64,000 bases of DNA, taken from NCBI GenBank assembly GCA_002699085.1, contig PAAR01000004.1, positions 14,839 to 78,838 of the forward strand. Reading direction: 5' to 3'. The stretch comes from Micavibrio sp. GTDB lineage: Bacteria; Pseudomonadota; Alphaproteobacteria; Micavibrionales; UBA9664. A program made the translations under genes and the position numbers. The notes beneath the pieces are model-generated. The model ran no database searches, was not told the DNA's origin, and worked only from the letters and a program-made list of their open reading frames with translations. Below, one piece after another: positions 1-64,000 of this stretch. Each line of letters begins with the position of its first letter. Position 1 is the stretch's first letter.

Positions 1-992
1 GCATTTTGTAGCGCTGAGATAATCAGGCCTCGAATACGTTGAACATCGCGGAAACGTACTTCTGTTTTGGCGGGATGAACGTTGATATCGACATCTGTGT
101 AAGGTAAGTCGAGAAAAAGGGCAACTTGTGGATGACGATCACGATGAAGTACGTCCATATAAGCAGCACGTATACAGCCCATAAGAAGCCTGTCTTTGAC
201 AGGTCGACCATTCACAAAAAGAAATTGGTGTAAATTATTACCACGGTGATGTGTCGGAAGACTGGCAAAACCAGTTAGTTTGGTGTCTGTGCTATCTTCA
301 TTAGGTTTTTCAACATGAATAGCCATGGCATTGTCTTGAAAATCTTTCCCCATGAGGGCTGATAGACGATTAAGACGGGCGGTTTCTAATAAATCACTCT
401 CACGGTTTAGGCGTAATGTGATATTGCCATTGTGTTGTAAGGTGAAGCCAATATCAGGATAGGCCATCGCCAGACGTGTTAGGCTATCTTTGACAGCTAA
501 ATATTCCGAGCGTTCGGTCTTTAAGAATTTGAGACGGGCAGGTGTCGCATAGAAAAGATCACGAACTTCGATGCGTGTACCTTTTTGACGAGCGGCGGGT
601 TGAATTGCTTGTTTCTTACCGCCTTCAACCGATAACTGCCATGCTTCACCATTTTGAGCAGTGATTACGGTCATTTTGGAGACGGCACCAATAGAAGGCA
701 TTGCTTCACCCCGAAAACCAAGGCTAGAAATGTGTAATAAGTCATCATCAAGCAGTTTTGAGGTGGCATGGCGATCAAGAGCAGCATCTAGCTCTTCCTT
801 GTTCATGCCTATCCCATCATCTTCGATAATGATGAGTGTTTTACCGCCTTGTTCAAGGCTAATGTCTATCTGATTAGCCCCTGCATCAATAGCATTTTCA
901 ACCAGTTCTTTAACAGCGGCAGCAGGGCGTTCAATGACTTCGCCTGCGGCAATTTGATTGATAAGTATTTCTGGTAAATAACGTATACGCAT
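1..992 (-). CDS. mutL: DNA mismatch repair protein MutL, N-terminal ~330 codons (3' part of the gene lies beyond the left edge)
   Basis: Absent from the ORF track because no stop lies in the window. Minus-strand translation from the ATG at 992-990 reads MRIRYLPEILINQIAAGEVIERPAAAVKELVENAIDAGANQIDI..., later FRGEAMPSIG, FVNGRPVKDRLL and DVDINVHPAKTEVRF. The frame is open down to position 1. Track ORFs 23-211(-) and 661-873(+) are in other frames. Confidence 0.9.
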   Translation of the reverse strand, partial: MRIRYLPEILINQIAAGEVIERPAAAVKELVENAIDAGANQIDISLEQGGKTLIIIEDDGIGMNKEELDAALDRHATSKLLDDDLLHISSLGFRGEAMPSIGAVSKMTVITAQNGEAWQLSVEGGKKQAIQPAARQKGTRIEVRDLFYATPARLKFLKTERSEYLAVKDSLTRLAMAYPDIGFTLQHNGNITLRLNRESDLLETARLNRLSALMGKDFQDNAMAIHVEKPNEDSTDTKLTGFASLPTHHRGNNLHQFLFVNGRPVKDRLLMGCIRAAYMDVLHRDRHPQVALFLDLPYTDVDINVHPAKTEVRFRDVQRIRGLIISALQN

Positions 993-1067
993 GATGAAAC
1001 ACTGCGCTTTTGAGCCTATAAATGCAATGAAATCAGCTTGTTTTGTATAGGAAATCAGTGGATAGGC

Positions 1068-2348
1068 TTACTCATCACGAATAATGTCAACAAGCGTGGT
1101 GTTTTCCATTTTTACTTTAGATAGATCAACACCTGTTAATATGGTTTGAGAAAGCGTTGCTTGTGATAGATCTGCCCCATCAAGATTAACCCCCTTTAAG
1201 TCAGCGCCTGATAAGTCAGCGCCGTAAAGATTAGCCTCTCTTAAATCAGCATTTTGTAGGTTTACGATATGTTTTCTACCATTAAATTGCAGTGGTTTTA
1301 AATTGGCGAGACTAAGATTGATACCTTTCATATTACAATGCTTGAAAGAGGAGCCACGCAAGTCAGCACTTGAAAAATTACAGTTTGAAAAGTCAGAGGC
1401 ATGCATGACCGAGCTTTGCAGTTGTATTTGACTTAAATCCATATCTGAAAAATTACAATCAACAGCAGAGAGTGCCGTTAAAGGATAGCGACGAAGTGTT
1501 GTATATTCTCTAAAATCTTGGCCTTTAACATCCATGCGCTTTCCAATAGCACCAGCACTGTTAATATAGGCAATATGGTCAGCAATTTGATCTATAAGTG
1601 ATTTCTCACCGTCATAAAGGTCATTATGGGTATCCTCCGAACGAATAGCACCTTTGAAAGAGGTTTTACTGTCTGTGCTAATCCACTCAAGCTTTGCACC
1701 TGAAAGATTAGCTTTATCTAGTTTTGACGCACAAAGATTAGCCCCTGTCATAATGGCTTTACTTAAATTACAATTTTCAAAATTAGCCCCTCGGAAATCG
1801 GCATCGACAAAGGCAGCGCCACTTAATTCGGCACCACTGAAGTCAGCACGATAGGCTTTTGCGCCACTGAAATTACTGTTTTTCATCGATGAGCCAAGAA
1901 AAGAGGTGATGACGATAGGATCATCTGATCCGCTACGTTTTTGTTGAACGATAGGTCCTTTTGGTGCTTTGGCAAGTTTTGCGAGCTGCCCTTCACGCAT
2001 ATCTACAGACGAGAAATCAGCATCGTCGGCTGCAGCATTGGCAACATATGCACCACGAAAATCGGCCCGTTTAAAACTCGCCCCAATCATGTTTACTTTG
2101 CGTAAATCACATGCATAAAAATTAGAATGGTCAAAAGTACAATGGCTTAGATTAGAGCTAACAAAGCTTGAACCAGTAAAATCTGCGCCTGATAGGTCAG
2201 CCCGATTGAAATTAAGATGGTCAAGAACTTTAAATTGTAAGATACACTTTCGTCCGCCCGCAAGGCCTCGACGATATTTTACATGGAGCTTGATAAATTC
2301 TTCAAGCTCGCCTTGGCCAATCGTTGTTAATTCATCCAGTGACGACAA
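1068..2348 (-). CDS. pentapeptide-repeat protein (426 aa)
   Basis: Long runs of five-residue repeats (ADLSGADFTGSSF..., ADLSGADLKGVNLDGADLSQATLSQ). TTG start (complement of 2346-2348) preceded by AAAGGTAGGA. Confidence 0.8.
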   Translation of the reverse strand: MSSLDELTTIGQGELEEFIKLHVKYRRGLAGGRKCILQFKVLDHLNFNRADLSGADFTGSSFVSSNLSHCTFDHSNFYACDLRKVNMIGASFKRADFRGAYVANAAADDADFSSVDMREGQLAKLAKAPKGPIVQQKRSGSDDPIVITSFLGSSMKNSNFSGAKAYRADFSGAELSGAAFVDADFRGANFENCNLSKAIMTGANLCASKLDKANLSGAKLEWISTDSKTSFKGAIRSEDTHNDLYDGEKSLIDQIADHIAYINSAGAIGKRMDVKGQDFREYTTLRRYPLTALSAVDCNFSDMDLSQIQLQSSVMHASDFSNCNFSSADLRGSSFKHCNMKGINLSLANLKPLQFNGRKHIVNLQNADLREANLYGADLSGADLKGVNLDGADLSQATLSQTILTGVDLSKVKMENTTLVDIIRDE

Positions 2349-2432
2349 GGTATCCTACCTTTTGTAAATGCAACTTTATCCTATGTATTCTAACATAGAT
2401 TTTAAGTATGCAGAAGATAGGTTAATGAAAGC

Positions 2433-3932
2433 TTACAGCTTTAAGCGTTTTACTAATTCTTTTGCGGCAACGTCAGTTTCGTTATTCTTGTCATCAAGAA
2501 CTTTCTTAGCCAGCGTTTTTCCAAGTTCAACGCCCCATTGGTCAAAACTATTGAGATTCCACAATATGCCTTGCACAAAAATTTTATGTTCATAGGTGGC
2601 AAGCAATTGTCCTAAATGAAAAGGGCTGAGTGAGGGCAGCAAAAGAACACTGTGGGGACGGCTACCATTGAATTGTTTATAAGGCTCATCTTTTGATGCT
2701 TCTTGACCATTTGTGAGGGCAAGGCTTTGCCCTACGAGATTGGCAAGGAGGATTTCGTGTTGGTTTTTATAAGGGTGATTAGGCTCTATAACGCCGATAA
2801 ATTCACAAAATGTTAGAAGAGGACTTTGGTGAATATGTTGATAGAAAGCATGTTGGCCATTTGTGCCAGGTTGGCCATATATATAAGGCCCTGTGATGTA
2901 ATCTACCTTGTCACCATTACGGTCGATTTCTTTGCCGTTTGATTCCATATCTAATTGCTGCAACCATAAGGGTAGAAACTCTAAGCGTTGATCGTAAGGT
3001 AAACAGGCAAGCGCATGGATATTTAAAAAGCTAATATGCCAAAAGCCGATCAATCCCATGAGCACAGGGATATTTTGTTCTAAAGGTGCATTTAAGAAAT
3101 GCTGGTCCATATTTTCCGCACCGTGAAGTAATTCTTCAAAAACGTCAAATCCTAACCCTAGGGAAAGAGACAGACCAATAGAAGACCAGAGGCTAAAACG
3201 TCCACCGACCCAGTCCTCGAAAGGAAAGATATTGTCAGCATCAATGCCAAATTCTTGGGCTGCTTGGCTGTTTGTACTCAGTGCAACAAAATGATCTTTA
3301 ACAGCATTCTGACCAAGTTTATTAACGAGCCATTTTTTTGCTGTTTCTGCATTTGTTAAAGTCTCAATCGTGGTAAATGTCTTGGAAGCAATAATGAATA
3401 AAGTCTTATCGGCTTCACATTGTTTGAGCACGGCTTGTAAATCGTGCCCATCAATATTTGATACATAATAGACATTTAGTTTTTGCTGCGTCGATTTAAG
3501 GGCTTCATAAACCATGCGTGGTCCTAGATCAGACCCGCCTATACCAATATTGACGATTGTTTTAATGCGCTTTTCCTGATGGGTTTGCTGCACAAATCTT
3601 TTCATATGCGCAAGGCTTTTGGCTACTTCTTTGCGTGGGTTACTGGCACGCAAGGCCGTGTGTAGAACAGCACGGTCTTCAGTGTTGTTTATACGCTCAC
3701 CAGCAAACATTTTGCTGCGCCAATCTTCAAGATTACAACTCTTTGCATAGGTAATTAAACTATCTAATGTTTGTTGTGATGTACGCGTTTTGCTTGCATC
3801 AAAATAAAACCCGTCGAGATCCACTGAAAAGTGATCGAGCCTGTTAGGTTCATTTTTAATGAGATTAGGCACGGAGATAGATTGCTTAGCCAGTCTTTCT
3901 AATTGTTGCCATATAGTATTTTTATTGGGCAT
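2433..3932 (-). CDS. pgi: glucose-6-phosphate isomerase
   Basis: Track ORF 2433-3971 trimmed to the ATG at 3932 (MPNKNTIWQQLERL...). Contains IGIGGSDLGPRMV, FIIASKTFTT and GTNGQHAFYQ PGI signatures. Overlaps the stop of the upstream M16 gene by 11 nt. Confidence 0.9.
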   Translation of the reverse strand: MPNKNTIWQQLERLAKQSISVPNLIKNEPNRLDHFSVDLDGFYFDASKTRTSQQTLDSLITYAKSCNLEDWRSKMFAGERINNTEDRAVLHTALRASNPRKEVAKSLAHMKRFVQQTHQEKRIKTIVNIGIGGSDLGPRMVYEALKSTQQKLNVYYVSNIDGHDLQAVLKQCEADKTLFIIASKTFTTIETLTNAETAKKWLVNKLGQNAVKDHFVALSTNSQAAQEFGIDADNIFPFEDWVGGRFSLWSSIGLSLSLGLGFDVFEELLHGAENMDQHFLNAPLEQNIPVLMGLIGFWHISFLNIHALACLPYDQRLEFLPLWLQQLDMESNGKEIDRNGDKVDYITGPYIYGQPGTNGQHAFYQHIHQSPLLTFCEFIGVIEPNHPYKNQHEILLANLVGQSLALTNGQEASKDEPYKQFNGSRPHSVLLLPSLSPFHLGQLLATYEHKIFVQGILWNLNSFDQWGVELGKTLAKKVLDDKNNETDVAAKELVKRLKL

Positions 3933-5274
3933 TAGGAATATCCTCAACCACTTGCATTTTATAGTTATCATTCAAAGTGGGGTTGCCGACAATAATTGTT
4001 AATGGTTCGGGTGTAAGTAATTGTTGGGCTAATGTTTTTACATCTTCGGTGGAAACTTTATGTATTGCTGCATCACGTTTGTCTAAATAATCAATGGGCA
4101 GTTGATCCATTTGCATACCGAGTAATATACTGGCGATACTGTCTGTGGAGGTTAATTGTAAAGGTAGTGATCCGATCATATATTGTTTGGCTCTGCGTAA
4201 TTCATCGTTTGTAACGCCTTGTGCAATAAATTCCTTTACAATCGCATCTATGTTGTCAAGCATGAGGCCAACATTTTTATTTTCCGTTGAGGTCGAAATA
4301 GTGAAGCTTGGTGCATGGTCGAGTAATTGTGGGGACGAATAAATACCATAGGTTAAGCCCTGTTTTTCACGAATTTCTTCCATTAGACGAGAGCCAAAAC
4401 CATTGCCGCCTAAAATATGATTAAGCAGTAATAATGTGTAGTAATTTTCATCCTTACGCCCTAGACCATCCCAACGCATTTCTACAAAGCTTTGGGGGAT
4501 GTCGAGTGTGTATAGAAAATTTTGCCCTTTATTTTGAACGCTAATGTTTTCGATGGGGGCTTTTGGCCGTGATGGTGGAAGGCTTGCAAAAACATAGTCT
4601 AATAGCTTAGTAAGTTCTTCAGCTGTGATATCTCCAGTTACCGCAACCCTTAAGTTTTCTCGGGTAATAGTGCTTTTAAAAACTTCTTGTAAGTTAACAG
4701 GTGTAATTTTTGATAAGCTTTGTAATGTGCCGCCACTATTCATTGCATAAGGATGATGTTCATATGCTTTGTCATTAGCAATCCGTGCAGCAATCCACTC
4801 TGGATCGGAAAGGGCAGAGCGTATTCTTGATTGATTGGCAGCGATCATTCGATCAACGGCTTCTTGATCGAAGCGGGGCGCTGTGAGGGCGAGTTTTAAC
4901 AGATGAAAAGCCTCTGATTTATGCTTACTTAAAGTTTTTACTGAACCAAAAAAGCCATCTCGACTTGAATTGAATTTTAATGTTATAGAATTGTCATCTA
5001 GGCGTTTTTGAAACTCTTGTGCTGCAACTTCTCCAGCACCTTCATCTAATGTATTTGAGAGTAACGTTGAAAGCCCAGAAAGCATTTCAGGATCTTGTGC
5101 AGACCCGTAAGTGAACCCAATTTCCATCGAAATGACAGGAATAGAATGATCTTCTACAAGCCACGCTGTGATTCCTTTAGATGATGTGACTTGTTGAATA
5201 TTTAAGATTTTATCACTTGCAAAAGCAGGCGTTAGGCATAAACAACACAATAAAGATAAAAGAAACTGTTTCAT
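3922..5274 (-). CDS. M16-family (pitrilysin-like) peptidase, non-catalytic partner subunit
   Basis: 450 aa with a signal peptide and M16 two-domain length, but no HxxEH zinc motif. Lies 1 nt downstream of the catalytic M16 paralogue. Confidence 0.7.
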   Translation of the reverse strand: MKQFLLSLLCCLCLTPAFASDKILNIQQVTSSKGITAWLVEDHSIPVISMEIGFTYGSAQDPEMLSGLSTLLSNTLDEGAGEVAAQEFQKRLDDNSITLKFNSSRDGFFGSVKTLSKHKSEAFHLLKLALTAPRFDQEAVDRMIAANQSRIRSALSDPEWIAARIANDKAYEHHPYAMNSGGTLQSLSKITPVNLQEVFKSTITRENLRVAVTGDITAEELTKLLDYVFASLPPSRPKAPIENISVQNKGQNFLYTLDIPQSFVEMRWDGLGRKDENYYTLLLLNHILGGNGFGSRLMEEIREKQGLTYGIYSSPQLLDHAPSFTISTSTENKNVGLMLDNIDAIVKEFIAQGVTNDELRRAKQYMIGSLPLQLTSTDSIASILLGMQMDQLPIDYLDKRDAAIHKVSTEDVKTLAQQLLTPEPLTIIVGNPTLNDNYKMQVVEDIPNAQ

Positions 5275-5275
5275 A

Positions 5276-6673
5276 CTATTTGCCTTTTTTCTTATCTGGT
5301 GTTGGTTCAGCCGCTTTTTCGGGAGAAGCTAAGGACGCTGTTTCTGGTTCTAAGAAGCCCTCTACGTAAAGCGATTTGGGCGACATATATTTATTGAAAA
5401 CCGCTTTCACGTCTTTTGGGGTTACTTGATTGAGAAGGCTTGGGTAATGCTCTATCTCATCCAATGTCATGCCAGTTGCTAGCGCCTGCCCCACGATCAT
5501 TGCCGGCCCTGTTACGCTGTCACGTAAATAAGCGGTACTATCTTGGATACGTGTTACAGCTTGTTTTATCTCAGCTTCTGTCCAATCTTTTTGGCTATAG
5601 TGCGCAATAAATGCTTCAAAAGCTGCCTTAACGCTATGTGCATCAATATTTTGTGCAGGTGTTGCACTGAAAGAAATATCAGTTGGTCCTAAGGACTGGC
5701 TTGAATAGCGTATGCTGGCGGAGGCAACTAACTTCTGTTTTGCAACGAGTTCTTGATATAGAGGTGCCGAAGAGCCGCCATCAAGAAGTTCTTGTAGAAC
5801 AGTAAGAGCAAGACTTTCTTTTTGGTTTTCTTGCCAATTAGGGGCACGATAAAACCGTGCATAGATAGGTTGCAAAATCCGACTATGCTGCATATTGATT
5901 GTTGTGTTTGTAATAAGTGGGTCAATGGGGCGATTAATAATACGTTTTGGTACCTTATGGCGACTAATTCCACCATAATATTTCTCTGCTAATCGTTTTA
6001 ATTTGTCAGGTTCTATATCTCCAGCAACAATAAGCCGCGCATTATTAGGTTTGTAATGTGCTTCAAAGTACTCAAGCGCATCATTTAGGGTTAGATTTTC
6101 TACATCTGCCTTCCAGCCAATAATCGGAATACCATAAGGATGGTCAGGATAAAGGGCAGCATTTAGTTCGGCAAAAAATAATGCTTGAGGGTCATTTTCC
6201 AACCGTTGACGTCGTTCTTCTAAAACAACGAGCAATTCCGATTTCGCCTCTTCTTCGGGAACTTTAAGGCCTTTCATGCGGTCTGCTTCCATACGCATAG
6301 CTTTTTCAAGATATTCGGATGAGAGCGTCTGGAAATAAGCAGTATAATCTTGTGACGTAAAGGCGTTGTCATTTCCACCTAGATCACGAATGGTTTTTGA
6401 TAGCTCCCCTGGTGCAACATTTTCGCTACCTTTAAACATAAGGTGCTCAATATAATGGGCGACACCTGATTGGCCATAGGGCTCATCTGCTGCCCCTGTT
6501 TTGTACCAAACCATCTGCGTTACAACAGGCGAACGTGTGTTAGGAATGGCGATAACCTCAAGGCCGTTATCTAATGTGAAGCTTTTGGTATTAAAGAGTT
6601 TATCATCTTGTGCGATAGCAGTATGCGTAAAAAATAATAAACACAAAATCGCTATATATATTTTTTTCTGCAT
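5276..6673 (-). CDS. M16-family zinc peptidase, catalytic subunit
   Basis: 465 aa with a signal peptide and the inverted zinc motif HYIEHLMFKG (HxxEH). Confidence 0.8.
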   Translation of the reverse strand: MQKKIYIAILCLLFFTHTAIAQDDKLFNTKSFTLDNGLEVIAIPNTRSPVVTQMVWYKTGAADEPYGQSGVAHYIEHLMFKGSENVAPGELSKTIRDLGGNDNAFTSQDYTAYFQTLSSEYLEKAMRMEADRMKGLKVPEEEAKSELLVVLEERRQRLENDPQALFFAELNAALYPDHPYGIPIIGWKADVENLTLNDALEYFEAHYKPNNARLIVAGDIEPDKLKRLAEKYYGGISRHKVPKRIINRPIDPLITNTTINMQHSRILQPIYARFYRAPNWQENQKESLALTVLQELLDGGSSAPLYQELVAKQKLVASASIRYSSQSLGPTDISFSATPAQNIDAHSVKAAFEAFIAHYSQKDWTEAEIKQAVTRIQDSTAYLRDSVTGPAMIVGQALATGMTLDEIEHYPSLLNQVTPKDVKAVFNKYMSPKSLYVEGFLEPETASLASPEKAAEPTPDKKKGK

Positions 6674-6678
6674 GATTG

Positions 6679-7212
6679 CTACTCGGCTTGTGGCGCTGAA
6701 TTTTGCTGTAATCTCTCACGTTCCGCTTTAGGATCAATTGTCTCGGCTTTAGGTTCAACTTTTTTACCTAAACGTAGAACTTTTAAGCCAATAGGAACAT
6801 CTTCATTGACTCGGTCTTCATAATCTTCGTTAACCTTTTGACGAATGGAGGGGTCGATATCTTGTGCACCTAATTGGTCTAAAAAAGCGTCTGAATTGCT
6901 AGTTGTTGTTGGGGCGATGGAATCGTTAGCATTGTTGAGCACGGCATTCTCAGCGGAAGAGGGCTGCGCATTGAATACGCTTTGTGCTTCTTGTTGTGGA
7001 GTCACTTCTTGAGGACGGGGGGCGCCAGGTTGAGGGACGGGCAAAGTTAATCCTTGCGGAATTTCCAAAGGGGCATGCTTAGTGATACGGAATTCATCGG
7101 GTGTTTTATTGACACCAATACCAATTTTCTTGCCTAGATTTGTGCAGGCGGACATTGAAATAGTTATTAAGGTTACGAAACAAATTTTTGCAATGTTGTT
7201 TAGTGTCTTCAT
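6679..7212 (-). CDS. DUF3035-type lipoprotein
   Basis: Lipobox ISMSAC. PDEFRITKHAPLEIPQGLTLPVPQPGAPRPQE resembles the DUF3035 core. Sits directly downstream of lspA, as I recall for alphaproteobacteria. Confidence 0.6.
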   Translation of the reverse strand: MKTLNNIAKICFVTLITISMSACTNLGKKIGIGVNKTPDEFRITKHAPLEIPQGLTLPVPQPGAPRPQEVTPQQEAQSVFNAQPSSAENAVLNNANDSIAPTTTSNSDAFLDQLGAQDIDPSIRQKVNEDYEDRVNEDVPIGLKVLRLGKKVEPKAETIDPKAERERLQQNSAPQAE

Positions 7213-7222
7213 ACGGCCTCAC

Positions 7223-7747
7223 TTATGGCTTTTTGCTTAGAAAAATTGTGTCTATCAATAATAGAGCAACACCTAGTGTAATAGCAGAATCTGACAAATT
7301 AAAGGCAGGCCAATGATAGCCCATTACATGAATGTCTAAAAAATCAGCAACAGCCCCAAAACGTAGGCGATCTATGACATTTCCGATGGCACCACCAATA
7401 GTAATAGCGAGTGTATAACGAATAAAGTTACGCTCTGTTTTGAGCATCCATACGCCCAAACCAATTGAAATACAAATTGATAGGAAGCTTAAAATGAGAG
7501 CTGTTTCCCCAAAACCGTTTAATAAGCCAAAGCTAACCCCTTCATTCCATACCATTACAAGGTTAAAGAATGGGAGAACATAGATCCCACCGAACGGTAA
7601 GCGCTCAGATGAGGTGAACCATTCAAAGAAATTAAGGGCAGCACTAGGGTCTTCTCGTAAGAATCCTTCTAAAACCCACCATTTTGTGAGTTGATCGGCA
7701 AGAACAATAAGTAGGATAAGTATTAAGGCAATATGTTTATTTTTCAT
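7223..7747 (-). CDS. lspA: lipoprotein signal peptidase (signal peptidase II)
   Basis: Track ORF trimmed to the ATG at 7747 (MKNKHIALILILL...). Motifs DQLTKWWV, NEGVSFGLL and GGAIGNVIDRLRFGAVADFLD. Confidence 0.85.
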   Translation of the reverse strand: MKNKHIALILILLIVLADQLTKWWVLEGFLREDPSAALNFFEWFTSSERLPFGGIYVLPFFNLVMVWNEGVSFGLLNGFGETALILSFLSICISIGLGVWMLKTERNFIRYTLAITIGGAIGNVIDRLRFGAVADFLDIHVMGYHWPAFNLSDSAITLGVALLLIDTIFLSKKP

Positions 7748-7810
7748 GCACTTACCATGGCACGCCAAAGGGCTTGAATCAACGGTTTTTTAAGGTTGTA
7801 AACAGGCTTG

Positions 7811-10800
7811 TTATGCTGCTTTGCGACTACGTGTCACCGATATCTTAACGCTTTCGCCTAGAAGATCATGCGTGCCTGTGTATTCGCTGTTATCACCAGT
7901 GAATCCAAGGCTGTTCGTCAGTGTTTCCGCTTTTATCATCTCTGCATGTGTATCTGCGGCTTGTTTAATCGTATCAGAGACGCTAAGAGTCAGATCAATA
8001 TGGTCTGAAATATCGAAATCGGCATCCTTACGAGTTTGCTGGATAAGGCGAATAAGGTCACGGGCTATGCCTTCTTGCTCCAATTCTGGCGTCAGCTTGG
8101 TATCCAAAATAACAGCACCTTGGCCAGAAATTTGTTGAGAGGACAAACCTTCGGCTGTGTTAAGGCGCATAGAGAAATCTTCAGATTCTAAAGTAACGCC
8201 AGCGGCAGTTACAGTGCCATCGCCATTATCTGACCAATCACCAGAACGAGATGCTTCCATAACTGGTTTCATTTTATCTTTAAGTTTCTTACCAATCTGT
8301 GGATTTACTTTTAATTCTAATGAGCCGTATTGCGCTAGATCAGTGCTTAACGTGACTTTCTTCACGTTCAACTCATCAGCCATTAATTCTTTAAAATCTT
8401 CTAATGTATTGGCGGTTTCTGAGGCGACAATCAATTCAGCCAAAGGCAAGCGCACACGAAGATTTTCTTGTTCTCGTACAGAAAGAGCCGCTGAACAGAC
8501 TTCACGCACCATATCCATAGAAGAGACAAGATTTGCATTGGCCGCTAAGGCATCGGCTTTTGGCCAATCCGTTAAATGCACAGATTCTTCACCTGTTAAG
8601 TTTCTATAGATTGTTTCTGTCAAAAACGGCAAAAACGGTGCCGCAACCCGGCATAGATTATGTAGCACTGTATATAATGTGTCATAAGCTGCTTGCTTAT
8701 CGGCTGTTTTTTCAGCCGACCAAAAACGATCACGAGAGCGACGGATATACCAATTGGTCAGTGCATCAAAGAATTCACGGATTTCAACGCAAGAGCCAGG
8801 TAAGTCATAGACTTCCATTTTTGCTTGGACAGCTTCTATCAAGGTACGTGTTTTCGCCAAAATATATTGATCGAGCGTGTTATCGCTTGATTGAATAATT
8901 TTTCCACGCAATTTATCAGCATTGGCATAGAGTGTATAAAAGCTATAGGCATTCCAAAGTGGGTTAAGGATTTGATTGCGGATTTGACCGATGGCTTTAC
9001 CACCATCATTTGGCACAGCCAGATCGCCACCATTCACTAATGTTGAAGAGATTAAATACCAACGCATACAATCTGAGCCGAATTGGTCAAAAACCTCAAC
9101 TGGGTCAGGATAGTTACGTTTACGTTTAGAGAGTTTTTGTTTGTTTTCATCCAAAACGATACCGTGACAGATGCAGTTTTCAAAAGGCGCACGATCAAAT
9201 AACGCTGTCGAAAGCACGATGAGTGTGTAGAACCAGCCACGTGTCTGACCGATATATTCAACGATAAAGTCGCCGGGGAAATGATTATCAAACCATTCCT
9301 TGTTCTCAAACGGGTAATGCACTTGGGCATAAGGCATTGAGCCCGATTCAAACCAGCAATCAAGGACATCTTCAACACGCACCATCATTGATTTGCCTGT
9401 TGGGTCATCAGGGTTTGGACGTGTTAGGTTGTCAATCATCGGGCGATGGAGGTTATCAACCTTCACACCAAAATCTTTTTCTAGTTCTTCTATAGAGCCG
9501 TAAACATCTACACGTGGATAGGTTGGGTTGTCCGAACGCCACACAGGGATCGGTGCGCCCCAAAAACGGCTACGTGAGATATTCCAGTCACGGGCATTTT
9601 CTAACCATTTACCCATAGAACCATCACGGATATGGTCAGGGATCCAGCTGATATTTTTATTCAGTTCAACCATACGGTCTTTGAATTTAGAGACTTCTAA
9701 GTACCAGCTATTGATCGCTTTATAGATAAGTGGCTGGTCTGTCCGCCAACAATGTGGATAATTGTGATCAATCGTTTCTTGACGCACAAGCTTACCTTCT
9801 TCTTTGAGGCGTTGTGTAATCGGCTTATTGGCATCCATCCATAGCATGCCTTCATAATCTGGCACTTCGCCTGTGAATTCGCCTTTGCTATTGATGGGCA
9901 CAACAATCGGGATTTGTGCTTGCTGGCAATTGGTTAAATCTTCCTCACCAAAACCTGGTGCCTGATGAACAATCCCTGTACCATCTTCGGCAGAGACATA
10001 ATCAGCTGTTAACACTTGGAAAGCGTTTTCAGTGTCTTTGAAGTAAGGGAAGAGCGGCTCATAGGTTAGGCCCTTTAAAGCAGTACCTTTGATCGTTGTG
10101 TATGTTGGTTCATCACCAAATTCTTTGCCATGGGCACCAAGACGTGCTTCAGCCAAGATGTACAGCTCCCCCTCTTTTTCAACAACGGCGTAATCAAGAT
10201 CAGGGTGCACAGCCATCGCCAAATTAGAAGGCAATGTCCACGGCGTTGTTGTCCATGCTAGTAAGTAAGCTGTTTTGCCGTTAAATGGCTCATTTAGTTT
10301 AAAGCGCACTGTAACAGCAGGGTCTTGACGCATGCGGTAGCTGTCATCCATGCGAGTTTCAAAATTTGAAAGCGGTGATTCAATGGCCCAGCTATAAGGT
10401 ACAACACGGTAGCCTTCATAGATGTAACCTTTATCCCAGAGTGATTTAAACGCCCACATCACTGATTCCATATAAGTGATATCAAGGGTTTTGTAATCAT
10501 TATCAAAATCAACCCAGCGACCCATACGATTGACGTAGGATTCCCATTCATGGGTGAATTTCAGAACCGAGTTTTCGCAGGCTGTGTTAAATTTTTCTAT
10601 ACCGTAATCAAGAATTTCATAGCGACCAGAGATACCAAGCTCTTTTTCTGTTTGTAGCTCTGCGGGTAAGCCGTGGCAATCCCAGCCAAAGCGACGCTCA
10701 ACACGTTTGCCACGCATAGTTTGGTAACGTGGTACAGTATCTTTAATATAAGAGGTTACAAGGTGCCCATAATGCGGCAGACCATTCGCAAAGGGTGGGC

Positions 10801-10960
10801 CATCATAGAAAACAAATTCATCGTTTTCAGGGCGATTTTCGATTGATTTTTTAAAGATATTTTCTTTTTTCCAAAAGTTTAGAATTTCTTCTTCCATTTT
10901 CGGGAATGAAGAATTTGGTTTTGCTTCTGGATAAGGCTTGAAATCTGTGTCTTTTGTCAT
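7811..10960 (-). CDS. ileS: isoleucine--tRNA ligase, type 2 (eukaryote-like) form
   Basis: 1,049 aa. HIGH region PPFANGLPHYGHL and KMSKS region KLSKRKRNYPDP. The N-terminus (FPKMEEEILNFWKKENIF) and the absence of a C-terminal Cys cluster fit type-2 IleRS. Confidence 0.95.
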   Translation of the reverse strand: MTKDTDFKPYPEAKPNSSFPKMEEEILNFWKKENIFKKSIENRPENDEFVFYDGPPFANGLPHYGHLVTSYIKDTVPRYQTMRGKRVERRFGWDCHGLPAELQTEKELGISGRYEILDYGIEKFNTACENSVLKFTHEWESYVNRMGRWVDFDNDYKTLDITYMESVMWAFKSLWDKGYIYEGYRVVPYSWAIESPLSNFETRMDDSYRMRQDPAVTVRFKLNEPFNGKTAYLLAWTTTPWTLPSNLAMAVHPDLDYAVVEKEGELYILAEARLGAHGKEFGDEPTYTTIKGTALKGLTYEPLFPYFKDTENAFQVLTADYVSAEDGTGIVHQAPGFGEEDLTNCQQAQIPIVVPINSKGEFTGEVPDYEGMLWMDANKPITQRLKEEGKLVRQETIDHNYPHCWRTDQPLIYKAINSWYLEVSKFKDRMVELNKNISWIPDHIRDGSMGKWLENARDWNISRSRFWGAPIPVWRSDNPTYPRVDVYGSIEELEKDFGVKVDNLHRPMIDNLTRPNPDDPTGKSMMVRVEDVLDCWFESGSMPYAQVHYPFENKEWFDNHFPGDFIVEYIGQTRGWFYTLIVLSTALFDRAPFENCICHGIVLDENKQKLSKRKRNYPDPVEVFDQFGSDCMRWYLISSTLVNGGDLAVPNDGGKAIGQIRNQILNPLWNAYSFYTLYANADKLRGKIIQSSDNTLDQYILAKTRTLIEAVQAKMEVYDLPGSCVEIREFFDALTNWYIRRSRDRFWSAEKTADKQAAYDTLYTVLHNLCRVAAPFLPFLTETIYRNLTGEESVHLTDWPKADALAANANLVSSMDMVREVCSAALSVREQENLRVRLPLAELIVASETANTLEDFKELMADELNVKKVTLSTDLAQYGSLELKVNPQIGKKLKDKMKPVMEASRSGDWSDNGDGTVTAAGVTLESEDFSMRLNTAEGLSSQQISGQGAVILDTKLTPELEQEGIARDLIRLIQQTRKDADFDISDHIDLTLSVSDTIKQAADTHAEMIKAETLTNSLGFTGDNSEYTGTHDLLGESVKISVTRSRKAA

Positions 10961-11000
10961 TTAAACAACATGACCAAAGCGGCTAAAAAAGTCAATATGG

Positions 11001-11036
11001 ATAAAAAGAACCCCAAGATCTAAAAGACCTTGGGGC
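11001..11036 (-). terminator. intrinsic-terminator-like hairpin inside the ileS 5' leader (candidate attenuator)
   Basis: Minus strand reads GCCCCAAGgTCTtttAGAtCTTGGGG followed by TTCTTTTTAT. Arms at 11011-11021 and 11025-11035 with one A.C mismatch. It lies about 40 nt upstream of the ileS ATG, and no minus-strand gene upstream could own it. Confidence 0.4.
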
Positions 11037-11129
11037 TTACTGTGGGGAAGAATGTATAAACACAGTTATTTTGAAGGAGCCGTGTTTATGTCATTTTTTT
11101 ATGTTTATTACTTGGGTTATAGGACATAA

Positions 11130-11181
11130 GTCGTGAGTGAGTCAAATAAAATTATAGCAAATAATCATTTTGTCGTGAGTG
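11130..11181 (+). repeat. perfect 10-bp direct repeat GTCGTGAGTG x2, 42 bp start to start, in the ileS/dcp divergent region
   Basis: Copies at 11130-11139 and 11172-11181, read directly from the sequence. Function unknown; possibly a regulator site upstream of dcp. Confidence 0.6.
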
Positions 11182-11217
11182 CTTGATTTAATGCCTCAAA
11201 ACACTTAATTTCATGCG

Positions 11218-13251
11218 ATGAGTATTGATATTTTATTACAACCTTCGACGCTTCCTTATGAAGCGCCCCAATTTACTGGGTTCACTGAAGACGATTATTT
11301 GCCGGCTGTTCATAAAGGTATAGAGCTTGCGAAAGCAAGGCTTGAAAGCATAAAGGCTAATCCAGAACCTGCGGATTTTGAAAATACGATTGAAGCGCTG
11401 GAAGAATTAGAGCCTGAGTTATCAAGAGTTTTGAGTGTTTTTTATACTTATTATGCGGCACATCGTACCGACAAAATTCAAGCTCTCGCCGAAGAAATTG
11501 GTAGTATCACCTCTGCTTTTTCTAATGATATTTCTTTAGATGCAGATTTATTTAAGCGTGTCGATTTTGTTTATAATCGCAAAGAAACTTTGGAGTTAGA
11601 TACAGAGCAGGCAATGTTGTTAGAGCGTTGCTGGCAAAGTTTTGTGCGTAATGGCGCAAAATTAAAAGAGGATGAGAAGAAAAGGCTTCGTGAGATTGAC
11701 CAAGAAATGGCTAAGATCACACCACAATATTCATCAAATATTATGAGTTCTTCGAATGCTTTTGAACTATTAATTGATGATGAGGCCAATTTACGCGGCT
11801 TGCCGAAAACGGCTATTGTAGCGGCTAAAGAATCTGCCACTGAAAAAAATTATGAAGGGCAATATCGTTTTGTCTTGGATATGCCGTCATATTTACCTTT
11901 TATGCGCTATGCTGAAAATCGTTCTTTGCGTGAAAAAATGTGGCGAGCGGCATCTTCTAAAGCTTTCGAAGATGATTTTGATAACCAAGAAAATGTCAAA
12001 AACATCGCTAAATTACGTTATAAGCGAGCTAAGTTACTGGGTTATGCCAGTCATGCGGATTTCGTTTTAGAAAAGCGTATGGCGAAAAAGCCGAAAGAAG
12101 TCATGAGCTTTATTGATAAAATGATCGAACGGGCAAAAGAACCAGCTCAAAAGGATCTTGATGCATTACGTGCTCTTGCTAAAGAAGATGGTGTATCAGA
12201 TTTTAAACCTTGGGATATTCTGTATTATTCTGAGAAACTCAAAAAGCAATTATTTGATTATGATGAAGAAGAACTTCGTCCTTATTTCAAGTTAGAAAAT
12301 GTTATAGAAGGCTTATTTACGCATGCTGAGAAGCTGTACGGCTTCACTTTTAAGAAAGCACCAGAGAATAAGTATTCGGTCTACCATGACGATGTTCTAG
12401 TCTATGAAGTGTTTAATGCTGATGGTACTTTCCAAGCATTATATTATTTTGATTTGTTCCCTCGAGAAACAAAACGAGATGGTGCATGGGAGAACTCTTT
12501 CCGCCCACATGGAAAAGAACAAGGCATTATTAAAAAGGCTCTTGTGACAAATGTGTGTAATTTCACCAAGCCAACCAAAGATACACCGTCACTTTTAAGT
12601 TTTTATGAAGTTGAAACTTTGTTCCATGAGTTTGGCCACGCCTTACATGATATATGCTGTGAAACAACATATCAGTCACTAGGTTTACGTGGGGTGATGT
12701 GGGACTTTATTGAACTCCCTTCACAAATTAACGAACAATGGCTTGGTGATTATGGTGTGTTGGCTAGTTTTGCTAAACATTATGAAACCGGCGAGCCGCT
12801 GCCACGGGCGTTATTTGATAAGATTGAGGCGAGTAAAACATTTATGGCTGGTCGCACAGTAATGATACAAAGCCTTTATTCTAAGCTAGATATGCGTTGG
12901 CATATTAAAGACCCTTCAGACATTAAAGACGTGGTAAGTTTTGAGCGTGATATTATGCGTGAAGGCAAGATGTTGAAATATGAAGGCGGATGCTTTTCAA
13001 CATCGTTCTCACATATTTTTGCGGGTGGCTATTCTGCAGGATATTATTCTTATTTATGGGCAGAAGTTTTGGATGCGGATGCTTTCTCGGCGTTTGAAGA
13101 AAACGGTCTATATGATAAAGAGACAGCCCTCAAGTTTAGAAATGTCTTGGCTAAAGGTGGGTCTGTTGACCCTATGGAGCTATATATAGAATTCAGAGGA
13201 CGTGAGCCATCGGAAGAGGCTTTCTTAAAACGTAAAGGCCTAGAGTCTTAG
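11218..13251 (+). CDS. dcp: M3-family peptidyl-dipeptidase (Dcp-like)
   Basis: 677 aa with zinc site HEFGHALH. The N-terminal STLPYEAPQF and overall length fit Dcp/oligopeptidase A. The Dcp-versus-OpdA choice rests on recollection of the N-terminal region. Confidence 0.75.
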   Translation: MSIDILLQPSTLPYEAPQFTGFTEDDYLPAVHKGIELAKARLESIKANPEPADFENTIEALEELEPELSRVLSVFYTYYAAHRTDKIQALAEEIGSITSAFSNDISLDADLFKRVDFVYNRKETLELDTEQAMLLERCWQSFVRNGAKLKEDEKKRLREIDQEMAKITPQYSSNIMSSSNAFELLIDDEANLRGLPKTAIVAAKESATEKNYEGQYRFVLDMPSYLPFMRYAENRSLREKMWRAASSKAFEDDFDNQENVKNIAKLRYKRAKLLGYASHADFVLEKRMAKKPKEVMSFIDKMIERAKEPAQKDLDALRALAKEDGVSDFKPWDILYYSEKLKKQLFDYDEEELRPYFKLENVIEGLFTHAEKLYGFTFKKAPENKYSVYHDDVLVYEVFNADGTFQALYYFDLFPRETKRDGAWENSFRPHGKEQGIIKKALVTNVCNFTKPTKDTPSLLSFYEVETLFHEFGHALHDICCETTYQSLGLRGVMWDFIELPSQINEQWLGDYGVLASFAKHYETGEPLPRALFDKIEASKTFMAGRTVMIQSLYSKLDMRWHIKDPSDIKDVVSFERDIMREGKMLKYEGGCFSTSFSHIFAGGYSAGYYSYLWAEVLDADAFSAFEENGLYDKETALKFRNVLAKGGSVDPMELYIEFRGREPSEEAFLKRKGLES

Positions 13252-13280
13252 AAAATAAATAACAGATAAGGAGTTAGAGA

Positions 13281-14147
13281 ATGGATATCACATCTATTAC
13301 CGATAATATTAATGAAGAAACAATGACAGAGATTTGGCTGTCTGTAAGTGCTTATGGCTTACAAGTATTGGCTGCGCTAGCGATCTTTTTTATTGGGAAA
13401 TGGGTGGCACACCGCATTCAATTGGTGGCAGGAAAAGCTTTGGCGCGTGCCAATATGGACGCTACGTTGATTGGCTTTCTGACGAAGATACTTTATGTTG
13501 GCCTGCTTGTATTTATTATTATTGCGGCTCTCGGCCAGTTAGGTGTGCAAACAACATCATTGGCGGCAGCGATTGCAGCTGCTGGTTTGGCTGTTGGCTT
13601 GGCTTTACAAGGGTCTCTGTCTAATTTTGCCGCTGGTGTTTTGATTATTATTTTCCGCTTCTTTAAGGCAGGCGATTATGTCGAAGTCGCTGGTGTCGGC
13701 GGGACAGTAAGTGATGTTTCAATCTTCACGACGGTGCTGATTACCCCTGATAATAAGCGTATTATTATTCCGAATGGTACAATTACCTCTGATAATATTA
13801 TTAATTATTCAGCGATGCCTACCCGCCGTATTGACATGGTGATTGGTGTTGGGTATGGCGATGACCTGAAGAAGGTGCATAAGGTTTTAGAGAGAATTAT
13901 CAGTTCCCATGAAAAAGTGTTGAAAACACCAGCACATCAGATCGCTGTGTCAGAATTAGCAGACTCATCGGTAAATTTTGTGGTGCGTCCTTGGGTTAAA
14001 ACAGCAGATTATTGGGCGGTACGCTTTGCGTTAACAGAAGAAATTAAAACGACGTTTGATAAAGAGGGTATTTCTATTCCGTTCCCACAGCGTGACCTGC
14101 ATATGATACAACCAACGCCAGAGCCGAAAAAATCGACTAAGAAATAA
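13281..14147 (+). CDS. small-conductance mechanosensitive channel (MscS family)
   Basis: 288 aa with three N-terminal TM helices, then GDYVEVAGVGGTVSDVSIFTTVLITPDNKRIIIPNGTITSDNIINYS (MscS beta-domain signature). AAGGAG SD. Confidence 0.85.
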   Translation: MDITSITDNINEETMTEIWLSVSAYGLQVLAALAIFFIGKWVAHRIQLVAGKALARANMDATLIGFLTKILYVGLLVFIIIAALGQLGVQTTSLAAAIAAAGLAVGLALQGSLSNFAAGVLIIIFRFFKAGDYVEVAGVGGTVSDVSIFTTVLITPDNKRIIIPNGTITSDNIINYSAMPTRRIDMVIGVGYGDDLKKVHKVLERIISSHEKVLKTPAHQIAVSELADSSVNFVVRPWVKTADYWAVRFALTEEIKTTFDKEGISIPFPQRDLHMIQPTPEPKKSTKK

Positions 14148-14241
14148 CCTTAATCAGGGCTTTTTCTTGCCGTGCTCTTGCCTCATTTAGCTTTCATACT
14201 AAGTGAATGTTAAATAAAGCAACCCTACAAGGAGTTATATT

Positions 14242-14535
14242 ATGAAGTCTATTTTATTACCTGCACTTTCTGCATTTGTTATTACTGCTGCAATTCCGGC
14301 TGTTGCTATGGCTGATATGCACAAAGGTAACCATTACATGGAAAAAGTTGATACAAATAAGGATGGTAAAATTTCTAAGGCTGAATCACAGGCTGCCCAT
14401 GATGCTCGTTTTGAGAAGATGGATACAGATGGCGATGGTTTTGTCACTAAAGAAGAAGGTGAAGCAGCGAAAGCAAAGATGAAAGAAAAATGGAAAGAAA
14501 TGAAAGATAAAAAGGGCGAAATGCCAGTTGAATAA
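14242..14535 (+). CDS. secreted EF-hand calcium-binding protein
   Basis: Signal peptide (…AIPAVAMA) and two canonical EF loops, DTNKDGKISKAE and DTDGDGFVTKEE. AAGGAG SD. Confidence 0.75.
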   Translation: MKSILLPALSAFVITAAIPAVAMADMHKGNHYMEKVDTNKDGKISKAESQAAHDARFEKMDTDGDGFVTKEEGEAAKAKMKEKWKEMKDKKGEMPVE

Positions 14536-14557
14536 TTTTGCTATTGTAACAGATAAT

Positions 14558-14586
14558 AAAAAAGCGCCTTTTTAGGCGCTTTTTTT
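14558..14586. terminator. bidirectional intrinsic terminator between the EF-hand gene and trhO
   Basis: AAAAAAGCGCC-ttttta-GGCGCTTTTTT. The trhO stop codon (14572-14574) lies in the loop. Confidence 0.6.
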
Positions 14587-15459
14587 GATTTTTGCGTAAT
14601 GTTTATGTTGGTCACGCATTGATCTAAGTTTTTCTTCTGAATGCGTTCCTTTACATTTAGGGCAATGAATACCAGGCTCATAATCTTTGTGTTCCAATGT
14701 TTCTTTAGTGATAAAGGCACCGCAGCCGTAACACATTGTATAGTTACCTTCTTTAAGGCCATGCCCAACCGCCACACGTTCATCAAAGACAAAGCACTCG
14801 CCGTCCCATAGGCTTTGTTCAGCAGGCACATCTTCCAAATATTGTAAAATGCCGCCTTTGAGATGATAGACTTCTTCAAAGCCTTCCGCTTTCATGTAAG
14901 AAGAGGCTTTCTCACAACGGATACCGCCAGTGCAGAACATAGCAACTTTTTTATGTTTAGCTGGATCTAAATGTTCTTTTACCCATCTCGGAAATTCGTG
15001 AAAACTATCCGTTTTTGGATCAATAGCATTTTTAAACGTACCAATCTCTACCTCGTAATCATTGCGTGTATCAATCAATATAGTCTCTGGATCGGCAATG
15101 ATTTTATTCCATTCAGCAGGGCTAACATAGGTGCCAACGATTTTTGTTGGGTCAGCCATTTCATTGCGGATTGTAACAATTTCTTTTTTCAAGCGCACTT
15201 TCATACGTTTGAATGGTTGTTCGCTTGCCGCAGAGAATTTTAATTCCCAGCCATCAAATTCTTTATGGGTGCCGAGCCATGTAATGAAGGCATCTAAGTC
15301 TTCAGGTTTGGCAGCACAGGTTGAGTTGATGCCTTCTGGGGCAAGTAATATAGTCCCGCATACGCCGTATTTTGCGCATTCAGCTTTGATCTTGGCTTGC
15401 CAGTCTGACAAGTTCTCAAGAGCAGTAAATTTATAAAAGGCAGCTACTTTCCACATCAT
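14572..15459 (-). CDS. trhO: rhodanese-domain tRNA uridine(34) hydroxylase (TrhO/YceA family)
   Basis: Rhodanese active-site loop FCTGGIRCEKAS and a C-terminal Cys-rich tail (CYGCGAF...CPKCKG). Start placed at the ATG at 15459 (MMWKVAAFYKF) rather than 15495, which would overlap the upstream gene. Confidence 0.75.
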   Translation of the reverse strand: MMWKVAAFYKFTALENLSDWQAKIKAECAKYGVCGTILLAPEGINSTCAAKPEDLDAFITWLGTHKEFDGWELKFSAASEQPFKRMKVRLKKEIVTIRNEMADPTKIVGTYVSPAEWNKIIADPETILIDTRNDYEVEIGTFKNAIDPKTDSFHEFPRWVKEHLDPAKHKKVAMFCTGGIRCEKASSYMKAEGFEEVYHLKGGILQYLEDVPAEQSLWDGECFVFDERVAVGHGLKEGNYTMCYGCGAFITKETLEHKDYEPGIHCPKCKGTHSEEKLRSMRDQHKHYAKIKKSA

Positions 15460-15475
15460 GGAGCAGTATATAGCT

Positions 15476-16366
15476 TTATTTGAATAATTTTGCAATTTTT
15501 ATCTGTTGTAAAAAATGATTGTCTGGGCCTGAGTTACGCCACGTCAGTGCTATATCTCGCTGTAAAGGTTTGTCACTTTTGATATCAATGAAGCGAAAGT
15601 TGGTGAACATGTTTTGTAGTGGTTCGAGCATCATTTCGGTAATGAGCGTGCCTTTATTCTCCGTTTCACATAGACTCATCACGCTCATTAGTGATGAAAG
15701 ACTATGTTTTTGTTTCTTTAGTTTTGTATTTAGTGAGCAGGCATTAATTGCATGATCGCTCAAGCAATGACCATCTTCGAGTAAGATAAGATCAATTTGG
15801 CTTAATTCTTCTTTGGCGATGATTGGTGATTGATAATCATACGTTTTTGGTAAAGCAAGCATAAATTTATCTTGAGCGTAGACATGTTTTTGTAGTGAGC
15901 CAATATCGTAAGGCAAAGCAATGATTGCTGCGTCAATACGTCCAGAACGCAGTTTTTCCAACAAATGGTCTGTTAAATCTTCATCCAATACGCAGTCGAG
16001 TTTGGGGTACTGTATTTGAACATTTTTTAGAAACTGCGGCGCAAAATATGGGGCAATAGTGGGTATTATTCCTAAGTAGAACGGCCCCGCAATATTGTCA
16101 CGGCGGGCAGTAGGGTCAATAATCTGGTCAGCAAAGTGAAGCAATTTCTCGGCTTCTTTCTTAAATTCTTTGCCGTAGTGAGTGAGTTGCACGTGTCGGC
16201 TGGAGCGTTCAACCAAAGGTTGTCCTATGAGCACTTCTAATTCTTTAATCCCAGCACTTAACGTGGATTGTGTAACAAAGCAATCTTCGGCCGCTTTGGA
16301 AAAGGATAGGCTTCTGCTTAAACTAAGAAAATATTGGATTTGGCGCAGGCTAGGATAATTCTTCAT
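15476..16366 (-). CDS. LysR-family transcriptional regulator, OxyR-like by context
   Basis: N-terminal wHTH (LRQIQYFLSLSRSLSFSKAAEDCFVTQSTLSAGIKELE) plus a LysR substrate-binding domain. Divergent from ahpC-ahpD. Confidence 0.7.
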   Translation of the reverse strand: MKNYPSLRQIQYFLSLSRSLSFSKAAEDCFVTQSTLSAGIKELEVLIGQPLVERSSRHVQLTHYGKEFKKEAEKLLHFADQIIDPTARRDNIAGPFYLGIIPTIAPYFAPQFLKNVQIQYPKLDCVLDEDLTDHLLEKLRSGRIDAAIIALPYDIGSLQKHVYAQDKFMLALPKTYDYQSPIIAKEELSQIDLILLEDGHCLSDHAINACSLNTKLKKQKHSLSSLMSVMSLCETENKGTLITEMMLEPLQNMFTNFRFIDIKSDKPLQRDIALTWRNSGPDNHFLQQIKIAKLFK

Positions 16367-16506
16367 GTATCATATTTATCAATAATTTATAAATCTATCA
16401 ATCGTTTTTATCGATTTCTGGGATAGGGATAATTCATTGGTGTTTTTGTTCAAAATTGTCCATGATCGGCTCGTAAATAAATGTAAATCAGTTAAAGGAG
16501 ATAAAT
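16367..16506. promoter_or_regulatory. divergent promoter/operator region between the OxyR-like gene and ahpC
   Basis: AT-rich 140 bp containing CTAT (16395-16398) and ATAG (16423-16426) half-site-like elements and TATCAAT direct repeats. Only loosely resembles the OxyR ATAG-N7-CTAT pattern. Confidence 0.35.
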
Positions 16507-17076
16507 ATGCTGACTATTGGAGATCTACTACCAGAATTTGAAGTAACAGGCGTTAAGCCAGGCTTTATGAAACATGAAGAAAACGGCGAATCTGCTTTTG
16601 AAACTATCACAAATGAAAGCTTTAAAGATAAGTGGAAAGTAATTTATTTCTATCCAAAAGATTTCACATTTGTATGTCCTACTGAAATAGCTGAGTTTGC
16701 AAAATTGAATAGCGAATTTGCTGATCGTGATTGTGTTGTTCTTGGTGGTTCTACAGATAATGAATTCTGTAAGCTGGCATGGCGTCGTGAACATGCTGAT
16801 CTTAACAAATTAGATCAGTGGAGCTTTGCTGACACAAACGGATCATTGGTTGATGGTTTGGGTGTACGTGAAGAATCAGGTGTTGCTTACCGTGCAACAT
16901 TTATCGTTGACCCGCATAATGTCATTCAGCACGTATCTGTTAACAATTTGAATGTTGGTCGTAGCCCAAAAGAAACATTACGTATTCTTGATGGTCTTCA
17001 AAGCGATGAGCTATGCGCTTGTAACCGTCCAGTTGGCGGCGAAGGCATTGACCTTAAAGCACTAGCAGCTGAATAA
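16507..17076 (+). CDS. ahpC: peroxiredoxin AhpC (AhpD-coupled type)
   Basis: 189 aa with peroxidatic Cys context DFTFVCPTEI. AAAGGAG SD. Followed by ahpD. Confidence 0.9.
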   Translation: MLTIGDLLPEFEVTGVKPGFMKHEENGESAFETITNESFKDKWKVIYFYPKDFTFVCPTEIAEFAKLNSEFADRDCVVLGGSTDNEFCKLAWRREHADLNKLDQWSFADTNGSLVDGLGVREESGVAYRATFIVDPHNVIQHVSVNNLNVGRSPKETLRILDGLQSDELCACNRPVGGEGIDLKALAAE

Positions 17077-17092
17077 GCCTAATACTCTCCCC

Positions 17093-17117
17093 GAGATCGA
17101 GCGTAATGCTCGGTCTC
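17093..17117 (+). promoter_or_regulatory. intercistronic stem-loop between ahpC and ahpD
   Basis: GAGATCGAGC-gtaat-GCTCGGTCTC: 10-bp stem with one G.U pair and no U-tract after it. Confidence 0.35.
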
Positions 17118-17145
17118 ACCCACTAACTTTAGAAAAGGATTGATG

Positions 17146-17706
17146 ATGAGCATTGATACATTGAAAGAATTGCTGCCAGATTACGCTAAAGACATCAAAC
17201 TAAACTTGTCTAGCTTGGCAAATGAAGAGATTTTAACAGACCAGCAAAAATGGGGCACCTTTTTGGCCTCAGCGATGGCAGGGCGTAATGCCACTGTTAT
17301 TAAAGCTGTAGAGGCAGAAGCGTCACAGCATCTTTCAACAGAAGCTTTAACGGCTGCAAAAGCAGCGGCGTCAATCATGGCGATGAATAATGTTTATTAC
17401 CGTTTTGTGCATTTAGCTGCAAATAAGGAATACCAAACATTGCCTGCTAAACTGCGCATGAATGTTATTGGTGCACCTGGTATTGAAAAAGCTGATTTTG
17501 AGCTTTATTCACTGGCTGTATCAGCGATTAATGGCTGCGGTATGTGTATTGATGCGCATGAAGCACAATTGTTGAAAGAAGGCTTAAGTAAGGACGCTAT
17601 TCAAGCGTCAATCCGTATAGGTGCGACGATCCAAGCAGTTTCTACGGTGTTGGATACAGAAAGTGCTTTAGATGGTACAACGGCATTAGCAGCAGCGGCT
17701 GAGTAG
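17146..17706 (+). CDS. ahpD: alkyl hydroperoxide reductase AhpD (carboxymuconolactone decarboxylase fold)
   Basis: CxxC motif in [12 protein letters not shown]. Start moved to the ATG at 17146, 6 nt after AAAGGA. The track start at 17140 is a TTG abutting the SD. Confidence 0.85.
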
Positions 17707-17731
17707 AAAATAACGCTGTGATTAAGACTTA

Positions 17732-17762
17732 ATAGCACGCCATTGAGCGTGCTATTTTTTTA
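17732..17762 (+). terminator. intrinsic terminator after ahpD
   Basis: ATAGCACGC-cattga-GCGTGCTAT followed by TTTTTTT. Confidence 0.65.
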
Positions 17763-18341
17763 TGATTTCAGAATAACTTCTTTTTTAGCAAAGAGCTCTT
17801 TGAGTGGCTGGACTTTTTCAAGCATTGCAGCATAAAGCCCTAATTTATCAGCATGGCCATGGATATAGATAACGTTGAAGATCAATCCAGGCACCGAGCC
17901 TACAGATAGATTAAAGCCAAACCACAACATCATTGAAACAATTGCAAGGCTACGAAATACCATATCAGACTTAAAGGCACGGGATATGATAAAAACGGTT
18001 GTCGCCATAAAAGCTAAATAATCACTTACTGCCCCCGTCCAGCTGAAAAAACTGGCTGCAATCAAAGCTAAGAAGATAATAGCTAAGCTAGGCAAATAAT
18101 GTGGCCCATGTCTAAAGCCACCCAAGCGCATGAGAAGGGCTAAAATCAGATATAAAATATTGATAATACTGGCAATAACCGAGCCCAGCATCAGTTGGTG
18201 TGCTGAAATCATAGCACAGCCGATGGATTCGTTTCTGGCAATGACATTGTAGTTTTTTGAATAAGAAGAGATGCTATAAAATAGGTAGCCTATAAGCCCT
18301 AAGGCTTGAATTCCAATAAAATATAGACTTAACCCCTCCAT
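17760..18341 (-). CDS. polytopic inner-membrane protein (possibly YgjV-like)
   Basis: 193 aa, hydrophobic throughout with about 5-6 predicted helices. The family assignment is a weak recollection. Confidence 0.45.
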   Translation of the reverse strand: MEGLSLYFIGIQALGLIGYLFYSISSYSKNYNVIARNESIGCAMISAHQLMLGSVIASIINILYLILALLMRLGGFRHGPHYLPSLAIIFLALIAASFFSWTGAVSDYLAFMATTVFIISRAFKSDMVFRSLAIVSMMLWFGFNLSVGSVPGLIFNVIYIHGHADKLGLYAAMLEKVQPLKELFAKKEVILKS

Positions 18342-18419
18342 ATATACACTCCCTCAAATGTCTCAATATGAAGGTTTATAATGCCTGAATAAGTTTAAGG
18401 TAGGGTTAATATGGAAAAA

Positions 18420-19703
18420 TTAACTATTGTGAACGAATACTTCGCGGTGCGGATAAGGGATTTTTATATTGTTTTCTTTTAGGGCATCCCATAATGCTAG
18501 AAAAACGTCCCCTTTTACATTGGTAACACCTTTTTCAGCGTCTTTAATCCAGAAACGCAATGTGAATTTAATAGAGCTATCACCAAATTCGATTAAATGA
18601 CAGACAGGCAGAGGTTCTTCAACGACACGTTTGGCTTTCTGAGCCGCTTCTATAGCAATTTTTTTGATAAAATGTGGATCACTATCATAGTGAACACCGA
18701 AAACGATCTGCATACGTACAAGGGTATTGCCATGACTCCAATTGACAACTTGTTGTGTAATGAGATCTTCATTAGGCACAAGGTAAGAAATATTGTCACG
18801 TGTTACAATATTCGTATAACGTGCGCCCATATGCTCGACCCAACCAAAGGCTTCACCGTTTTGTAATTGAATAACATCTCCAGGTTTAATAGAACGGTCT
18901 AGAAGAAGTAGAATACCGCTGAAAAGGTTTGAAACACCTTTTTGCAGACCAAAACCAATACCAATACCAAGGGCACCACCAAACACGGCCAGAACGGATA
19001 AATCGATCCCTGCGCTCGTTATACCTATAAGAACAGCAATACTAATGAGTGCAAATTTGATTACCTTACTAATAAGAACGCGTGCCGTAACAGATATATC
19101 TGTCGTTTTTTGTAAGCGTTTGTCTAAGAAGCTGCTTAAAAAGAATGCGGCAGAAACAAACAACACAACCGATATGATAGATTGAAAAATAGATAAAACT
19201 GAAAGGCGAAAATCACCTATTTTAAAACCAAGGCCATCCATCGCTGAAATGGTATTGTCCAAAATGCCTAAGATCGAGAGAGCTGCAATAATCCACGCAG
19301 CGGACGTTAGTATTTTTCTCAGAAAGGTATTAGCGATGAGTTGTGCTGCAATTCGAATAAAAATCCAAGCCATTAAGAGTTTTGTTGCGGCCGTGATCCA
19401 AATTGTAGCAAAAGTGAAAGGGCTTATGGTTGCAATAGGAATGGTAAAGGCCAACAAAACGGCCATAATCATGTGGGGTGTCAAACCTGTAATACTTTTT
19501 AATATATGCTCGAAGCGCCACGGGAGGTTGGCTTGGTTGATAAGTCTTAAAAGTATTGGTGTTAATATTTTTTTGCCTAATAAGCCTAAACCGAAAGCTA
19601 TAAAAATAATGATAAATTCTATGCCTGTTTGTGGCGTTAAAACGTTGCCGTTTAACCAGCTTATGGCATTTTGGATAAATTTTAGGATTTCTTCTTCAAA
19701 CAT
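18420..19703 (-). CDS. mechanosensitive ion channel, MscS family (long N-terminal membrane domain)
   Basis: 427 aa. SGILLLLDRSIKPGDVIQL...GWVEHMGARYTNIVTRDNISYLVPNEDLITQQVVNWS matches the MscS core. Confidence 0.8.
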   Translation of the reverse strand: MFEEEILKFIQNAISWLNGNVLTPQTGIEFIIIFIAFGLGLLGKKILTPILLRLINQANLPWRFEHILKSITGLTPHMIMAVLLAFTIPIATISPFTFATIWITAATKLLMAWIFIRIAAQLIANTFLRKILTSAAWIIAALSILGILDNTISAMDGLGFKIGDFRLSVLSIFQSIISVVLFVSAAFFLSSFLDKRLQKTTDISVTARVLISKVIKFALISIAVLIGITSAGIDLSVLAVFGGALGIGIGFGLQKGVSNLFSGILLLLDRSIKPGDVIQLQNGEAFGWVEHMGARYTNIVTRDNISYLVPNEDLITQQVVNWSHGNTLVRMQIVFGVHYDSDPHFIKKIAIEAAQKAKRVVEEPLPVCHLIEFGDSSIKFTLRFWIKDAEKGVTNVKGDVFLALWDALKENNIKIPYPHREVFVHNS

Positions 19704-19715
19704 GATGGTGTCAGC

Positions 19716-20585
19716 TTACTCTGATTGGCCCTGTTTACCAAGGGCTAAGGTCTTTTCTCTTAAAATATTCGCGATCTCTAAATGTGGTTTTTGTAATAAT
19801 GCGGCATCAGGGATGATTGGTTGGCCAATATGAACTTTGATGGTTTTTCCTGCTTTGTTACGGCATTCATTTAAAACCAGCGATCTGGTTAATGTAAACA
19901 TTTTTGCCATTGCTGCTAAGCGAAACAGAAAAGAGTTTTCGCCTTCAAAGAATAAAGGGAGGATGGTTGGATATTGACCGTTTTCTTTGTCTCCACCTTT
20001 TGTAAGAAGATAAGATAGGAGCGCTTGCCACTCAAGATCTTCAAAAGGTTTGAGCAGGCCTTTTGGGCGTGCCAAACGACCAGCAGGAAAAATACCTATC
20101 GTGCCGCCATTTTTAAGGTGTTTTAAAGACTTGAAGATACTTTTCTTGTTGGTATCCACAGCCTCAGGCGTTTCGCCGTCATCAATGGGTAGTAAGAAGG
20201 GTGTTATACGATCCGATTTCAAAAGAACTTGATTGGTAAGAATGTAAAAATCTCTACGACGCTGAAATAATAATTGGTTCATGATAAAACCATCGACAAT
20301 GCCAAAAGGATGATTGGCAACAACAATTAATGGGCCTGTAGCAGGGATATTTTCTAGCGCACCGCTGGCGATTTCAATGCTTATTTTCATATGGTCGAGA
20401 GCAGTTGTGAAAATCGGATGGTCGGGGTTTTTGGCTCTGTCTACATCATGCTTTTTGATGCATTGGTCATAGTTATATTCAACCCATAGTCGACCTGTCA
20501 TATATTCAAGTGTGCTAACTAAAGCACGTGTCCAAGCGGATCCTTTATTTGAATAGGTGATAGGCTCAAAATCATACATAGGCAT
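19716..20585 (-). CDS. lysophospholipid (PlsC-like) acyltransferase family protein
   Basis: VVANHPFGIVDG (NH...D acyltransferase block) and GIFPAGRLARP (second block). Confidence 0.55.
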   Translation of the reverse strand: MPMYDFEPITYSNKGSAWTRALVSTLEYMTGRLWVEYNYDQCIKKHDVDRAKNPDHPIFTTALDHMKISIEIASGALENIPATGPLIVVANHPFGIVDGFIMNQLLFQRRRDFYILTNQVLLKSDRITPFLLPIDDGETPEAVDTNKKSIFKSLKHLKNGGTIGIFPAGRLARPKGLLKPFEDLEWQALLSYLLTKGGDKENGQYPTILPLFFEGENSFLFRLAAMAKMFTLTRSLVLNECRNKAGKTIKVHIGQPIIPDAALLQKPHLEIANILREKTLALGKQGQSE

Positions 20586-20730
20586 AGAATAGCAAAGGTG
20601 TTGTTAAAATCACTCTTTTTTATATAGCTAATAACATCTTTGTTATGTATTATACATAATTCTATAACTTGACATTTGAGGGTTTATTGGCCATTGTGCC
20701 TCCTTCCTAAAAAGAGGTGTGTTAATAATA

Positions 20731-21690
20731 ATGAAAATTTGGATTTTATTTAACGAAGAAATCGAAGCAGCCACGTCAGAGGCTTATGAAGTAAGACGTT
20801 TTCTTGCGGAAGGTAAGAAGATGGGTTTAGAGGTTGAGGTATATAACCCAGAGCAATTTGATCTTCTTGTTACAGATGAAAATCGTGACACTGTATTAAT
20901 TGATGGTAAGCCCCATACTTTACCAGATTTCTTATTACCAAGGACGTATGTCGTTGATACTGGTTATTTTGCCTTAGCTGTTATTCGTCAACTTGAGCGT
21001 ATGGGTGTGCGTGTATTTAATAATTCAGCCACGATTGAATCTGTTGCTGATAAAATGCATACGCATCAGATTTTAGCAGAAAACCATTTGCCAACGCCTA
21101 AAACAATGCTTGCAAAATTCCCTGTGAATTTAGCTCTCATTGAGCGCAATCTTGGTTTTCCTGTAGTTGTTAAAACATTATTGGGGGTTAATGGGACGGG
21201 TGTTTTCTTAATTGATACGCCTACAGCTTTCCATGATTTGATGGATTTGATCGGTGAAACGCAGCCAAATATTTTGCTTATTTTCCAAGAGTTTATTTCT
21301 AAAAGTAAGGGCCGTGATTTACGTTTATTTGTCGTTGATGGAAAAGTAGTTGCCTCAATGGAACGTAATGCTAAGCCCGGTGGTTTTAAGGCCAATTATT
21401 CACAAGGTGGTTCAGTACGTGAATTTGTACCAGATGAAGAGGCAATTCGTTTGGCAATTGATGCGTCAAAGGTATTGAATATTCAAGTGTCGGGTATCGA
21501 TCTTTTGTTTACAGAGGATGGCTACACAATTTGTGAGGCGAACACATTTCCTGGCTTCAAAGGCATTGAAAGTTGTTGTGATGTGAATATTCCAGAGCAA
21601 ATCTTTTTGGCCATGCAAGCACGCTTGGAGCGTGAAAAAGAAATGCTCGGCAAAATAGGCCGGCGCAAGACGGATACGTTTCTTAAGTAA
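20731..21690 (+). CDS. RimK-family ATP-grasp alpha-L-glutamate ligase
   Basis: ATP-grasp core (FPVVVKTLLGVNGTGVFL, DLRLFVVDGKVVASMER, GIDLLFTEDGYTICEANTFPGF). ATG at 20731 chosen; the GTG at 20719 is 2 nt from the AAGAGG SD. Confidence 0.75.
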   Translation: MKIWILFNEEIEAATSEAYEVRRFLAEGKKMGLEVEVYNPEQFDLLVTDENRDTVLIDGKPHTLPDFLLPRTYVVDTGYFALAVIRQLERMGVRVFNNSATIESVADKMHTHQILAENHLPTPKTMLAKFPVNLALIERNLGFPVVVKTLLGVNGTGVFLIDTPTAFHDLMDLIGETQPNILLIFQEFISKSKGRDLRLFVVDGKVVASMERNAKPGGFKANYSQGGSVREFVPDEEAIRLAIDASKVLNIQVSGIDLLFTEDGYTICEANTFPGFKGIESCCDVNIPEQIFLAMQARLEREKEMLGKIGRRKTDTFLK

Positions 21691-21697
21691 TTAAAAA

Positions 21698-23137
21698 TTA
21701 CCGCTGAAATGTAATTGGTGCGGGCTCTTTTACAATCAAATTATCTTTGTTTATTTCCAGAACGGCCATGCCTCGTTCTACGAGATTATTACGACCGAAA
21801 CGGAAAATACCATCGACACCTGCAAAACCATTTGGATTTTGGATATTATTACGGGTGTAGATTTGATCTGTTGAGTAACCTTCTTGTGCCCCTTTGTTGG
21901 CTAATACAGCCGCTAAAGCTGTGCCATCATAGGCTAATGAGGCAATACGTGCTGGACGTTCTCCGTAAACATTGGTGTAATTTTGCTCGAAGTCAAAGCG
22001 AGCTTGTGGCGATGGCGCTGCAAATAAAGACCCATTGAACGCAGGCTCGCGAATAAGCCCTGCATCATCCCACACACCTGTGCCCAGAAGGGTTGCGTTG
22101 TGATTGTCTACTTCATAGAAGCGTAAGAGATTAACAATGTTACGACCTAGTTCTCCGCCCACTGGGACAAATAATGTATCATAAGGAAGGTCGCTGGTTG
22201 TACTAACAAGTTGTAACTCTGCGAGCTTGGCTTTTGCTTCACGATTGGACGGGTTCATTTTAACCGCTTGTTCTGCAGCGGCTAGTGCTGCATCATAATT
22301 TTCTTTACGGGCATCGTAATTCACAAACTCACGAATATCAGGCGAGATATTATTATTTAGAGGACTGATTGTCAGAAGCTTCGTGACACGGCCGCCATGA
22401 CTTCTCACAGCATTATTGAAGCTGTCTGTTACGTTTTTACCGTAAGCATCTTCTGTGGAGATAACACCAAAATTCTTACTACCATTTTTAGAGGCGTACT
22501 CAGCAATGCGTGATACTTGTTCAAATGGTAAGATGCCCATCACATAAGTATTCTGACCTGCTGCTGTCCAATCTGTCGAGAAGCTGATATTTTGAATATT
22601 GGAGCGAGCGATATAAGGGCGTACTGCTTTTACTTCTTCAGAAAATAACGGGCCTAGTATAAGTTTTGCGCCTTGGTTAATAGCATCATTAGCCGCCATA
22701 ACGGCTATTTGTGCATCGCCTTTTGTGTCTTTAGGCATAAGTTCAAAATTTTGATCGCCAACGTCAAACAAAGCCATTTGTGCAGCATTTAACATTTGTT
22801 GACCAATTTTCTTGTGCTCTCCGCTAAGTGGTAAGAGGATAGCTACTTTGACTCGGTCCTTTTTAGGCGTGGCGGCTCTGACATTGCGGTAATCTGGTGC
22901 TTGAGCTGCAATCTCTTCTTGAGGTGCTGAAATGACAGCAGTGTCTTGATCGCTACGAACATAATAATCGTAGGGATCATAGGCTGTGCCAGGTTGTTCA
23001 ACGCTTAATGTGCCCTGTGCCAGAATACTTGGTAATGTTTCGGCATTCCCTGATGATAATGGTTTGTTAGGTGCTGTAACACAGCCGCTTAATGCGAGTA
23101 AAGAAAATAAAGTTAGGACAAAAGGGCGTAGTTTCAT
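21698..23137 (-). CDS. LpoA/LppC-like lipoprotein with a type-1 periplasmic-binding-protein fold
   Basis: Start trimmed to MKLRPFVLTLFSLLALSGC (lipobox). VKVAILLPLSGEHKKIGQQMLNAAQMAL resembles the Leu/Ile/Val-binding-like domain. Divergent from rsmI, as lpoA is in E. coli. Confidence 0.6.
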   Translation of the reverse strand: MKLRPFVLTLFSLLALSGCVTAPNKPLSSGNAETLPSILAQGTLSVEQPGTAYDPYDYYVRSDQDTAVISAPQEEIAAQAPDYRNVRAATPKKDRVKVAILLPLSGEHKKIGQQMLNAAQMALFDVGDQNFELMPKDTKGDAQIAVMAANDAINQGAKLILGPLFSEEVKAVRPYIARSNIQNISFSTDWTAAGQNTYVMGILPFEQVSRIAEYASKNGSKNFGVISTEDAYGKNVTDSFNNAVRSHGGRVTKLLTISPLNNNISPDIREFVNYDARKENYDAALAAAEQAVKMNPSNREAKAKLAELQLVSTTSDLPYDTLFVPVGGELGRNIVNLLRFYEVDNHNATLLGTGVWDDAGLIREPAFNGSLFAAPSPQARFDFEQNYTNVYGERPARIASLAYDGTALAAVLANKGAQEGYSTDQIYTRNNIQNPNGFAGVDGIFRFGRNNLVERGMAVLEINKDNLIVKEPAPITFQR

Positions 23138-23176
23138 TATCATAGGTGGCTCCAACAGCATTTAAATAAGTGAGAT

Positions 23177-24055
23177 ATGATTGATAGCGAAAAAATGAAG
23201 CTTTGGCCAGAACCATTTTCCCCGAAAACAGGATTGTATCTCGTGGCGACGCCTATCGGCAATTTACGTGATATGACGTTGCGGGCTTTGGACGTTTTGT
23301 CAGCAGCAGATATGATTCTATGTGAAGATAAGCGTGTCAGCACAAAATTACTTAATGCCTATGGTATTAAAAAACCACTAAGGCCTTATCACGATCATAG
23401 CACAGCGGCGGATAGAGAGGCTGTGCTTGCAATGCTAAAAGAAGGAAAGGTGCTGGCATTAATAAGTGATGCAGGCACGCCGATGATTGCTGATCCCGGC
23501 TATAAGCTTGTTAAAGCTTGTCGTGAAGCCAGCTTGCCTGTTTATGCAATTCCAGGTGCAAGTGCTGTGTTGAACGCATTGCAATTATCTGCAATGCCTA
23601 CAGACATTTTTACTTTTCAGGGGTTTTTACCTACTAAATCTGGCGCATTGAACGCACTATTGGCTACAATTAAAAACAAGACCGAGACGCATGTGTTCTT
23701 TGAATCAGCAAATAGATTAACAAAAACGCTTGGCTTTATGAAGGATGTGCTGGGTGATAGAAAAATTGTTATTGCCAGAGAGCTCACTAAAAAGTTTGAA
23801 GAAGTGTTTTCTGGAACCGCAGATGAAATACTAACGCATTACGAAACACATATCTTAAAAGGTGAGATTGTTATCGTTATTGAAGGTAAAAGTGATGAGG
23901 TTATTGGTGAAGATGCGCTGGATGATCTTTTGCGAAAAGCTTTATCAGCGAATAGCCTTAAAGAAGCAGTTGAGCTTGTGCGGATGCAGACCGCTTTGGC
24001 AAAGAAGGTTGTATATAATAGGGCGTTAGCGTTAAAAGATGCGGCAGATAAGTAG
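23177..24055 (+). CDS. rsmI: 16S rRNA (cytidine1402-2'-O)-methyltransferase
   Basis: LYLVATPIGNLRDMTLRALDVL, EDKRVS and LISDAGTPMIADPGYKLV are RsmI/tetrapyrrole-methylase-fold signatures. Confidence 0.9.
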   Translation: MIDSEKMKLWPEPFSPKTGLYLVATPIGNLRDMTLRALDVLSAADMILCEDKRVSTKLLNAYGIKKPLRPYHDHSTAADREAVLAMLKEGKVLALISDAGTPMIADPGYKLVKACREASLPVYAIPGASAVLNALQLSAMPTDIFTFQGFLPTKSGALNALLATIKNKTETHVFFESANRLTKTLGFMKDVLGDRKIVIARELTKKFEEVFSGTADEILTHYETHILKGEIVIVIEGKSDEVIGEDALDDLLRKALSANSLKEAVELVRMQTALAKKVVYNRALALKDAADK

Positions 24056-24389
24056 CTATCAAAAGGGGCTTTGGGCAGAATGGCTTGTGGCATTTTACCT
24101 TCGTTTTATTGGGTATAAGATTTTAGCCAAACGCTATAAAACCAAATTTGGTGAGATTGATTTAATTGCCCGAAAAAATAATGTACTTATTTTTGTAGAG
24201 GTGAAGGCGCGTAAAAATCAAGAGGATGGTCTTGAAGCCGTCACATTAAAAACACAAAAACGTATTATCAATGCAGCGAAAATATTTATACAAAACTATG
24301 AACAAGAGGTAATGGCGATACGTTTTGATGTTGCTGCCGTCTCCGCACATGGTATTGTAGAGCATATTCGTAATGCTTTTTGCGAATAA
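24039..24389 (+). CDS. yraN: YraN-family (UPF0102) endonuclease-like protein
   Basis: 116 aa. GLWAEWLVAFYL...GEIDLIARKNNVLIFVEVKAR. Overlaps rsmI by 17 nt. Confidence 0.8.
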   Translation: MRQISSYQKGLWAEWLVAFYLRFIGYKILAKRYKTKFGEIDLIARKNNVLIFVEVKARKNQEDGLEAVTLKTQKRIINAAKIFIQNYEQEVMAIRFDVAAVSAHGIVEHIRNAFCE

Positions 24390-24412
24390 GAATAATTTAA
24401 GGAGCCTATTGA

Positions 24413-25012
24413 ATGACACGATTTATTAAACCTTTTCTTATCGCATGCTTGTTGTGTCTGCCCATAGCTTTGAATGGTTGTACTGCCTTTGGTTTGGCAA
24501 CAGGTGCGGCGGCAACAACAGGTGTAGCGGCGGCAAGAGAAGGTGGCATCAAACAAAGTGTTAACGATGCAACTATTGCTATTAGCATTAAAGACCGTTG
24601 GTTTAGGTATAATGTTGAAACATTTGCGAAGCTTAATGTTACTGTGAATCAGGGGCGTGTGTTGGTAACAGGTGTCGTGCAAGACCCTAAACATCGTGTT
24701 GAAGCAATTCGTCTTGTTTGGACCATTGAGGGTGTTAAACAAGTTATCAATGAAGTACAAGTGGCTGATAGTGAAGGTGTTACGGGTTATGTCCGTGATA
24801 GCTGGGTATCAACACGTTTAAGAACGCAAATGACCATTGATAAAGAAATTCAGTCATTGAACTATTCTATTGATACAGTGCAGGGCGTTATTTATCTGAT
24901 GGGTGTTGCACAAGACCAAACAGAACTTAATCGTGTCATTGAAATAGCGCGTACGATACCAAATGCAAAACAAGTCGTTAGCTATGTTAAGCTGGCGGGC
25001 GTTCAGGAATAA
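24413..25012 (+). CDS. dual-BON-domain lipoprotein (DolP/YraP-like)
   Basis: Lipobox ALNGC. Two BON-like units (VTVNQGRVLVTGVV...; DTVQGVIYLMGVAQ...). Follows yraN, as dolP does in E. coli. Confidence 0.7.
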   Translation: MTRFIKPFLIACLLCLPIALNGCTAFGLATGAAATTGVAAAREGGIKQSVNDATIAISIKDRWFRYNVETFAKLNVTVNQGRVLVTGVVQDPKHRVEAIRLVWTIEGVKQVINEVQVADSEGVTGYVRDSWVSTRLRTQMTIDKEIQSLNYSIDTVQGVIYLMGVAQDQTELNRVIEIARTIPNAKQVVSYVKLAGVQE

Positions 25013-25857
25013 TGCAGGAAAAAGACCTAAGAGCTTACAGCGCTACACTTGCCTCTTTGCCTGATGAAGAGATCGATCTAGCTTTTGCCGCTATTTCGTT
25101 GGCGGCACCTAAATATCCTCAGCGGGTGCTTGAACGATACGGCCATCATATTAAAAAAATCTATGATGATGTCGGTATGCGTCATGCTGAACTATTAAAG
25201 GCAGGTGCTGAGGATGATCTGGCGACCAGAGTGGCGGCGCTGAAGCATATCATTCATGATAAATATGAGTATGTAGGCGATAAAGAAACCTACGATTCTT
25301 TGCAGAATGCCAATATGATTGAGGTCATTGAGCGACGTAAGGGATTACCTGTCGCTATTAGTATTTTGTATCTGGCAGCGAGCCATGCTCAAGGGTGGTC
25401 GGCTGAAGGTCTTAATTTTCCTGCTCATTTTGTAATACGAATGACAAAGAATGCGGAGCGGATGATTATTGATCCCTTTAATGATATGGATATTTTAGAT
25501 GCGGCTGGCTTGCGTCATTTAGTTAAAACTTTTATTGGTGGAGAAGCAGAGCTTTCAGCGAATTATTACGAATCAGTTTCAAGAATTGATGTATTGATTC
25601 GGTTGCAAAACAACTTAAAACTTCGCCTTATTTCCATAGAAGATTATGCAGAGGCTTTGGCTGTTGTTGAGCAAATGCAAAAAGTGGCACCAAGAGAGAA
25701 AAGATTTTTACTCGATCAAGGTGTGCTGTTTGCTAAATTAGATGAGAAAAGACGGGCTATTGAGGCTTTAGAGAGCTATTTAGAAGGGGATATAAACCAC
25801 CACGATAAGCATGATGTTGAAGCCTTTATCGCCGAGCTATATAGAAGTTTAAAATAA
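25012..25857 (+). CDS. SirB1/YchA-like transglutaminase-like plus TPR protein
   Basis: RRKGLPVAISILYLAASHAQGWSAEGLNFPAHFVIRM...IIDPFN resembles the SirB1 N-domain. ATG shares a base with the upstream stop (TAATG). Confidence 0.6.
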   Translation: MQEKDLRAYSATLASLPDEEIDLAFAAISLAAPKYPQRVLERYGHHIKKIYDDVGMRHAELLKAGAEDDLATRVAALKHIIHDKYEYVGDKETYDSLQNANMIEVIERRKGLPVAISILYLAASHAQGWSAEGLNFPAHFVIRMTKNAERMIIDPFNDMDILDAAGLRHLVKTFIGGEAELSANYYESVSRIDVLIRLQNNLKLRLISIEDYAEALAVVEQMQKVAPREKRFLLDQGVLFAKLDEKRRAIEALESYLEGDINHHDKHDVEAFIAELYRSLK

Positions 25858-25924
25858 TTTCTTGCCAAAACCTAGAACTGATATAGATTCATCTTGAATA
25901 ACAATTTACTCTTGGAGCATCCGT

Positions 25925-26458
25925 ATGATTACTAAAAAAATTCTAACAATTTCTGCTATTCTTTTATTAGCAGCCTGTTCATCAAATAAAGATAAAGATG
26001 TGCCGCTTTCTGAAGTAACGGAAATTGGTACAACTGGCCAAGCAGGTCAGCCAATCGGTCAAGGTACAATGTTTGATGATGTTGAGCTTTCTGGCCCGCA
26101 AGCGGGTACGCAAGAAGACCTCGTTGTGAACGTGGGTGACCGTGTTTATTTCGGTTATGACCGTTATGACCTGACATCAGAGGCGCGTGCACAACTTGAT
26201 TTGCAAGCACAGTGGCTGAATAAATACCCAAGCACAGCTATTACAGTTGAAGGCCATGCTGATGAGCGTGGTACACGTGAGTACAACTTGGCATTAGGTG
26301 AACGTCGTGCGACATCTGTGAAAAATTATTTGGTTGCTCTTGGTGTAACACCAAGCCGTATCCAAACAATTTCATATGGTAAAGAACGTCCAGTTGCTGT
26401 TGGTTCTAACGAGCAAAGCTGGGCTCAAAACCGTCGTGCGGTTACAGTCGTAAACTAA
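25925..26458 (+). CDS. pal: peptidoglycan-associated lipoprotein Pal
   Basis: Lipobox LLAAC. OmpA-like core EGHADERGTREYNLALGERRATSV. Confidence 0.9.
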   Translation: MITKKILTISAILLLAACSSNKDKDVPLSEVTEIGTTGQAGQPIGQGTMFDDVELSGPQAGTQEDLVVNVGDRVYFGYDRYDLTSEARAQLDLQAQWLNKYPSTAITVEGHADERGTREYNLALGERRATSVKNYLVALGVTPSRIQTISYGKERPVAVGSNEQSWAQNRRAVTVVN

Positions 26459-26465
26459 GAGAAAA

Positions 26466-27392
26466 ATGATTTTGTTAAAACCTAACAAATTTAAAATTAT
26501 ACCAGCTGCCGCCCTTATTGCGGCAGTTGGCATTTTTGCTTCATTTCCCGTACAAGCCCAAGAGCGTGAGTTGTTAAACCGTCTCAATCGTTTGGAAAAT
26601 GAAATACAGACATTGAATGATGCCGTTTATAAAGGCCAAAAACCAGCTTTTGATGTTAATCAACGTGAAGGCGGTGCGATTAATACATTATCACCTTCTT
26701 CTAATGCGCAGGCTGAAATTCGTATGAATGCATTAGAGCAGGAATTACGAGAGCTGACAGGGCGTGTTGAAGAGCTCAACTATAAAAATTCACAGCTCCA
26801 AGCGCAGGTGGAAAGTTTTATAGCTGACAGTAATTTACGTTTTCAAGATTTAGAGGGCGGCGCATTGGCTACACCAACAGAGCCTACAGTGTCTGGAATG
26901 AAATCAGTTGAAGTTACTAATCCAAAGCCTGATTTGGGGACATTACAAAAGGCTTCGCCACAAGATGATAAAACATTAGGTGTTCTGTCAGATAAGCCTG
27001 AAGGTTCCGATCCTGCGGCATTATACGAAGAGGCGTTTATGACGTTGCGTCAAGGGCGTTATCAAGAAGCAGAAAAAAGCTTTAAAGAATTTTTGAGTAT
27101 GTATCCGAAACATGAATTTGCGTCAAATGCACAATATTGGCTCTCTGAAAGCTTTTATGCACGTGGTCAATATGAGAAGGCAGCACAAGGATTTGCTAAA
27201 GGGTATCAAACTTATCCTAAAGCGCCGAAAAAGGCTGATAATTTACTGAAATTGGGTTTATCATTGGCACAGCTTGATAAAAAGTCCGAAGCTTGTGTGA
27301 CATTGCAGCAACTAGAAAATGAAGTACCTGATGCACCAAGCTCAATTAAAACCAGAGCGAAGCAGGAACAGGAAACACTTGGTTGTTCGTAA
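26466..27392 (+). CDS. cpoB: Tol-Pal system protein CpoB (YbgF)
   Basis: Signal peptide, coiled-coil N-domain and C-terminal TPR region (YEEAFMTLRQGRYQEAEKSFKEFLSMYPKHEFASNAQYWL). Follows pal. Confidence 0.8.
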   Translation: MILLKPNKFKIIPAAALIAAVGIFASFPVQAQERELLNRLNRLENEIQTLNDAVYKGQKPAFDVNQREGGAINTLSPSSNAQAEIRMNALEQELRELTGRVEELNYKNSQLQAQVESFIADSNLRFQDLEGGALATPTEPTVSGMKSVEVTNPKPDLGTLQKASPQDDKTLGVLSDKPEGSDPAALYEEAFMTLRQGRYQEAEKSFKEFLSMYPKHEFASNAQYWLSESFYARGQYEKAAQGFAKGYQTYPKAPKKADNLLKLGLSLAQLDKKSEACVTLQQLENEVPDAPSSIKTRAKQEQETLGCS

Positions 27393-28360
27393 TGGACGAT
27401 CTTTTTCAAGCTCTAGTCCCTCAAGAAAAACAAATTATCGTTGCTCTTTCTGGTGGTGCAGATTCTATGGCGTTGACGCATATGTTGGCAACACAGTCTG
27501 AGGTAGCGGTTCATGCTGTTACAGTGGATCATGGGCTCCGCACGGAATCGGCGGATGAAGCCAAAAAAGTAGGCGAGTTAATTGCTAAATTTCCTCGTAT
27601 TAAGCATGTCATTTTACAATGGCAGGGCGACAAACCAGAGGCAGCCATTCAAGAAGAGGCTCGTTTTGCCCGTTATGATTTGCTCAAGACCTACGCTTTG
27701 AAGCACAAAATTAAATTGATTTTCGTAGGTCATCACCAAGACGATCAGGCGGAAACCTTTCTTATGCGTCTTTCAAAGGGCAGTGGTTTAGATGGTTTAG
27801 CAGGTATGGCAGAAACACAAGATATGGGTGGTGACATTACACTCGTTAGGCCCTTGTTGAATTATACACATCAAGAGCTTGTAAAATATTGTCAAGATAA
27901 CAAGTTAGAATGGGTAGAAGATCCAACGAATAAGAATGACAAATATTTGCGGCCTCGTCTTCGAGCTGCTCGTAAAGTATTAGAAAAAGAAGGCTTAACC
28001 TCTAAGCGTTTGTCTGTCACAGCGCAGCGTTTGTCTAGGGCTAAAACAGCTTTGAATGAGGTAACCGATAGGTTGTTTAATCAAGCGACACTGACAAAAG
28101 AAACAGTGAAATTTGATTATCAAACATGGATTAGCCAGCCAGAAGAAATTAGGGTACGGCTTGTCTTACAGGCTTTTTCGCATCTAAGAGAGGCTATTTA
28201 TGCACCGCGTATGGAAAGTGTGGAAAACCTTGTATCAGCTATGGGACAAGCAAAAACTAAATTAAGGCGCACTTTAGGTGGATGTATTGTTGAAGTGGCG
28301 CCAAAAAAAGGCTATATTTCTCTTGCTTTAGAGCCCAAAAAGCCTAGTTTTAAAGGGTAA
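27392..28360 (+). CDS. tilS: tRNA(Ile)-lysidine synthetase
   Basis: PP-loop VALSGGADSMAL. ATG at 27392 overlaps the cpoB stop (TAATG). The track start at 27383 is a TTG. Confidence 0.85.
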   Translation: MDDLFQALVPQEKQIIVALSGGADSMALTHMLATQSEVAVHAVTVDHGLRTESADEAKKVGELIAKFPRIKHVILQWQGDKPEAAIQEEARFARYDLLKTYALKHKIKLIFVGHHQDDQAETFLMRLSKGSGLDGLAGMAETQDMGGDITLVRPLLNYTHQELVKYCQDNKLEWVEDPTNKNDKYLRPRLRAARKVLEKEGLTSKRLSVTAQRLSRAKTALNEVTDRLFNQATLTKETVKFDYQTWISQPEEIRVRLVLQAFSHLREAIYAPRMESVENLVSAMGQAKTKLRRTLGGCIVEVAPKKGYISLALEPKKPSFKG

Positions 28361-28386
28361 TGATTTTGTAGAAGAGGGTCTCGTTT

Positions 28387-30267
28387 GTGAACAGTTTTGC
28401 TAAGAATGCGCTGCTATGGGTTGGTATTTTAATCCTTATCGGCTTTTTGATGAATGTATTTCAACAATCTAATAATACAGGAAGCTCGACAGTTAGCCTT
28501 GCCTATAGCGAGTTTATGAATAACGCTAAACAAGGCGATATCTCTGAGGTTGTGATCGCTAATCAACAAATTAACGGCACAATGAATGATGGTACAAAGT
28601 TTAAAACTGTTATTCCTGAAGGTGAAAATGTTGTCGACCGTATTAATGATACAGGTGTCCGTATTGTTGCTGAAGTCGTTAATCCAAATGAAGTAACCCC
28701 TTTAAGCATGTTACTGTCATGGTTTCCCATGCTTTTATTTATTGGTGTATGGATTTTCTTCATGCGCCAGATGCAAGGTAAAGGTGGCGGCGGTGCGCTT
28801 GGTTTTGGTAAGTCTAAAGCCAAGCTTTTAAGTGAAAAATCAGGTCGTGTAACCTTTGATGATGTCGCTGGGATCGAAGAAGCAAAACAGGAGTTAGAAG
28901 AAGTTGTTGAGTTCTTGAAAGATCCGCAAAAGTTTCAAAAACTGGGCGGTAAAATCCCTAAAGGTGTTTTGCTTATTGGCCCTCCAGGTACAGGTAAAAC
29001 ATTGACTGCTCGTGCTGTTGCAGGAGAGGCGGATGTGCCTTTCTTCACAATATCTGGTTCTGATTTCGTTGAAATGTTTGTCGGTGTCGGTGCAAGCCGT
29101 GTCCGTGATATGTTTGAACAAGGCAAGAAAAATGCCCCATGTATCATCTTTATTGATGAGATCGATGCTGTGGGTCGCCAACGTGGCGCAGGTCTTGGCG
29201 GTGGTAATGATGAGCGTGAGCAAACGCTGAACCAACTCCTTGTTGAGATGGACGGTTTTGAGGTTAATGAAGGCGTTATTCTGATTGCGGCAACCAACAG
29301 ACCTGATGTTTTGGATCCAGCCTTACTGCGTCCAGGTCGTTTTGACCGCCAAGTGGTGGTGCCGAACCCAGATATTAATGGTCGTGAGAAAATTCTTAAG
29401 GTGCATTTGAAGAAAGTACCAATGGCGGAAAATGTCGATCCAAAAGTGATTGCTCGTGGTACACCGGGTTTTTCTGGTGCGGATTTAGCCAATATCGTTA
29501 ATGAAGCCGCCCTTATTGCGGCACGTCGTAATAAAGACCAGGTTGGTCAAGCTGAATTAGAAGAAGCTAAAGATAAGATTATGATGGGTGCTGAGCGTCG
29601 CTCTATGGTGATGACCGACAAAGAAAAGAATCTGACGGCATACCATGAGGCAGGACACGCGATTGTTGCGTTGAACGAGCCTGAATCTGATCCAATCCAC
29701 AAGGCAACGATTGTCCCTCGTGGGCGTGCTTTGGGGCTTGTTATGCGTTTGCCAGAGGGTGATCGTATCTCTATGGCACGTGATAAAATTGAAGCTGATT
29801 TATCTGTGGCTATGGGCGGTCGTATTGCCGAAGAACTTATTTTTGGCCGTGAGAAAGTGACAACAGGAGCATCAAGCGATATTAAAATGGCAACTGATAC
29901 AGCACGTCGCATGGTCACTGAATGGGGCATGTCTGATGTTTTAGGGCCTCTACGTTATGGGGCGGATCAAGAAGAAGTGTTTTTGGGCCATTCTGTGGCG
30001 CAGACTAAGAATATCTCTGATGATACAGCGGCCAAGATTGATTCAGAAATCCGCAAAATTGTGGAGGATTCATACAAGCGGGCGACCAAAATCTTGAAAG
30101 ATAAGATGGATGATCTGCATAAACTCGCTAAGGGTTTACTTGAGTATGAAACTCTCAGCGGTGATGAAATTAAAGATGTGCTTAAAGGTAAAAAGATTAT
30201 CCGTGAAGACAGTAATGGCGATGATTTACCTAAAAAACCAGGTGCCTCAGTCCCTAAAACAGCTTAA
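28387..30267 (+). CDS. ftsH: ATP-dependent zinc metalloprotease FtsH
   Basis: Two N-terminal TM helices, Walker [12 protein letters not shown] region and HEAGHAIV zinc site. GTG start. Confidence 0.95.
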
Positions 30268-30275
30268 CAGTCGCT

Positions 30276-30860
30276 CTAGCAAGGTTTGTAAACGGTAATT
30301 CTTTGACCGTCTACTACTTTTGTTTCTTGTTTTTCACAAGTAGGCTTAGCTGTTCTTGTTTTGAAATATTCTATGATATTTGTAAGTGAAATGCCGTTTT
30401 CTTCGAGTTCTAAACGCATTTGCTCATTTAAAGCAGGGTCATCGGCATTTTCTAAGGCATCGCTAATAGCTTTTGCAGCTGTTAGTTTCTGCTCTTCATT
30501 TTGAGAATTCCAGCCTTGAATTGTAACATCGGCTATAAGCTGATTTTCTTTACAATCTATATTTGCAACCTGACCTGCGGCAGGGATATATGTTGTTTGA
30601 CCAGTTGGTACGCTATCTACAATTTTGCCTTTGGCATTGACGACATCTTTTGTGACAATCACTAATCGTTCAACCATACATGTTTCTGGATTAACGCGCT
30701 CTAAAGGAAGAGTTGTACCATTATCGGCTCTTTCTGTTGTAGGCTGTACCGAATAAGTTGTCGTTGTTGGTGCGGTAGCACAAGCGCCTGCGCTAATGGG
30801 TAATATAAGCCCCATCATTGCATAATGAAAAGATTTTCTTGAAGATTGTGCAGTCATCAT
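30276..30860 (-). CDS. hypothetical lipoprotein (194 aa, 4 mature Cys)
   Basis: Lipobox PISAGAC. No recognisable family. Its stop lies 8 nt from the ftsH stop. Confidence 0.55.
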   Translation of the reverse strand: MMTAQSSRKSFHYAMMGLILPISAGACATAPTTTTYSVQPTTERADNGTTLPLERVNPETCMVERLVIVTKDVVNAKGKIVDSVPTGQTTYIPAAGQVANIDCKENQLIADVTIQGWNSQNEEQKLTAAKAISDALENADDPALNEQMRLELEENGISLTNIIEYFKTRTAKPTCEKQETKVVDGQRITVYKPC

Positions 30861-30888
30861 TTTATTCCTGTTAATTAATGTTGGGATA

Positions 30889-30916
30889 TATTTACATAAT
30901 ATTATTATAATGTCAA
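30889..30916 (-). promoter_or_regulatory. candidate sigma70-type promoter for the 30276-30860 lipoprotein gene
   Basis: Minus strand has TTGACA (30916-30911), a 16-nt spacer and TAAATA (30894-30889), immediately after the upstream terminator. Confidence 0.3.
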
Positions 30917-30952
30917 GAAAAAAGGAGGGCTGATTTTATTCAGCCCTCCTTT
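30917..30952 (-). terminator. intrinsic terminator after the 303-aa secreted-protein gene
   Basis: AAAGGAGGGCTGA-ttttat-TCAGCCCTCCTTT. On the minus strand the stem is followed by TTTTTTC. Confidence 0.6.
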
Positions 30953-30973
30953 TATATAAATAAGTGTAATTAT

Positions 30974-31885
30974 TTAAAGACCTAGCTTCGATTTCGGTAA
31001 CCAAGTGCAGCCAGCCGTTGTCAAATCATATTTGACTGTATTGCTGTCATCAGGCCAAGCGCAAACTTCTTCAACGCCATTTTGTACACGATCAAAATCT
31101 TTCATATCAGGCGTACATACTTTGCCTAGAACCATGTCATTAGCAACTGTACCGCTGATAACGCCGCCATCTACCATAGTGATAGTACAAGCAGATGTGT
31201 CATTAAAAGCATATGTTGGTACTGTAGGTGTTGCTGAATATGCTTGAGGCTGGTAGGTAGGTGCATCTTTATATACATAAACTGTTTCAGTAACAACTTC
31301 TGGCTCTGCTTGTGCGCCTTGTTGCGGACAGCTACCTGTTAGATTAACATCGTTGATACCTTTTTTAGCTAAAATACCACCAAGAATAGTACCGCCTGCG
31401 CAGGCTTTTTCTTCTGGGGCCATTGCATCAAAACCTGTTTTAGCAACATCAATTACAAGGCTATCTTCAACATTTTGTACACATAGCGCTCGTTTTTCGG
31501 CATCATTTTTAACTTCAGTGCTAGCGTGAGCACCTGATGTGTAATTAAAAATAGGTGTGCCAAAAATATCTTCCTGCTCAGAAACTGTTTTTAACATACA
31601 TGCAGAAATAGGATCTAATCCTTGTGCATTATATGATAAGGCAGGCGCACTCGTAGAAACCCCACCATTGGCAAAGCCAAGAGCAGTTGTTTTATTTGTT
31701 AGCTTTTGTTGTTGTTGCTGTTGCTGGCTTAAAGCATTGTCAATATCTATACCAGGTGTTTCTGGTGTAACAACTGGTGGACAAGGAGCGCTTGTGCTAG
31801 GGTCACCGCAAACTTGGGCAAAGGCAGCTGTTGCGATTGCTGAAGCGCCAAGCGTTAGAACTGTTAATTTTTTTGATACTGACAT
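30974..31885 (-). CDS. hypothetical secreted Cys-rich protein with an N-proximal poly-Gln tract (303 aa)
   Basis: Signal peptide MSVSKKLTVLTLGASAIATAAFA. About ten Cys spread over the mature part. Q7 run. No recognisable family. Confidence 0.55.
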   Translation of the reverse strand: MSVSKKLTVLTLGASAIATAAFAQVCGDPSTSAPCPPVVTPETPGIDIDNALSQQQQQQQKLTNKTTALGFANGGVSTSAPALSYNAQGLDPISACMLKTVSEQEDIFGTPIFNYTSGAHASTEVKNDAEKRALCVQNVEDSLVIDVAKTGFDAMAPEEKACAGGTILGGILAKKGINDVNLTGSCPQQGAQAEPEVVTETVYVYKDAPTYQPQAYSATPTVPTYAFNDTSACTITMVDGGVISGTVANDMVLGKVCTPDMKDFDRVQNGVEEVCAWPDDSNTVKYDLTTAGCTWLPKSKLGL

Positions 31886-32231
31886 TTTACATTCTCCTAA
31901 TTGTTTATGTAAAGTTAAATCTGTTTCGTGGCGTAGTTATGACATATCTAAATTTTTCTGTCAAACAAAAAGTTATGAAAAATAAAAATAATATTTTTTA
32001 TGCTTTATTCCCTATATATATAAGTATAAGTCACAAAAATCCAGCTTTAAAATATGACGTATTTATTTTTCATAAAAAGTTTGCGTTTTGTTGTTTCTTG
32101 GTATATAAATGAGGTTGAAATTAATAGAAGGCTTATATATCAAGAGACGAAGTCGTAAAATATTTGCATTTTTTACATACTCTTATTACATTGGCCAACA
32201 TAACGACAACAAAAGATAGCTTTTAGTAAAT

Positions 32232-33662
32232 ATGTCACAAGTACAGCAAGAGACTAATCATAGACACGATGCTTTTTGGGCACATGCTCAGGCGGCAGCT
32301 AAATCTGTGACTCCAACTAAACCTGTGAAGCCAACGCTCGTGAATGCCATTGGCGAAGATGATTATACTGATGCAGATTATACTGATATACCACCCTCAA
32401 CGGCGACTGAAGAATTTGAAGCCGCGGAAAAAGGTTATAAGTGGTTTGGCTTAAAAAGAAGCACATGGGCTAATCTTATCATAAGTTCCACGCTTGTTGC
32501 TTTGGCAGGTTGGAATATTGATAAGTTGGACAATATGTCTAAAGCGTTGTTCACATCAGGGAGTGATAGTGTTGAAGATACAGCGGCATCACCTGTAGAA
32601 AAAGTTGAAATTCAGGGGGCTAAAATCACTCAAACCGCTTCTGGCGATTTAGAAGTTATTGTTAATCCAGCTGCAACGGTAGATTCTGGCGTAAGTGAGG
32701 CACAAGATTCTGATTTTCAGGGTGCTGATGTAAGTCCTTTGGATAAGGTCGCTCAAATGGTGGCTGCTGCAAATAACCCTATTTTAGAGCAAGAATTAGA
32801 GGCCGCTTATAGTAATGATCCTTGGGGGAAACATAATCTAGCTTATTATATGTCATTTGAAATGCATGGTCTGACATTGGACAAGCAACTTGTCTTGGAC
32901 TTATATGCTGAAGCGGCTGCTCAAGACCATCAGCCATCTATAGATAATTATGCCGTGTTGAGCGATATGTGGGATATGACATCCTCATATTATGATAATT
33001 CAGTATATGTAGAAGAATATGAGGAAGAAACTGCTGTGGTCTCTGTGGCAGAAGATTTACCTCAGGTTCGTGAAGTTCCTCAGGCTGATTACGCTAAGGC
33101 AAATCCTTCTGATGTATTGGCTGAAGGGTTGAAGCCATTAAGCGTTTATCAGCAAGTCGTTGCTGATTATCCAGATGCGCCTACATATGTTTTTAGCTAT
33201 GATGTTGCCACACAAAAAATTTCGAAAAATCTAGCTTTTGGTGATTTAGCTAACCATGAGCGTTTTAACATTATTTTCGAAGATGGTCTGGGTAATACGC
33301 ATGCTTTTGTAGGGCAGGCTTATAATAGTGATTATCTTTTGTATCCAGATGTTTTCTTAAGAGATTTGATCGTTTCAAAAGATATATTCCTATATGAGCC
33401 AGTTCTCACGGCCAAAGTAATAGATGATTCCTATATGATGGCTGACATTGGTGGCGGCATAAATTACGCCGCAGATGATTATTCAGTCAATACCGATTTC
33501 AAAGTTGTTTCAGAGGGTTCTGCCGCTTCACAAGAAGCGCAAACAGCTGCAGCAGCAATACCTATGTTCGAATGTATTGATTATACATGTGATAATAGTC
33601 TGTCTGAAACAGATTTTCGCGTGGCAGAGCAGTTACGTGCACCATCACCATCGAATTCATAA
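32232..33662 (+). CDS. hypothetical single-pass membrane protein, acidic, with one Sel1-like segment (476 aa)
   Basis: One TM helix (WANLIISSTLVALAGW) after ~75 cytoplasmic residues. NDPWGKHNLAYYMSFEMHGLTLDKQLVLDLYAEAAAQDHQPS loosely resembles a Sel1 repeat. No obvious SD at the ATG. Confidence 0.45.
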   Translation: MSQVQQETNHRHDAFWAHAQAAAKSVTPTKPVKPTLVNAIGEDDYTDADYTDIPPSTATEEFEAAEKGYKWFGLKRSTWANLIISSTLVALAGWNIDKLDNMSKALFTSGSDSVEDTAASPVEKVEIQGAKITQTASGDLEVIVNPAATVDSGVSEAQDSDFQGADVSPLDKVAQMVAAANNPILEQELEAAYSNDPWGKHNLAYYMSFEMHGLTLDKQLVLDLYAEAAAQDHQPSIDNYAVLSDMWDMTSSYYDNSVYVEEYEEETAVVSVAEDLPQVREVPQADYAKANPSDVLAEGLKPLSVYQQVVADYPDAPTYVFSYDVATQKISKNLAFGDLANHERFNIIFEDGLGNTHAFVGQAYNSDYLLYPDVFLRDLIVSKDIFLYEPVLTAKVIDDSYMMADIGGGINYAADDYSVNTDFKVVSEGSAASQEAQTAAAAIPMFECIDYTCDNSLSETDFRVAEQLRAPSPSNS

Positions 33663-33704
33663 ACATTACTGGTTTAAGGCTTTGAGTTCGGCTATTATTT
33701 TATC

Positions 33705-35066
33705 ATGAAGAGACAGTTTTTTGGAACGGATGGTATTCGTGGTCGGGCAAATCAATTCCCGATGACCGTTGATATGGCACAAAAGGTCGCTATTGCAGCA
33801 GCACATGTTCTTAAAACCCATGAAACACATGCCCGTGTCGTAATTGGTAAAGATACACGCCGTTCTTGCTATATGTTGGAGCAAGCCATGGCCTCTGGCT
33901 TTCTGGCGATGGGTATGGAGGTATTGTTTTTAGGTCCTTTGCCGACACCTGCTGTAGCGTCTTTGACACGGTCGATGCGTGCGGATTTAGGTGTAATGAT
34001 ATCGGCCTCGCATAATCCTTACAATGACAATGGTATCAAGCTTTTTGGTGCGGATGGCTATAAATTGTCAGATGATAAAGAACTAGAAATTGAAGCATTG
34101 CTTGCTAAAGATGACTTGATGTCACTTTATGTAGCGCCTGAGCAAGTTGGGAAAGCAAAACGCTTAGAGGATGCTTCTGGGCGCTATGTCGAGGCTGTTA
34201 AAAGTACATTTCCTAAAGACTTAACGCTTTCAGGCTTAAAGATTGTTGTCGATTGCGCCAATGGTGCGGCCTATAAGGTGGCGCCGCAGGTGCTTTGGGA
34301 GCTTGAGGCGAAGGTAATTCCAATTGCTGTCAACCCAAATGGCCAAAATATTAATGATGATTGTGGCGCTGTGCATACCGAAAATCTACAAAAGACCGTC
34401 ATTGAGCAAGGGGCGGATATTGGTATCGCTCTTGATGGAGATGCAGATCGTTTGATCGTTGTTGACGAAAAAGGTAAACGTGTCGATGGCGACCAGCTTA
34501 TGGGCGCATTAGCCTTGTTTTTGAGCGAGAAAGCGATGTTACGCCAAGATACCTTGGTGGCAACAGTGATGTCGAATTTAGGCTTGGAACGAGCTCTTCA
34601 AAAATACGGTATTCGCTTGATTAGAACGGCTGTAGGAGACCGCTATGTGATGGAGGCGATGTCTGAACAGGGTGCTAGCCTAGGTGGTGAGCAATCTGGG
34701 CATATCATTTTATCGGATTATGCCACTACGGGAGATGGTTTATTGGCGGCGTTACAAATATTGGCACTTATTAAAACCAAAGGGTTGAAAGCATCAGAGG
34801 TATTGCGTGTATTTGAGCCTGTGCCACAAATACTTGAGAATCTTGTCTATGATCCAAAAGAGCCAGCTCCTTTAGAAAAGGACGTTGTAAAGCAGCTTTT
34901 TTCTCATGCTGAAGAGGATTTATTGAAATTAAATGGCCGATTGCTGGTTCGGGTGTCAGGAACTGAGCCTAAAATCAGAGTGATGGCAGAGGCTGATGAT
35001 AGTCGGGCTCTAGCCGATTTGATGCAGGATTTGATGGCAAAATTAAAGACCGCTTTAGTGGCATAA
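33705..35066 (+). CDS. glmM: phosphoglucosamine mutase
   Basis: FGTDGIRG, active-site ISASHNPYNDNGIK, metal site ALDGDADR and GEQSGH. Confidence 0.95.
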   Translation: MKRQFFGTDGIRGRANQFPMTVDMAQKVAIAAAHVLKTHETHARVVIGKDTRRSCYMLEQAMASGFLAMGMEVLFLGPLPTPAVASLTRSMRADLGVMISASHNPYNDNGIKLFGADGYKLSDDKELEIEALLAKDDLMSLYVAPEQVGKAKRLEDASGRYVEAVKSTFPKDLTLSGLKIVVDCANGAAYKVAPQVLWELEAKVIPIAVNPNGQNINDDCGAVHTENLQKTVIEQGADIGIALDGDADRLIVVDEKGKRVDGDQLMGALALFLSEKAMLRQDTLVATVMSNLGLERALQKYGIRLIRTAVGDRYVMEAMSEQGASLGGEQSGHIILSDYATTGDGLLAALQILALIKTKGLKASEVLRVFEPVPQILENLVYDPKEPAPLEKDVVKQLFSHAEEDLLKLNGRLLVRVSGTEPKIRVMAEADDSRALADLMQDLMAKLKTALVA

Positions 35067-35082
35067 TAGTTGCACTAAAAGT

Positions 35083-35112
35083 TTGAATTTTGTGAATGCT
35101 TTGTGGTATTAT
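35083..35112 (+). promoter_or_regulatory. candidate sigma70 promoter with extended -10 for the ankyrin gene
   Basis: TTGAAT (35083-35088), an 18-nt spacer ending in TGG, then TATTAT (35107-35112). It covers the GTG at 35103 that the ORF track uses as a start. Confidence 0.35.
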
Positions 35113-35141
35113 GCAAAAATAATAACGATAAGGATAGCGTG

Positions 35142-35420
35142 ATGATCGATATGGAATTGCAGAAAGAGCTATGGAATGCCGCTGAAATAGGTGATTTGGC
35201 AGCAATTCGTATGGCGGTCGTCAAAGGTGCCGATGTTGAAATGCGTGATGAAAAAGAACGATCAGCAATTAATATTGCTAGTCAACATGGTCAAGCGAAT
35301 GCGCTTTCTACGTTATTGGCGGCTAAGGCAATGGCTCGTTTAGAGCGTTATAACCTGCCATTGGCACCTGTTAAAAACCCTGAAGAAGTTATTGAGCGCG
35401 CTTCAAAGAAATCTGCCTAA
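35142..35420 (+). CDS. small ankyrin-repeat protein (~92 aa)
   Basis: LWNAAEIGDLAAIRMAVVKGADVEMRDEKERSAINIASQHGQANALSTLL gives two ankyrin-type helix-turn-helix units. ATG at 35142 lies 7 nt after AAGGA. Confidence 0.65.
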   Translation: MIDMELQKELWNAAEIGDLAAIRMAVVKGADVEMRDEKERSAINIASQHGQANALSTLLAAKAMARLERYNLPLAPVKNPEEVIERASKKSA

Positions 35421-35504
35421 AAGGCTTATTATCTATTTGCCTATCTGTCTTATTCTTCCTACACTGAGCCACGTGTTAAACGTAGCAAGTGGAGTTTCCA
35501 AAAT

Positions 35505-36791
35505 ATGTCGAATGTAGTTGTTGTCGGTTCTCAATGGGGTGATGAGGGCAAAGGGAAGATTGTTGATTATTTATCAGAGCAAGCGGATATGGTGGTGCGC
35601 TTTCAAGGTGGCCATAATGCAGGTCATACATTGGTTATTGATGGAAAAGTCTATAAATTAAATTTGCTTCCTTCCGGCGTTGTTCGTGGTGGTAAAGTAT
35701 CGATTATTGGCAATGGTGTTGTCATTGATCCTTGGGCGTTGATGAGTGAGATTGAGACAGTTTCTGCTGTAGGCATAAAAATAAGCCCTGAGAATCTTCG
35801 TATTGCTGATAATGCGCATATTATCTTGCCGACGCATCGTGAAATTGATGGTGCTTTAGAAAATGCACGAGGAAAAGGTCAGATAGGTACGACAAAGCGT
35901 GGTATTGGTCCAACCTATGAAGACAAGGTCGCCCGTCGTGGTATCCGTGTTTGTGATTTGGCTGAGCCTGATACTTTGAAGGAAAAATTAGAGGCGATCA
36001 TGTTGCATCATAATGCTCTGTTAAAAGGCCTTGGTGCTGCCGAAATTGATGGCGATAAAGTGTATAAAGATATCATGGAGATTGCACCTAAGATCTTGCA
36101 ATTCAGAACAGTCGGGTGGCGTGATCTTGATGTGGCGATAAAAGAGCATAAAAAGATCCTTTTTGAGGGCGCGCAGGGTGCTTTATTGGATGTCGACCAT
36201 GGTACATACCCTTATGTCACTTCATCAAATACAGCGGCTGGACAGGCGGCTGTGGGAACAGGTATTGGGCCAACAAGCCTTAATTATGTTCTGGGTCTTG
36301 CAAAAGCTTATACAACGCGCGTGGGATCTGGGCCATTTCCAACAGAATTAGAAGATGAAATTGGCCAGCGTTTGGGCGAAGTGGGTAAGGAATTTGGGAC
36401 GAATACAGGCCGTAAACGTCGTTGTGGTTGGTTTGATGCGTGTTTGGTGCGGCAATCGGTAAAAATTGGCGGTATTACGGGCATAGCCCTTACAAAACTT
36501 GATGTTTTGGACGGATTTGATGAAATCAAGATATGCGTTGGTTACGAACTTGATGGTGAGATTATTGATTATTTACCTTCTGGTAAAGAAGCGCAAGCAA
36601 GGGTTACGCCTGTTTATGAGACTTTGCAGGGATGGCAAGATAGCACTTATGGTGCCCGCAGCTGGGTTGATTTGCCTGCAACGGCCATCAAATACGTTAA
36701 ACGTATTGAGGAGCTTGTGGAGTGCCCTGTGGCATTGCTCTCTACCTCTCCTGAGCGTGAAGACGTTATCGTGATGCATTCATTCTTCTAA
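35505..36791 (+). CDS. purA: adenylosuccinate synthetase
   Basis: [15 protein letters not shown]-loop, GGHNAGHT and [14 protein letters not shown]. Confidence 0.95.
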
Positions 36792-36863
36792 AATTTTGTC
36801 TGTTTGCGTTTCAGGGCGGATCAATTACACTGTTTATTTAGAAAATAAGTGTAGAATTGAATA

Positions 36864-39014
36864 ATGCCTGATAGTGCAAAAAATACAGAACCAAAAGTTG
36901 ATGCTTCTGCGCCTGATGTGAAGTCAGAGGCCGCAGGCAATGAGGCTGCGCCTGCTACAACAGAAAAAGCAGCTACATCAGCGGCGGTCAATCCAGCAGG
37001 TAAGAAATTGCGCTTGGGTAAAGCTGTTGATGTCTATATGGATAAGCCAATTAAGCGTTTTAAAAATGCTTACGTGCAATGTTTCCAAGCAAAAAATTTA
37101 GGGACTGGGTCAGATCTCATTGCTGTTTTTTGCGATCGCTATTTACCACCACGTTTCAACAAACTTTCACACTTTGAATCAATCCAGCATCCCAATCTGG
37201 TTAGCTTGGTGGAATCTGGTGTCGTTTTGTCACCACTGGATAATAAAGAATATTTTGTTCTGGCTTACGAGGACAATTTAGGTGCACCTCTCGTGGAAGA
37301 GGATATTGGCTGTGCATTGGGTATTAAGCCAGAAGACGCATACACATATATTCTTTTACCGATTATTGAAGTATTGAAAGATATGCGGAATAAGGATTTA
37401 TTCCATGGTACGATCCGCCCTTCTAATATTTTTCGTGGTACAACGCCTGGGTTAAAAAAGATCATTTTAGGCGATTGCATTTCGGTGCCGCCAGGGGTGG
37501 TTCAGGCTTCCATTTTTGAGCCAATTGAGCGTGCGCTGGCGCAACCAACAGGCAAAGGACCGGGTGTTTTGGTGGATGATCTATATGCACTCGGGGTAAC
37601 TATTGCTTTCTTGTTAAGGCCTAAAGATGTGCTGAAAGGCTTAAGTGAGAAAGAAATTATTATTCGTAAGATTGAGTTAGGCACATTTTCTACTGTATTG
37701 GGTGGCGCTAACATCAAAGGTAATCTCGTGGAGTTCTTGCGTGGTGTTTTACAAGATGATCCAAAACAGCGCTGGGATTTGGATGATGTAACGGCGTGGA
37801 TTGATGGTCAGCGTGGTAATATCACAAAGCAGCCAACAAAAGCGGTTAAAGCCAATAGGCCTATTTTAATTGATGGTAAAAAAATATCTTTTCCTGCCGT
37901 TTTGGCGATAGAGGGATTGGAAAAGCCAAATGAATTAGAGGCTTTGCTTGATAATAGAGAGTTGGGCCAATGGATAGAGCGGTCAATTGATGATAAAGCA
38001 ATGCAAAAAGGGATTGAACTGGCTCTTAAATCAACGAAACGTGCTGTCACAAGTAAAAGTAGTATGTATCAATCAAAAATGGTGTCTCGTCTGGCAATGG
38101 TTTTGCACCCTATTGCACCGTTGCGCTATAGAGAGTTTGCTGTATCACCATTAGGCGCAGGGATCGCTTTAGGAGATGCTTATCATGGTGATAAAGATGT
38201 TAGTGTCTATGATGAAATTATTCGTAATGATGAATTTATATTTTGGCTAACCAATAATGAAGGTGCGGCCTGGGACACTAATGCGATGATGTCTGTTTTC
38301 GCATCTTGTCGTGAGTTTGTCTCAACGACTGTGCCAGGCTACGGTTTAGAGCGCTGTCTGTATTACTTAAATGAAAATATTCCGTGTTTAAGTCCTATTT
38401 TAGACGGGTACTATGTGCGGACACCGGAAGAGCTCTTGATTGCACTGGATAAGATCGCCGCTAAGAAGAATAGGGCATATAAGCCATTCGATAGACATAT
38501 TTTGGCTTTTTTATTGGTTAAAGAGCGTAATTTGTTGGAAAACTCGCTTATTGATATCAATTCAAAAGCGTCTTGGCGACAAGTGTTTGGTATTTTGAAA
38601 GTATTTAGCACAATACAGCAGCTCGCAGGTATGGGGGAATTGCCAGGTCTGGCGAATTGGATGTTGGAAATTATGGAGCCAATATATAAAAGATATCACA
38701 ATAGAGAAACGCGTCTTGAGTTGAAAACAAGGTTGCATGAGAAATGCGGTGGTAGTTTAGAAAAAATGTTTAAATATATCGATAACAACGATGTTGTCGC
38801 TAATGATTCTAAACGATTCAAAGAAGCTTTACGTGATTATATTATGCTCGATAAAGAAAGAGATATCTACGAAAGAGGTTTGGAAAACCCTGGTACTGTA
38901 GGTGTGGAAAGGGGGCATCAGGCAGCGGCAGTTTTTTGCGTGATTATTGCGGTCTGTTTGATATTAGGTTTCGTTAGTGTTTCACTTGGCAATCATCAAT
39001 ATTTAGGGTTTTAA
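36864..39014 (+). CDS. tail-anchored protein-kinase-fold protein with degenerate catalytic motifs (predicted pseudokinase), 716 aa
   Basis: Hanks-fold order HPNLVSLVESG / FVLAYEDNLG / FHGTIRPSNIF (HRD replaced by HGT) / ILGDCIS / FEPIERA / DDLYALGVTIAFLL / DPKQRW. No VAIK-type Lys. C-terminal TM helix AAAVFCVIIAVCLILGFVSVSL. Confidence 0.6.
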   Translation: MPDSAKNTEPKVDASAPDVKSEAAGNEAAPATTEKAATSAAVNPAGKKLRLGKAVDVYMDKPIKRFKNAYVQCFQAKNLGTGSDLIAVFCDRYLPPRFNKLSHFESIQHPNLVSLVESGVVLSPLDNKEYFVLAYEDNLGAPLVEEDIGCALGIKPEDAYTYILLPIIEVLKDMRNKDLFHGTIRPSNIFRGTTPGLKKIILGDCISVPPGVVQASIFEPIERALAQPTGKGPGVLVDDLYALGVTIAFLLRPKDVLKGLSEKEIIIRKIELGTFSTVLGGANIKGNLVEFLRGVLQDDPKQRWDLDDVTAWIDGQRGNITKQPTKAVKANRPILIDGKKISFPAVLAIEGLEKPNELEALLDNRELGQWIERSIDDKAMQKGIELALKSTKRAVTSKSSMYQSKMVSRLAMVLHPIAPLRYREFAVSPLGAGIALGDAYHGDKDVSVYDEIIRNDEFIFWLTNNEGAAWDTNAMMSVFASCREFVSTTVPGYGLERCLYYLNENIPCLSPILDGYYVRTPEELLIALDKIAAKKNRAYKPFDRHILAFLLVKERNLLENSLIDINSKASWRQVFGILKVFSTIQQLAGMGELPGLANWMLEIMEPIYKRYHNRETRLELKTRLHEKCGGSLEKMFKYIDNNDVVANDSKRFKEALRDYIMLDKERDIYERGLENPGTVGVERGHQAAAVFCVIIAVCLILGFVSVSLGNHQYLGF

Positions 39015-39021
39015 ATAAGCT

Positions 39022-39582
39022 ATGGCTAAAAAAGTAAAAAAAGTAGCTGTTCCAAAGGCGGGGCGTAAAAAGAAAAAGTCAAAATTGGCTCTACAGTTCA
39101 TTTTTATTATCATTGTTTTTATTATTATGAGCTTATTGTTCTTGCCTACGACTTTTGTGGTGTTTTTTGGAATGATGCCAACATGGGCATTGTTTTCAAT
39201 GGATGGCTCCAAGAATAAGCTCAAAACAGTTGCTGTGGGAGCAATGAATTTAGCGGGTTGTACTTACGTGCTAACAGATTTGTGGGTAACGAGTCATACA
39301 TTGCCCTATGCGATTAGTTTGCTTTTAAAGCCGTCTAGTATGATTGCTATCTATTTGATGGCGATGGCTGGTTTCGTTCTGCAACGTGTTATTTTGGGTA
39401 TCGTTTCTTCAATGATGCTGCAGCAAGCACGGGCTAAAATAAAAATTATTTTGCGTCGTCAGGATGAGTTAAAAGCGAAATGGGGGCCAGAAGTGACAGG
39501 TACTATTCCGCTTGATATGGACGGTTTTCCCTTAAAGGATGTGCCCGATCAACCAGCGGTTGCATCAACACCAGCCGCTTAA
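39022..39582 (+). CDS. small polytopic membrane protein with a Lys-rich N-terminus (186 aa)
   Basis: MAKKVKKVAVPKAGRKKKKSK followed by about four hydrophobic helices. Starts 7 nt after the pseudokinase stop. Confidence 0.5.
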   Translation: MAKKVKKVAVPKAGRKKKKSKLALQFIFIIIVFIIMSLLFLPTTFVVFFGMMPTWALFSMDGSKNKLKTVAVGAMNLAGCTYVLTDLWVTSHTLPYAISLLLKPSSMIAIYLMAMAGFVLQRVILGIVSSMMLQQARAKIKIILRRQDELKAKWGPEVTGTIPLDMDGFPLKDVPDQPAVASTPAA

Positions 39583-40502
39583 AACTGAATGTCGAAATAA
39601 TAACGATAATTTGGATTTGTTGCAGAAGGCGGTATGAATTTAAACGGGATTAAGGCCCGACCTTGTTTCTTTAATTGGATAGCGATGATATTTTTTCCGT
39701 CTTGCGCAGTTACAGAAGCGTCACTTACAGCACTGCTTTTCTTGATTTGCTGCAACATGCTAGGTGAAACGGGTGCACCATTTGTTTCAATCGTTACAAG
39801 GTTCTCTTGGCTATCAAAAAGAGCTGTATTTTGCAATTTTTCTGAAGCATCAAAAACGACCCGCATAGAACTGTTAGAGACTGAGAGACGGATATCTTTT
39901 AGTGAACCAGATTTCGCAGGGGCAATCGTTTGAGGCTTGATATCAAGTGGTTTATTTTGTGCGGTATTCTCGACAGGTGTCTGCTCGGCATTTTGTTGAA
40001 CTGTCTGTGTTGATGCTGGGGCTTCTGTAAGAGTTTTTAATTGCGTGACAAGCTCGCCAATGTCTTTTTCAATATTGATGAGGCGGTTAAGAGAAGGACG
40101 CATTTCATCAAATTCATTACGGAAGTTTTGGACGGCATTTTCAAGTCGTGTAAAGCGCTCATTGTTATTGCTAATATCTTCAATGAATAGTGTTTTATTA
40201 TTGTCGCTACCTATTGCGCTAGCACTGTTATAATTGGCAGTTGCTTGTGGTTTTGGGAAGTCAGTTGAGGGTGTTGCAAGATCTTTTATATCATAGTCAG
40301 TTTCATTGCCAATAGTCGTTAATGTGCCACTGCGTGCTTGAGGACTCGTCTGTTTTACTTGTTTATTTTTACTAAACATAGTGGGCATAGAAAGCCCGCA
40401 GCCTGATAGCAGCATGCTATAGCTTAATAGTGCTCCTATAAAAGCAAGGCGGAGCCGCTTGGAAAGCAGCTTTTTGCTAGGCTTTTTGTCTGTTAAAACC
40501 AT
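39579..40502 (-). CDS. lipoprotein with a coiled-coil segment and a C-terminal AMIN-like domain (307 aa)
   Basis: Lipobox MLLSGC. FTRLENAVQNFRNEFDEMRPSLNRLINIEKDIGELVTQLKTL looks coiled-coil. SLKDIRLSVSNSSMRVVFDASEKLQNTALFDSQENLVTIE resembles AMIN. Confidence 0.45.
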   Translation of the reverse strand: MVLTDKKPSKKLLSKRLRLAFIGALLSYSMLLSGCGLSMPTMFSKNKQVKQTSPQARSGTLTTIGNETDYDIKDLATPSTDFPKPQATANYNSASAIGSDNNKTLFIEDISNNNERFTRLENAVQNFRNEFDEMRPSLNRLINIEKDIGELVTQLKTLTEAPASTQTVQQNAEQTPVENTAQNKPLDIKPQTIAPAKSGSLKDIRLSVSNSSMRVVFDASEKLQNTALFDSQENLVTIETNGAPVSPSMLQQIKKSSAVSDASVTAQDGKNIIAIQLKKQGRALIPFKFIPPSATNPNYRYYFDIQF

Positions 40503-40604
40503 GTATGTTTACGCTCTCAGAACCAAGATATAGATTAATCCTATATTATGGTAGTTGACCCGCCGACTCAGGTCAACAAAGCATGTGTTGTCTTATAACA
40601 AGAA

Positions 40605-41090
40605 TTAAAAATTAATAATAAGGTCGTAATCTGTGTCGTAATGGCCATTATTGTATATAGCACCTCCACTTAGTGAAGTTAGGCGGGCCATAACATTAAA
40701 GGTATCTGTTCCTGCGGCATTTGTTTGCAATGTATTAGGTCGTATGCGGATATTATCAATCGTAAAATCTGCGCCAGGTCCTGTAAGGACTGTGCTTGGT
40801 GCAAATGTGATTGTGTATGGTGAGTTTGCAGGTCCGCCAGTCAATGTAAACTCGCCTCTTGTGGGTGCGATGTAAATAATGGTGTTGGGGTTAGCTGTGT
40901 ATCCACCATTATTTTGGATATTAATACGGAGTGTCGTATTGAAGCTTTTAAAACCAAAAGTACCAAAACTGAGGTCTTGGGTCTGTGTAATGATGACCTG
41001 TGCTTGTGCGGATAAAGAAATTGTTATCGCAATAAAAATGCTTACAAAGACAAGAGCGATATTATTCTTTTTGCAGAACAATTTCATCAT
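40605..41090 (-). CDS. DUF4402-like fimbrial subunit (minor or second subunit)
   Basis: Start trimmed to MMKLFCKKNNIALVFVSIFIAITISLSAQA (signal peptide). LSFGTFGF motif just after the cleavage site and a C-terminal aromatic (…DLIINF). Overlaps the chaperone stop. Confidence 0.55.
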   Translation of the reverse strand: MMKLFCKKNNIALVFVSIFIAITISLSAQAQVIITQTQDLSFGTFGFKSFNTTLRINIQNNGGYTANPNTIIYIAPTRGEFTLTGGPANSPYTITFAPSTVLTGPGADFTIDNIRIRPNTLQTNAAGTDTFNVMARLTSLSGGAIYNNGHYDTDYDLIINF

Positions 41091-41871
41091 ACAAAGTTCC
41101 ATTATCTGTGTCTGTATAGCTAAGACGTAATTCACCTTTGCCTACAGGCATTTCATCTAGTGTAATAGTCCCTGTGCGCTCATTAATTTCATCAAATAAA
41201 TTGAAATTTGTCACAAAACCAATGTTTTTCCAGTCACCGCCTTGAGGGCGCCATGCTACGTCGATACGCCCCAATGTGCTGGCGCTACCAGATCTTACAG
41301 CTTTAAACGTAACTTCTGGCTTTTTACTCTTTGTTTCACTTGGCGTTTTGAGCAGAATGTCTTCAAGCTTACCTGAGGCAGATAACTCACCTTGCCTAAC
41401 GATAACGGGGATTGATATGCCTAGATTAATACCAAGTCCAACTGATACTTTACCGCTCTCAGTATCTGCTTTTTGAGGTTGTTTTTCTGCAATAGCTAAA
41501 AGGTGGAAGCGATATTCACCATCTGGCAAATCAGCGGGACGTCTCAAAGAAAGGCGAACCTTTTGCTTACCCATAGGCGGAAGAGTAAATGTTTTCGGTG
41601 ACATTCTGAGGACCTCAATCGGGTTAAATAACGGCGAGAGAGGCTCTTCTAAGGTAGTATAGGCGCCGACTGTATCTTGTTTGTAATTGATTGTTTTGAG
41701 TGTGTAGGTTTCTTCTTTGTCTGAAAGATTTAATACGGTTATTTCACCAGATCTCTCACGGTTTTCTATAACGACCATGCGCGGAATAATATCAACGCGT
41801 GCAAAGGCGGTGCTTGTTACAAAAAACGTTAACAATAAAATAAAAAAAGCTATTACATTCGAGCGCATCAT
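41062..41871 (-). CDS. periplasmic fimbrial chaperone (PapD-like Ig fold)
   Basis: Signal peptide MMRSNVIAFFILLLTFFVTSTAFA, then IIPRMVVIENRERSGEITVLNLSDKEETYTL and RMSPKTFTLPPMGKQKVRLSLRRPADLPDGEYRFHL, typical of chaperone strands. Start is ambiguous (GTG 41895, ATG 41880/41871/41868). Confidence 0.6.
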   Translation of the reverse strand: MMRSNVIAFFILLLTFFVTSTAFARVDIIPRMVVIENRERSGEITVLNLSDKEETYTLKTINYKQDTVGAYTTLEEPLSPLFNPIEVLRMSPKTFTLPPMGKQKVRLSLRRPADLPDGEYRFHLLAIAEKQPQKADTESGKVSVGLGINLGISIPVIVRQGELSASGKLEDILLKTPSETKSKKPEVTFKAVRSGSASTLGRIDVAWRPQGGDWKNIGFVTNFNLFDEINERTGTITLDEMPVGKGELRLSYTDTDNGTLYDEIVLQKE

Positions 41872-41901
41872 ATCCTCCATAGATCGTACACTCACTATAA
41901 C

Positions 41902-41933
41902 CGAAAAAAGCCCCGCTGCAAGAGCGGGGCTTT
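41902..41933 (-). terminator. intrinsic terminator between the major-subunit gene and the chaperone gene
   Basis: Minus strand reads AAAGCCCCGCT-cttgc-AGCGGGGCTTT followed by TTTTTCGG. Confidence 0.6.
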
Positions 41934-41964
41934 AACAATATATTTAAGAAAATGAAATTAATAA

Positions 41965-42531
41965 TTAGTAAGAAACAACTACGTCAACTGTACCAGCGAA
42001 CGTACCATCTGTTAGCTGTGTTGCTTGAACTGGTGTTGTTAGTGTCGCACCAATTTCATATGTATCTAAAGCTGTTGCTGTGTATGGGATCGGTGTACCA
42101 AGCGTTACTGCCGCACTACCTGCACCATTAATATCAACAGTAAACGCACTCATTGCCAACGTATCTGTACCATCTGTTGGGTTGATAAGGTTGTTCATTG
42201 TAAAGTTGATTGTTGCGCCTGTAACACCAGCAGCAGATACTTCAGCAGCTGTTGGTGAGCCAGAAGCTTGCGCTACTAGGGCAGGTGCACCACCTGTCGC
42301 AAATGAAATAGAGTCATCTGTTGCAATTGTTGCAGATGCAGAGTTTGCGTTGTCTGTTATGGCAATTAATGTACCAAAATCAAGTGGTGTCACTTGTGTT
42401 AACGTGATCGAGTTAGCAACATCAGCTGTAATGTTAACAGTTAATGTATCTGCTGCATCTGATGTCGTTGCAAACAAGGCAACCGTGGCTGCCGTTAATG
42501 TTAGGTATTTTAGTGTTTTTGTAAGTTTCAT
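41965..42531 (-). CDS. DUF4402-like major fimbrial subunit (188 aa)
   Basis: Signal peptide …ALFATTSDA. Ala/Thr/Gly-rich mature protein with LDFGTLIAI near the N-terminus and a …VDVVVSY C-terminus. Strong SD GAAGGAG 7 nt before the ATG. Followed by a terminator hairpin. Confidence 0.6.
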   Translation of the reverse strand: MKLTKTLKYLTLTAATVALFATTSDAADTLTVNITADVANSITLTQVTPLDFGTLIAITDNANSASATIATDDSISFATGGAPALVAQASGSPTAAEVSAAGVTGATINFTMNNLINPTDGTDTLAMSAFTVDINGAGSAAVTLGTPIPYTATALDTYEIGATLTTPVQATQLTDGTFAGTVDVVVSY

Positions 42532-42687
42532 TTTTTGGCTCCTTCAAAAAAGTCAGTTAGTGTGTTAAAAATTAATGTATAGTATCATAATTAAGAATAT
42601 CGCCAAATAGTTAATTGAATCTTAAAAAACATAATTTAAATAAAATTTTATTTAAACTTTTACAGAGGGATAGACATCGTAAAGCAG

Positions 42688-45600
42688 ATGAGGTTTTTCA
42701 AGAGAAATACATGCTTTCTAGTGTTGCTTTGTTTGAGTTTACAGGCTTGTCCAAACACTGCTTGGGCACAAGAAATAGCAGATTTAAGGTCTCTAGCTAG
42801 TAGTTTTGTGCAAAAACTATCACCTCAATATAAGGATCTTCAGGCACAAAAAGATGCTTTGGATCAAATTCCTGAGGGTTCGTCACTGCTATTGCGCCCT
42901 AGATCGGAAAAAGTCGTATTTGATGGTGAAATATATTCTTTCAAGCGTAATAACGCTATATATATGGCGTTAGAAGATTTTATTGAATTATTAGAGTTCA
43001 ATGTAGGTTTTGATAATAGTACATTAAAAGGGAGTGGCTGGTTTTTGCGCGAAGACTGGCATATTGATATTGATATTCCCCATAAAAAAGTTGTATCTCG
43101 TGGCGTTACTTACAATATTGATTCGGCGAATATTTTTGAAGAAGATGGTATTGTTTTTGTTAAAGACACAACGCTAGCCAAGTGGTTTGGGTTAAGCTTT
43201 GACTACGATATAGAGCAGCAGTTCATTGATATTGAGAGCGCATATCCGCTGCCGTCGGTTGCGCGTAATTTACGACAAACAAAAGGACCTGGCAGCATAT
43301 CAACGCTTAATGAGCCTGTTTTGCCTAGATTGGAACAGGAAAAGCAGCTGTTTGATTTAAATGTTGCTGATGTAAGTTTGGGTACATCAATGACGAAACA
43401 GTCATCAGGTGATGCACTTAACCGCCAATACGGAAATGTGACTGTAGAAGGTGAGCTCTTAAAACATAATGCCTATGTTTTTTCAGCGGCAGATAGCGAT
43501 AATAATTTATCCTCTGTTGTCGCTCGATTATCTAAAAGATCAGAAGATCCAGATTTATTGGGGCCTTTAAATGCTCGTTCATATGCTATTGGAGATATTG
43601 AACAAACTGATATGCCCTTAACAGGTAACACATCACAAGATTTAGGATTTCGGTTTGATAACAATCCGCTGGAGAACACTGATTTTGCTACGACAAATAT
43701 TGTCGGTGATGGCTTACCTGGTTGGGATGTCGAGCTTTACCGAGAAGGCATATTATTAGATACGCTGACGATAGATAATGATGGCCGTTATGAATTTAAT
43801 AATGTGCAATTATTCCTTGATGACAACACTTTTGAACTATTCTTTTATGGTCCTCAAGGTGAGATACGTAGTGAAGAGATTCAGGTGCCTGTAACAGCCG
43901 ATTTATTAAGAACACAGGATAAAACCTATGAGTTTTCTGTTTCTTTTGAGGATACTCAAACATTTGAAAACACGCTTACGCCAGATCAGGATCAAGGAGC
44001 TATGCATGTTGCAGGACGCTATAATAAACTTCTCGGTGATGAAACCTTAGGTTATGTCGGGTTTCGGTCACGTCAGGTAGGTGGCGAACGTAAAGATTTT
44101 TTAAGCTCAGGTATTTCGACAATTGTTGGGCAAACTATTCTGGATACCAACTTTGCTGTTGATGAAGATGCCAGTATTGCTGGAGAAGCTTTGCTGCGAC
44201 AAAATATTGATGACTGGAACTTATCTTTGCGTGCCAAAGCAAATTCAGATGGATTTGCACCTGATGACATCACTGACCCTCTTATCAGAGAATTTAACTT
44301 CAGTGCGTCAAAGCCTTTGGGTAAAGATGGGAATGGTATAAAAGGTAATGTATTGTTGAATGCATTACATCAAGAAACAGTAGCAGGTAGTATGCTTGAT
44401 TCCGTTGACGCTGGGTTCAGTCAGCAGTTTAACCGTACTAATCTGTCTCATCGACTTACCTATGAGAATAGCGATATTGTCGGCGGTGTTGATAATGAAG
44501 ATGTCGATTATACACTGTCTGCACGGCGTATTATAGGGCCAATGTTTACGAGATTTGGGGCAACATATAATATTACGCCAGATTCAGAATTAGAGAGCTT
44601 ATTTGGCCAAGTTAATTATCGTTACAATAGTAAATTTTCAACGGATGTTTCTTTGCAGCATCAATTAGATAATGAATTAACAACAGGGCGTTTAAACTTA
44701 AATTATATTGGTGATAAGATAAGAACATCCCCCTTTGTTGAGATGAATTCAGATGACCGTATATATGCAGGTGTAAACCTTAATTTCTCGTTGATTGATC
44801 CTGCATACGAAGATACACCCATTGTAACCAGTCGTAGACAAATTGGTCGAGGGTTGGTGTCAGCACATGTGTTCTTGGATAAGAATGGCAATCTTATTTT
44901 TGATGAAGGAGATGAACCTATTAAAAATGCAACCGTTGAAAGTGTTAATACACGCCGAAGTGACATTACAAATGCGCAGGGTTATACAACGTTAAAAGAG
45001 CTGACCACCACTCGTCCAACTGATATTCGTCTTGTTGCAGACACATTACCTGATCCGTTTATGATACCAGCCTTTGAGGGTCGCTCAATTTTTCCAGAAG
45101 CGGGTAGCATGATTAAGATGGAGTTCCCTGTTCATATGTCAGGAGAGCTTGATGGTGCAGTATATTATTTATCGGAGACAGGTAGTAAACAAACATCAAG
45201 CTATCATGGTATTACGCTAACTTCGCTAGATCATCCTGACCGTAAGGTGTTTGAAGCAAGATCAGAAACAGATGGATATTACTTGATGTATTTATTGCCT
45301 CCTGGTCGGTATCTTTTAAATACCGAACCTAAAAGCAGAGCGGGTAAATCATTAGGCAACACCACGCCTCAGATCGTTACGATTGGCTATGAAGGCACAA
45401 TCTTAAGTAATCAGGATATCCAAGTTACTGTAGGGCAGCCTTATATTCCTTATGAAATTCATTTTGCTGAAGGTGCAGCAAAATATGCCGATGCGCAGCA
45501 ATATACATTAAAAGTGAAGCGAAAAGGGGCGTCTAAATTATCTGAACTTATTAGTGGTCTGTTGAGTAAAAGGCTTAATAAATCAATGATTAAGGATTTA

Positions 45601-45765
45601 ACACGCATTGCTGATAAAAAGACAGAAGACGGTGTATATGAGCAATACACAGATAGTGATCTTCAAAAATTACATCATGCATGCGTAGAAATAAAACAGA
45701 CAGGCATTACGTGTGCTATTGAAGTTTTTGTACCTGCAGCAAATCAAGAAGTTGCGTTACGTTAA
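42688..45765 (+). CDS. fimbrial outer-membrane usher-like protein with extra C-terminal Ig/CarboxypepD_reg-like domains (1,025 aa)
   Basis: Signal peptide. GWDVELYREGILLDTLTIDNDGRYEFNNVQLFLDDNTFELFFYGPQGEIRSEE resembles the usher plug/middle-domain pattern. Long beta-rich middle part. VFLDKNGNLIFDEGDEPIKNATVES resembles a CarboxypepD_reg-like unit. Divergent from the subunit-chaperone operon. Confidence 0.5.
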   Translation: MRFFKRNTCFLVLLCLSLQACPNTAWAQEIADLRSLASSFVQKLSPQYKDLQAQKDALDQIPEGSSLLLRPRSEKVVFDGEIYSFKRNNAIYMALEDFIELLEFNVGFDNSTLKGSGWFLREDWHIDIDIPHKKVVSRGVTYNIDSANIFEEDGIVFVKDTTLAKWFGLSFDYDIEQQFIDIESAYPLPSVARNLRQTKGPGSISTLNEPVLPRLEQEKQLFDLNVADVSLGTSMTKQSSGDALNRQYGNVTVEGELLKHNAYVFSAADSDNNLSSVVARLSKRSEDPDLLGPLNARSYAIGDIEQTDMPLTGNTSQDLGFRFDNNPLENTDFATTNIVGDGLPGWDVELYREGILLDTLTIDNDGRYEFNNVQLFLDDNTFELFFYGPQGEIRSEEIQVPVTADLLRTQDKTYEFSVSFEDTQTFENTLTPDQDQGAMHVAGRYNKLLGDETLGYVGFRSRQVGGERKDFLSSGISTIVGQTILDTNFAVDEDASIAGEALLRQNIDDWNLSLRAKANSDGFAPDDITDPLIREFNFSASKPLGKDGNGIKGNVLLNALHQETVAGSMLDSVDAGFSQQFNRTNLSHRLTYENSDIVGGVDNEDVDYTLSARRIIGPMFTRFGATYNITPDSELESLFGQVNYRYNSKFSTDVSLQHQLDNELTTGRLNLNYIGDKIRTSPFVEMNSDDRIYAGVNLNFSLIDPAYEDTPIVTSRRQIGRGLVSAHVFLDKNGNLIFDEGDEPIKNATVESVNTRRSDITNAQGYTTLKELTTTRPTDIRLVADTLPDPFMIPAFEGRSIFPEAGSMIKMEFPVHMSGELDGAVYYLSETGSKQTSSYHGITLTSLDHPDRKVFEARSETDGYYLMYLLPPGRYLLNTEPKSRAGKSLGNTTPQIVTIGYEGTILSNQDIQVTVGQPYIPYEIHFAEGAAKYADAQQYTLKVKRKGASKLSELISGLLSKRLNKSMIKDLTRIADKKTEDGVYEQYTDSDLQKLHHACVEIKQTGITCAIEVFVPAANQEVALR

Positions 45766-48700
45766 GCGGGTTCAGGTGTTTTTTCGTGGACTGGATTATA
45801 TTTGCGCTGAGGGTGCGCAACATTTCTCATGTTGTCGTCAATCTCACCCAGGTGTTTATTGCTTTTCATCCATCTTTTTATTTCATTAAATAAAGCTTTT
45901 TTCTTTGTGCTGCGGCCAATAAAATGTGCATATCTTTCTGGTTCGGATTCAATAGCGTCTATTTCACGCATTGCCTGATGGTATTGGTAAAAGGAGATGT
46001 AACGACGCATTTGCAAAATTTCATTTTGATCGTCTGTTGTTAGGTCTTTTTTACAGATATCGTAATGCACATTATTAATAGTGATGGCTGCAGTCTCTAA
46101 TAAAGGTCTATATTTCATTATCTCTTTATAAAGAGTAGATGCTTCTTTCTTATTATCGTCCGTAATCGCACTAACATATTGACTTAAAAGTTTTGTGATT
46201 CTTTTATAACCAGTATTGGTGTTGCCAGCGCGGATCTGTCCAAGTTTAGCTATGCCTTGTTCTGCGCGCGGTCCTTTTTTCTTGATTGGCCATAAAGGCT
46301 TATCAAGTATAGGAAATTCAGGTTGTTCAAGACTTCGGAAAAATTGATCTTTGTTGCCCTCATTTGTTTCCGATATTTTATTAGATAAGGTTTTCCAATT
46401 GTCATCGGGGTCAATAAAATTACGATATTGTTTAACGATACCTGCTCGGTAATCTAACGTTTCTCTTGATAGTCCTGCATTGGCATTGACGACAAAGCCA
46501 AATTTCGCAGGCATAACAATAGGATTTTTCTTCATATCAATGATTTCAAAAACATCATCTTTACGGTCATCAGCCATGGCAAGAATTTTTTCAGCAGGCA
46601 AGCTCATATATTTATAAGGATCATATTTCAGATTAAAGACAACGGCATATTGGTCATCTTTCATTGTTGCAACCAAACAACCCATTTTCGGTATGGGCTG
46701 CAAGGCAGAAGGGCTGACATAAGAAAAGACAGGATGCGGGCCATTAAAACCTGTGGCCATACCCATCATATCGTTTAGTAAATGATAATTACTACTATCG
46801 GCATTAATCACCATCTGCCCAACAATTTCTGGTGAGATATCATATTGCTTCCAAAATAGTTTTAAGCAGAGCTGAGTATCAGCCAATGCACCATGCAAAT
46901 TACGGCTGTTATATTTGATGTTCATTGCATCGCAAAGGGCACTTAAACGGTGATCGTCAAGCCCTGAGGGTGATTTGTGTGGTTTGTATTTTTGCGGTGC
47001 GAAAGCAGCCAATGCACGTGATATATTACGAGTGTCTATGCCAATAATGCCATAAGTCTCAAACGGTTTTAAACGAGCGTGTAAATTGCGACCTAGTTCT
47101 TTTTCAATCATACGTTGATCGAAGGGTTTGTTATGTGCGGCAACAATAACTTTCATTCTGTTTTTTGCTGTAACAAGCTCTGGTTCTTTGGTGGATTTTT
47201 TTAACGCCAATTGTTGTGAATTTATACGCAAATCATCAACAGCATCGTTAAATGCTTGGGTAAAGCTTGCAGGCGTCAAACCTTGTGAGAAATCTTTGTA
47301 TGTCAGTCCTGTTATAAGCATCGCCTCAGGTGACGGCACAATATAATCAGGTATTTGCTGTTTAACAATTTTTGTATCAATTGTTTTGCGGGTTTCGCTG
47401 TTTTGTAGAATAAGCCCTAATTCATAGATCCGATGTTCAGGCGCTTCTTTGCCTGTGGTTTCTGTGTCTAGCCCAGTAACTATATGAATTTCTTTATCTT
47501 CAAAAACAGTTGATTTCTTGTAACGCTCGATACCAAAAGGAAAATCTTGTGTGAGATAGCCATTACCAGAAAGAACATTGAAACGTGGTGATAGAAAGAA
47601 AGGGAGACTACTTGCTAATGCATTTTCAGAGGTAAATCCTGCATCTCTTAAAACAGCATTCTCAAACCGTTCTATAAGTTTTCCAGCTACGGTAAAAGGA
47701 TCTGGCTTCACGCCAATAACGATTGTTGAGAAACGACCTTTTAACCAAAATTTATTAGCGGGGGCGTGTGATTTTATACCGATAAAGCTAGAGGGTTCAG
47801 TTCCAGTTACTTCAGCATTTTTACCTTTCTTAATACGAATGCGTGCATTATGTACAGCACGCATAGTCTGTGCACCGACCTTTTCAGCTAAGAGCATATG
47901 TGCGTTGATTTGTGCTGGAGAACCATGTGCAGGAATTGTAAAAGGCTTTCCAGATTCAATAATGGTTTCCATACAACCGTCTTCGGAAGAGTGACCAGAG
48001 CCGTGTCGAATAGTAAGCTCACCTGCTTTTGCGATGGCTTCTGGCATATAAACTTTGGCACCATGGAATATTTCTATATCAATCTTAGAATCTGCTCTTT
48101 GCCATTTGTTGTTACCAACGGGGATTACACCTTGTAAGTAACAAACAACATCTAAATCATTGAGGCGAAACTTATCATTCACATCACGGACCAGCTTATT
48201 CATAGCTGATTGTGGTTCATCTTGTGTACCTGTTGCGAGGATGGCATAACGCTCGGCGCCTTCACCTTTAAGGAGCTTTTTCGCTTTTTTCTGGCTGTCC
48301 ATCAGGATTGTCACGCCCATTCGTTTTGCCCATTCTTTTAACGCATGGGCCTTATCGGCATCACGGACCAGATCTTGTACGGCCTTGCCGCTGATGATTA
48401 ATGTGTTGCAATCTGTTTGCGCAAGAGCGTGTATTGTGGTGGCAAGGCGTGTAATGTTTGACCCTAGCATAGGGAAAATCATTCTTTGTCCCGCATGAGC
48501 TTCTACTATGTTGATGATATCTTCTTCGACTTCTAATTCTGTAGGATTGCGTTCTGTCCTATTAGCGCCTGTAGAATCTGCCGTCATGACATCTGGTTCA
48601 AAGCCACGCAACCATGTGTTTAGATCGGGAAGTCCCAGACGATTAGCAGGATCACGACTGTAATCCCCTGTATGCCTTAATGAACCAGCAGGTGTTATGA

Positions 48701-50402
48701 GATCATACATTTGCCCTGGGTCAGAGTGAGGCATAGGACCAACACGGATTTTAAATGAGCCGATTTGTAAGACTGGATAATGTTCACTTTTACCGAGCTC
48801 TTTGCTGGGTAAAGTTTCTGTCCATTGCTCTATGGTAACATCATCAATAACAGTTTTTTTGCGCTTTTCTGGATCAGAAGGATTTACATCCTTGAGCATA
48901 TTAATTGTATAGCATTTTTCTAATATCTCTTCTTGAATAGACTTCTCTATTTTTAGTTCACGCATTTTGCGCTTGAGGCTAAGAAAGGTCATTTCATTCA
49001 TAATGAGCGGTGGTAATTTGTAACCCGCCTTAATCAGATAAGGGAGTTGTCCTAAATGGTCTTCATGTTTATGGGTAATAAGAATGAAATCTACGGGTGT
49101 TTCGGGTATGTGATTTTTATCAAACTTATGATGTAAAAATCTGCTCGCATTATAAAATGCAATGTCAAAAACATCATGGAACAGGACACCAGCATCAATC
49201 ATGGCGGCTTCAACTTTAATAGAGCCATCTGCTTGTACTGAACGATATGTGATGCCGTATTGATTGCCCCCAATGTTCAGGTCGTGGTCAGAGGTCAATC
49301 GACGGGAAGGATTTCCGCCAATGATTACCAAATCCATTATGCCTTGTTTTGGAATTTTCATGGGTTGGTTTAGATATTGATGTGCCTGCGTGTGAAGCAT
49401 TAACTCCGATGGCAATGCATATTTACGATTGTAAGATTTGGCCGCCAAATCTTCGATAAGTGCTTTATCGCCAGCCCGAACGGTACGATTTATATTCCTT
49501 ATAACTTTTAGGATGGTAGAAACAGCATGAGAATCTTTTAAGTCAATTTTTCGTCCTTCATATATGAGAGAGCTTATTTTGACTTGCTTGGGTTTACCTT
49601 TAACGGGTGTTGTTTTTATTTCGTATAATGTTTCTGTTTTTTCTTCATGCGTCTCTTCATTTAGAACGGATATTAATCCAGTAATATGAAGATGTGCAGG
49701 TGTTTTGCCTTGCGTATATGTGTATTCAAGGGTTGAGAAACTGTCATTGCCTTCTTTTCCATGGTGGCTAAGGACGTTATGAATTGGTTTGCCGACATAG
49801 TTATAATGCTCTGGCGCAACACCTAAAAGAGCAGGCATAAAAAAAGCCGAAAAAATGGGGTTTTCAGCTGATCTATTAAAGTTTTTTAGCGCATTAAGGT
49901 TTCGTTTTATATCGCCATTTGCATAAAGTGCTGGCCATGCTTTGCGGCCAATATTCTGTTTTATAAGATTGTGCTCTTGAAGCAATTCAATAGGGTTAAC
50001 CCATTCATTATGGCGCCCTACTTTGTCAAAAAAGTCTTTGCAGAGTCTTTCAAGTTTTTTTGTGTGCTCAGGGAGCGTAATGTCTAATGCTTCTAGTATG
50101 TCACCGGCCCGTATTTTCGCTTCGGTAATTTTTATGCGCCCATCTTCATTTTCTGCGCACTCCATGTCGAAGAAATGGATATGTTGATTGTCTGCATTGT
50201 TTTCATGCACATCATAACTACAGCGGAGGCGATAGCCTGCCTCAGTACGGGTAATTTCAAAAACAAGCGCACGGATCGTGCCGGTCTCAGAATCGGTGAG
50301 GATTGTGAAATGGCGAGACTCGCCTGTCTTCTCTAAGTTTGATAGCGTTTCTTCTATACCAAACCTAGAAAAGAAGTGCTCTTTTCTATAGCTTATGCTC
50401 AT
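45762..50402 (-). CDS. 1,546-aa fusion protein: unassigned N-terminal ~350 aa, RNase J-like metallo-beta-lactamase/beta-CASP nuclease, Exonuclease I-like DEDDh exonuclease, basic C-terminal tail
   Basis: MBL motif ILITHKHEDHLGQLPYL (49056-49073) preceded by LVIIGGN and IDAGVLFHD. Beta-CASP-like MTADSTGA, HGSGHSSEDG and TIPAHGSP. DEDDh motifs GLDTETTG (47451-47474), AAHNKPFDQRMI and LHGALAD (46878-46898). The downstream region has an ExoI C-domain layout. Confidence 0.7.
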   Translation of the reverse strand: MSISYRKEHFFSRFGIEETLSNLEKTGESRHFTILTDSETGTIRALVFEITRTEAGYRLRCSYDVHENNADNQHIHFFDMECAENEDGRIKITEAKIRAGDILEALDITLPEHTKKLERLCKDFFDKVGRHNEWVNPIELLQEHNLIKQNIGRKAWPALYANGDIKRNLNALKNFNRSAENPIFSAFFMPALLGVAPEHYNYVGKPIHNVLSHHGKEGNDSFSTLEYTYTQGKTPAHLHITGLISVLNEETHEEKTETLYEIKTTPVKGKPKQVKISSLIYEGRKIDLKDSHAVSTILKVIRNINRTVRAGDKALIEDLAAKSYNRKYALPSELMLHTQAHQYLNQPMKIPKQGIMDLVIIGGNPSRRLTSDHDLNIGGNQYGITYRSVQADGSIKVEAAMIDAGVLFHDVFDIAFYNASRFLHHKFDKNHIPETPVDFILITHKHEDHLGQLPYLIKAGYKLPPLIMNEMTFLSLKRKMRELKIEKSIQEEILEKCYTINMLKDVNPSDPEKRKKTVIDDVTIEQWTETLPSKELGKSEHYPVLQIGSFKIRVGPMPHSDPGQMYDLITPAGSLRHTGDYSRDPANRLGLPDLNTWLRGFEPDVMTADSTGANRTERNPTELEVEEDIINIVEAHAGQRMIFPMLGSNITRLATTIHALAQTDCNTLIISGKAVQDLVRDADKAHALKEWAKRMGVTILMDSQKKAKKLLKGEGAERYAILATGTQDEPQSAMNKLVRDVNDKFRLNDLDVVCYLQGVIPVGNNKWQRADSKIDIEIFHGAKVYMPEAIAKAGELTIRHGSGHSSEDGCMETIIESGKPFTIPAHGSPAQINAHMLLAEKVGAQTMRAVHNARIRIKKGKNAEVTGTEPSSFIGIKSHAPANKFWLKGRFSTIVIGVKPDPFTVAGKLIERFENAVLRDAGFTSENALASSLPFFLSPRFNVLSGNGYLTQDFPFGIERYKKSTVFEDKEIHIVTGLDTETTGKEAPEHRIYELGLILQNSETRKTIDTKIVKQQIPDYIVPSPEAMLITGLTYKDFSQGLTPASFTQAFNDAVDDLRINSQQLALKKSTKEPELVTAKNRMKVIVAAHNKPFDQRMIEKELGRNLHARLKPFETYGIIGIDTRNISRALAAFAPQKYKPHKSPSGLDDHRLSALCDAMNIKYNSRNLHGALADTQLCLKLFWKQYDISPEIVGQMVINADSSNYHLLNDMMGMATGFNGPHPVFSYVSPSALQPIPKMGCLVATMKDDQYAVVFNLKYDPYKYMSLPAEKILAMADDRKDDVFEIIDMKKNPIVMPAKFGFVVNANAGLSRETLDYRAGIVKQYRNFIDPDDNWKTLSNKISETNEGNKDQFFRSLEQPEFPILDKPLWPIKKKGPRAEQGIAKLGQIRAGNTNTGYKRITKLLSQYVSAITDDNKKEASTLYKEIMKYRPLLETAAITINNVHYDICKKDLTTDDQNEILQMRRYISFYQYHQAMREIDAIESEPERYAHFIGRSTKKKALFNEIKRWMKSNKHLGEIDDNMRNVAHPQRKYNPVHEKTPEPA

Positions 50403-50542
50403 TTATGTCTATCCCTGTTCAGAGGATGTTTTTTTGTTTTTATTGTCTTTAGTAATAAACAAAAAAGACTCTATTGCAATGCAAAAAATAATTTATTTTT
50501 TCTGTTATTGCCAAAGATAAGAGTCGGTTATATTGAATAAGT

Positions 50543-51445
50543 ATGAAGCAAAAATCGCAATCAACAAACCACATAGGTCTCATAAAACCTCAGGTTTTTT
50601 ACTCTAACCCGCAGACTTTAAATACGAATCCTTATCAGGATAAGGAGCTGCACCATGCTGATTCTGTCGTACTTTCTAAGGCATTAGAAGAGTTTAAAGG
50701 TTTCCATGAAATGCTTGTGGATAAAGGTGTTGCTGTGACAATGTTGTTAGGACATCCAGAATGTCCAGACCACGTTTTTCCGAACTTCTTTAGTACGCAT
50801 GATAATGGGCAAGCAATTCTTTTTCCAATGATGGCAGAGAATCGTTCGAAAGAACGGACACCAGAGATTTTAGATTTTATTAAACGACATTATACGATTG
50901 CCCATGATCTCACGCATTTTGAAGCTGAGGGTAAAGCTTGTGAGGCAAATGCCAGTGTTTGTCTTGATCGTGTGAACGGCATGGCTTTTGCTGTGCTATC
51001 AAAACGGACGGATGAGGGTTTAGCGAGGCACTTAGCTGACATAATGGGTTACGATATTGTCATCGGCGAGACGGCATTAGATAATGGACTGCCTGTATAT
51101 CATACTGATCTTATGATGTTTGTTGGCGAGGGATATGCGGCTGTTTGCTTTGAGATAATGACAAAAGGGGCGGAAGAATTTAGAGACGCACTGACTAAAT
51201 TAGGTCATGAAATTGTTGAGATTAGTAAAGAGCAGCTCAATGAAATGTGTGGTAATGCGTTGCAAGTTATTGGGCAAGGCGGCCAGAAATATCTTGTAAT
51301 GTCTTCACGCGCTTTTAATGCTTTTAGAGACGATCAAAAAATGATCTTTAAAAAATATGTTGCGGATATCCTACATGCGCCAATTCCAACGATCGAGAAA
51401 TATGGCGGGGGTTCAGCACGTTGCTTGATGCAGGAGCTGTTTTAA
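50543..51445 (+). CDS. guanidino-group-modifying-enzyme fold protein (arginine-deiminase-related; CtlX-like citrulline utilisation hydrolase candidate)
   Basis: 300 aa. The C-terminal catalytic-Cys context GGGSARCLMQELF and the HTDLMM motif are typical of the amidinotransferase/ADI superfamily. Translationally coupled to ornithine cyclodeaminase. Confidence 0.6.
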   Translation: MKQKSQSTNHIGLIKPQVFYSNPQTLNTNPYQDKELHHADSVVLSKALEEFKGFHEMLVDKGVAVTMLLGHPECPDHVFPNFFSTHDNGQAILFPMMAENRSKERTPEILDFIKRHYTIAHDLTHFEAEGKACEANASVCLDRVNGMAFAVLSKRTDEGLARHLADIMGYDIVIGETALDNGLPVYHTDLMMFVGEGYAAVCFEIMTKGAEEFRDALTKLGHEIVEISKEQLNEMCGNALQVIGQGGQKYLVMSSRAFNAFRDDQKMIFKKYVADILHAPIPTIEKYGGGSARCLMQELF

Positions 51446-52449
51446 TGCTCTATGTTGATGTCGCACAAATGGTTAAATTGATCGGTAAGATTGGTGTTGA
51501 AACGGCCATTGTTGAATTAGCAGAGTATATAGAACAAGATTTTAAGCGCTGGGGCGAATTCCAAAAACAACCTCGTTATGCAGCCCACCACCCTAAAGGT
51601 GTTGTTGAATTAATGCCGATCGCTGACGACCAGCAATTTGGTTTTAAATATGTGAACGGCCATCCAGCTAATACCAAGAAAGGATTACAAACAGTCATCG
51701 CTTTTGGTGTTCTATCAGATATGGAGACAGGTTATCCATTACTATTATCAGAAATGACTTTTGGGACAGCGCTTAGAACCGCCGCCACATCAAGCTTGGC
51801 AGCAAGATACTTGGCCAGACAAGAGGCTCAAACCATGGCAATTATTGGTAATGGCAGCCAGTCAGAGTTTCAAGCTTTGGGCTTTAAAGCCATGTTAGGA
51901 ATCAAGACAATAAGGGTTTACGATATTGATCCTGATGCCTCACAAAAATTAGCGCAAAACCTTATAAATAAAGGCTTAGAAATTATCATTTGCAAAACAG
52001 CGGATGAAGCCATTTTGGGAGCTGATATTATCACGACTGTAACAGCAGATAAAAAGGCTGCCACGATTTTGTCTGATAATATGGTAGGGGCTGGCGTGCA
52101 TATAAATGCCATTGGTGGAGATTGCCCAGGCAAGACTGAGCTTCACGCAGATGTCCTAAAACGAGGGTCTGTTTTTGTTGAATATGAACCACAAACACGG
52201 ATTGAAGGGGACATCCAACAAATGTCTGAAGATTTTGCTGTAACAGAGTTGTGGCAGGTTTTTGCAAGCTTGCAAAAAGGCCGTGTTAACAACGAACAAA
52301 TCACAATTTTTGATTCTGTTGGCTTTGCGCTCGAAGACTTCTCATTCTTACGGTATATCTACGATAAAATTTGTGACTCTGGCTATGATGTGTCGCTGGA
52401 TCTATTTGCGGAACCAGATAATCCACGAGATTTATTCGGTTTGTTGTAG
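51445..52449 (+). CDS. ornithine cyclodeaminase / mu-crystallin family protein
   Basis: Rossmann segment MAIIGNGSQSEFQALGF, with TVTADKKAATIL and HINAIGGDCPGKTEL. ATG at 51445 overlaps the upstream stop (TAATG). The track start at 51421 is a TTG. Confidence 0.8.
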   Translation: MLYVDVAQMVKLIGKIGVETAIVELAEYIEQDFKRWGEFQKQPRYAAHHPKGVVELMPIADDQQFGFKYVNGHPANTKKGLQTVIAFGVLSDMETGYPLLLSEMTFGTALRTAATSSLAARYLARQEAQTMAIIGNGSQSEFQALGFKAMLGIKTIRVYDIDPDASQKLAQNLINKGLEIIICKTADEAILGADIITTVTADKKAATILSDNMVGAGVHINAIGGDCPGKTELHADVLKRGSVFVEYEPQTRIEGDIQQMSEDFAVTELWQVFASLQKGRVNNEQITIFDSVGFALEDFSFLRYIYDKICDSGYDVSLDLFAEPDNPRDLFGLL

Positions 52450-52577
52450 GTTTTTTTCGTGAAAAGCTGCGAATCATTTTATTTCTTAAAAGATCAAGTT
52501 TTTATCATAAATAACAGTTTAATCCTTGACAATAACGCAGTTAATTATTTACATATAATTAAGGATGGAGGGCGAGT

Positions 52578-53159
52578 GTGTTAAAAAAGACAAAAAGTCG
52601 TAGTCGGGTTTCAGCAGCATGGTTCTCGGCTGTTTGGGTTCTGGCGGCGTGTCAATCTGTACCAGTACAGAATGATAGACCAGTAGAACTTGGCTATTTA
52701 GAAAATGTCGCTGTTCAAGGTTTTCAAACAAGTTGTGTAGCCTCTAAACTGGATACAGGTGCTGATAATTCCTCTGTTAATGCAAAAATTGCACAAAACT
52801 GGAAAGATTCTGATACAGGCGTTGAATATGTCCGCTTTCAGCTACAATCAGGTGATGAAGTGTCAGACTATATTACGTTGCCAGTAGAAAGATGGGCAGA
52901 AATCAGAGGTAAAGAAGGGCGACCCACTGTAACAAGACCTGTTGTTTTGATGGATTTTATTATCAACGGTAAAAAAATTCGTGGTGAAGTAAATTTAGCA
53001 GATCGCGATCATCTGTCCTATGATGCCCTTGTTGGTAGAAGCATGTTGATTGATCGCTTCATTATTAATCCTGCGCGCAAATATATGGCCGATAGTACTT
53101 CTTGCCCTAATCCTTCTTATCAAAAAGTGGCTCTTAATGGCTCTCACCTAAGACCTTAG
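52578..53159 (+). CDS. retropepsin-like 'ATP-dependent zinc protease' family protein (DUF785/RimB-like)
   Basis: Signal/lipoprotein-like N-terminus (…VLAACQS). KLDTGADNSSVNA and ALVGRSML resemble the two half-sites of this family. GTG start after GGAGGG. Confidence 0.6.
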   Translation: MLKKTKSRSRVSAAWFSAVWVLAACQSVPVQNDRPVELGYLENVAVQGFQTSCVASKLDTGADNSSVNAKIAQNWKDSDTGVEYVRFQLQSGDEVSDYITLPVERWAEIRGKEGRPTVTRPVVLMDFIINGKKIRGEVNLADRDHLSYDALVGRSMLIDRFIINPARKYMADSTSCPNPSYQKVALNGSHLRP

Positions 53160-53244
53160 CGAATAATATTTTTCTTTTATTTATATTTGGAACTAATTAA
53201 CGGCTCCTTTGTTGTTGATGTATAACAATGAGAAAGGAGCAAAC

Positions 53245-53421
53245 ATGCTTAGATGGGCACTTATATTTTTAGTCGTCGCTATCGCAGCCGGATTTTTTGG
53301 TTTTGGTGGTGTCGCAGCAGTCTCTGCTGAGATCGCACAAATATTATTCTTTGTCTTTCTTGTCTTATTCATTATTGCCGCTGTTATGGCAGTATTGAAG
53401 GGTCGAACCCCACCTGTATAA
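53245..53421 (+). CDS. DUF1328 (YtjA-like) small membrane protein, 58 aa
   Basis: MLRWALIFLVVAIAAGFFGFGGVAAVSAEIAQILFFVFLVLFII. ATG at 53245 lies after AAAGGAG. The track start at 53209 is an unsupported extension. Confidence 0.75.
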   Translation: MLRWALIFLVVAIAAGFFGFGGVAAVSAEIAQILFFVFLVLFIIAAVMAVLKGRTPPV

Positions 53422-53477
53422 GAAAAAGACAACTTATTACTAAATACATGACTTAATTTATTTGAAAGGAAACGACA

Positions 53478-54302
53478 ATGAAAACGTCAATTTTAACAGC
53501 TGTTTCTGTTTTGGCCCTTATGGCCGCAGCACCTGCATTAGCAGATAATACAGAAAGAACGATGAACCAAAATGATACACCAACTATCACTGAACAAGAT
53601 GTTGAGCGTAATTGGGATAAAGCTAAAGACAATGTCAAAGAAGGTTGGGAAAACACCAAAGACGCTGTCAAAGACACCTATAATAAAGCTGAAAACGCTA
53701 TAACAGGTGAAAATAGAATGGCGATGTCTGAATTGCCAGCCAATGAACTATCAACGGCTAAAGGTATTCTTGGGCAACCAGTTTACAACACAAACGGTGA
53801 CCGTGTTGCTAAAGTAAAGGATATTATTCTTGACCGTAATGGCAATGCTCGCATGGTTATTTTGGCAGATGGTGACTTTACGGGCCTCGGTAAGTTGGCG
53901 GCATTTGACTATAATGTTGTAACACAACGTACAGCTGAAGGTGATGTTGTTGCTTCTTTAACAGAAGAAACAATTAACCAAGCCGCTGAGTTCTCTTATG
54001 ACCCAGAAGACAGTTCAAGAACAGTGAAAGTAAAACCTAATGATGGTTATTCAGTCACAGAGCTTTTAGGTAGCCGTGTAATAAATCCTGAAGGTGAAAC
54101 CTTGGCAACATTGGATAATATTACATTTAACAATGGCCGCGCAGAAAACATGGTTGTTTCATATGGTGGTGTTTTAGGATTAGGCGCTGAAAAAGCAGCT
54201 TTTGATTTTACTGATGCGGATAAAACACGTGATGGTGATAGTATTAAGCTACAATTGAGTGCTGATGAAGCATCTGACTTTGAGGCATATAAAAGAATGT
54301 AA
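53478..54302 (+). CDS. secreted protein with two PRC-barrel-like domains
   Basis: Signal peptide …APALA. GILGQPVYNTNGDRVAKVKDIILDRNGNARMVIL and LLGSRVINPEGETLATLDNITFNNGRAENMVVSYG match the PRC-barrel pattern. Confidence 0.65.
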   Translation: MKTSILTAVSVLALMAAAPALADNTERTMNQNDTPTITEQDVERNWDKAKDNVKEGWENTKDAVKDTYNKAENAITGENRMAMSELPANELSTAKGILGQPVYNTNGDRVAKVKDIILDRNGNARMVILADGDFTGLGKLAAFDYNVVTQRTAEGDVVASLTEETINQAAEFSYDPEDSSRTVKVKPNDGYSVTELLGSRVINPEGETLATLDNITFNNGRAENMVVSYGGVLGLGAEKAAFDFTDADKTRDGDSIKLQLSADEASDFEAYKRM

Positions 54303-54325
54303 TCACTTTATGTGATCCATAATGT

Positions 54326-54356
54326 AAAAAGCCCGCTTTAATGCGGGCTTTTTTTA
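54326..54356. terminator. bidirectional intrinsic terminator between the PRC-barrel gene and the adhesin gene
   Basis: AAAAAGCCCGC-tttaat-GCGGGCTTTTTTT, with A and T runs on both sides. Confidence 0.7.
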
Positions 54357-54370
54357 TATATGGTGAGGGT

Positions 54371-57300
54371 TCAAGTTTCGGTTTGTAGAGCTTCTCTTAA
54401 CTCGGTCTGACGACGTTGTTGATATGTTAATGTATCTTCAAATTCATCGTATAAATCTCGATAAGCAGCCGTTTCAGTATCGTTTTGAGCGTTTGATTCG
54501 TTGTTATTAGCAGTCTTTTGATCGTTCTCTGCACTCATTTCTTTAAGAGCACTTAGGATATCACGGACAGTTTTGCCTTGTGGCAGTGTATGAACCTCAG
54601 TGCTTTCATTATTCGGTGTATTGTTTTCCGTCGTTTCATCTGATTGTGTCGTCAAATTTGAGTTAAAGACAACAAAATTAGAACGGTTATCTAGCATGTT
54701 TTGCATCTCAAATGTCGTATTGGCACGGATAATTTGTCCAATTCCATCTGAGCCGTAGAATGCATTTATTTGATCTGAAGCGTTACCCGTAATAAAGCTT
54801 TGAATAAGACCGTTTGAGCTGTAGTCACGATCTTCTTCTATTTTATGACCTAAATAGCCGTCTCTTGAACTATTCGGTCTATCTTGGGGAATTGTGTTTA
54901 GTGTTAGCTCGCTTGCATCTTCGATATCAATAACAAAAACCTTGTCAAAAGTACCGCCATTACCGTCATCAGTGCGGATTGTTACGCTGTGCTGCGTGGC
55001 AGTTTCGTAGTCAGCCTCTGCATTAAGCAATAATTTATTACCACTGATGAGGAACATATTATCTGGGTCAGATATGATGGTGTAAGTGAAGCTATCACTT
55101 GGTACATCAACATCATTCGTGCCTAATGTGGCAATAACATCACCAATTTCGCCCAGTTCTGAAATGCTTGTGGCGTCTGCGGTAATATCTGTTGGTGCAT
55201 CGTTTACATTAATACGAGATAGAGCAAAACTCGCAGTAGCTGCGACAGCGCCATTTTCGCCGCCATCAGCAAGTGATATATCAAAGCTACCGTCCATTTC
55301 AGAACCATCATGGATGAAATCTACACGGTTATTGTTAATGTCGTCTTGCGTGAAGGTGTTTTGTGCGACACCGCTTACTTCTATTGTGCCGTGGCTCAAA
55401 TTAGAGGCCGTGTAAGTGACATCTGTGGCTATGTCATCGCTATCGGCCATATTAAGCATGGTTGATGTAATCGTTTTTGTTCCGCCTTCAAGCACTGTTG
55501 TTCCAGTGTTTACTGTAATAGTAGGGGCATCATTGATGGGGTCTACAACCATATCAAAACGCCCTGTGCTTGCCACGACACTGTCTTCGCCGCCATCTAT
55601 GACGGATATATCAAAGCCTGCAGAAGATGTTTCTGAGCCATCATGTAAGAAGCTTACCAAGCCTGCATTAAGATCTGTTTGTGTGAAAGTGTTTTGCGTG
55701 ACGCCATTTACTTGAAGTACGCCATTTGAAAGGTTACTTGCTGTGAATGTAAGACCTGCATCAGAATCGTCATCATCCGATACATTGAGTTTTGCAGGAT
55801 CAATAACGACAGATTGCCCTTCATTAACTCTTAATTCGGCATTATTTTCAAATAAAACAAGATTTCTAAAGGAGGCGTCATTGGCGGCACTCGCATCATC
55901 ATCCGCAAAGAATGTCATATAGTTGAAATTGCCAGTAAAGAATGTACCGACTGCAATATCGTAGTGCACCCAGCCATCGCCAACATTATAGGTGTTAAAT
56001 GTTTTATTGGTCGGGGCGTAGCTTAGTTGGTCGCCCAAGAACTGGAAGGCAGATTGAATAGTACCGTCATTATCAACGTCAAAACCAAGACCTTGTACTT
56101 CACCTTCATCCGTTGCCAAGAAATCAAAGCTAAGGATTGTATCTGCTGTTATTGTGTAAGGTAGGTTAATCTTTTTCCAAGGATTACCGTTTAGTGTAAG
56201 TGTGTAGCCGTCTGGACTAATAGTCGCTGTACCAGAATCCTGACCACCCCAATAACCACTGACTGTGTAATCATTAAAGTTTACGCCGACTGTATTACCA
56301 TTTGAAATAATAAGATTTGGTGCGTCATTCACAGGCGTTACTGTAATAGCGAAAGAGTCTGTATCAGCAGAAACACTATTCTCGCCGCCATCGGCTAATG
56401 AGAGATCAAAGCCTGCCGAGGTTGTTTCAGAACCGTCATGGATGAAGACCACACGGTTATTGTTGATATCATCTTGCGTGAAAGTATTTTGTGCTACGCC
56501 ACTGACTTCGATCACACCGTTTGATAGGTTTGAGGCTGTATACGTGACATCGGTGTCAGCATCATCAACATCAGACATATCGAGCATAGCACTGGTAATT
56601 GTTTGGCTCGCCCCTTCATTTATTGTAACGCCTGTATTCACTGTAATGCTTGGCGCTTCGTTAATTGGTGTGACAGTAATGGCAAAAGAGCCAGTATCAG
56701 CAGCGGCACTATTCTCACCACCATCGGCTAATGAAATATCAAAGCCTGCCGAGGTTGTTTCAGAACCGTCATGGATGAACACCACACGGTTATTGTTGAT
56801 ATCATCTTGCGTGAAGGTGTTCTGCGCTACGCCACTGACTTCGATCACACCGTTTGATAGGTTTGATGCTGTATAAGTGACATCGGTGTCAGCATCATCA
56901 ACATCAGACATATCGAGTATGCTGCTTGTGATTGTAACACTTGCTGCCTCATCAATTGTTACACCTGTATTTGTAATAATAGTCGGTGCTTCATTGACTG
57001 GTGTGACAGTAATGGCGAAAGAGCCTGTGTCCGCCGCTGCGCTATCCTCGCCACCATCGGCTAATGAGAGATCAAAGCCAGCTGAAATGGTTTCACTATC
57101 ATCATGGATAAACACAACACGGTTATTGTTGATATCATCTTGCGTGAAGGTGTTCTGCGCTACGCCACTGACTTCAATTATACCATTAGACAGGTTTGAT
57201 GCTGTGTAGGTGACGTCTGTTGCGGCATCGTCAGCATCTGTGAGATTAAGCATTGCTGATGTTACAGTGAGGCTCGCCCCTTCATTCATCGTAGCGCCTG

Positions 57301-60300
57301 TGTTCGTCGTTATAACGGGGGCATCATTAATCGGTGTGATACTCATCGCAAAATTGCCTGTTGCAGGGGTGGAACTGTCTTCACCACCATCAGCAACTTG
57401 GATATCAAAATTAGCACCTAATGTTTCAGAGCCGTCGTGAATAAAGCTAACTAGACCCGCATCCAAATCTGCCTGAGTGAAAGTGTTTTGTGTTACACCA
57501 TTTACTTGCAAAATACCATTTGTGAGGTTGGATGCTGTCCATGTAAGGCCTGTACCAAAGTCATCAGGGTCAAATGAATCAAGCATAGCTGTTGTGATAT
57601 TTAAGGTAGCGCCTTCATCTATTGTTTGACCAACATTCGTTGCAATAATGGGGGCATCATTCGTGTTGTCGACAGTTAAATTAAATGTACCTGTCGCCGC
57701 TACTGCACCATTTTCACCACCATCAGCAATGCTGAAGTCAAAATTTGTCCCAAGTAATGGACCGCTATGTCTGAATGCTACACGAGAATTGTCAATATCG
57801 TCTTGGGTAAAGCTGGTTATGGCGACATTTGGATTCGATATAAATTCTAACTGACCATTATTCACATTAGTAATTGTGAATGTTAGACCTGTACCGTTGT
57901 CATCACTGTCGGCAGCGGCTAAGACAGACTTTTTAAGAATAACAATGCTATTTTGGTTAACACTTGAACCAAGATTTGTGCCCACAGTCGGGCTGTCATT
58001 CACATCTATTTTGTTGATGTTAAAGGTAGCTGTATCGGCAGTGGAACCATTTTCACCGCCATCAATTACAGAAATGTCAAAACGTGCATCTGCCTCGTTA
58101 CCGTCATGGCGGAATACAACCCGGTTAGCGACAAGATCGGCTTGTGTGAAGGTGATAATTGGTACATTTGGATTAGTAGATAATTCAACTTGTCCATTAA
58201 CAACGTTAGATAAGGTATAGGTAAGGCCTGTGCCAGAATCATCTGGGTCTGTCACGTTTAATTGAGTTGTTGTAATCGTAACCGTTGATCCCTCAACAAC
58301 ATCAATGCCTGTATTGGTTGTGATAATAGGCGCATCATTCACAGCTGTTTTAGTAAGTGTAAAGGTGGCTGATGCTGTGCCTGCTAGGTCTTCACCGCCA
58401 TCGGCAAGGACAACGTCAAAGCGACCATTGCCTTCATTGCCGTCATGGCGGAATACAACACGGTTATTATTAATGTCGTCTTGAGTAAAGGTGTTTTGCA
58501 CAACGCCATTCACTTCGATTGTACCGTTGAGTAAGTTTGATGCTGTATAGTCTAAATCTGTATCCGCATCATCTTGATCTAAAGAATTAAGCATCGCCGC
58601 AGTGACTACTCTGGTTCCACCTTCTACGACTGTTGTGCCTGTATTGACATTGATTGTTGGTGCATCATTGACGGGTGTAATGTTGATTGAAAATGTTTGT
58701 CCGGAAACTACAGTAGCACCGTCTGTCACCGAGAAAGTGAAGCTGTCCGAGGTGTTTTCTGAACCATTATTCACATAGGTTACAAGTCCATTTTGAATGT
58801 CATCAAGGGTAAAATTATTTATCGCTACAGCTGGGGCAGAGGTCAATGCTAAGAATCCGTTATCTGGTGTATCAGTAACACTTATTATAATGTCTGTAGC
58901 CGCAGTGTCTCCATCCGCAATATTAAGCTCTGTAGTTGTAATTGCTACATTGCCGCCTTCATTTGTTGTGACAGGATTATTGGCTGTGATAGAAAAGGTT
59001 TCACTAAAATTGACAGTGATATCAATTTCATCAAATAGGCCTGCGCCTCCAATTTCGGTGGCACGTATTGTTAGGACATATGTGTCTAAAACAGAAGGAT
59101 CAAGATTAGTGTTGTCTAAAATTGTTATTTCGCCAGTCGAAGTATTTATTTGGAAAATACCATCCGCATTACCAGCTTCGATAGTATAATTAAGAGTATT
59201 GCCAGCATCGGCGTCGGCTGCTTGCACTGAACCAACAGATGTGCCATTGGCAATATCTGAGCCATCTGTATTATTATGGCTCACCGTATAATAACTATTG
59301 TTTAGAACATCATCACGTTCCCATTCGACAACATATCGTCGACTATTACCGTTTGCTTCATCGTACCATTGCCCATTTGTATTCATAATGGCGTAATCAT
59401 TGGCAGTTGTATTAGGTTCTGAACCTGCCCATCTCTCATATGCGCCACCTACGGCTGTACCACCTTGGCTAAATTGTGTGCCAGCCTCAGGCCCAGCAAT
59501 CCATAGCCAGCTACCTTCATTGTCGATGTCAGAGGCTGCTATCCAAATATGATTACCTAAAATGTTGTCTACAAAAGTATTTTCTGCGGCCGAGGTGATC
59601 GTGACGAGATGACCTGCTGCACCATTTAACATGGCAGATTCTGCATTCGCAAGAGCAGTCGTGATGCTGACATTATTGTTATAATAGCGATACCAGTTAC
59701 CTGTGGCTGAACTATATTGAGCATTTTGGTCGATGGCATAAATAATATCTGCATCATTGAAAGAGGGTGCTTCATTGAGATCATTTAAAGTCACTGTGAA
59801 GTTACGCTCAGCATATAAAGGCGAGGCATTATCGTCTGTGGCTCTAACACGAAGTGTGAAACTTGTTTGTGTTTCGTAATCAATAAAATTTGTATCACGT
59901 ACTTGAATAACACCAGTAACGCTATTTATTTTGAAAGCATTATTTGTGTTACCACCGACAATAGAATAACTCAGTGTTTCACCAACTGTATCTGTCGCAC
60001 TTACTGTACCGACAACAGTATTGTTGGCAGAATTTTCATCAATATTAAATGGACCGCCTGCAGCAATAATTGGAGCTTCATTCACATCGATTACATTAAT
60101 TGTGATGGTGTCGGTATCTGATAAAAGCCCCGGGCCATTATCGGTTACTTGAATGGTTAGTGTGTAAGAGGTGGTTGTTTCATAATCGAGGGTTGTATTA
60201 TCAGCAACTGTGATTTGTCCTGTGGCGCTATCAATGGTAAAAATACCATTTCCTGTACCGCCTGTAATAGAATAGGTTAGCACTTGTCCTGCGCCAATTT

Positions 60301-62140
60301 CAGCATCATCGGCATCTAAATAGCCTAAACTATCGCTATTGCTAGCATCTTCGAAAACATCAAATGTTTGAGCAGGTGTAATAACGGGGGCTGTGTTGTT
60401 CGTATCAACGGTAATGTTATATGTACCAGATAGAGTAGTTGTACCGTCTGTGACATCAAAGGTGAAGCTGTCAGAAGGGTCAATGGCACCGCCATGTGTA
60501 TAGGTGACAAGTGCTTGGTCTAAATCTTCTTGTGTAAATGTATCACCTAGGCCGATGAGCACGCCATTTAGGTATAATTCACCATCGGTCGCATCTGTGG
60601 TAATTGTGTAAATAATATTTGTATCCAATGTATCAACATCATTCACGACAAGTTGTGTGTTAATATAGCTTGGTCCTACGGGCATGCGTGTGATGACAAG
60701 ATCGCTGTCAATTGTACCTTGAAAAGTTGAAGGGCCAGAGGCACTACCGTTAAATCCTCCATATGACCCCGCACCCAGCACACCGTATCCAGAATTATTC
60801 GAGCCTACATGGTCGGTTGCTGTATAGCCTGTTAAGGTTGCTTCTGGCGCACGCTCAATATTAAACCAGTCAAAATCATTGGCTTGTTGATAAGACATCC
60901 GCACTTCGTCGGTGACTTGGTCGATTTCAATGACAACGGCATATTGTGTTGATGTAGCTAAAGGCGTAGAGCTTAAACGAGGTGTGCTAGTGGCATTACT
61001 AATATAAAATCCGAGGCTATTATTCGCATCAAGGTAAAGACCTATACCGACGCCCGATCCACCAGATTCAAAAATAACTTGCCCTGGATTACTTGTAGAG
61101 GCGACAGCAGGTGTTGTGAAAATAAGAGAGATTTGACTGCTTTGGTTGTCTAAAGGAGCTTGCATATTGCCGTATTCGCCAACACCAGATCGTCTAAAAA
61201 CTTCTGTGCCAAATTGCCCAGGGCCTTCAACGCCACCAATACTTGTGGTGAAGCTTTGGAACACTGTCGTTCCTGTATTGATATCTATGCTTAGAGGGTC
61301 ATTGACAGGTGTAATACTGATATCAAATGTGTCAGTTGCGGTTGCTGCAGTTCCGTCTGACACAGTAAAATCAAAGCTGTCTGTTGTTGTTTCAGAGCCG
61401 CCATGTATATAAATCACACGGTTATTATTGATATCATCAAGGGTAAAACTTGAAATAGCGACCCCAGCATTAGTGGTAAGTTCTAATTGTCCACGAAGTG
61501 GTGCTGATGTCACAGAAACGACCACATCGCTATCGATATTATCGGGGTCTGTAATGCCTAAAGCTGTAGCATCTATGGTTTGTGTGCCACCTTCATTAAG
61601 GCTTATGCCATTATTGGTAACATCAGGTGCTTCATTTTGCGGTACGATTGTAATAGAAACGCCTTGAGAAAAATAACCATCGAGCGAAAAGTTTAGATTA
61701 TGTGTTGTCGTTGGATTATCGGATGTGTTTTGGTAGGTAACATTTTCGATCAGGCGTTCAATGGCCGCCTTTGTTGTGGTGTTATCAAAGTTAATGATAA
61801 GATCAGTACCATCTTGGCCATCTGAGACGATTGTACCAATTTGTGTACCACCAAAAGTTATATTCGTTCCATCAAAGCCAATTTGTCCAGCTCCCGTCCC
61901 TTCATTACGAATACTTAAATCATCTTGAGCTAGGCCTGTAGAGGTGACGTGGAAGGTTTCGCCGTTAAAATCAAGCGTTGTACCTGTGATTGTTACATCG
62001 CCATCAATCACCGCAGGGGCGGCATTTGAGACATCTTCACCAATAACTGTAGATGTGATAAGGCCTGCCAGTGACGCATCAAACATCATGCGCTTTTCTA
62101 GCTCTAAAATACCTATCTTTTTTCTACGAATACCGACCAT
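54371..62140 (-). CDS. giant (2,589 aa) mosaic repeat adhesin
   Basis: About a dozen ~111-aa modules with the core TFTQDDINNNRVVFIHDGSE...F.(I/L)S(L/V)ADGGE...VNDAP (CSPG/cadherin-like type). Four classical cadherin repeats (…LDYETTTSYTLTIQVTDNG…VIDVNEAP). LamG/ConA-like region ~60680-61135. C-type-lectin-like region ~59320-59720 (HIWIAASDIDNEGSWLWIAGPEAG). CBM-like insert ~55850-56317. Acidic/Gln-rich C-terminus. Confidence 0.8.
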   Translation of the reverse strand: MVGIRRKKIGILELEKRMMFDASLAGLITSTVIGEDVSNAAPAVIDGDVTITGTTLDFNGETFHVTSTGLAQDDLSIRNEGTGAGQIGFDGTNITFGGTQIGTIVSDGQDGTDLIINFDNTTTKAAIERLIENVTYQNTSDNPTTTHNLNFSLDGYFSQGVSITIVPQNEAPDVTNNGISLNEGGTQTIDATALGITDPDNIDSDVVVSVTSAPLRGQLELTTNAGVAISSFTLDDINNNRVIYIHGGSETTTDSFDFTVSDGTAATATDTFDISITPVNDPLSIDINTGTTVFQSFTTSIGGVEGPGQFGTEVFRRSGVGEYGNMQAPLDNQSSQISLIFTTPAVASTSNPGQVIFESGGSGVGIGLYLDANNSLGFYISNATSTPRLSSTPLATSTQYAVVIEIDQVTDEVRMSYQQANDFDWFNIERAPEATLTGYTATDHVGSNNSGYGVLGAGSYGGFNGSASGPSTFQGTIDSDLVITRMPVGPSYINTQLVVNDVDTLDTNIIYTITTDATDGELYLNGVLIGLGDTFTQEDLDQALVTYTHGGAIDPSDSFTFDVTDGTTTLSGTYNITVDTNNTAPVITPAQTFDVFEDASNSDSLGYLDADDAEIGAGQVLTYSITGGTGNGIFTIDSATGQITVADNTTLDYETTTSYTLTIQVTDNGPGLLSDTDTITINVIDVNEAPIIAAGGPFNIDENSANNTVVGTVSATDTVGETLSYSIVGGNTNNAFKINSVTGVIQVRDTNFIDYETQTSFTLRVRATDDNASPLYAERNFTVTLNDLNEAPSFNDADIIYAIDQNAQYSSATGNWYRYYNNNVSITTALANAESAMLNGAAGHLVTITSAAENTFVDNILGNHIWIAASDIDNEGSWLWIAGPEAGTQFSQGGTAVGGAYERWAGSEPNTTANDYAIMNTNGQWYDEANGNSRRYVVEWERDDVLNNSYYTVSHNNTDGSDIANGTSVGSVQAADADAGNTLNYTIEAGNADGIFQINTSTGEITILDNTNLDPSVLDTYVLTIRATEIGGAGLFDEIDITVNFSETFSITANNPVTTNEGGNVAITTTELNIADGDTAATDIIISVTDTPDNGFLALTSAPAVAINNFTLDDIQNGLVTYVNNGSENTSDSFTFSVTDGATVVSGQTFSINITPVNDAPTINVNTGTTVVEGGTRVVTAAMLNSLDQDDADTDLDYTASNLLNGTIEVNGVVQNTFTQDDINNNRVVFRHDGNEGNGRFDVVLADGGEDLAGTASATFTLTKTAVNDAPIITTNTGIDVVEGSTVTITTTQLNVTDPDDSGTGLTYTLSNVVNGQVELSTNPNVPIITFTQADLVANRVVFRHDGNEADARFDISVIDGGENGSTADTATFNINKIDVNDSPTVGTNLGSSVNQNSIVILKKSVLAAADSDDNGTGLTFTITNVNNGQLEFISNPNVAITSFTQDDIDNSRVAFRHSGPLLGTNFDFSIADGGENGAVAATGTFNLTVDNTNDAPIIATNVGQTIDEGATLNITTAMLDSFDPDDFGTGLTWTASNLTNGILQVNGVTQNTFTQADLDAGLVSFIHDGSETLGANFDIQVADGGEDSSTPATGNFAMSITPINDAPVITTNTGATMNEGASLTVTSAMLNLTDADDAATDVTYTASNLSNGIIEVSGVAQNTFTQDDINNNRVVFIHDDSETISAGFDLSLADGGEDSAAADTGSFAITVTPVNEAPTIITNTGVTIDEAASVTITSSILDMSDVDDADTDVTYTASNLSNGVIEVSGVAQNTFTQDDINNNRVVFIHDGSETTSAGFDISLADGGENSAAADTGSFAITVTPINEAPSITVNTGVTINEGASQTITSAMLDMSDVDDADTDVTYTASNLSNGVIEVSGVAQNTFTQDDINNNRVVFIHDGSETTSAGFDLSLADGGENSVSADTDSFAITVTPVNDAPNLIISNGNTVGVNFNDYTVSGYWGGQDSGTATISPDGYTLTLNGNPWKKINLPYTITADTILSFDFLATDEGEVQGLGFDVDNDGTIQSAFQFLGDQLSYAPTNKTFNTYNVGDGWVHYDIAVGTFFTGNFNYMTFFADDDASAANDASFRNLVLFENNAELRVNEGQSVVIDPAKLNVSDDDDSDAGLTFTASNLSNGVLQVNGVTQNTFTQTDLNAGLVSFLHDGSETSSAGFDISVIDGGEDSVVASTGRFDMVVDPINDAPTITVNTGTTVLEGGTKTITSTMLNMADSDDIATDVTYTASNLSHGTIEVSGVAQNTFTQDDINNNRVDFIHDGSEMDGSFDISLADGGENGAVAATASFALSRINVNDAPTDITADATSISELGEIGDVIATLGTNDVDVPSDSFTYTIISDPDNMFLISGNKLLLNAEADYETATQHSVTIRTDDGNGGTFDKVFVIDIEDASELTLNTIPQDRPNSSRDGYLGHKIEEDRDYSSNGLIQSFITGNASDQINAFYGSDGIGQIIRANTTFEMQNMLDNRSNFVVFNSNLTTQSDETTENNTPNNESTEVHTLPQGKTVRDILSALKEMSAENDQKTANNNESNAQNDTETAAYRDLYDEFEDTLTYQQRRQTELREALQTET
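56318..57316 (-). repeat. three consecutive 333-bp in-frame tandem repeat units (adhesin modules 6-8)
   Basis: Unit boundaries at 56318/56651/56984/57316, mapped from the (V/I)N(D/E)AP junctions. The exact 41-nt string GTGACATCGGTGTCAGCATCATCAACATCAGACATATCGAG occurs at 56544-56584 and 56877-56917. Modules 7 and 8 share a 60-residue identical stretch. Confidence 0.85.
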
Positions 62141-62215
62141 TAAATAAAAATTACCTTAAATTATCACTACCTCTTTAATTTTACGTCTAAAACCTTAACA
62201 ACTCCTGAAATTTTG

Positions 62216-64000
62216 CTAATTCACGCCACTTTCTTGAATAATGAGCGCAATGAACTTTTTTATGTAATAAATCAATGGAATAGAGCGTTTTCCATGTATC
62301 TTCAAATGCCCTCGATAAATGAGCGGCATATCATTGCTCGGTGTTGTTTCTGTCAGGGTTATTTTATAAAAACTTTTGGTCGATTTACTTTGTTGGTTTT
62401 GTGAAATACTGGTGACAGGGCCGCCGTAAGTCGTTGATAATTCTGGCCATTCTATATCAGTATTATTTATCTGTTCTATACTAGTAACTGTTAATGGATG
62501 GGCCTCTGAAAGGCTATAAGCAGGCGTAAAAGTTGCTTTGTCGCCTCGTTCAATACGGGCTAAATTCGTTTCTTCAACATAGGCAATGTAATTGTTTTGT
62601 GTTTCTTTTTGGACAAGGCGGAAGAGAAGCTCAGTGTCACTAATGTTTCTATCTGCATGGATGTCAGGCATTAAATCATAAATTTTCCCATCAAAAGGTG
62701 CTGTAATAATCAGTTGCTCTCGTTTCTTTTTTAATGAAGCGAGCTCTTGTGTCGCTTCAGCAATATTTTCATCAATGAGACTGCGTCGTTCACGGTAAAG
62801 TTGAGGGTTTGTTTGTTCGCGTCTTTTTGTGTCGAGAAGCGTTTTAAGACGTTCTTGGCTTAGCTTAATATTTTTTTCTAAAAGTGGCGAAGAAAGAGTA
62901 GCTAATGTTTGGCTTTGTGAAACCTCATCATCATTTTCGACAAGTATTTTTTCAATATAGGCTGGACTTGGCGCATATATATTTTGGTAAGAGGCAGGGG
63001 TAACAATCGCTACGGTGTTAATCGTACCGCCTGTCGGAAAAACAATAAATAACAAGAGGATTACAATAAAAGTACCGCGAATAAAGCGATCTTTATCTGA
63101 TTTTATGCTTTCAAACTTACCGGTTAAATATTTGATTTCTTTTAATATTGGTAGGATTATAAACCAAGATATCTCAACAAGAAATAAGATAAGTCCAAGC
63201 GGTTTGAAAAAGACATGATAGACCAGAACGGCGATCCCTAGATAAAGAAGGAAACGATAGATTATAACACCTAAGCCGAACAATGTGAGGAAACGCTGAC
63301 GTTGAGGTAATACATCTTCTGGACGTTCTTCTTTAAGTCCAAAAATATGCCAACGGAGCCAATGTTTGGCAAAGGCAATAGCTTTTTGATGAAGATTCTC
63401 AATCCCCAGATAATCGCTTAACACATAATAGCCATCATAGCGCATGAAAGGATTTAGGTTGACGAAAATAGAGCCAACTAAAGAGATGGCAACTACACTA
63501 AATGCGAGGCTTTGGCCGAGTGCAGAGGGGGTTAAATGCCAATAAATTAGAAAGATAGCGGCTAAAACAAACTCCGTCATAACACCCGCTAAGCCCATCA
63601 TCATGCGTGCTTTTGATGAAGGAATACGCCAACTTCCAGACATTTCGGTATATAAAACAGGGTACATGACCATAAAAGCAACACCCATATGTGGCACAGG
63701 AATACCATAGTGTTTGGCCATGAAAGCATGGCCAAATTCATGGAAAATTTTAATAATGAAAAAGGCTGTGGCAACGAGCATTAGCCCCTCTGCCGTGAAA
63801 ATTTGTGTGAACGTATGAAAGAATTCATCGCTTCGTGGTAGGGTTAAAAAGAACCCAAACGCCAGTAAGGCTAGGCAAGATAGAAAAAAGGTCTTTGTAA
63901 ACACACCTTTGATATAAGGATATGCCGCATCAAGAAATTTTTGTGGCCTGATGATTGGAATCGTAAAAAATAAATAGCCATGTAATGCCTGCTTCCATAA
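62216..64000 (-). CDS. fusion of an M50 (site-2-protease-like) membrane metalloprotease domain with a HlyD-type membrane-fusion/adaptor domain; 5' end beyond the right edge
   Basis: HEFGH (63728-63742) and NLNPFMRYDGYY (the second S2P motif) lie within multiple TM helices. The C-terminal half has the HlyD layout (IYAPSPAYIEKILV..., a long coiled coil, IITAPFDGKIYDL). The track start at 63904 is a GTG, and my translation shows the frame stays open to 64000 (…LWKQALHGYLFFTIPIIRPQKFLDAAYPYIKG-). Confidence 0.65.
   Translation of the reverse strand, partial: LWKQALHGYLFFTIPIIRPQKFLDAAYPYIKGVFTKTFFLSCLALLAFGFFLTLPRSDEFFHTFTQIFTAEGLMLVATAFFIIKIFHEFGHAFMAKHYGIPVPHMGVAFMVMYPVLYTEMSGSWRIPSSKARMMMGLAGVMTEFVLAAIFLIYWHLTPSALGQSLAFSVVAISLVGSIFVNLNPFMRYDGYYVLSDYLGIENLHQKAIAFAKHWLRWHIFGLKEERPEDVLPQRQRFLTLFGLGVIIYRFLLYLGIAVLVYHVFFKPLGLILFLVEISWFIILPILKEIKYLTGKFESIKSDKDRFIRGTFIVILLLFIVFPTGGTINTVAIVTPASYQNIYAPSPAYIEKILVENDDEVSQSQTLATLSSPLLEKNIKLSQERLKTLLDTKRREQTNPQLYRERRSLIDENIAEATQELASLKKKREQLIITAPFDGKIYDLMPDIHADRNISDTELLFRLVQKETQNNYIAYVEETNLARIERGDKATFTPAYSLSEAHPLTVTSIEQINNTDIEWPELSTTYGGPVTSISQNQQSKSTKSFYKITLTETTPSNDMPLIYRGHLKIHGKRSIPLIYYIKKFIALIIQESGVN

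What the first reader, a model, noticed from the sequence alone, without database searches (positions are those of the whole stretch)
54371..62140. 2,589-aa adhesin combining animal-ECM-type domains: CSPG-like modules, cadherin repeats, LamG-like, C-type-lectin-like and CBM-like inserts
Seen: a single ORF with the following layout. An N-terminal ~165-aa region is followed by one module and a LamG/ConA-like region (~60680-61135), then a partial module and two cadherin repeats (~59770-60400). Next come a C-type-lectin-like domain without the usual Cys pairs (~59320-59720; HIWIAASDIDNEGSWLWIAGPEAG...NGQWYDEANGNSRRYVVEWE) and a cadherin repeat. Eight ~111-aa modules follow (~56318-59010), then a ~155-aa beta-rich insert that looks like a carbohydrate-binding module (~55850-56317). 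The protein ends with two more modules, a last cadherin repeat and an acidic/Gln/Asn-rich tail. The module core (TFTQ(D/A)D(I/L)...V.F.HDGSE...F) matches what I recall of CSPG repeats (NG2/FRAS1-type, 'cadherin-like 3'). Inference: two putative sugar-binding inserts embedded in a rigid repeat stalk suggest glycan-directed attachment to a eukaryotic or algal surface. The combination is unusual enough to be worth a domain-level description.
Basis: partly seen in the sequence, partly recalled or inferred. Interest (0 to 1): 0.55.

Follow-up and report, generated by a model that had tools for sequence, protein, structure and literature searches.

The report
Giant lectin-bearing bacterial surface adhesin
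This is a real 2,589-residue calcium-type fibre protein from a marine Micavibrio-like bacterium, built of cadherin-type repeats with three nested probable binding domains; that makes it a fairly ordinary kind of giant adhesin, but it sits beside an unusual, apparently undescribed export gene set.

Summary
ORF 54371-62140 (-) encodes a 2,589-aa protein with no Cys, a very acidic composition and no RTX repeats. It has 12 Cadherin_3/CSPG-type modules, 4 classical cadherin repeats and one Pfam-significant C-type lectin domain. EPN and WYD motifs in that domain are invariant in six orthologues.

The "CBM-like" insert folds confidently (pLDDT 87.8) into a β-jelly roll. Its best PDB matches are CBM11/6/29/30/35, but only at fold level (TM 0.4-0.5). 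It belongs to a large family (≥2,078 clusters at 50% identity) that no Pfam model hits. The "LamG-like" call could not be verified: no HMM or PDB match, only about 8 orthologues, and an unusable model (pLDDT 40.6).

All three inserts appear nested inside split repeats. This is the architecture described for ligand-binding domains of RTX adhesins. Repeat collapse is unlikely: modules are ≤84% identical in DNA, and the same protein is recorded on several assembled contigs.

The source is a Tara MAG labelled Micavibrio sp., so prey bacteria are as plausible a target as algae.

Unexpectedly, the gene ends a cassette of TolC-like protein, two HlyD-like adaptors and an M50-protease::HlyD fusion, with no ABC ATPase. 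The OMF comes from orthologous loci. In 62 of 80 related loci this cassette precedes a giant protein that starts with an LE(P/K)R…FD(A/G) motif.

The parts
54371..62140 (-). Complete CDS of the 2,589-aa giant adhesin (MAS86503.1, CMH30_00790, MAG 'Micavibrio sp.')
62072..62101 (-). N-terminal leader motif LEKRMMFDAS (aa 14-23), preceded by basic RRKK. It is a divergent form of the LEPR-XLL motif.
   Evidence: Conserved in orthologues (LEKRLM[LF]DASL) and matched by LEPRMLFDGA in Pseudomonas giants in the same gene context. The NF012209 HMM does not hit it.
61637..62035 (-). N-terminal domain (aa ~36-168) of unknown fold, conserved in orthologues
   Evidence: No Pfam or NCBIfam hit. 168-181 bits to three orthologues.
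61304..61636 (-). Cadherin_3/CSPG-type module 1 (aa 169-279)
61241..61303 (-). First strand region of split module 2 (aa 280-300)
   Evidence: Weak match to module positions 1-21 (score -2.2, E 0.22) plus direct reading (NDPLSIDINTGTTV...)
60662..61240 (-). Insert A (aa 301-493): lineage-restricted β-rich domain. The 'LamG-like' call is unverified.
60407..60661 (-). Remainder of split module 2 (aa 494-578; module positions 24-107)
59777..60406 (-). Two classical cadherin repeats (aa 582-686 and 687-788) with xEx, DxD, LDYE, DxGxP and DxNEAP Ca2+-site motifs
   Evidence: motifs read directly from the sequence
59720..59776 (-). Probable A-strand of split cadherin repeat 3 (aa 789-807, NEAPSFNDADIIYAIDQNA)
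   Evidence: The repeat after the CTLD aligns only from HMM position 18. Inference.
59276..59719 (-). C-type lectin-like domain (aa ~808-955). No Cys. EPN and WYD motifs are invariant in six orthologues.
58994..59275 (-). Remainder of cadherin repeat 3 (aa 956-1049)
56330..58993 (-). Eight tandem Cadherin_3 modules (aa 1050-1937), the stalk
56291..56329 (-). First strand of split module 11 (aa 1938-1950, NDAPNLIISNGNT)
   Evidence: direct reading
55844..56290 (-). Insert C (aa 1951-2099): CBM-type β-jelly roll, member of a large family with no Pfam match
55535..55843 (-). Remainder of split module 11 (aa 2100-2202; module positions 9-110)
55205..55534 (-). Cadherin_3 module 12 (aa 2203-2312)
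54914..55204 (-). Cadherin repeat 4 (aa 2313-2409)
54371..54913 (-). Acidic, Asn/Gln-rich tail ending in the conserved motif YDEFEDTLTYQQRRQTELREAL, read by me as a probable helix (aa 2410-2589, plus stop)
   Evidence: Tail conserved in L002. The terminal motif is shared by P0078 and P0072 and echoed in Pseudomonas giants.
54326..54353 (.). Hairpin with T/A runs on both sides (terminator-like) between the adhesin and the convergent gene
62216..64000 (-). 3' part of the M50 (site-2-protease-like)::HlyD fusion gene directly upstream. It is 708 aa in full on L001, with HEFGH and NLNPFMRYDG motifs intact.

Best explanation
The gene encodes a giant, secreted, calcium-stiffened cell-surface fibre, that is, an adhesin.

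Shown:
- It is a chain of 16 cadherin-fold repeats (12 Cadherin_3/CSPG-type and 4 classical). The classical repeats carry the Ca2+-linker motifs.
- The composition is Cys-free and extremely acidic.
- Three globular domains interrupt the chain: a lineage-specific β-rich domain (insert A), a C-type lectin domain that keeps the EPN motif, and a CBM-type β-jelly roll.

Inferred:
- Each globular domain is spliced into a split repeat, so it projects sideways from the stalk. This is the arrangement that marks ligand-binding domains in characterised RTX adhesins.
- The CTLD and the jelly roll bind glycans on another cell's surface, in a Ca2+-dependent way.
- The N-terminal ~1,050 residues are the binding head. 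They are conserved in orthologues, whereas module number and insert-C copy number vary (0-2), so the Cadherin_3 array acts as a variable-length extender.
- Export does not use a classical ABC-type T1SS. The gene is the last member of a conserved cassette (TolC-like OMF, HlyD, HlyD-like, M50-protease::HlyD). The N-terminal LE(K/P)R..FD(A/G) leader is the likely recognition or processing element for the M50 domain.
- The target is most likely a glycan on a prey or neighbouring cell, because the source genome is labelled Micavibrio.
For: Domain content.

Composition.

Nested inserts: module HMM positions 1-21 and 24-107 flank insert A, and module positions 9-110 resume right after insert C. The cadherin HMM resumes at position 18 after the CTLD.

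CTLD: 38 bits against a cut-off of 22.6. PDB sequence hits to CLEC10A (1.3e-5), ASGR1, SP-D and DC-SIGN. EPN and WYD are invariant in six orthologues.

Insert C: pLDDT 87.8, pTM 0.82. The top Foldseek hits are mostly CBMs (CBM11, CBM6, CBM29, CBM30), SGBP-B and a lectin, interspersed with CBM-like domains of glycosidases and reelin; E 1.6e-4 to 1e-3.

Conserved head and variable stalk.

Cassette. 62 of 80 loci carry an LE.R-leader giant downstream on the same strand. M50 catalytic motifs are intact. No ABC-type ORF occurs in L002, L004 or L005.

Split-domain principle, with experimental glycan binding by a CBM in AhLap: PMC12077191.

The M. aeruginosavorus genome paper proposed that its lectin- and VWF-bearing giant RTX proteins act in prey recognition and adhesion: PMC3189940.
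Against: - No binding, localisation or secretion data exist for this protein or any orthologue.
- The CTLD lacks all disulfide cysteines. It has WYD instead of WND, and a variable residue where the third Ca2+ ligand (E of 'EDC') would lie. Ca2+/sugar binding may therefore be lost, as in many CTLDs.
- Insert C matches CBMs only at TM 0.4-0.5 with about 10-17% identity. β-jelly rolls also bind proteins.
- The fold of insert A is unknown.
- The nested topology rests on HMM coordinates, not on a confident 3D model of the junctions.
- An ABC exporter could be encoded elsewhere. The OMF gene was seen only in orthologous loci, because the contig L001 ends inside the first HlyD gene.
- MAG taxonomic labels are approximate.
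Confidence: 0.6

Rival explanations
1. It is a matrix, aggregation or S-layer-like scaffold. The fibre would mediate Ca2+-dependent self-association between sibling cells or within a biofilm through its cadherin-type repeats. The inserts would play a structural or exopolysaccharide-tethering role rather than recognise a foreign cell.
For: 16 cadherin-fold repeats, with Ca2+ motifs in the classical ones. The composition is very acidic. Insert C family members also occur in tandem arrays of up to 8 copies in proteins carrying subtilase or PhoPQ-related/β-helix domains, so the domain is not adhesin-specific.
Against: The head carrying the CTLD and insert A is the conserved part, and the repeats are the variable part. 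That is the pattern expected of a ligand-binding tip plus extender. Invariant EPN across orthologues suggests a maintained sugar/Ca2+ site.
Confidence: 0.2
2. It is a classical RTX/LapA-type T1SS adhesin, exported C-terminus first by an ABC transporter encoded elsewhere and retained through its N-terminus. The adjacent HlyD/M50 genes would be unrelated efflux components.
For: The overall look (giant, acidic, Cys-free, repeat stalk, split-domain inserts) matches RTX adhesins (PMC12077191; bioRxiv 10.1101/2025.09.30.679566). A conserved C-terminal motif, read here as a probable helix, could serve as a secretion signal.
Against: There are no GGxGxD nonapeptides at all. The putative ligand-binding domains cluster in the N-terminal half, whereas in RTX adhesins they are typically C-terminal (bioRxiv 10.1101/2025.09.30.679566). 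Linkage of the cassette to LE.R-leader giants in 62 of 80 loci, in genomes labelled Micavibrio, Pseudobdellovibrionaceae, Pseudomonas, Halopseudomonas and Salinicola among others, argues against a chance neighbourhood. No ABC ORF is present in the closest loci.
Confidence: 0.12
3. It is an assembly artefact: a chimera, or a collapsed repeat array that misrepresents the true gene.
For: The source is a short-read metagenome assembly, and the gene contains tandem 333-bp repeats.
Against: Modules are at most 84% identical in DNA and the longest exact repeat is 59 bp. The identical 2,589-aa protein is on six contigs. Orthologues from other genomes are collinear through the head, and one shares the tail.
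Confidence: 0.04

Closest known systems
RTX (LapA-type) fibrillar adhesins with split-domain ligand-binding regions: Aeromonas hydrophila AhLap, Marinomonas primoryensis MpIBP, Vibrio cholerae FrhA (PMC12077191, PMC5550230, PMC12970687)
   Same: Giant, repeat-built fibre. Ligand-binding domains, including CBM-type lectin modules, emerge from split repeats. MFP and OMF genes lie next to the gene (the OMF was seen in orthologous loci).
   Different: No RTX nonapeptides. The extender is Cadherin_3/CSPG-type. The putative binding domains are concentrated in the N-terminal half. There is an N-terminal LE(K/P)R leader. The neighbouring cassette has an M50-protease::HlyD fusion and no ABC ATPase.
LEPR-XLL (NCBIfam NF012209 'LEPR-8K') giant proteins, e.g. 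Pseudomonas DUF4347 + Big_12 giants
   Same: Same gene context, downstream of HlyD-like + M50::HlyD. The leader motif sits at the same place (LEPRMLFDGA against LEKRMMFDAS). The C-terminus ends in a similar Q/L-rich motif.
   Different: The window protein does not score with NF012209; the Pseudomonas and Halopseudomonas leaders reach 16.0-16.2 bits against a cut-off of 17. There is no DUF4347 or Big_12, and the body is made of Cadherin_3, Cadherin, CTLD and insert C. In the one Pseudomonas locus annotated (L010), a PMT_2 glycosyltransferase and a sulfotransferase gene lie between the cassette and the giant.
   Same: Highly significant HMM matches. Cadherin Ca2+-linker motifs are present.
   Different: Bacterial context, no transmembrane or cytoplasmic cadherin parts, and no Cys. 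The similarity is at domain-family level and gives no evidence of an animal-like function.
Animal C-type lectin carbohydrate-recognition domains (CLEC10A/MGL, ASGR1, SP-D, DC-SIGN)
   Same: Pfam Lectin_C above cut-off, plus PDB sequence hits. An EPN tripeptide sits at the position of the sugar/Ca2+-site motif, and the WIGL-like and terminal strands are recognisable.
   Different: None of the conserved disulfide cysteines. WND is replaced by WYD, and the 'ED' ligand position is variable. The domain is embedded in a cadherin repeat.
β-jelly-roll carbohydrate-binding modules (CBM11 1v0a, CBM6 5fui, CBM29 1w9f, CBM30 1wzx, CBM35 2vzp; SGBP-B 7kwc)
   Same: Fold class. The domain is often found in multiple copies next to extracellular enzymes.
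   Different: No sequence-level membership in any family. TM is only 0.4-0.5. No Pfam model matches any of 37 diverse members.
Micavibrio aeruginosavorus 'hemolysin-related' RTX proteins with lectin or VWF motifs (PMC3189940)
   Same: Giant secreted proteins with lectin-type motifs in a Micavibrio genome, proposed to act in prey recognition and adhesion.
   Different: Those proteins are RTX proteins with predicted T1SS signals, and one sits next to TolC, HlyB and HlyD genes. This protein has no RTX repeats and a different cassette.

Membership tests
Cadherin_3 / CSPG repeat (PF16184) | Significant match to the family HMM over the full ~106-residue repeat | tested here: met
   E 2.8e-235, 764 bits, 12 stretches; the best stretch covers HMM positions 3-106
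Classical cadherin repeat (PF00028) | HMM match above cut-off | tested here: met
   143.5 bits against a cut-off of 28.8, 4 stretches
Classical cadherin repeat (PF00028) | Ca2+-binding linker motifs (xEx, DxD, LDRE-like, DxGxP, DxNDxxP) | tested here: met
   Read directly in aa 582-788: FEDA/DENS, DADDAE/ATDT, LDYE/IDYE, TDNGPG, DVNEAP/DLNEAP. Metal binding itself was not tested.
C-type lectin domain (PF00059) | HMM match above the gathering score | tested here: met
   32.4 bits (whole protein) and 38 bits (segment) against 22.6; CLEC10A E 1.3e-5
C-type lectin domain (PF00059) | Conserved disulfide cysteines of the CTLD fold | tested here: not met
   The whole protein has 0 Cys
C-type lectin domain (PF00059) | Ca2+ site-2 / sugar-binding motifs EPN (or QPD) and WND | tested here: inconclusive
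   EPN is invariant in six orthologues. WND is replaced by an invariant WYD. The residue at the 'E' of 'EDC' is variable and is followed by D/N.
Laminin G / ConA-like (Laminin_G_3, LamG) | HMM or profile match to a LamG/ConA-like family | tested here: not met
   No such hit at E ≤ 10 for the window segment or any of 7 orthologues. The PDB sequence and profile searches found nothing relevant.
Laminin G / ConA-like (Laminin_G_3, LamG) | ConA-like β-sandwich fold | tested here: inconclusive
   AF2 with 3 sequences gave pLDDT 40.6. Foldseek had no hit at E ≤ 0.001; the best was 0.041. A few ConA-like entries (lentil lectin, pentraxin, neurexin LNS) appear among non-significant hits.
Carbohydrate-binding module (β-jelly-roll CBMs) | β-jelly-roll fold similar to solved CBMs | tested here: met
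   Model pLDDT 87.8. 24 PDB hits at E ≤ 1e-3, among them many CBMs and CBM-like domains of glycosidases. TM 0.4-0.5.
Carbohydrate-binding module (β-jelly-roll CBMs) | Sequence membership in a defined CBM family | tested here: not met
   No Pfam model matches the window copy or 36 relatives. No PDB sequence hit. CAZy itself was not searchable.
Carbohydrate-binding module (β-jelly-roll CBMs) | Demonstrated carbohydrate binding | not testable with these tools
   Needs glycan array or ITC on the recombinant domain
RTX (LapA-type) T1SS adhesin | C-terminal RTX nonapeptide repeats (GGxGxDxUx) | tested here: not met
   No GG.G.D match anywhere in the protein
RTX (LapA-type) T1SS adhesin | Dedicated ABC transporter + MFP + OMF genes | tested here: not met
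   MFP genes are present, and an OMF is present in orthologous loci. No ABC-type ORF occurs in L002, L004 or L005. The inner-membrane partner is an M50::HlyD fusion. The rest of the genome was not searched.
RTX (LapA-type) T1SS adhesin | Ligand-binding domains emerging from split extender domains | tested here: met
   HMM coordinates on both sides of all three inserts. Not confirmed by a 3D model of the junctions.
LEPR-XLL domain proteins (NCBIfam NF012209) | Match to the 24-position N-terminal HMM | tested here: not met
   No hit at E ≤ 10 for the window N-terminus or the L003/L005 orthologues. Pseudomonas and Halopseudomonas giants in the same context score 16.0-16.2 against a cut-off of 17.
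LEPR-XLL domain proteins (NCBIfam NF012209) | LE-x-R-hydrophobic-hydrophobic-F/L-D/S-A/G motif within the first ~40 residues of a giant protein | tested here: met
   LEKRMMFDAS at aa 14-23. The same pattern occurs in 62 of 80 loci next to M50::HlyD homologues.

The most novel reading that the evidence does not exclude
The adhesin is a substrate of an undescribed envelope-spanning export route: a TolC-like channel, two HlyD-like adaptors, and an adaptor fused to an active site-2-type (M50) intramembrane metalloprotease, with no ABC ATPase. The route would recognise, and perhaps cleave, an N-terminal LE(P/K)R..FD(A/G) leader. The fibre would then be mounted with the opposite polarity to RTX adhesins: binding head at the N-terminus, anchor or signal at the C-terminal motif. 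The cassette-giant pairing occurs in genomes labelled Micavibrio, Pseudobdellovibrionaceae, Pseudomonas, Halopseudomonas, Salinicola and Janthinobacterium. Separately, insert C would define a large, un-modelled CBM-like domain family.
Probability: 0.3. Interest if true: 0.72.

Novelty: new variant of a known kind. Interest (0 to 1): 0.45.

Why it matters
As a domain description the protein is one more giant bacterial adhesin. It does extend the split-domain ligand-binding principle to a non-RTX, Cadherin_3-based fibre, and it places an EPN-type C-type lectin domain in such a fibre.

Two by-products matter more:
- The CBM-like insert belongs to a family of more than 2,000 sequence clusters with no Pfam model. 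It would be a useful new domain definition for annotating marine and soil exoproteins.
- The tight linkage between M50::HlyD cassettes and LEPR-leader giants, including in culturable Pseudomonas, makes it directly testable how these giants leave the cell without an adjacent ABC transporter.

If the MAG is truly Micavibrio-like, the protein is also a candidate prey-attachment fibre of an epibiotic predator.

Tried and rejected
- **Insert A homologues and fold.** The search for homologous proteins with insert A as a single sequence returned nothing. A profile search found only two Tara fragments. A metagenome scan added three loci, one of them identical to L003. The MSA therefore stayed too shallow. 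The permitted three-sequence alignment gave pLDDT 40.6, and its Foldseek output is not interpretable.
- **Insert C by word index.** The search for homologous proteins found nothing for insert C, although full HMMER found 2,078 relatives. That search was wasted.
- **Inserts A and C related?** hhalign of insert A against insert C gave probability 0.2, so they are unrelated.
- **N-terminal domain and tail.** Neither has a Pfam or NCBIfam match.
- **Literature.** Searches for LEPR-XLL, DUF4347, M50+HlyD+giant, and site-2 protease+HlyD+adhesin found no study of the cassette. My recollection that AhLap carries a C-type lectin was wrong; its three domains are a CBM, an RTX-like β-roll and a vWFA domain.
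- **Repeat collapse or chimera.** Rejected.
- **Classical T1SS.** Considered and down-weighted: no RTX repeats and no ABC gene nearby.
Full report
**1. The observation**

The window has a single minus-strand ORF at 54371-62140, with an ATG start and 2,589 codons. The whole-protein Pfam scan gives:
- Cadherin_3 (PF16184), E 2.8e-235, 12 matched stretches
- Cadherin (PF00028), 143.5 bits, 4 stretches
- Lectin_C (PF00059), 32.4 bits against a curated cut-off of 22.6; 38 bits when the segment is scanned alone

I built an HMM from eight of the ~111-aa modules. It places copies at aa 169-279, 494-578 (partial), 1050-1937 (eight in tandem), 2100-2202 and 2203-2312. A cadherin HMM places repeats at aa 582-686, 687-788, 963-1045 and 2313-2409.

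The protein has no cysteine, 364 Asp+Glu against 71 Lys+Arg, and not one GGxGxD RTX motif.

**2. Not an assembly artefact**

- The most similar pair of modules is 84% identical in DNA, and the longest exact internal repeat is 59 bp.
- TRF reports only three 333-bp copies, at 81% matches.
- The identical protein is recorded by NCBI (MAS86503.1, CMH30_00790, "MAG: Micavibrio sp."), JGI/IMG and ENA, and was read on six contigs.
- Orthologues from other genomes are collinear with it.

**3. The three inserts**

*(a) C-type lectin domain, aa ~808-955.*
- It passes Pfam's threshold and hits solved animal CRDs by sequence: CLEC10A at 1.3e-5, then ASGR1, SP-D and DC-SIGN.
- In an alignment of six orthologues, the tripeptide EPN in W-x-G-(S/A)-EPN is invariant. 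This is the position of the Ca2+/sugar-site motif of mannose-type CRDs.
- The WND motif is replaced by an invariant WYD. The residue equivalent to the Glu of "EDC" is variable and is followed by D/N.
- With no cysteines, the fold must do without the canonical disulfides.
- Family membership by HMM is therefore met, the disulfide criterion is not met, and the sugar-site criterion is ambiguous.

- It has no Pfam or PDB sequence match.
- A full HMMER scan of 1.84 billion representative proteins found 2,078 relatives at E ≤ 1e-3 and 351 at E ≤ 1e-30.
- Relatives often carry tandem arrays of up to eight copies with a period of ~160 aa.
- The host proteins also carry subtilase, PhoPQ-related plus β-helix, or Cadherin_3 domains.
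- None of 37 diverse members matches any Pfam-A model.
- A 37-sequence alignment shows the signature GNxWKK … EFDF … GEIHGIGFD … FQLxGTQ … GWxHYxIPVGxFxTG … DDD … FRNxxxYE.
- With that alignment AlphaFold2 gives a confident all-β model: pLDDT 87.8, pTM 0.82.
- Foldseek against the PDB returns 24 hits at E ≤ 1e-3. Many are carbohydrate-binding modules (CBM11, CBM6, CBM29, CBM30, CBM35, SGBP-B), alongside CBM-like domains of glycosidases, reelin and a plant lectin. TM-scores are 0.4-0.5 and identity is about 10-17%.
- The fold-level "CBM-like" call is supported. Membership of a particular CBM family, and sugar binding itself, are not.

- No Pfam hit to any LamG or ConA-like family appears for the window copy or for any of seven orthologues, even at E ≤ 10.
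- No PDB hit appears by sequence or by profile.
- Homologues exist only in the orthologous adhesins, about eight sequences in all.
- The only alignment I was allowed to submit had three sequences. It gave an unusable model with pLDDT 40.6.
- Foldseek on that model gives nothing at E ≤ 0.001; the best hit is at 0.041. A sprinkling of ConA-like entries sits among non-significant hits.
- The order of motifs resembles Laminin_G_3 as I recall it: ISLIFTTP … VIFESGG … GIGLYL … YAVVIEID … EVRMSY … FQGTIDSDLVITR. That is a lead from memory, not a test. The claim stays open.
- Inserts A and C are unrelated (hhalign probability 0.2).

**4. Architecture: nested inserts**

The module HMM matches aa 280-300 to module positions 1-21 only weakly (score -2.2, E 0.22), while aa 494-578 match positions 24-107 at E 6.9e-11. 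Insert A therefore appears to lie inside module 2. Module positions 9-110 resume at aa 2100, directly after insert C, and NDAPNLIISNGNT precedes the insert. The cadherin repeat that follows the CTLD aligns only from HMM position 18, and a cadherin-like A-strand (NEAPSFNDADIIYAIDQNA) precedes the CTLD.

All three globular domains therefore appear spliced into split β-sandwich repeats. [quoted passage not shown] They validated it by showing micromolar fucosyl-glycan binding by the split-domain CBM of Aeromonas AhLap (PMC12077191). The junction geometry here is inferred from HMM coordinates, not from a confident model.

**5. Orthologues: conserved head, variable stalk**

Giant ORFs in L002 and L003 (Micavibrio-labelled MAGs), in L005 (a MAG labelled Pseudobdellovibrionaceae), in metagenome loci L082 and L084, and in P0078 share these parts at the same positions: the N-terminal 168 aa, module 1, insert A, the two cadherins and the CTLD. 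Insert C is present in 0 (L005), 1 (L002) or 2 (L003) copies, and total length ranges from 2,217 aa to more than 3,296 aa. The N-terminal ~1,050 residues behave as a conserved functional head, and the Cadherin_3 array behaves as a variable extender.

The tail ends in a conserved motif, …FEDxLTYQQxxQxxLREAL, which I read as a probable helix. Pseudomonas giants end in a similar motif, …LQQLKDxEQxQ…LAxAL.

**6. Gene neighbourhood**

Directly upstream on the same strand, across a 75-bp gap, lies the 3' part of a gene that is 708 aa in full on contig L001. It has an M50 (site-2-protease-type) membrane domain fused to a HlyD-type periplasmic adaptor. Both S2P catalytic motifs are intact: HEFGH and NLNPFMRYDG. 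Its best NCBIfam match is the daptide intramembrane metalloprotease model, at E 1.5e-43 but well below that model's cut-off. Two further HlyD-family genes precede it.

In the orthologous loci the cassette reads: OEP/TolC-like (~500 aa), HlyD (~515-590 aa), HlyD-like (~440 aa), M50::HlyD (~710-720 aa), giant protein. I found no ORF with both a Walker A motif and LSGGQ in L002, L004 or L005.

A scan of GTDB representative genomes found 314 relatives of the fusion protein, of which the best 80 loci were kept. In 62 of those 80, a same-strand ORF of more than 500 aa lies downstream and starts with LE-x-R-[ML][ML][FL]-D-[GA][AS]. Most of these ORFs are cut by the locus edge at more than 1,800 aa. 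Typical starts are LEPRMLFDGAVAATVA in Pseudomonas and LEKRLMFDASL in the Micavibrio group. The Pseudomonas giant carries DUF4347 and 12 Big_12 repeats. Its leader scores 16.2 bits on NCBIfam NF012209 ("LEPR-8K / LEPR-XLL domain"), just under the cut-off of 17. The Micavibrio-type leaders do not score.

I found no paper on this cassette or its link to LEPR giants in the searchable library.

A terminator-like hairpin at 54326-54353 separates the adhesin from the convergent downstream gene.

**7. Mechanism, with status**

Shown:
- Domain content, composition and orthologue pattern.
- The gene linkage.

Inferred:
- The protein is exported and displayed as a Ca2+-rigidified fibre. The classical repeats carry the xEx, DxD, LDYE, DxGxP and DxNEAP motifs.
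- The CTLD and insert C, and possibly insert A, bind ligands on another cell's surface, probably glycans.
- The conserved N-terminal head is the distal tip and the C-terminal tail is the proximal or signal end. This would be the reverse of RTX adhesins, whose ligand-binding domains are typically C-terminal (bioRxiv 10.1101/2025.09.30.679566).
- The M50 domain recognises or cleaves the LE(K/P)R leader. This would be analogous to leader removal by peptidase domains of bacteriocin exporters, an analogy from general knowledge.

How the chain crosses the inner membrane without an adjacent ABC ATPase is unexplained.

**8. Target**

Nothing in the data points specifically to eukaryotes or algae. The MAG is labelled Micavibrio sp., and one orthologue sits in a MAG labelled Pseudobdellovibrionaceae. 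These labels are approximate. The M. aeruginosavorus genome paper already proposed that giant secreted proteins with lectin and VWF motifs serve in prey recognition and adhesion (PMC3189940). A prey-bacterium glycan such as LPS or capsule is therefore at least as likely as an algal surface.

**9. Verdict**

The protein is a new variant of a known kind, the giant fibrillar adhesin with split-domain ligand-binding modules. It is non-RTX and Cadherin_3-based, and it carries an EPN-type CTLD. Taken alone the finding is of moderate interest. The by-products raise it somewhat: a large CBM-like domain family with no Pfam match, and an M50::HlyD cassette with no adjacent ABC gene that is tightly linked to LEPR-leader giants.

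Noticed in passing
window 62216-64000 (-); L001:1-4819; L002:5613-12109; L003, L005; 62 of loci L002-L081: A conserved cassette (TolC-like OMF, HlyD, HlyD-like, M50 site-2-protease::HlyD fusion; no ABC ATPase nearby) lies upstream of giant proteins that start with LE(P/K/A)R[ML][ML][FL]D[GA][AS]. Genome labels include Micavibrio, Pseudobdellovibrionaceae, Pseudomonas, Halopseudomonas, Salinicola and Janthinobacterium. No literature on it was found.
   Followed up: partly
window 55844-56290 (-), aa 1951-2099; alignment A1: The CBM-like insert belongs to a family of at least 2,078 clusters at 50% identity. Members often form tandem arrays of up to 8 copies, next to subtilase or PhoPQ-related/β-helix domains. 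No Pfam-A model matches any of the 37 members tested, so it is a candidate new domain family.
   Followed up: yes
C-termini of the window protein (54374-54450), L002, P0072, P0078, and Pseudomonas giants in L012, L028, L054, L060, L063, L073: All of these cassette-linked giants (and P0072/P0078, whose gene context was not checked) end in a Q/L-rich motif that I read as a probable helix: FEDxLTYQQ..Q..LREAL, or LQQLKDxEQ.Q...LA.AL in Pseudomonas. It may be a C-terminal signal or anchor. L005 has a more divergent version.
   Followed up: partly
L010:13738-16392: In the one Pseudomonas locus annotated, a PMT_2-type glycosyltransferase gene and a sulfotransferase gene sit between the M50::HlyD cassette and the LEPR giant. 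This hints that the giant may be glycosylated or sulfated.
   Followed up: no
window 45762-50402 (-): A 1,546-aa protein combines metallo-β-lactamase/β-CASP (RNase J-like) hits with an RNase_T-type exonuclease domain. It is an unusually large nuclease fusion, and its protein cluster has a single member.
   Followed up: no
window 50543-52449 (+): Adjacent, slightly overlapping genes encode a eukaryotic-type dimethylarginine dimethylaminohydrolase (DDAH_eukar, E 5e-68) and an ornithine cyclodeaminase/mu-crystallin protein (E 7e-119). They may form an arginine-derivative to proline route.
   Followed up: no
window 42688-45765 (+) and 41062-41895 (-): A further probable surface protein of 1,025 aa has sub-threshold CarboxypepD_reg and SdrD_B hits. 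A 277-aa protein has a sub-threshold Fn3-like hit.
   Followed up: no
L005 (MAG labelled Pseudobdellovibrionaceae) against the window (MAG labelled Micavibrio): Adhesin orthologues with 59-61% identity over insert A and its split module occur in MAGs assigned to two different predatory lineages. This could reflect horizontal transfer between predators or a mislabelled bin.
   Followed up: no
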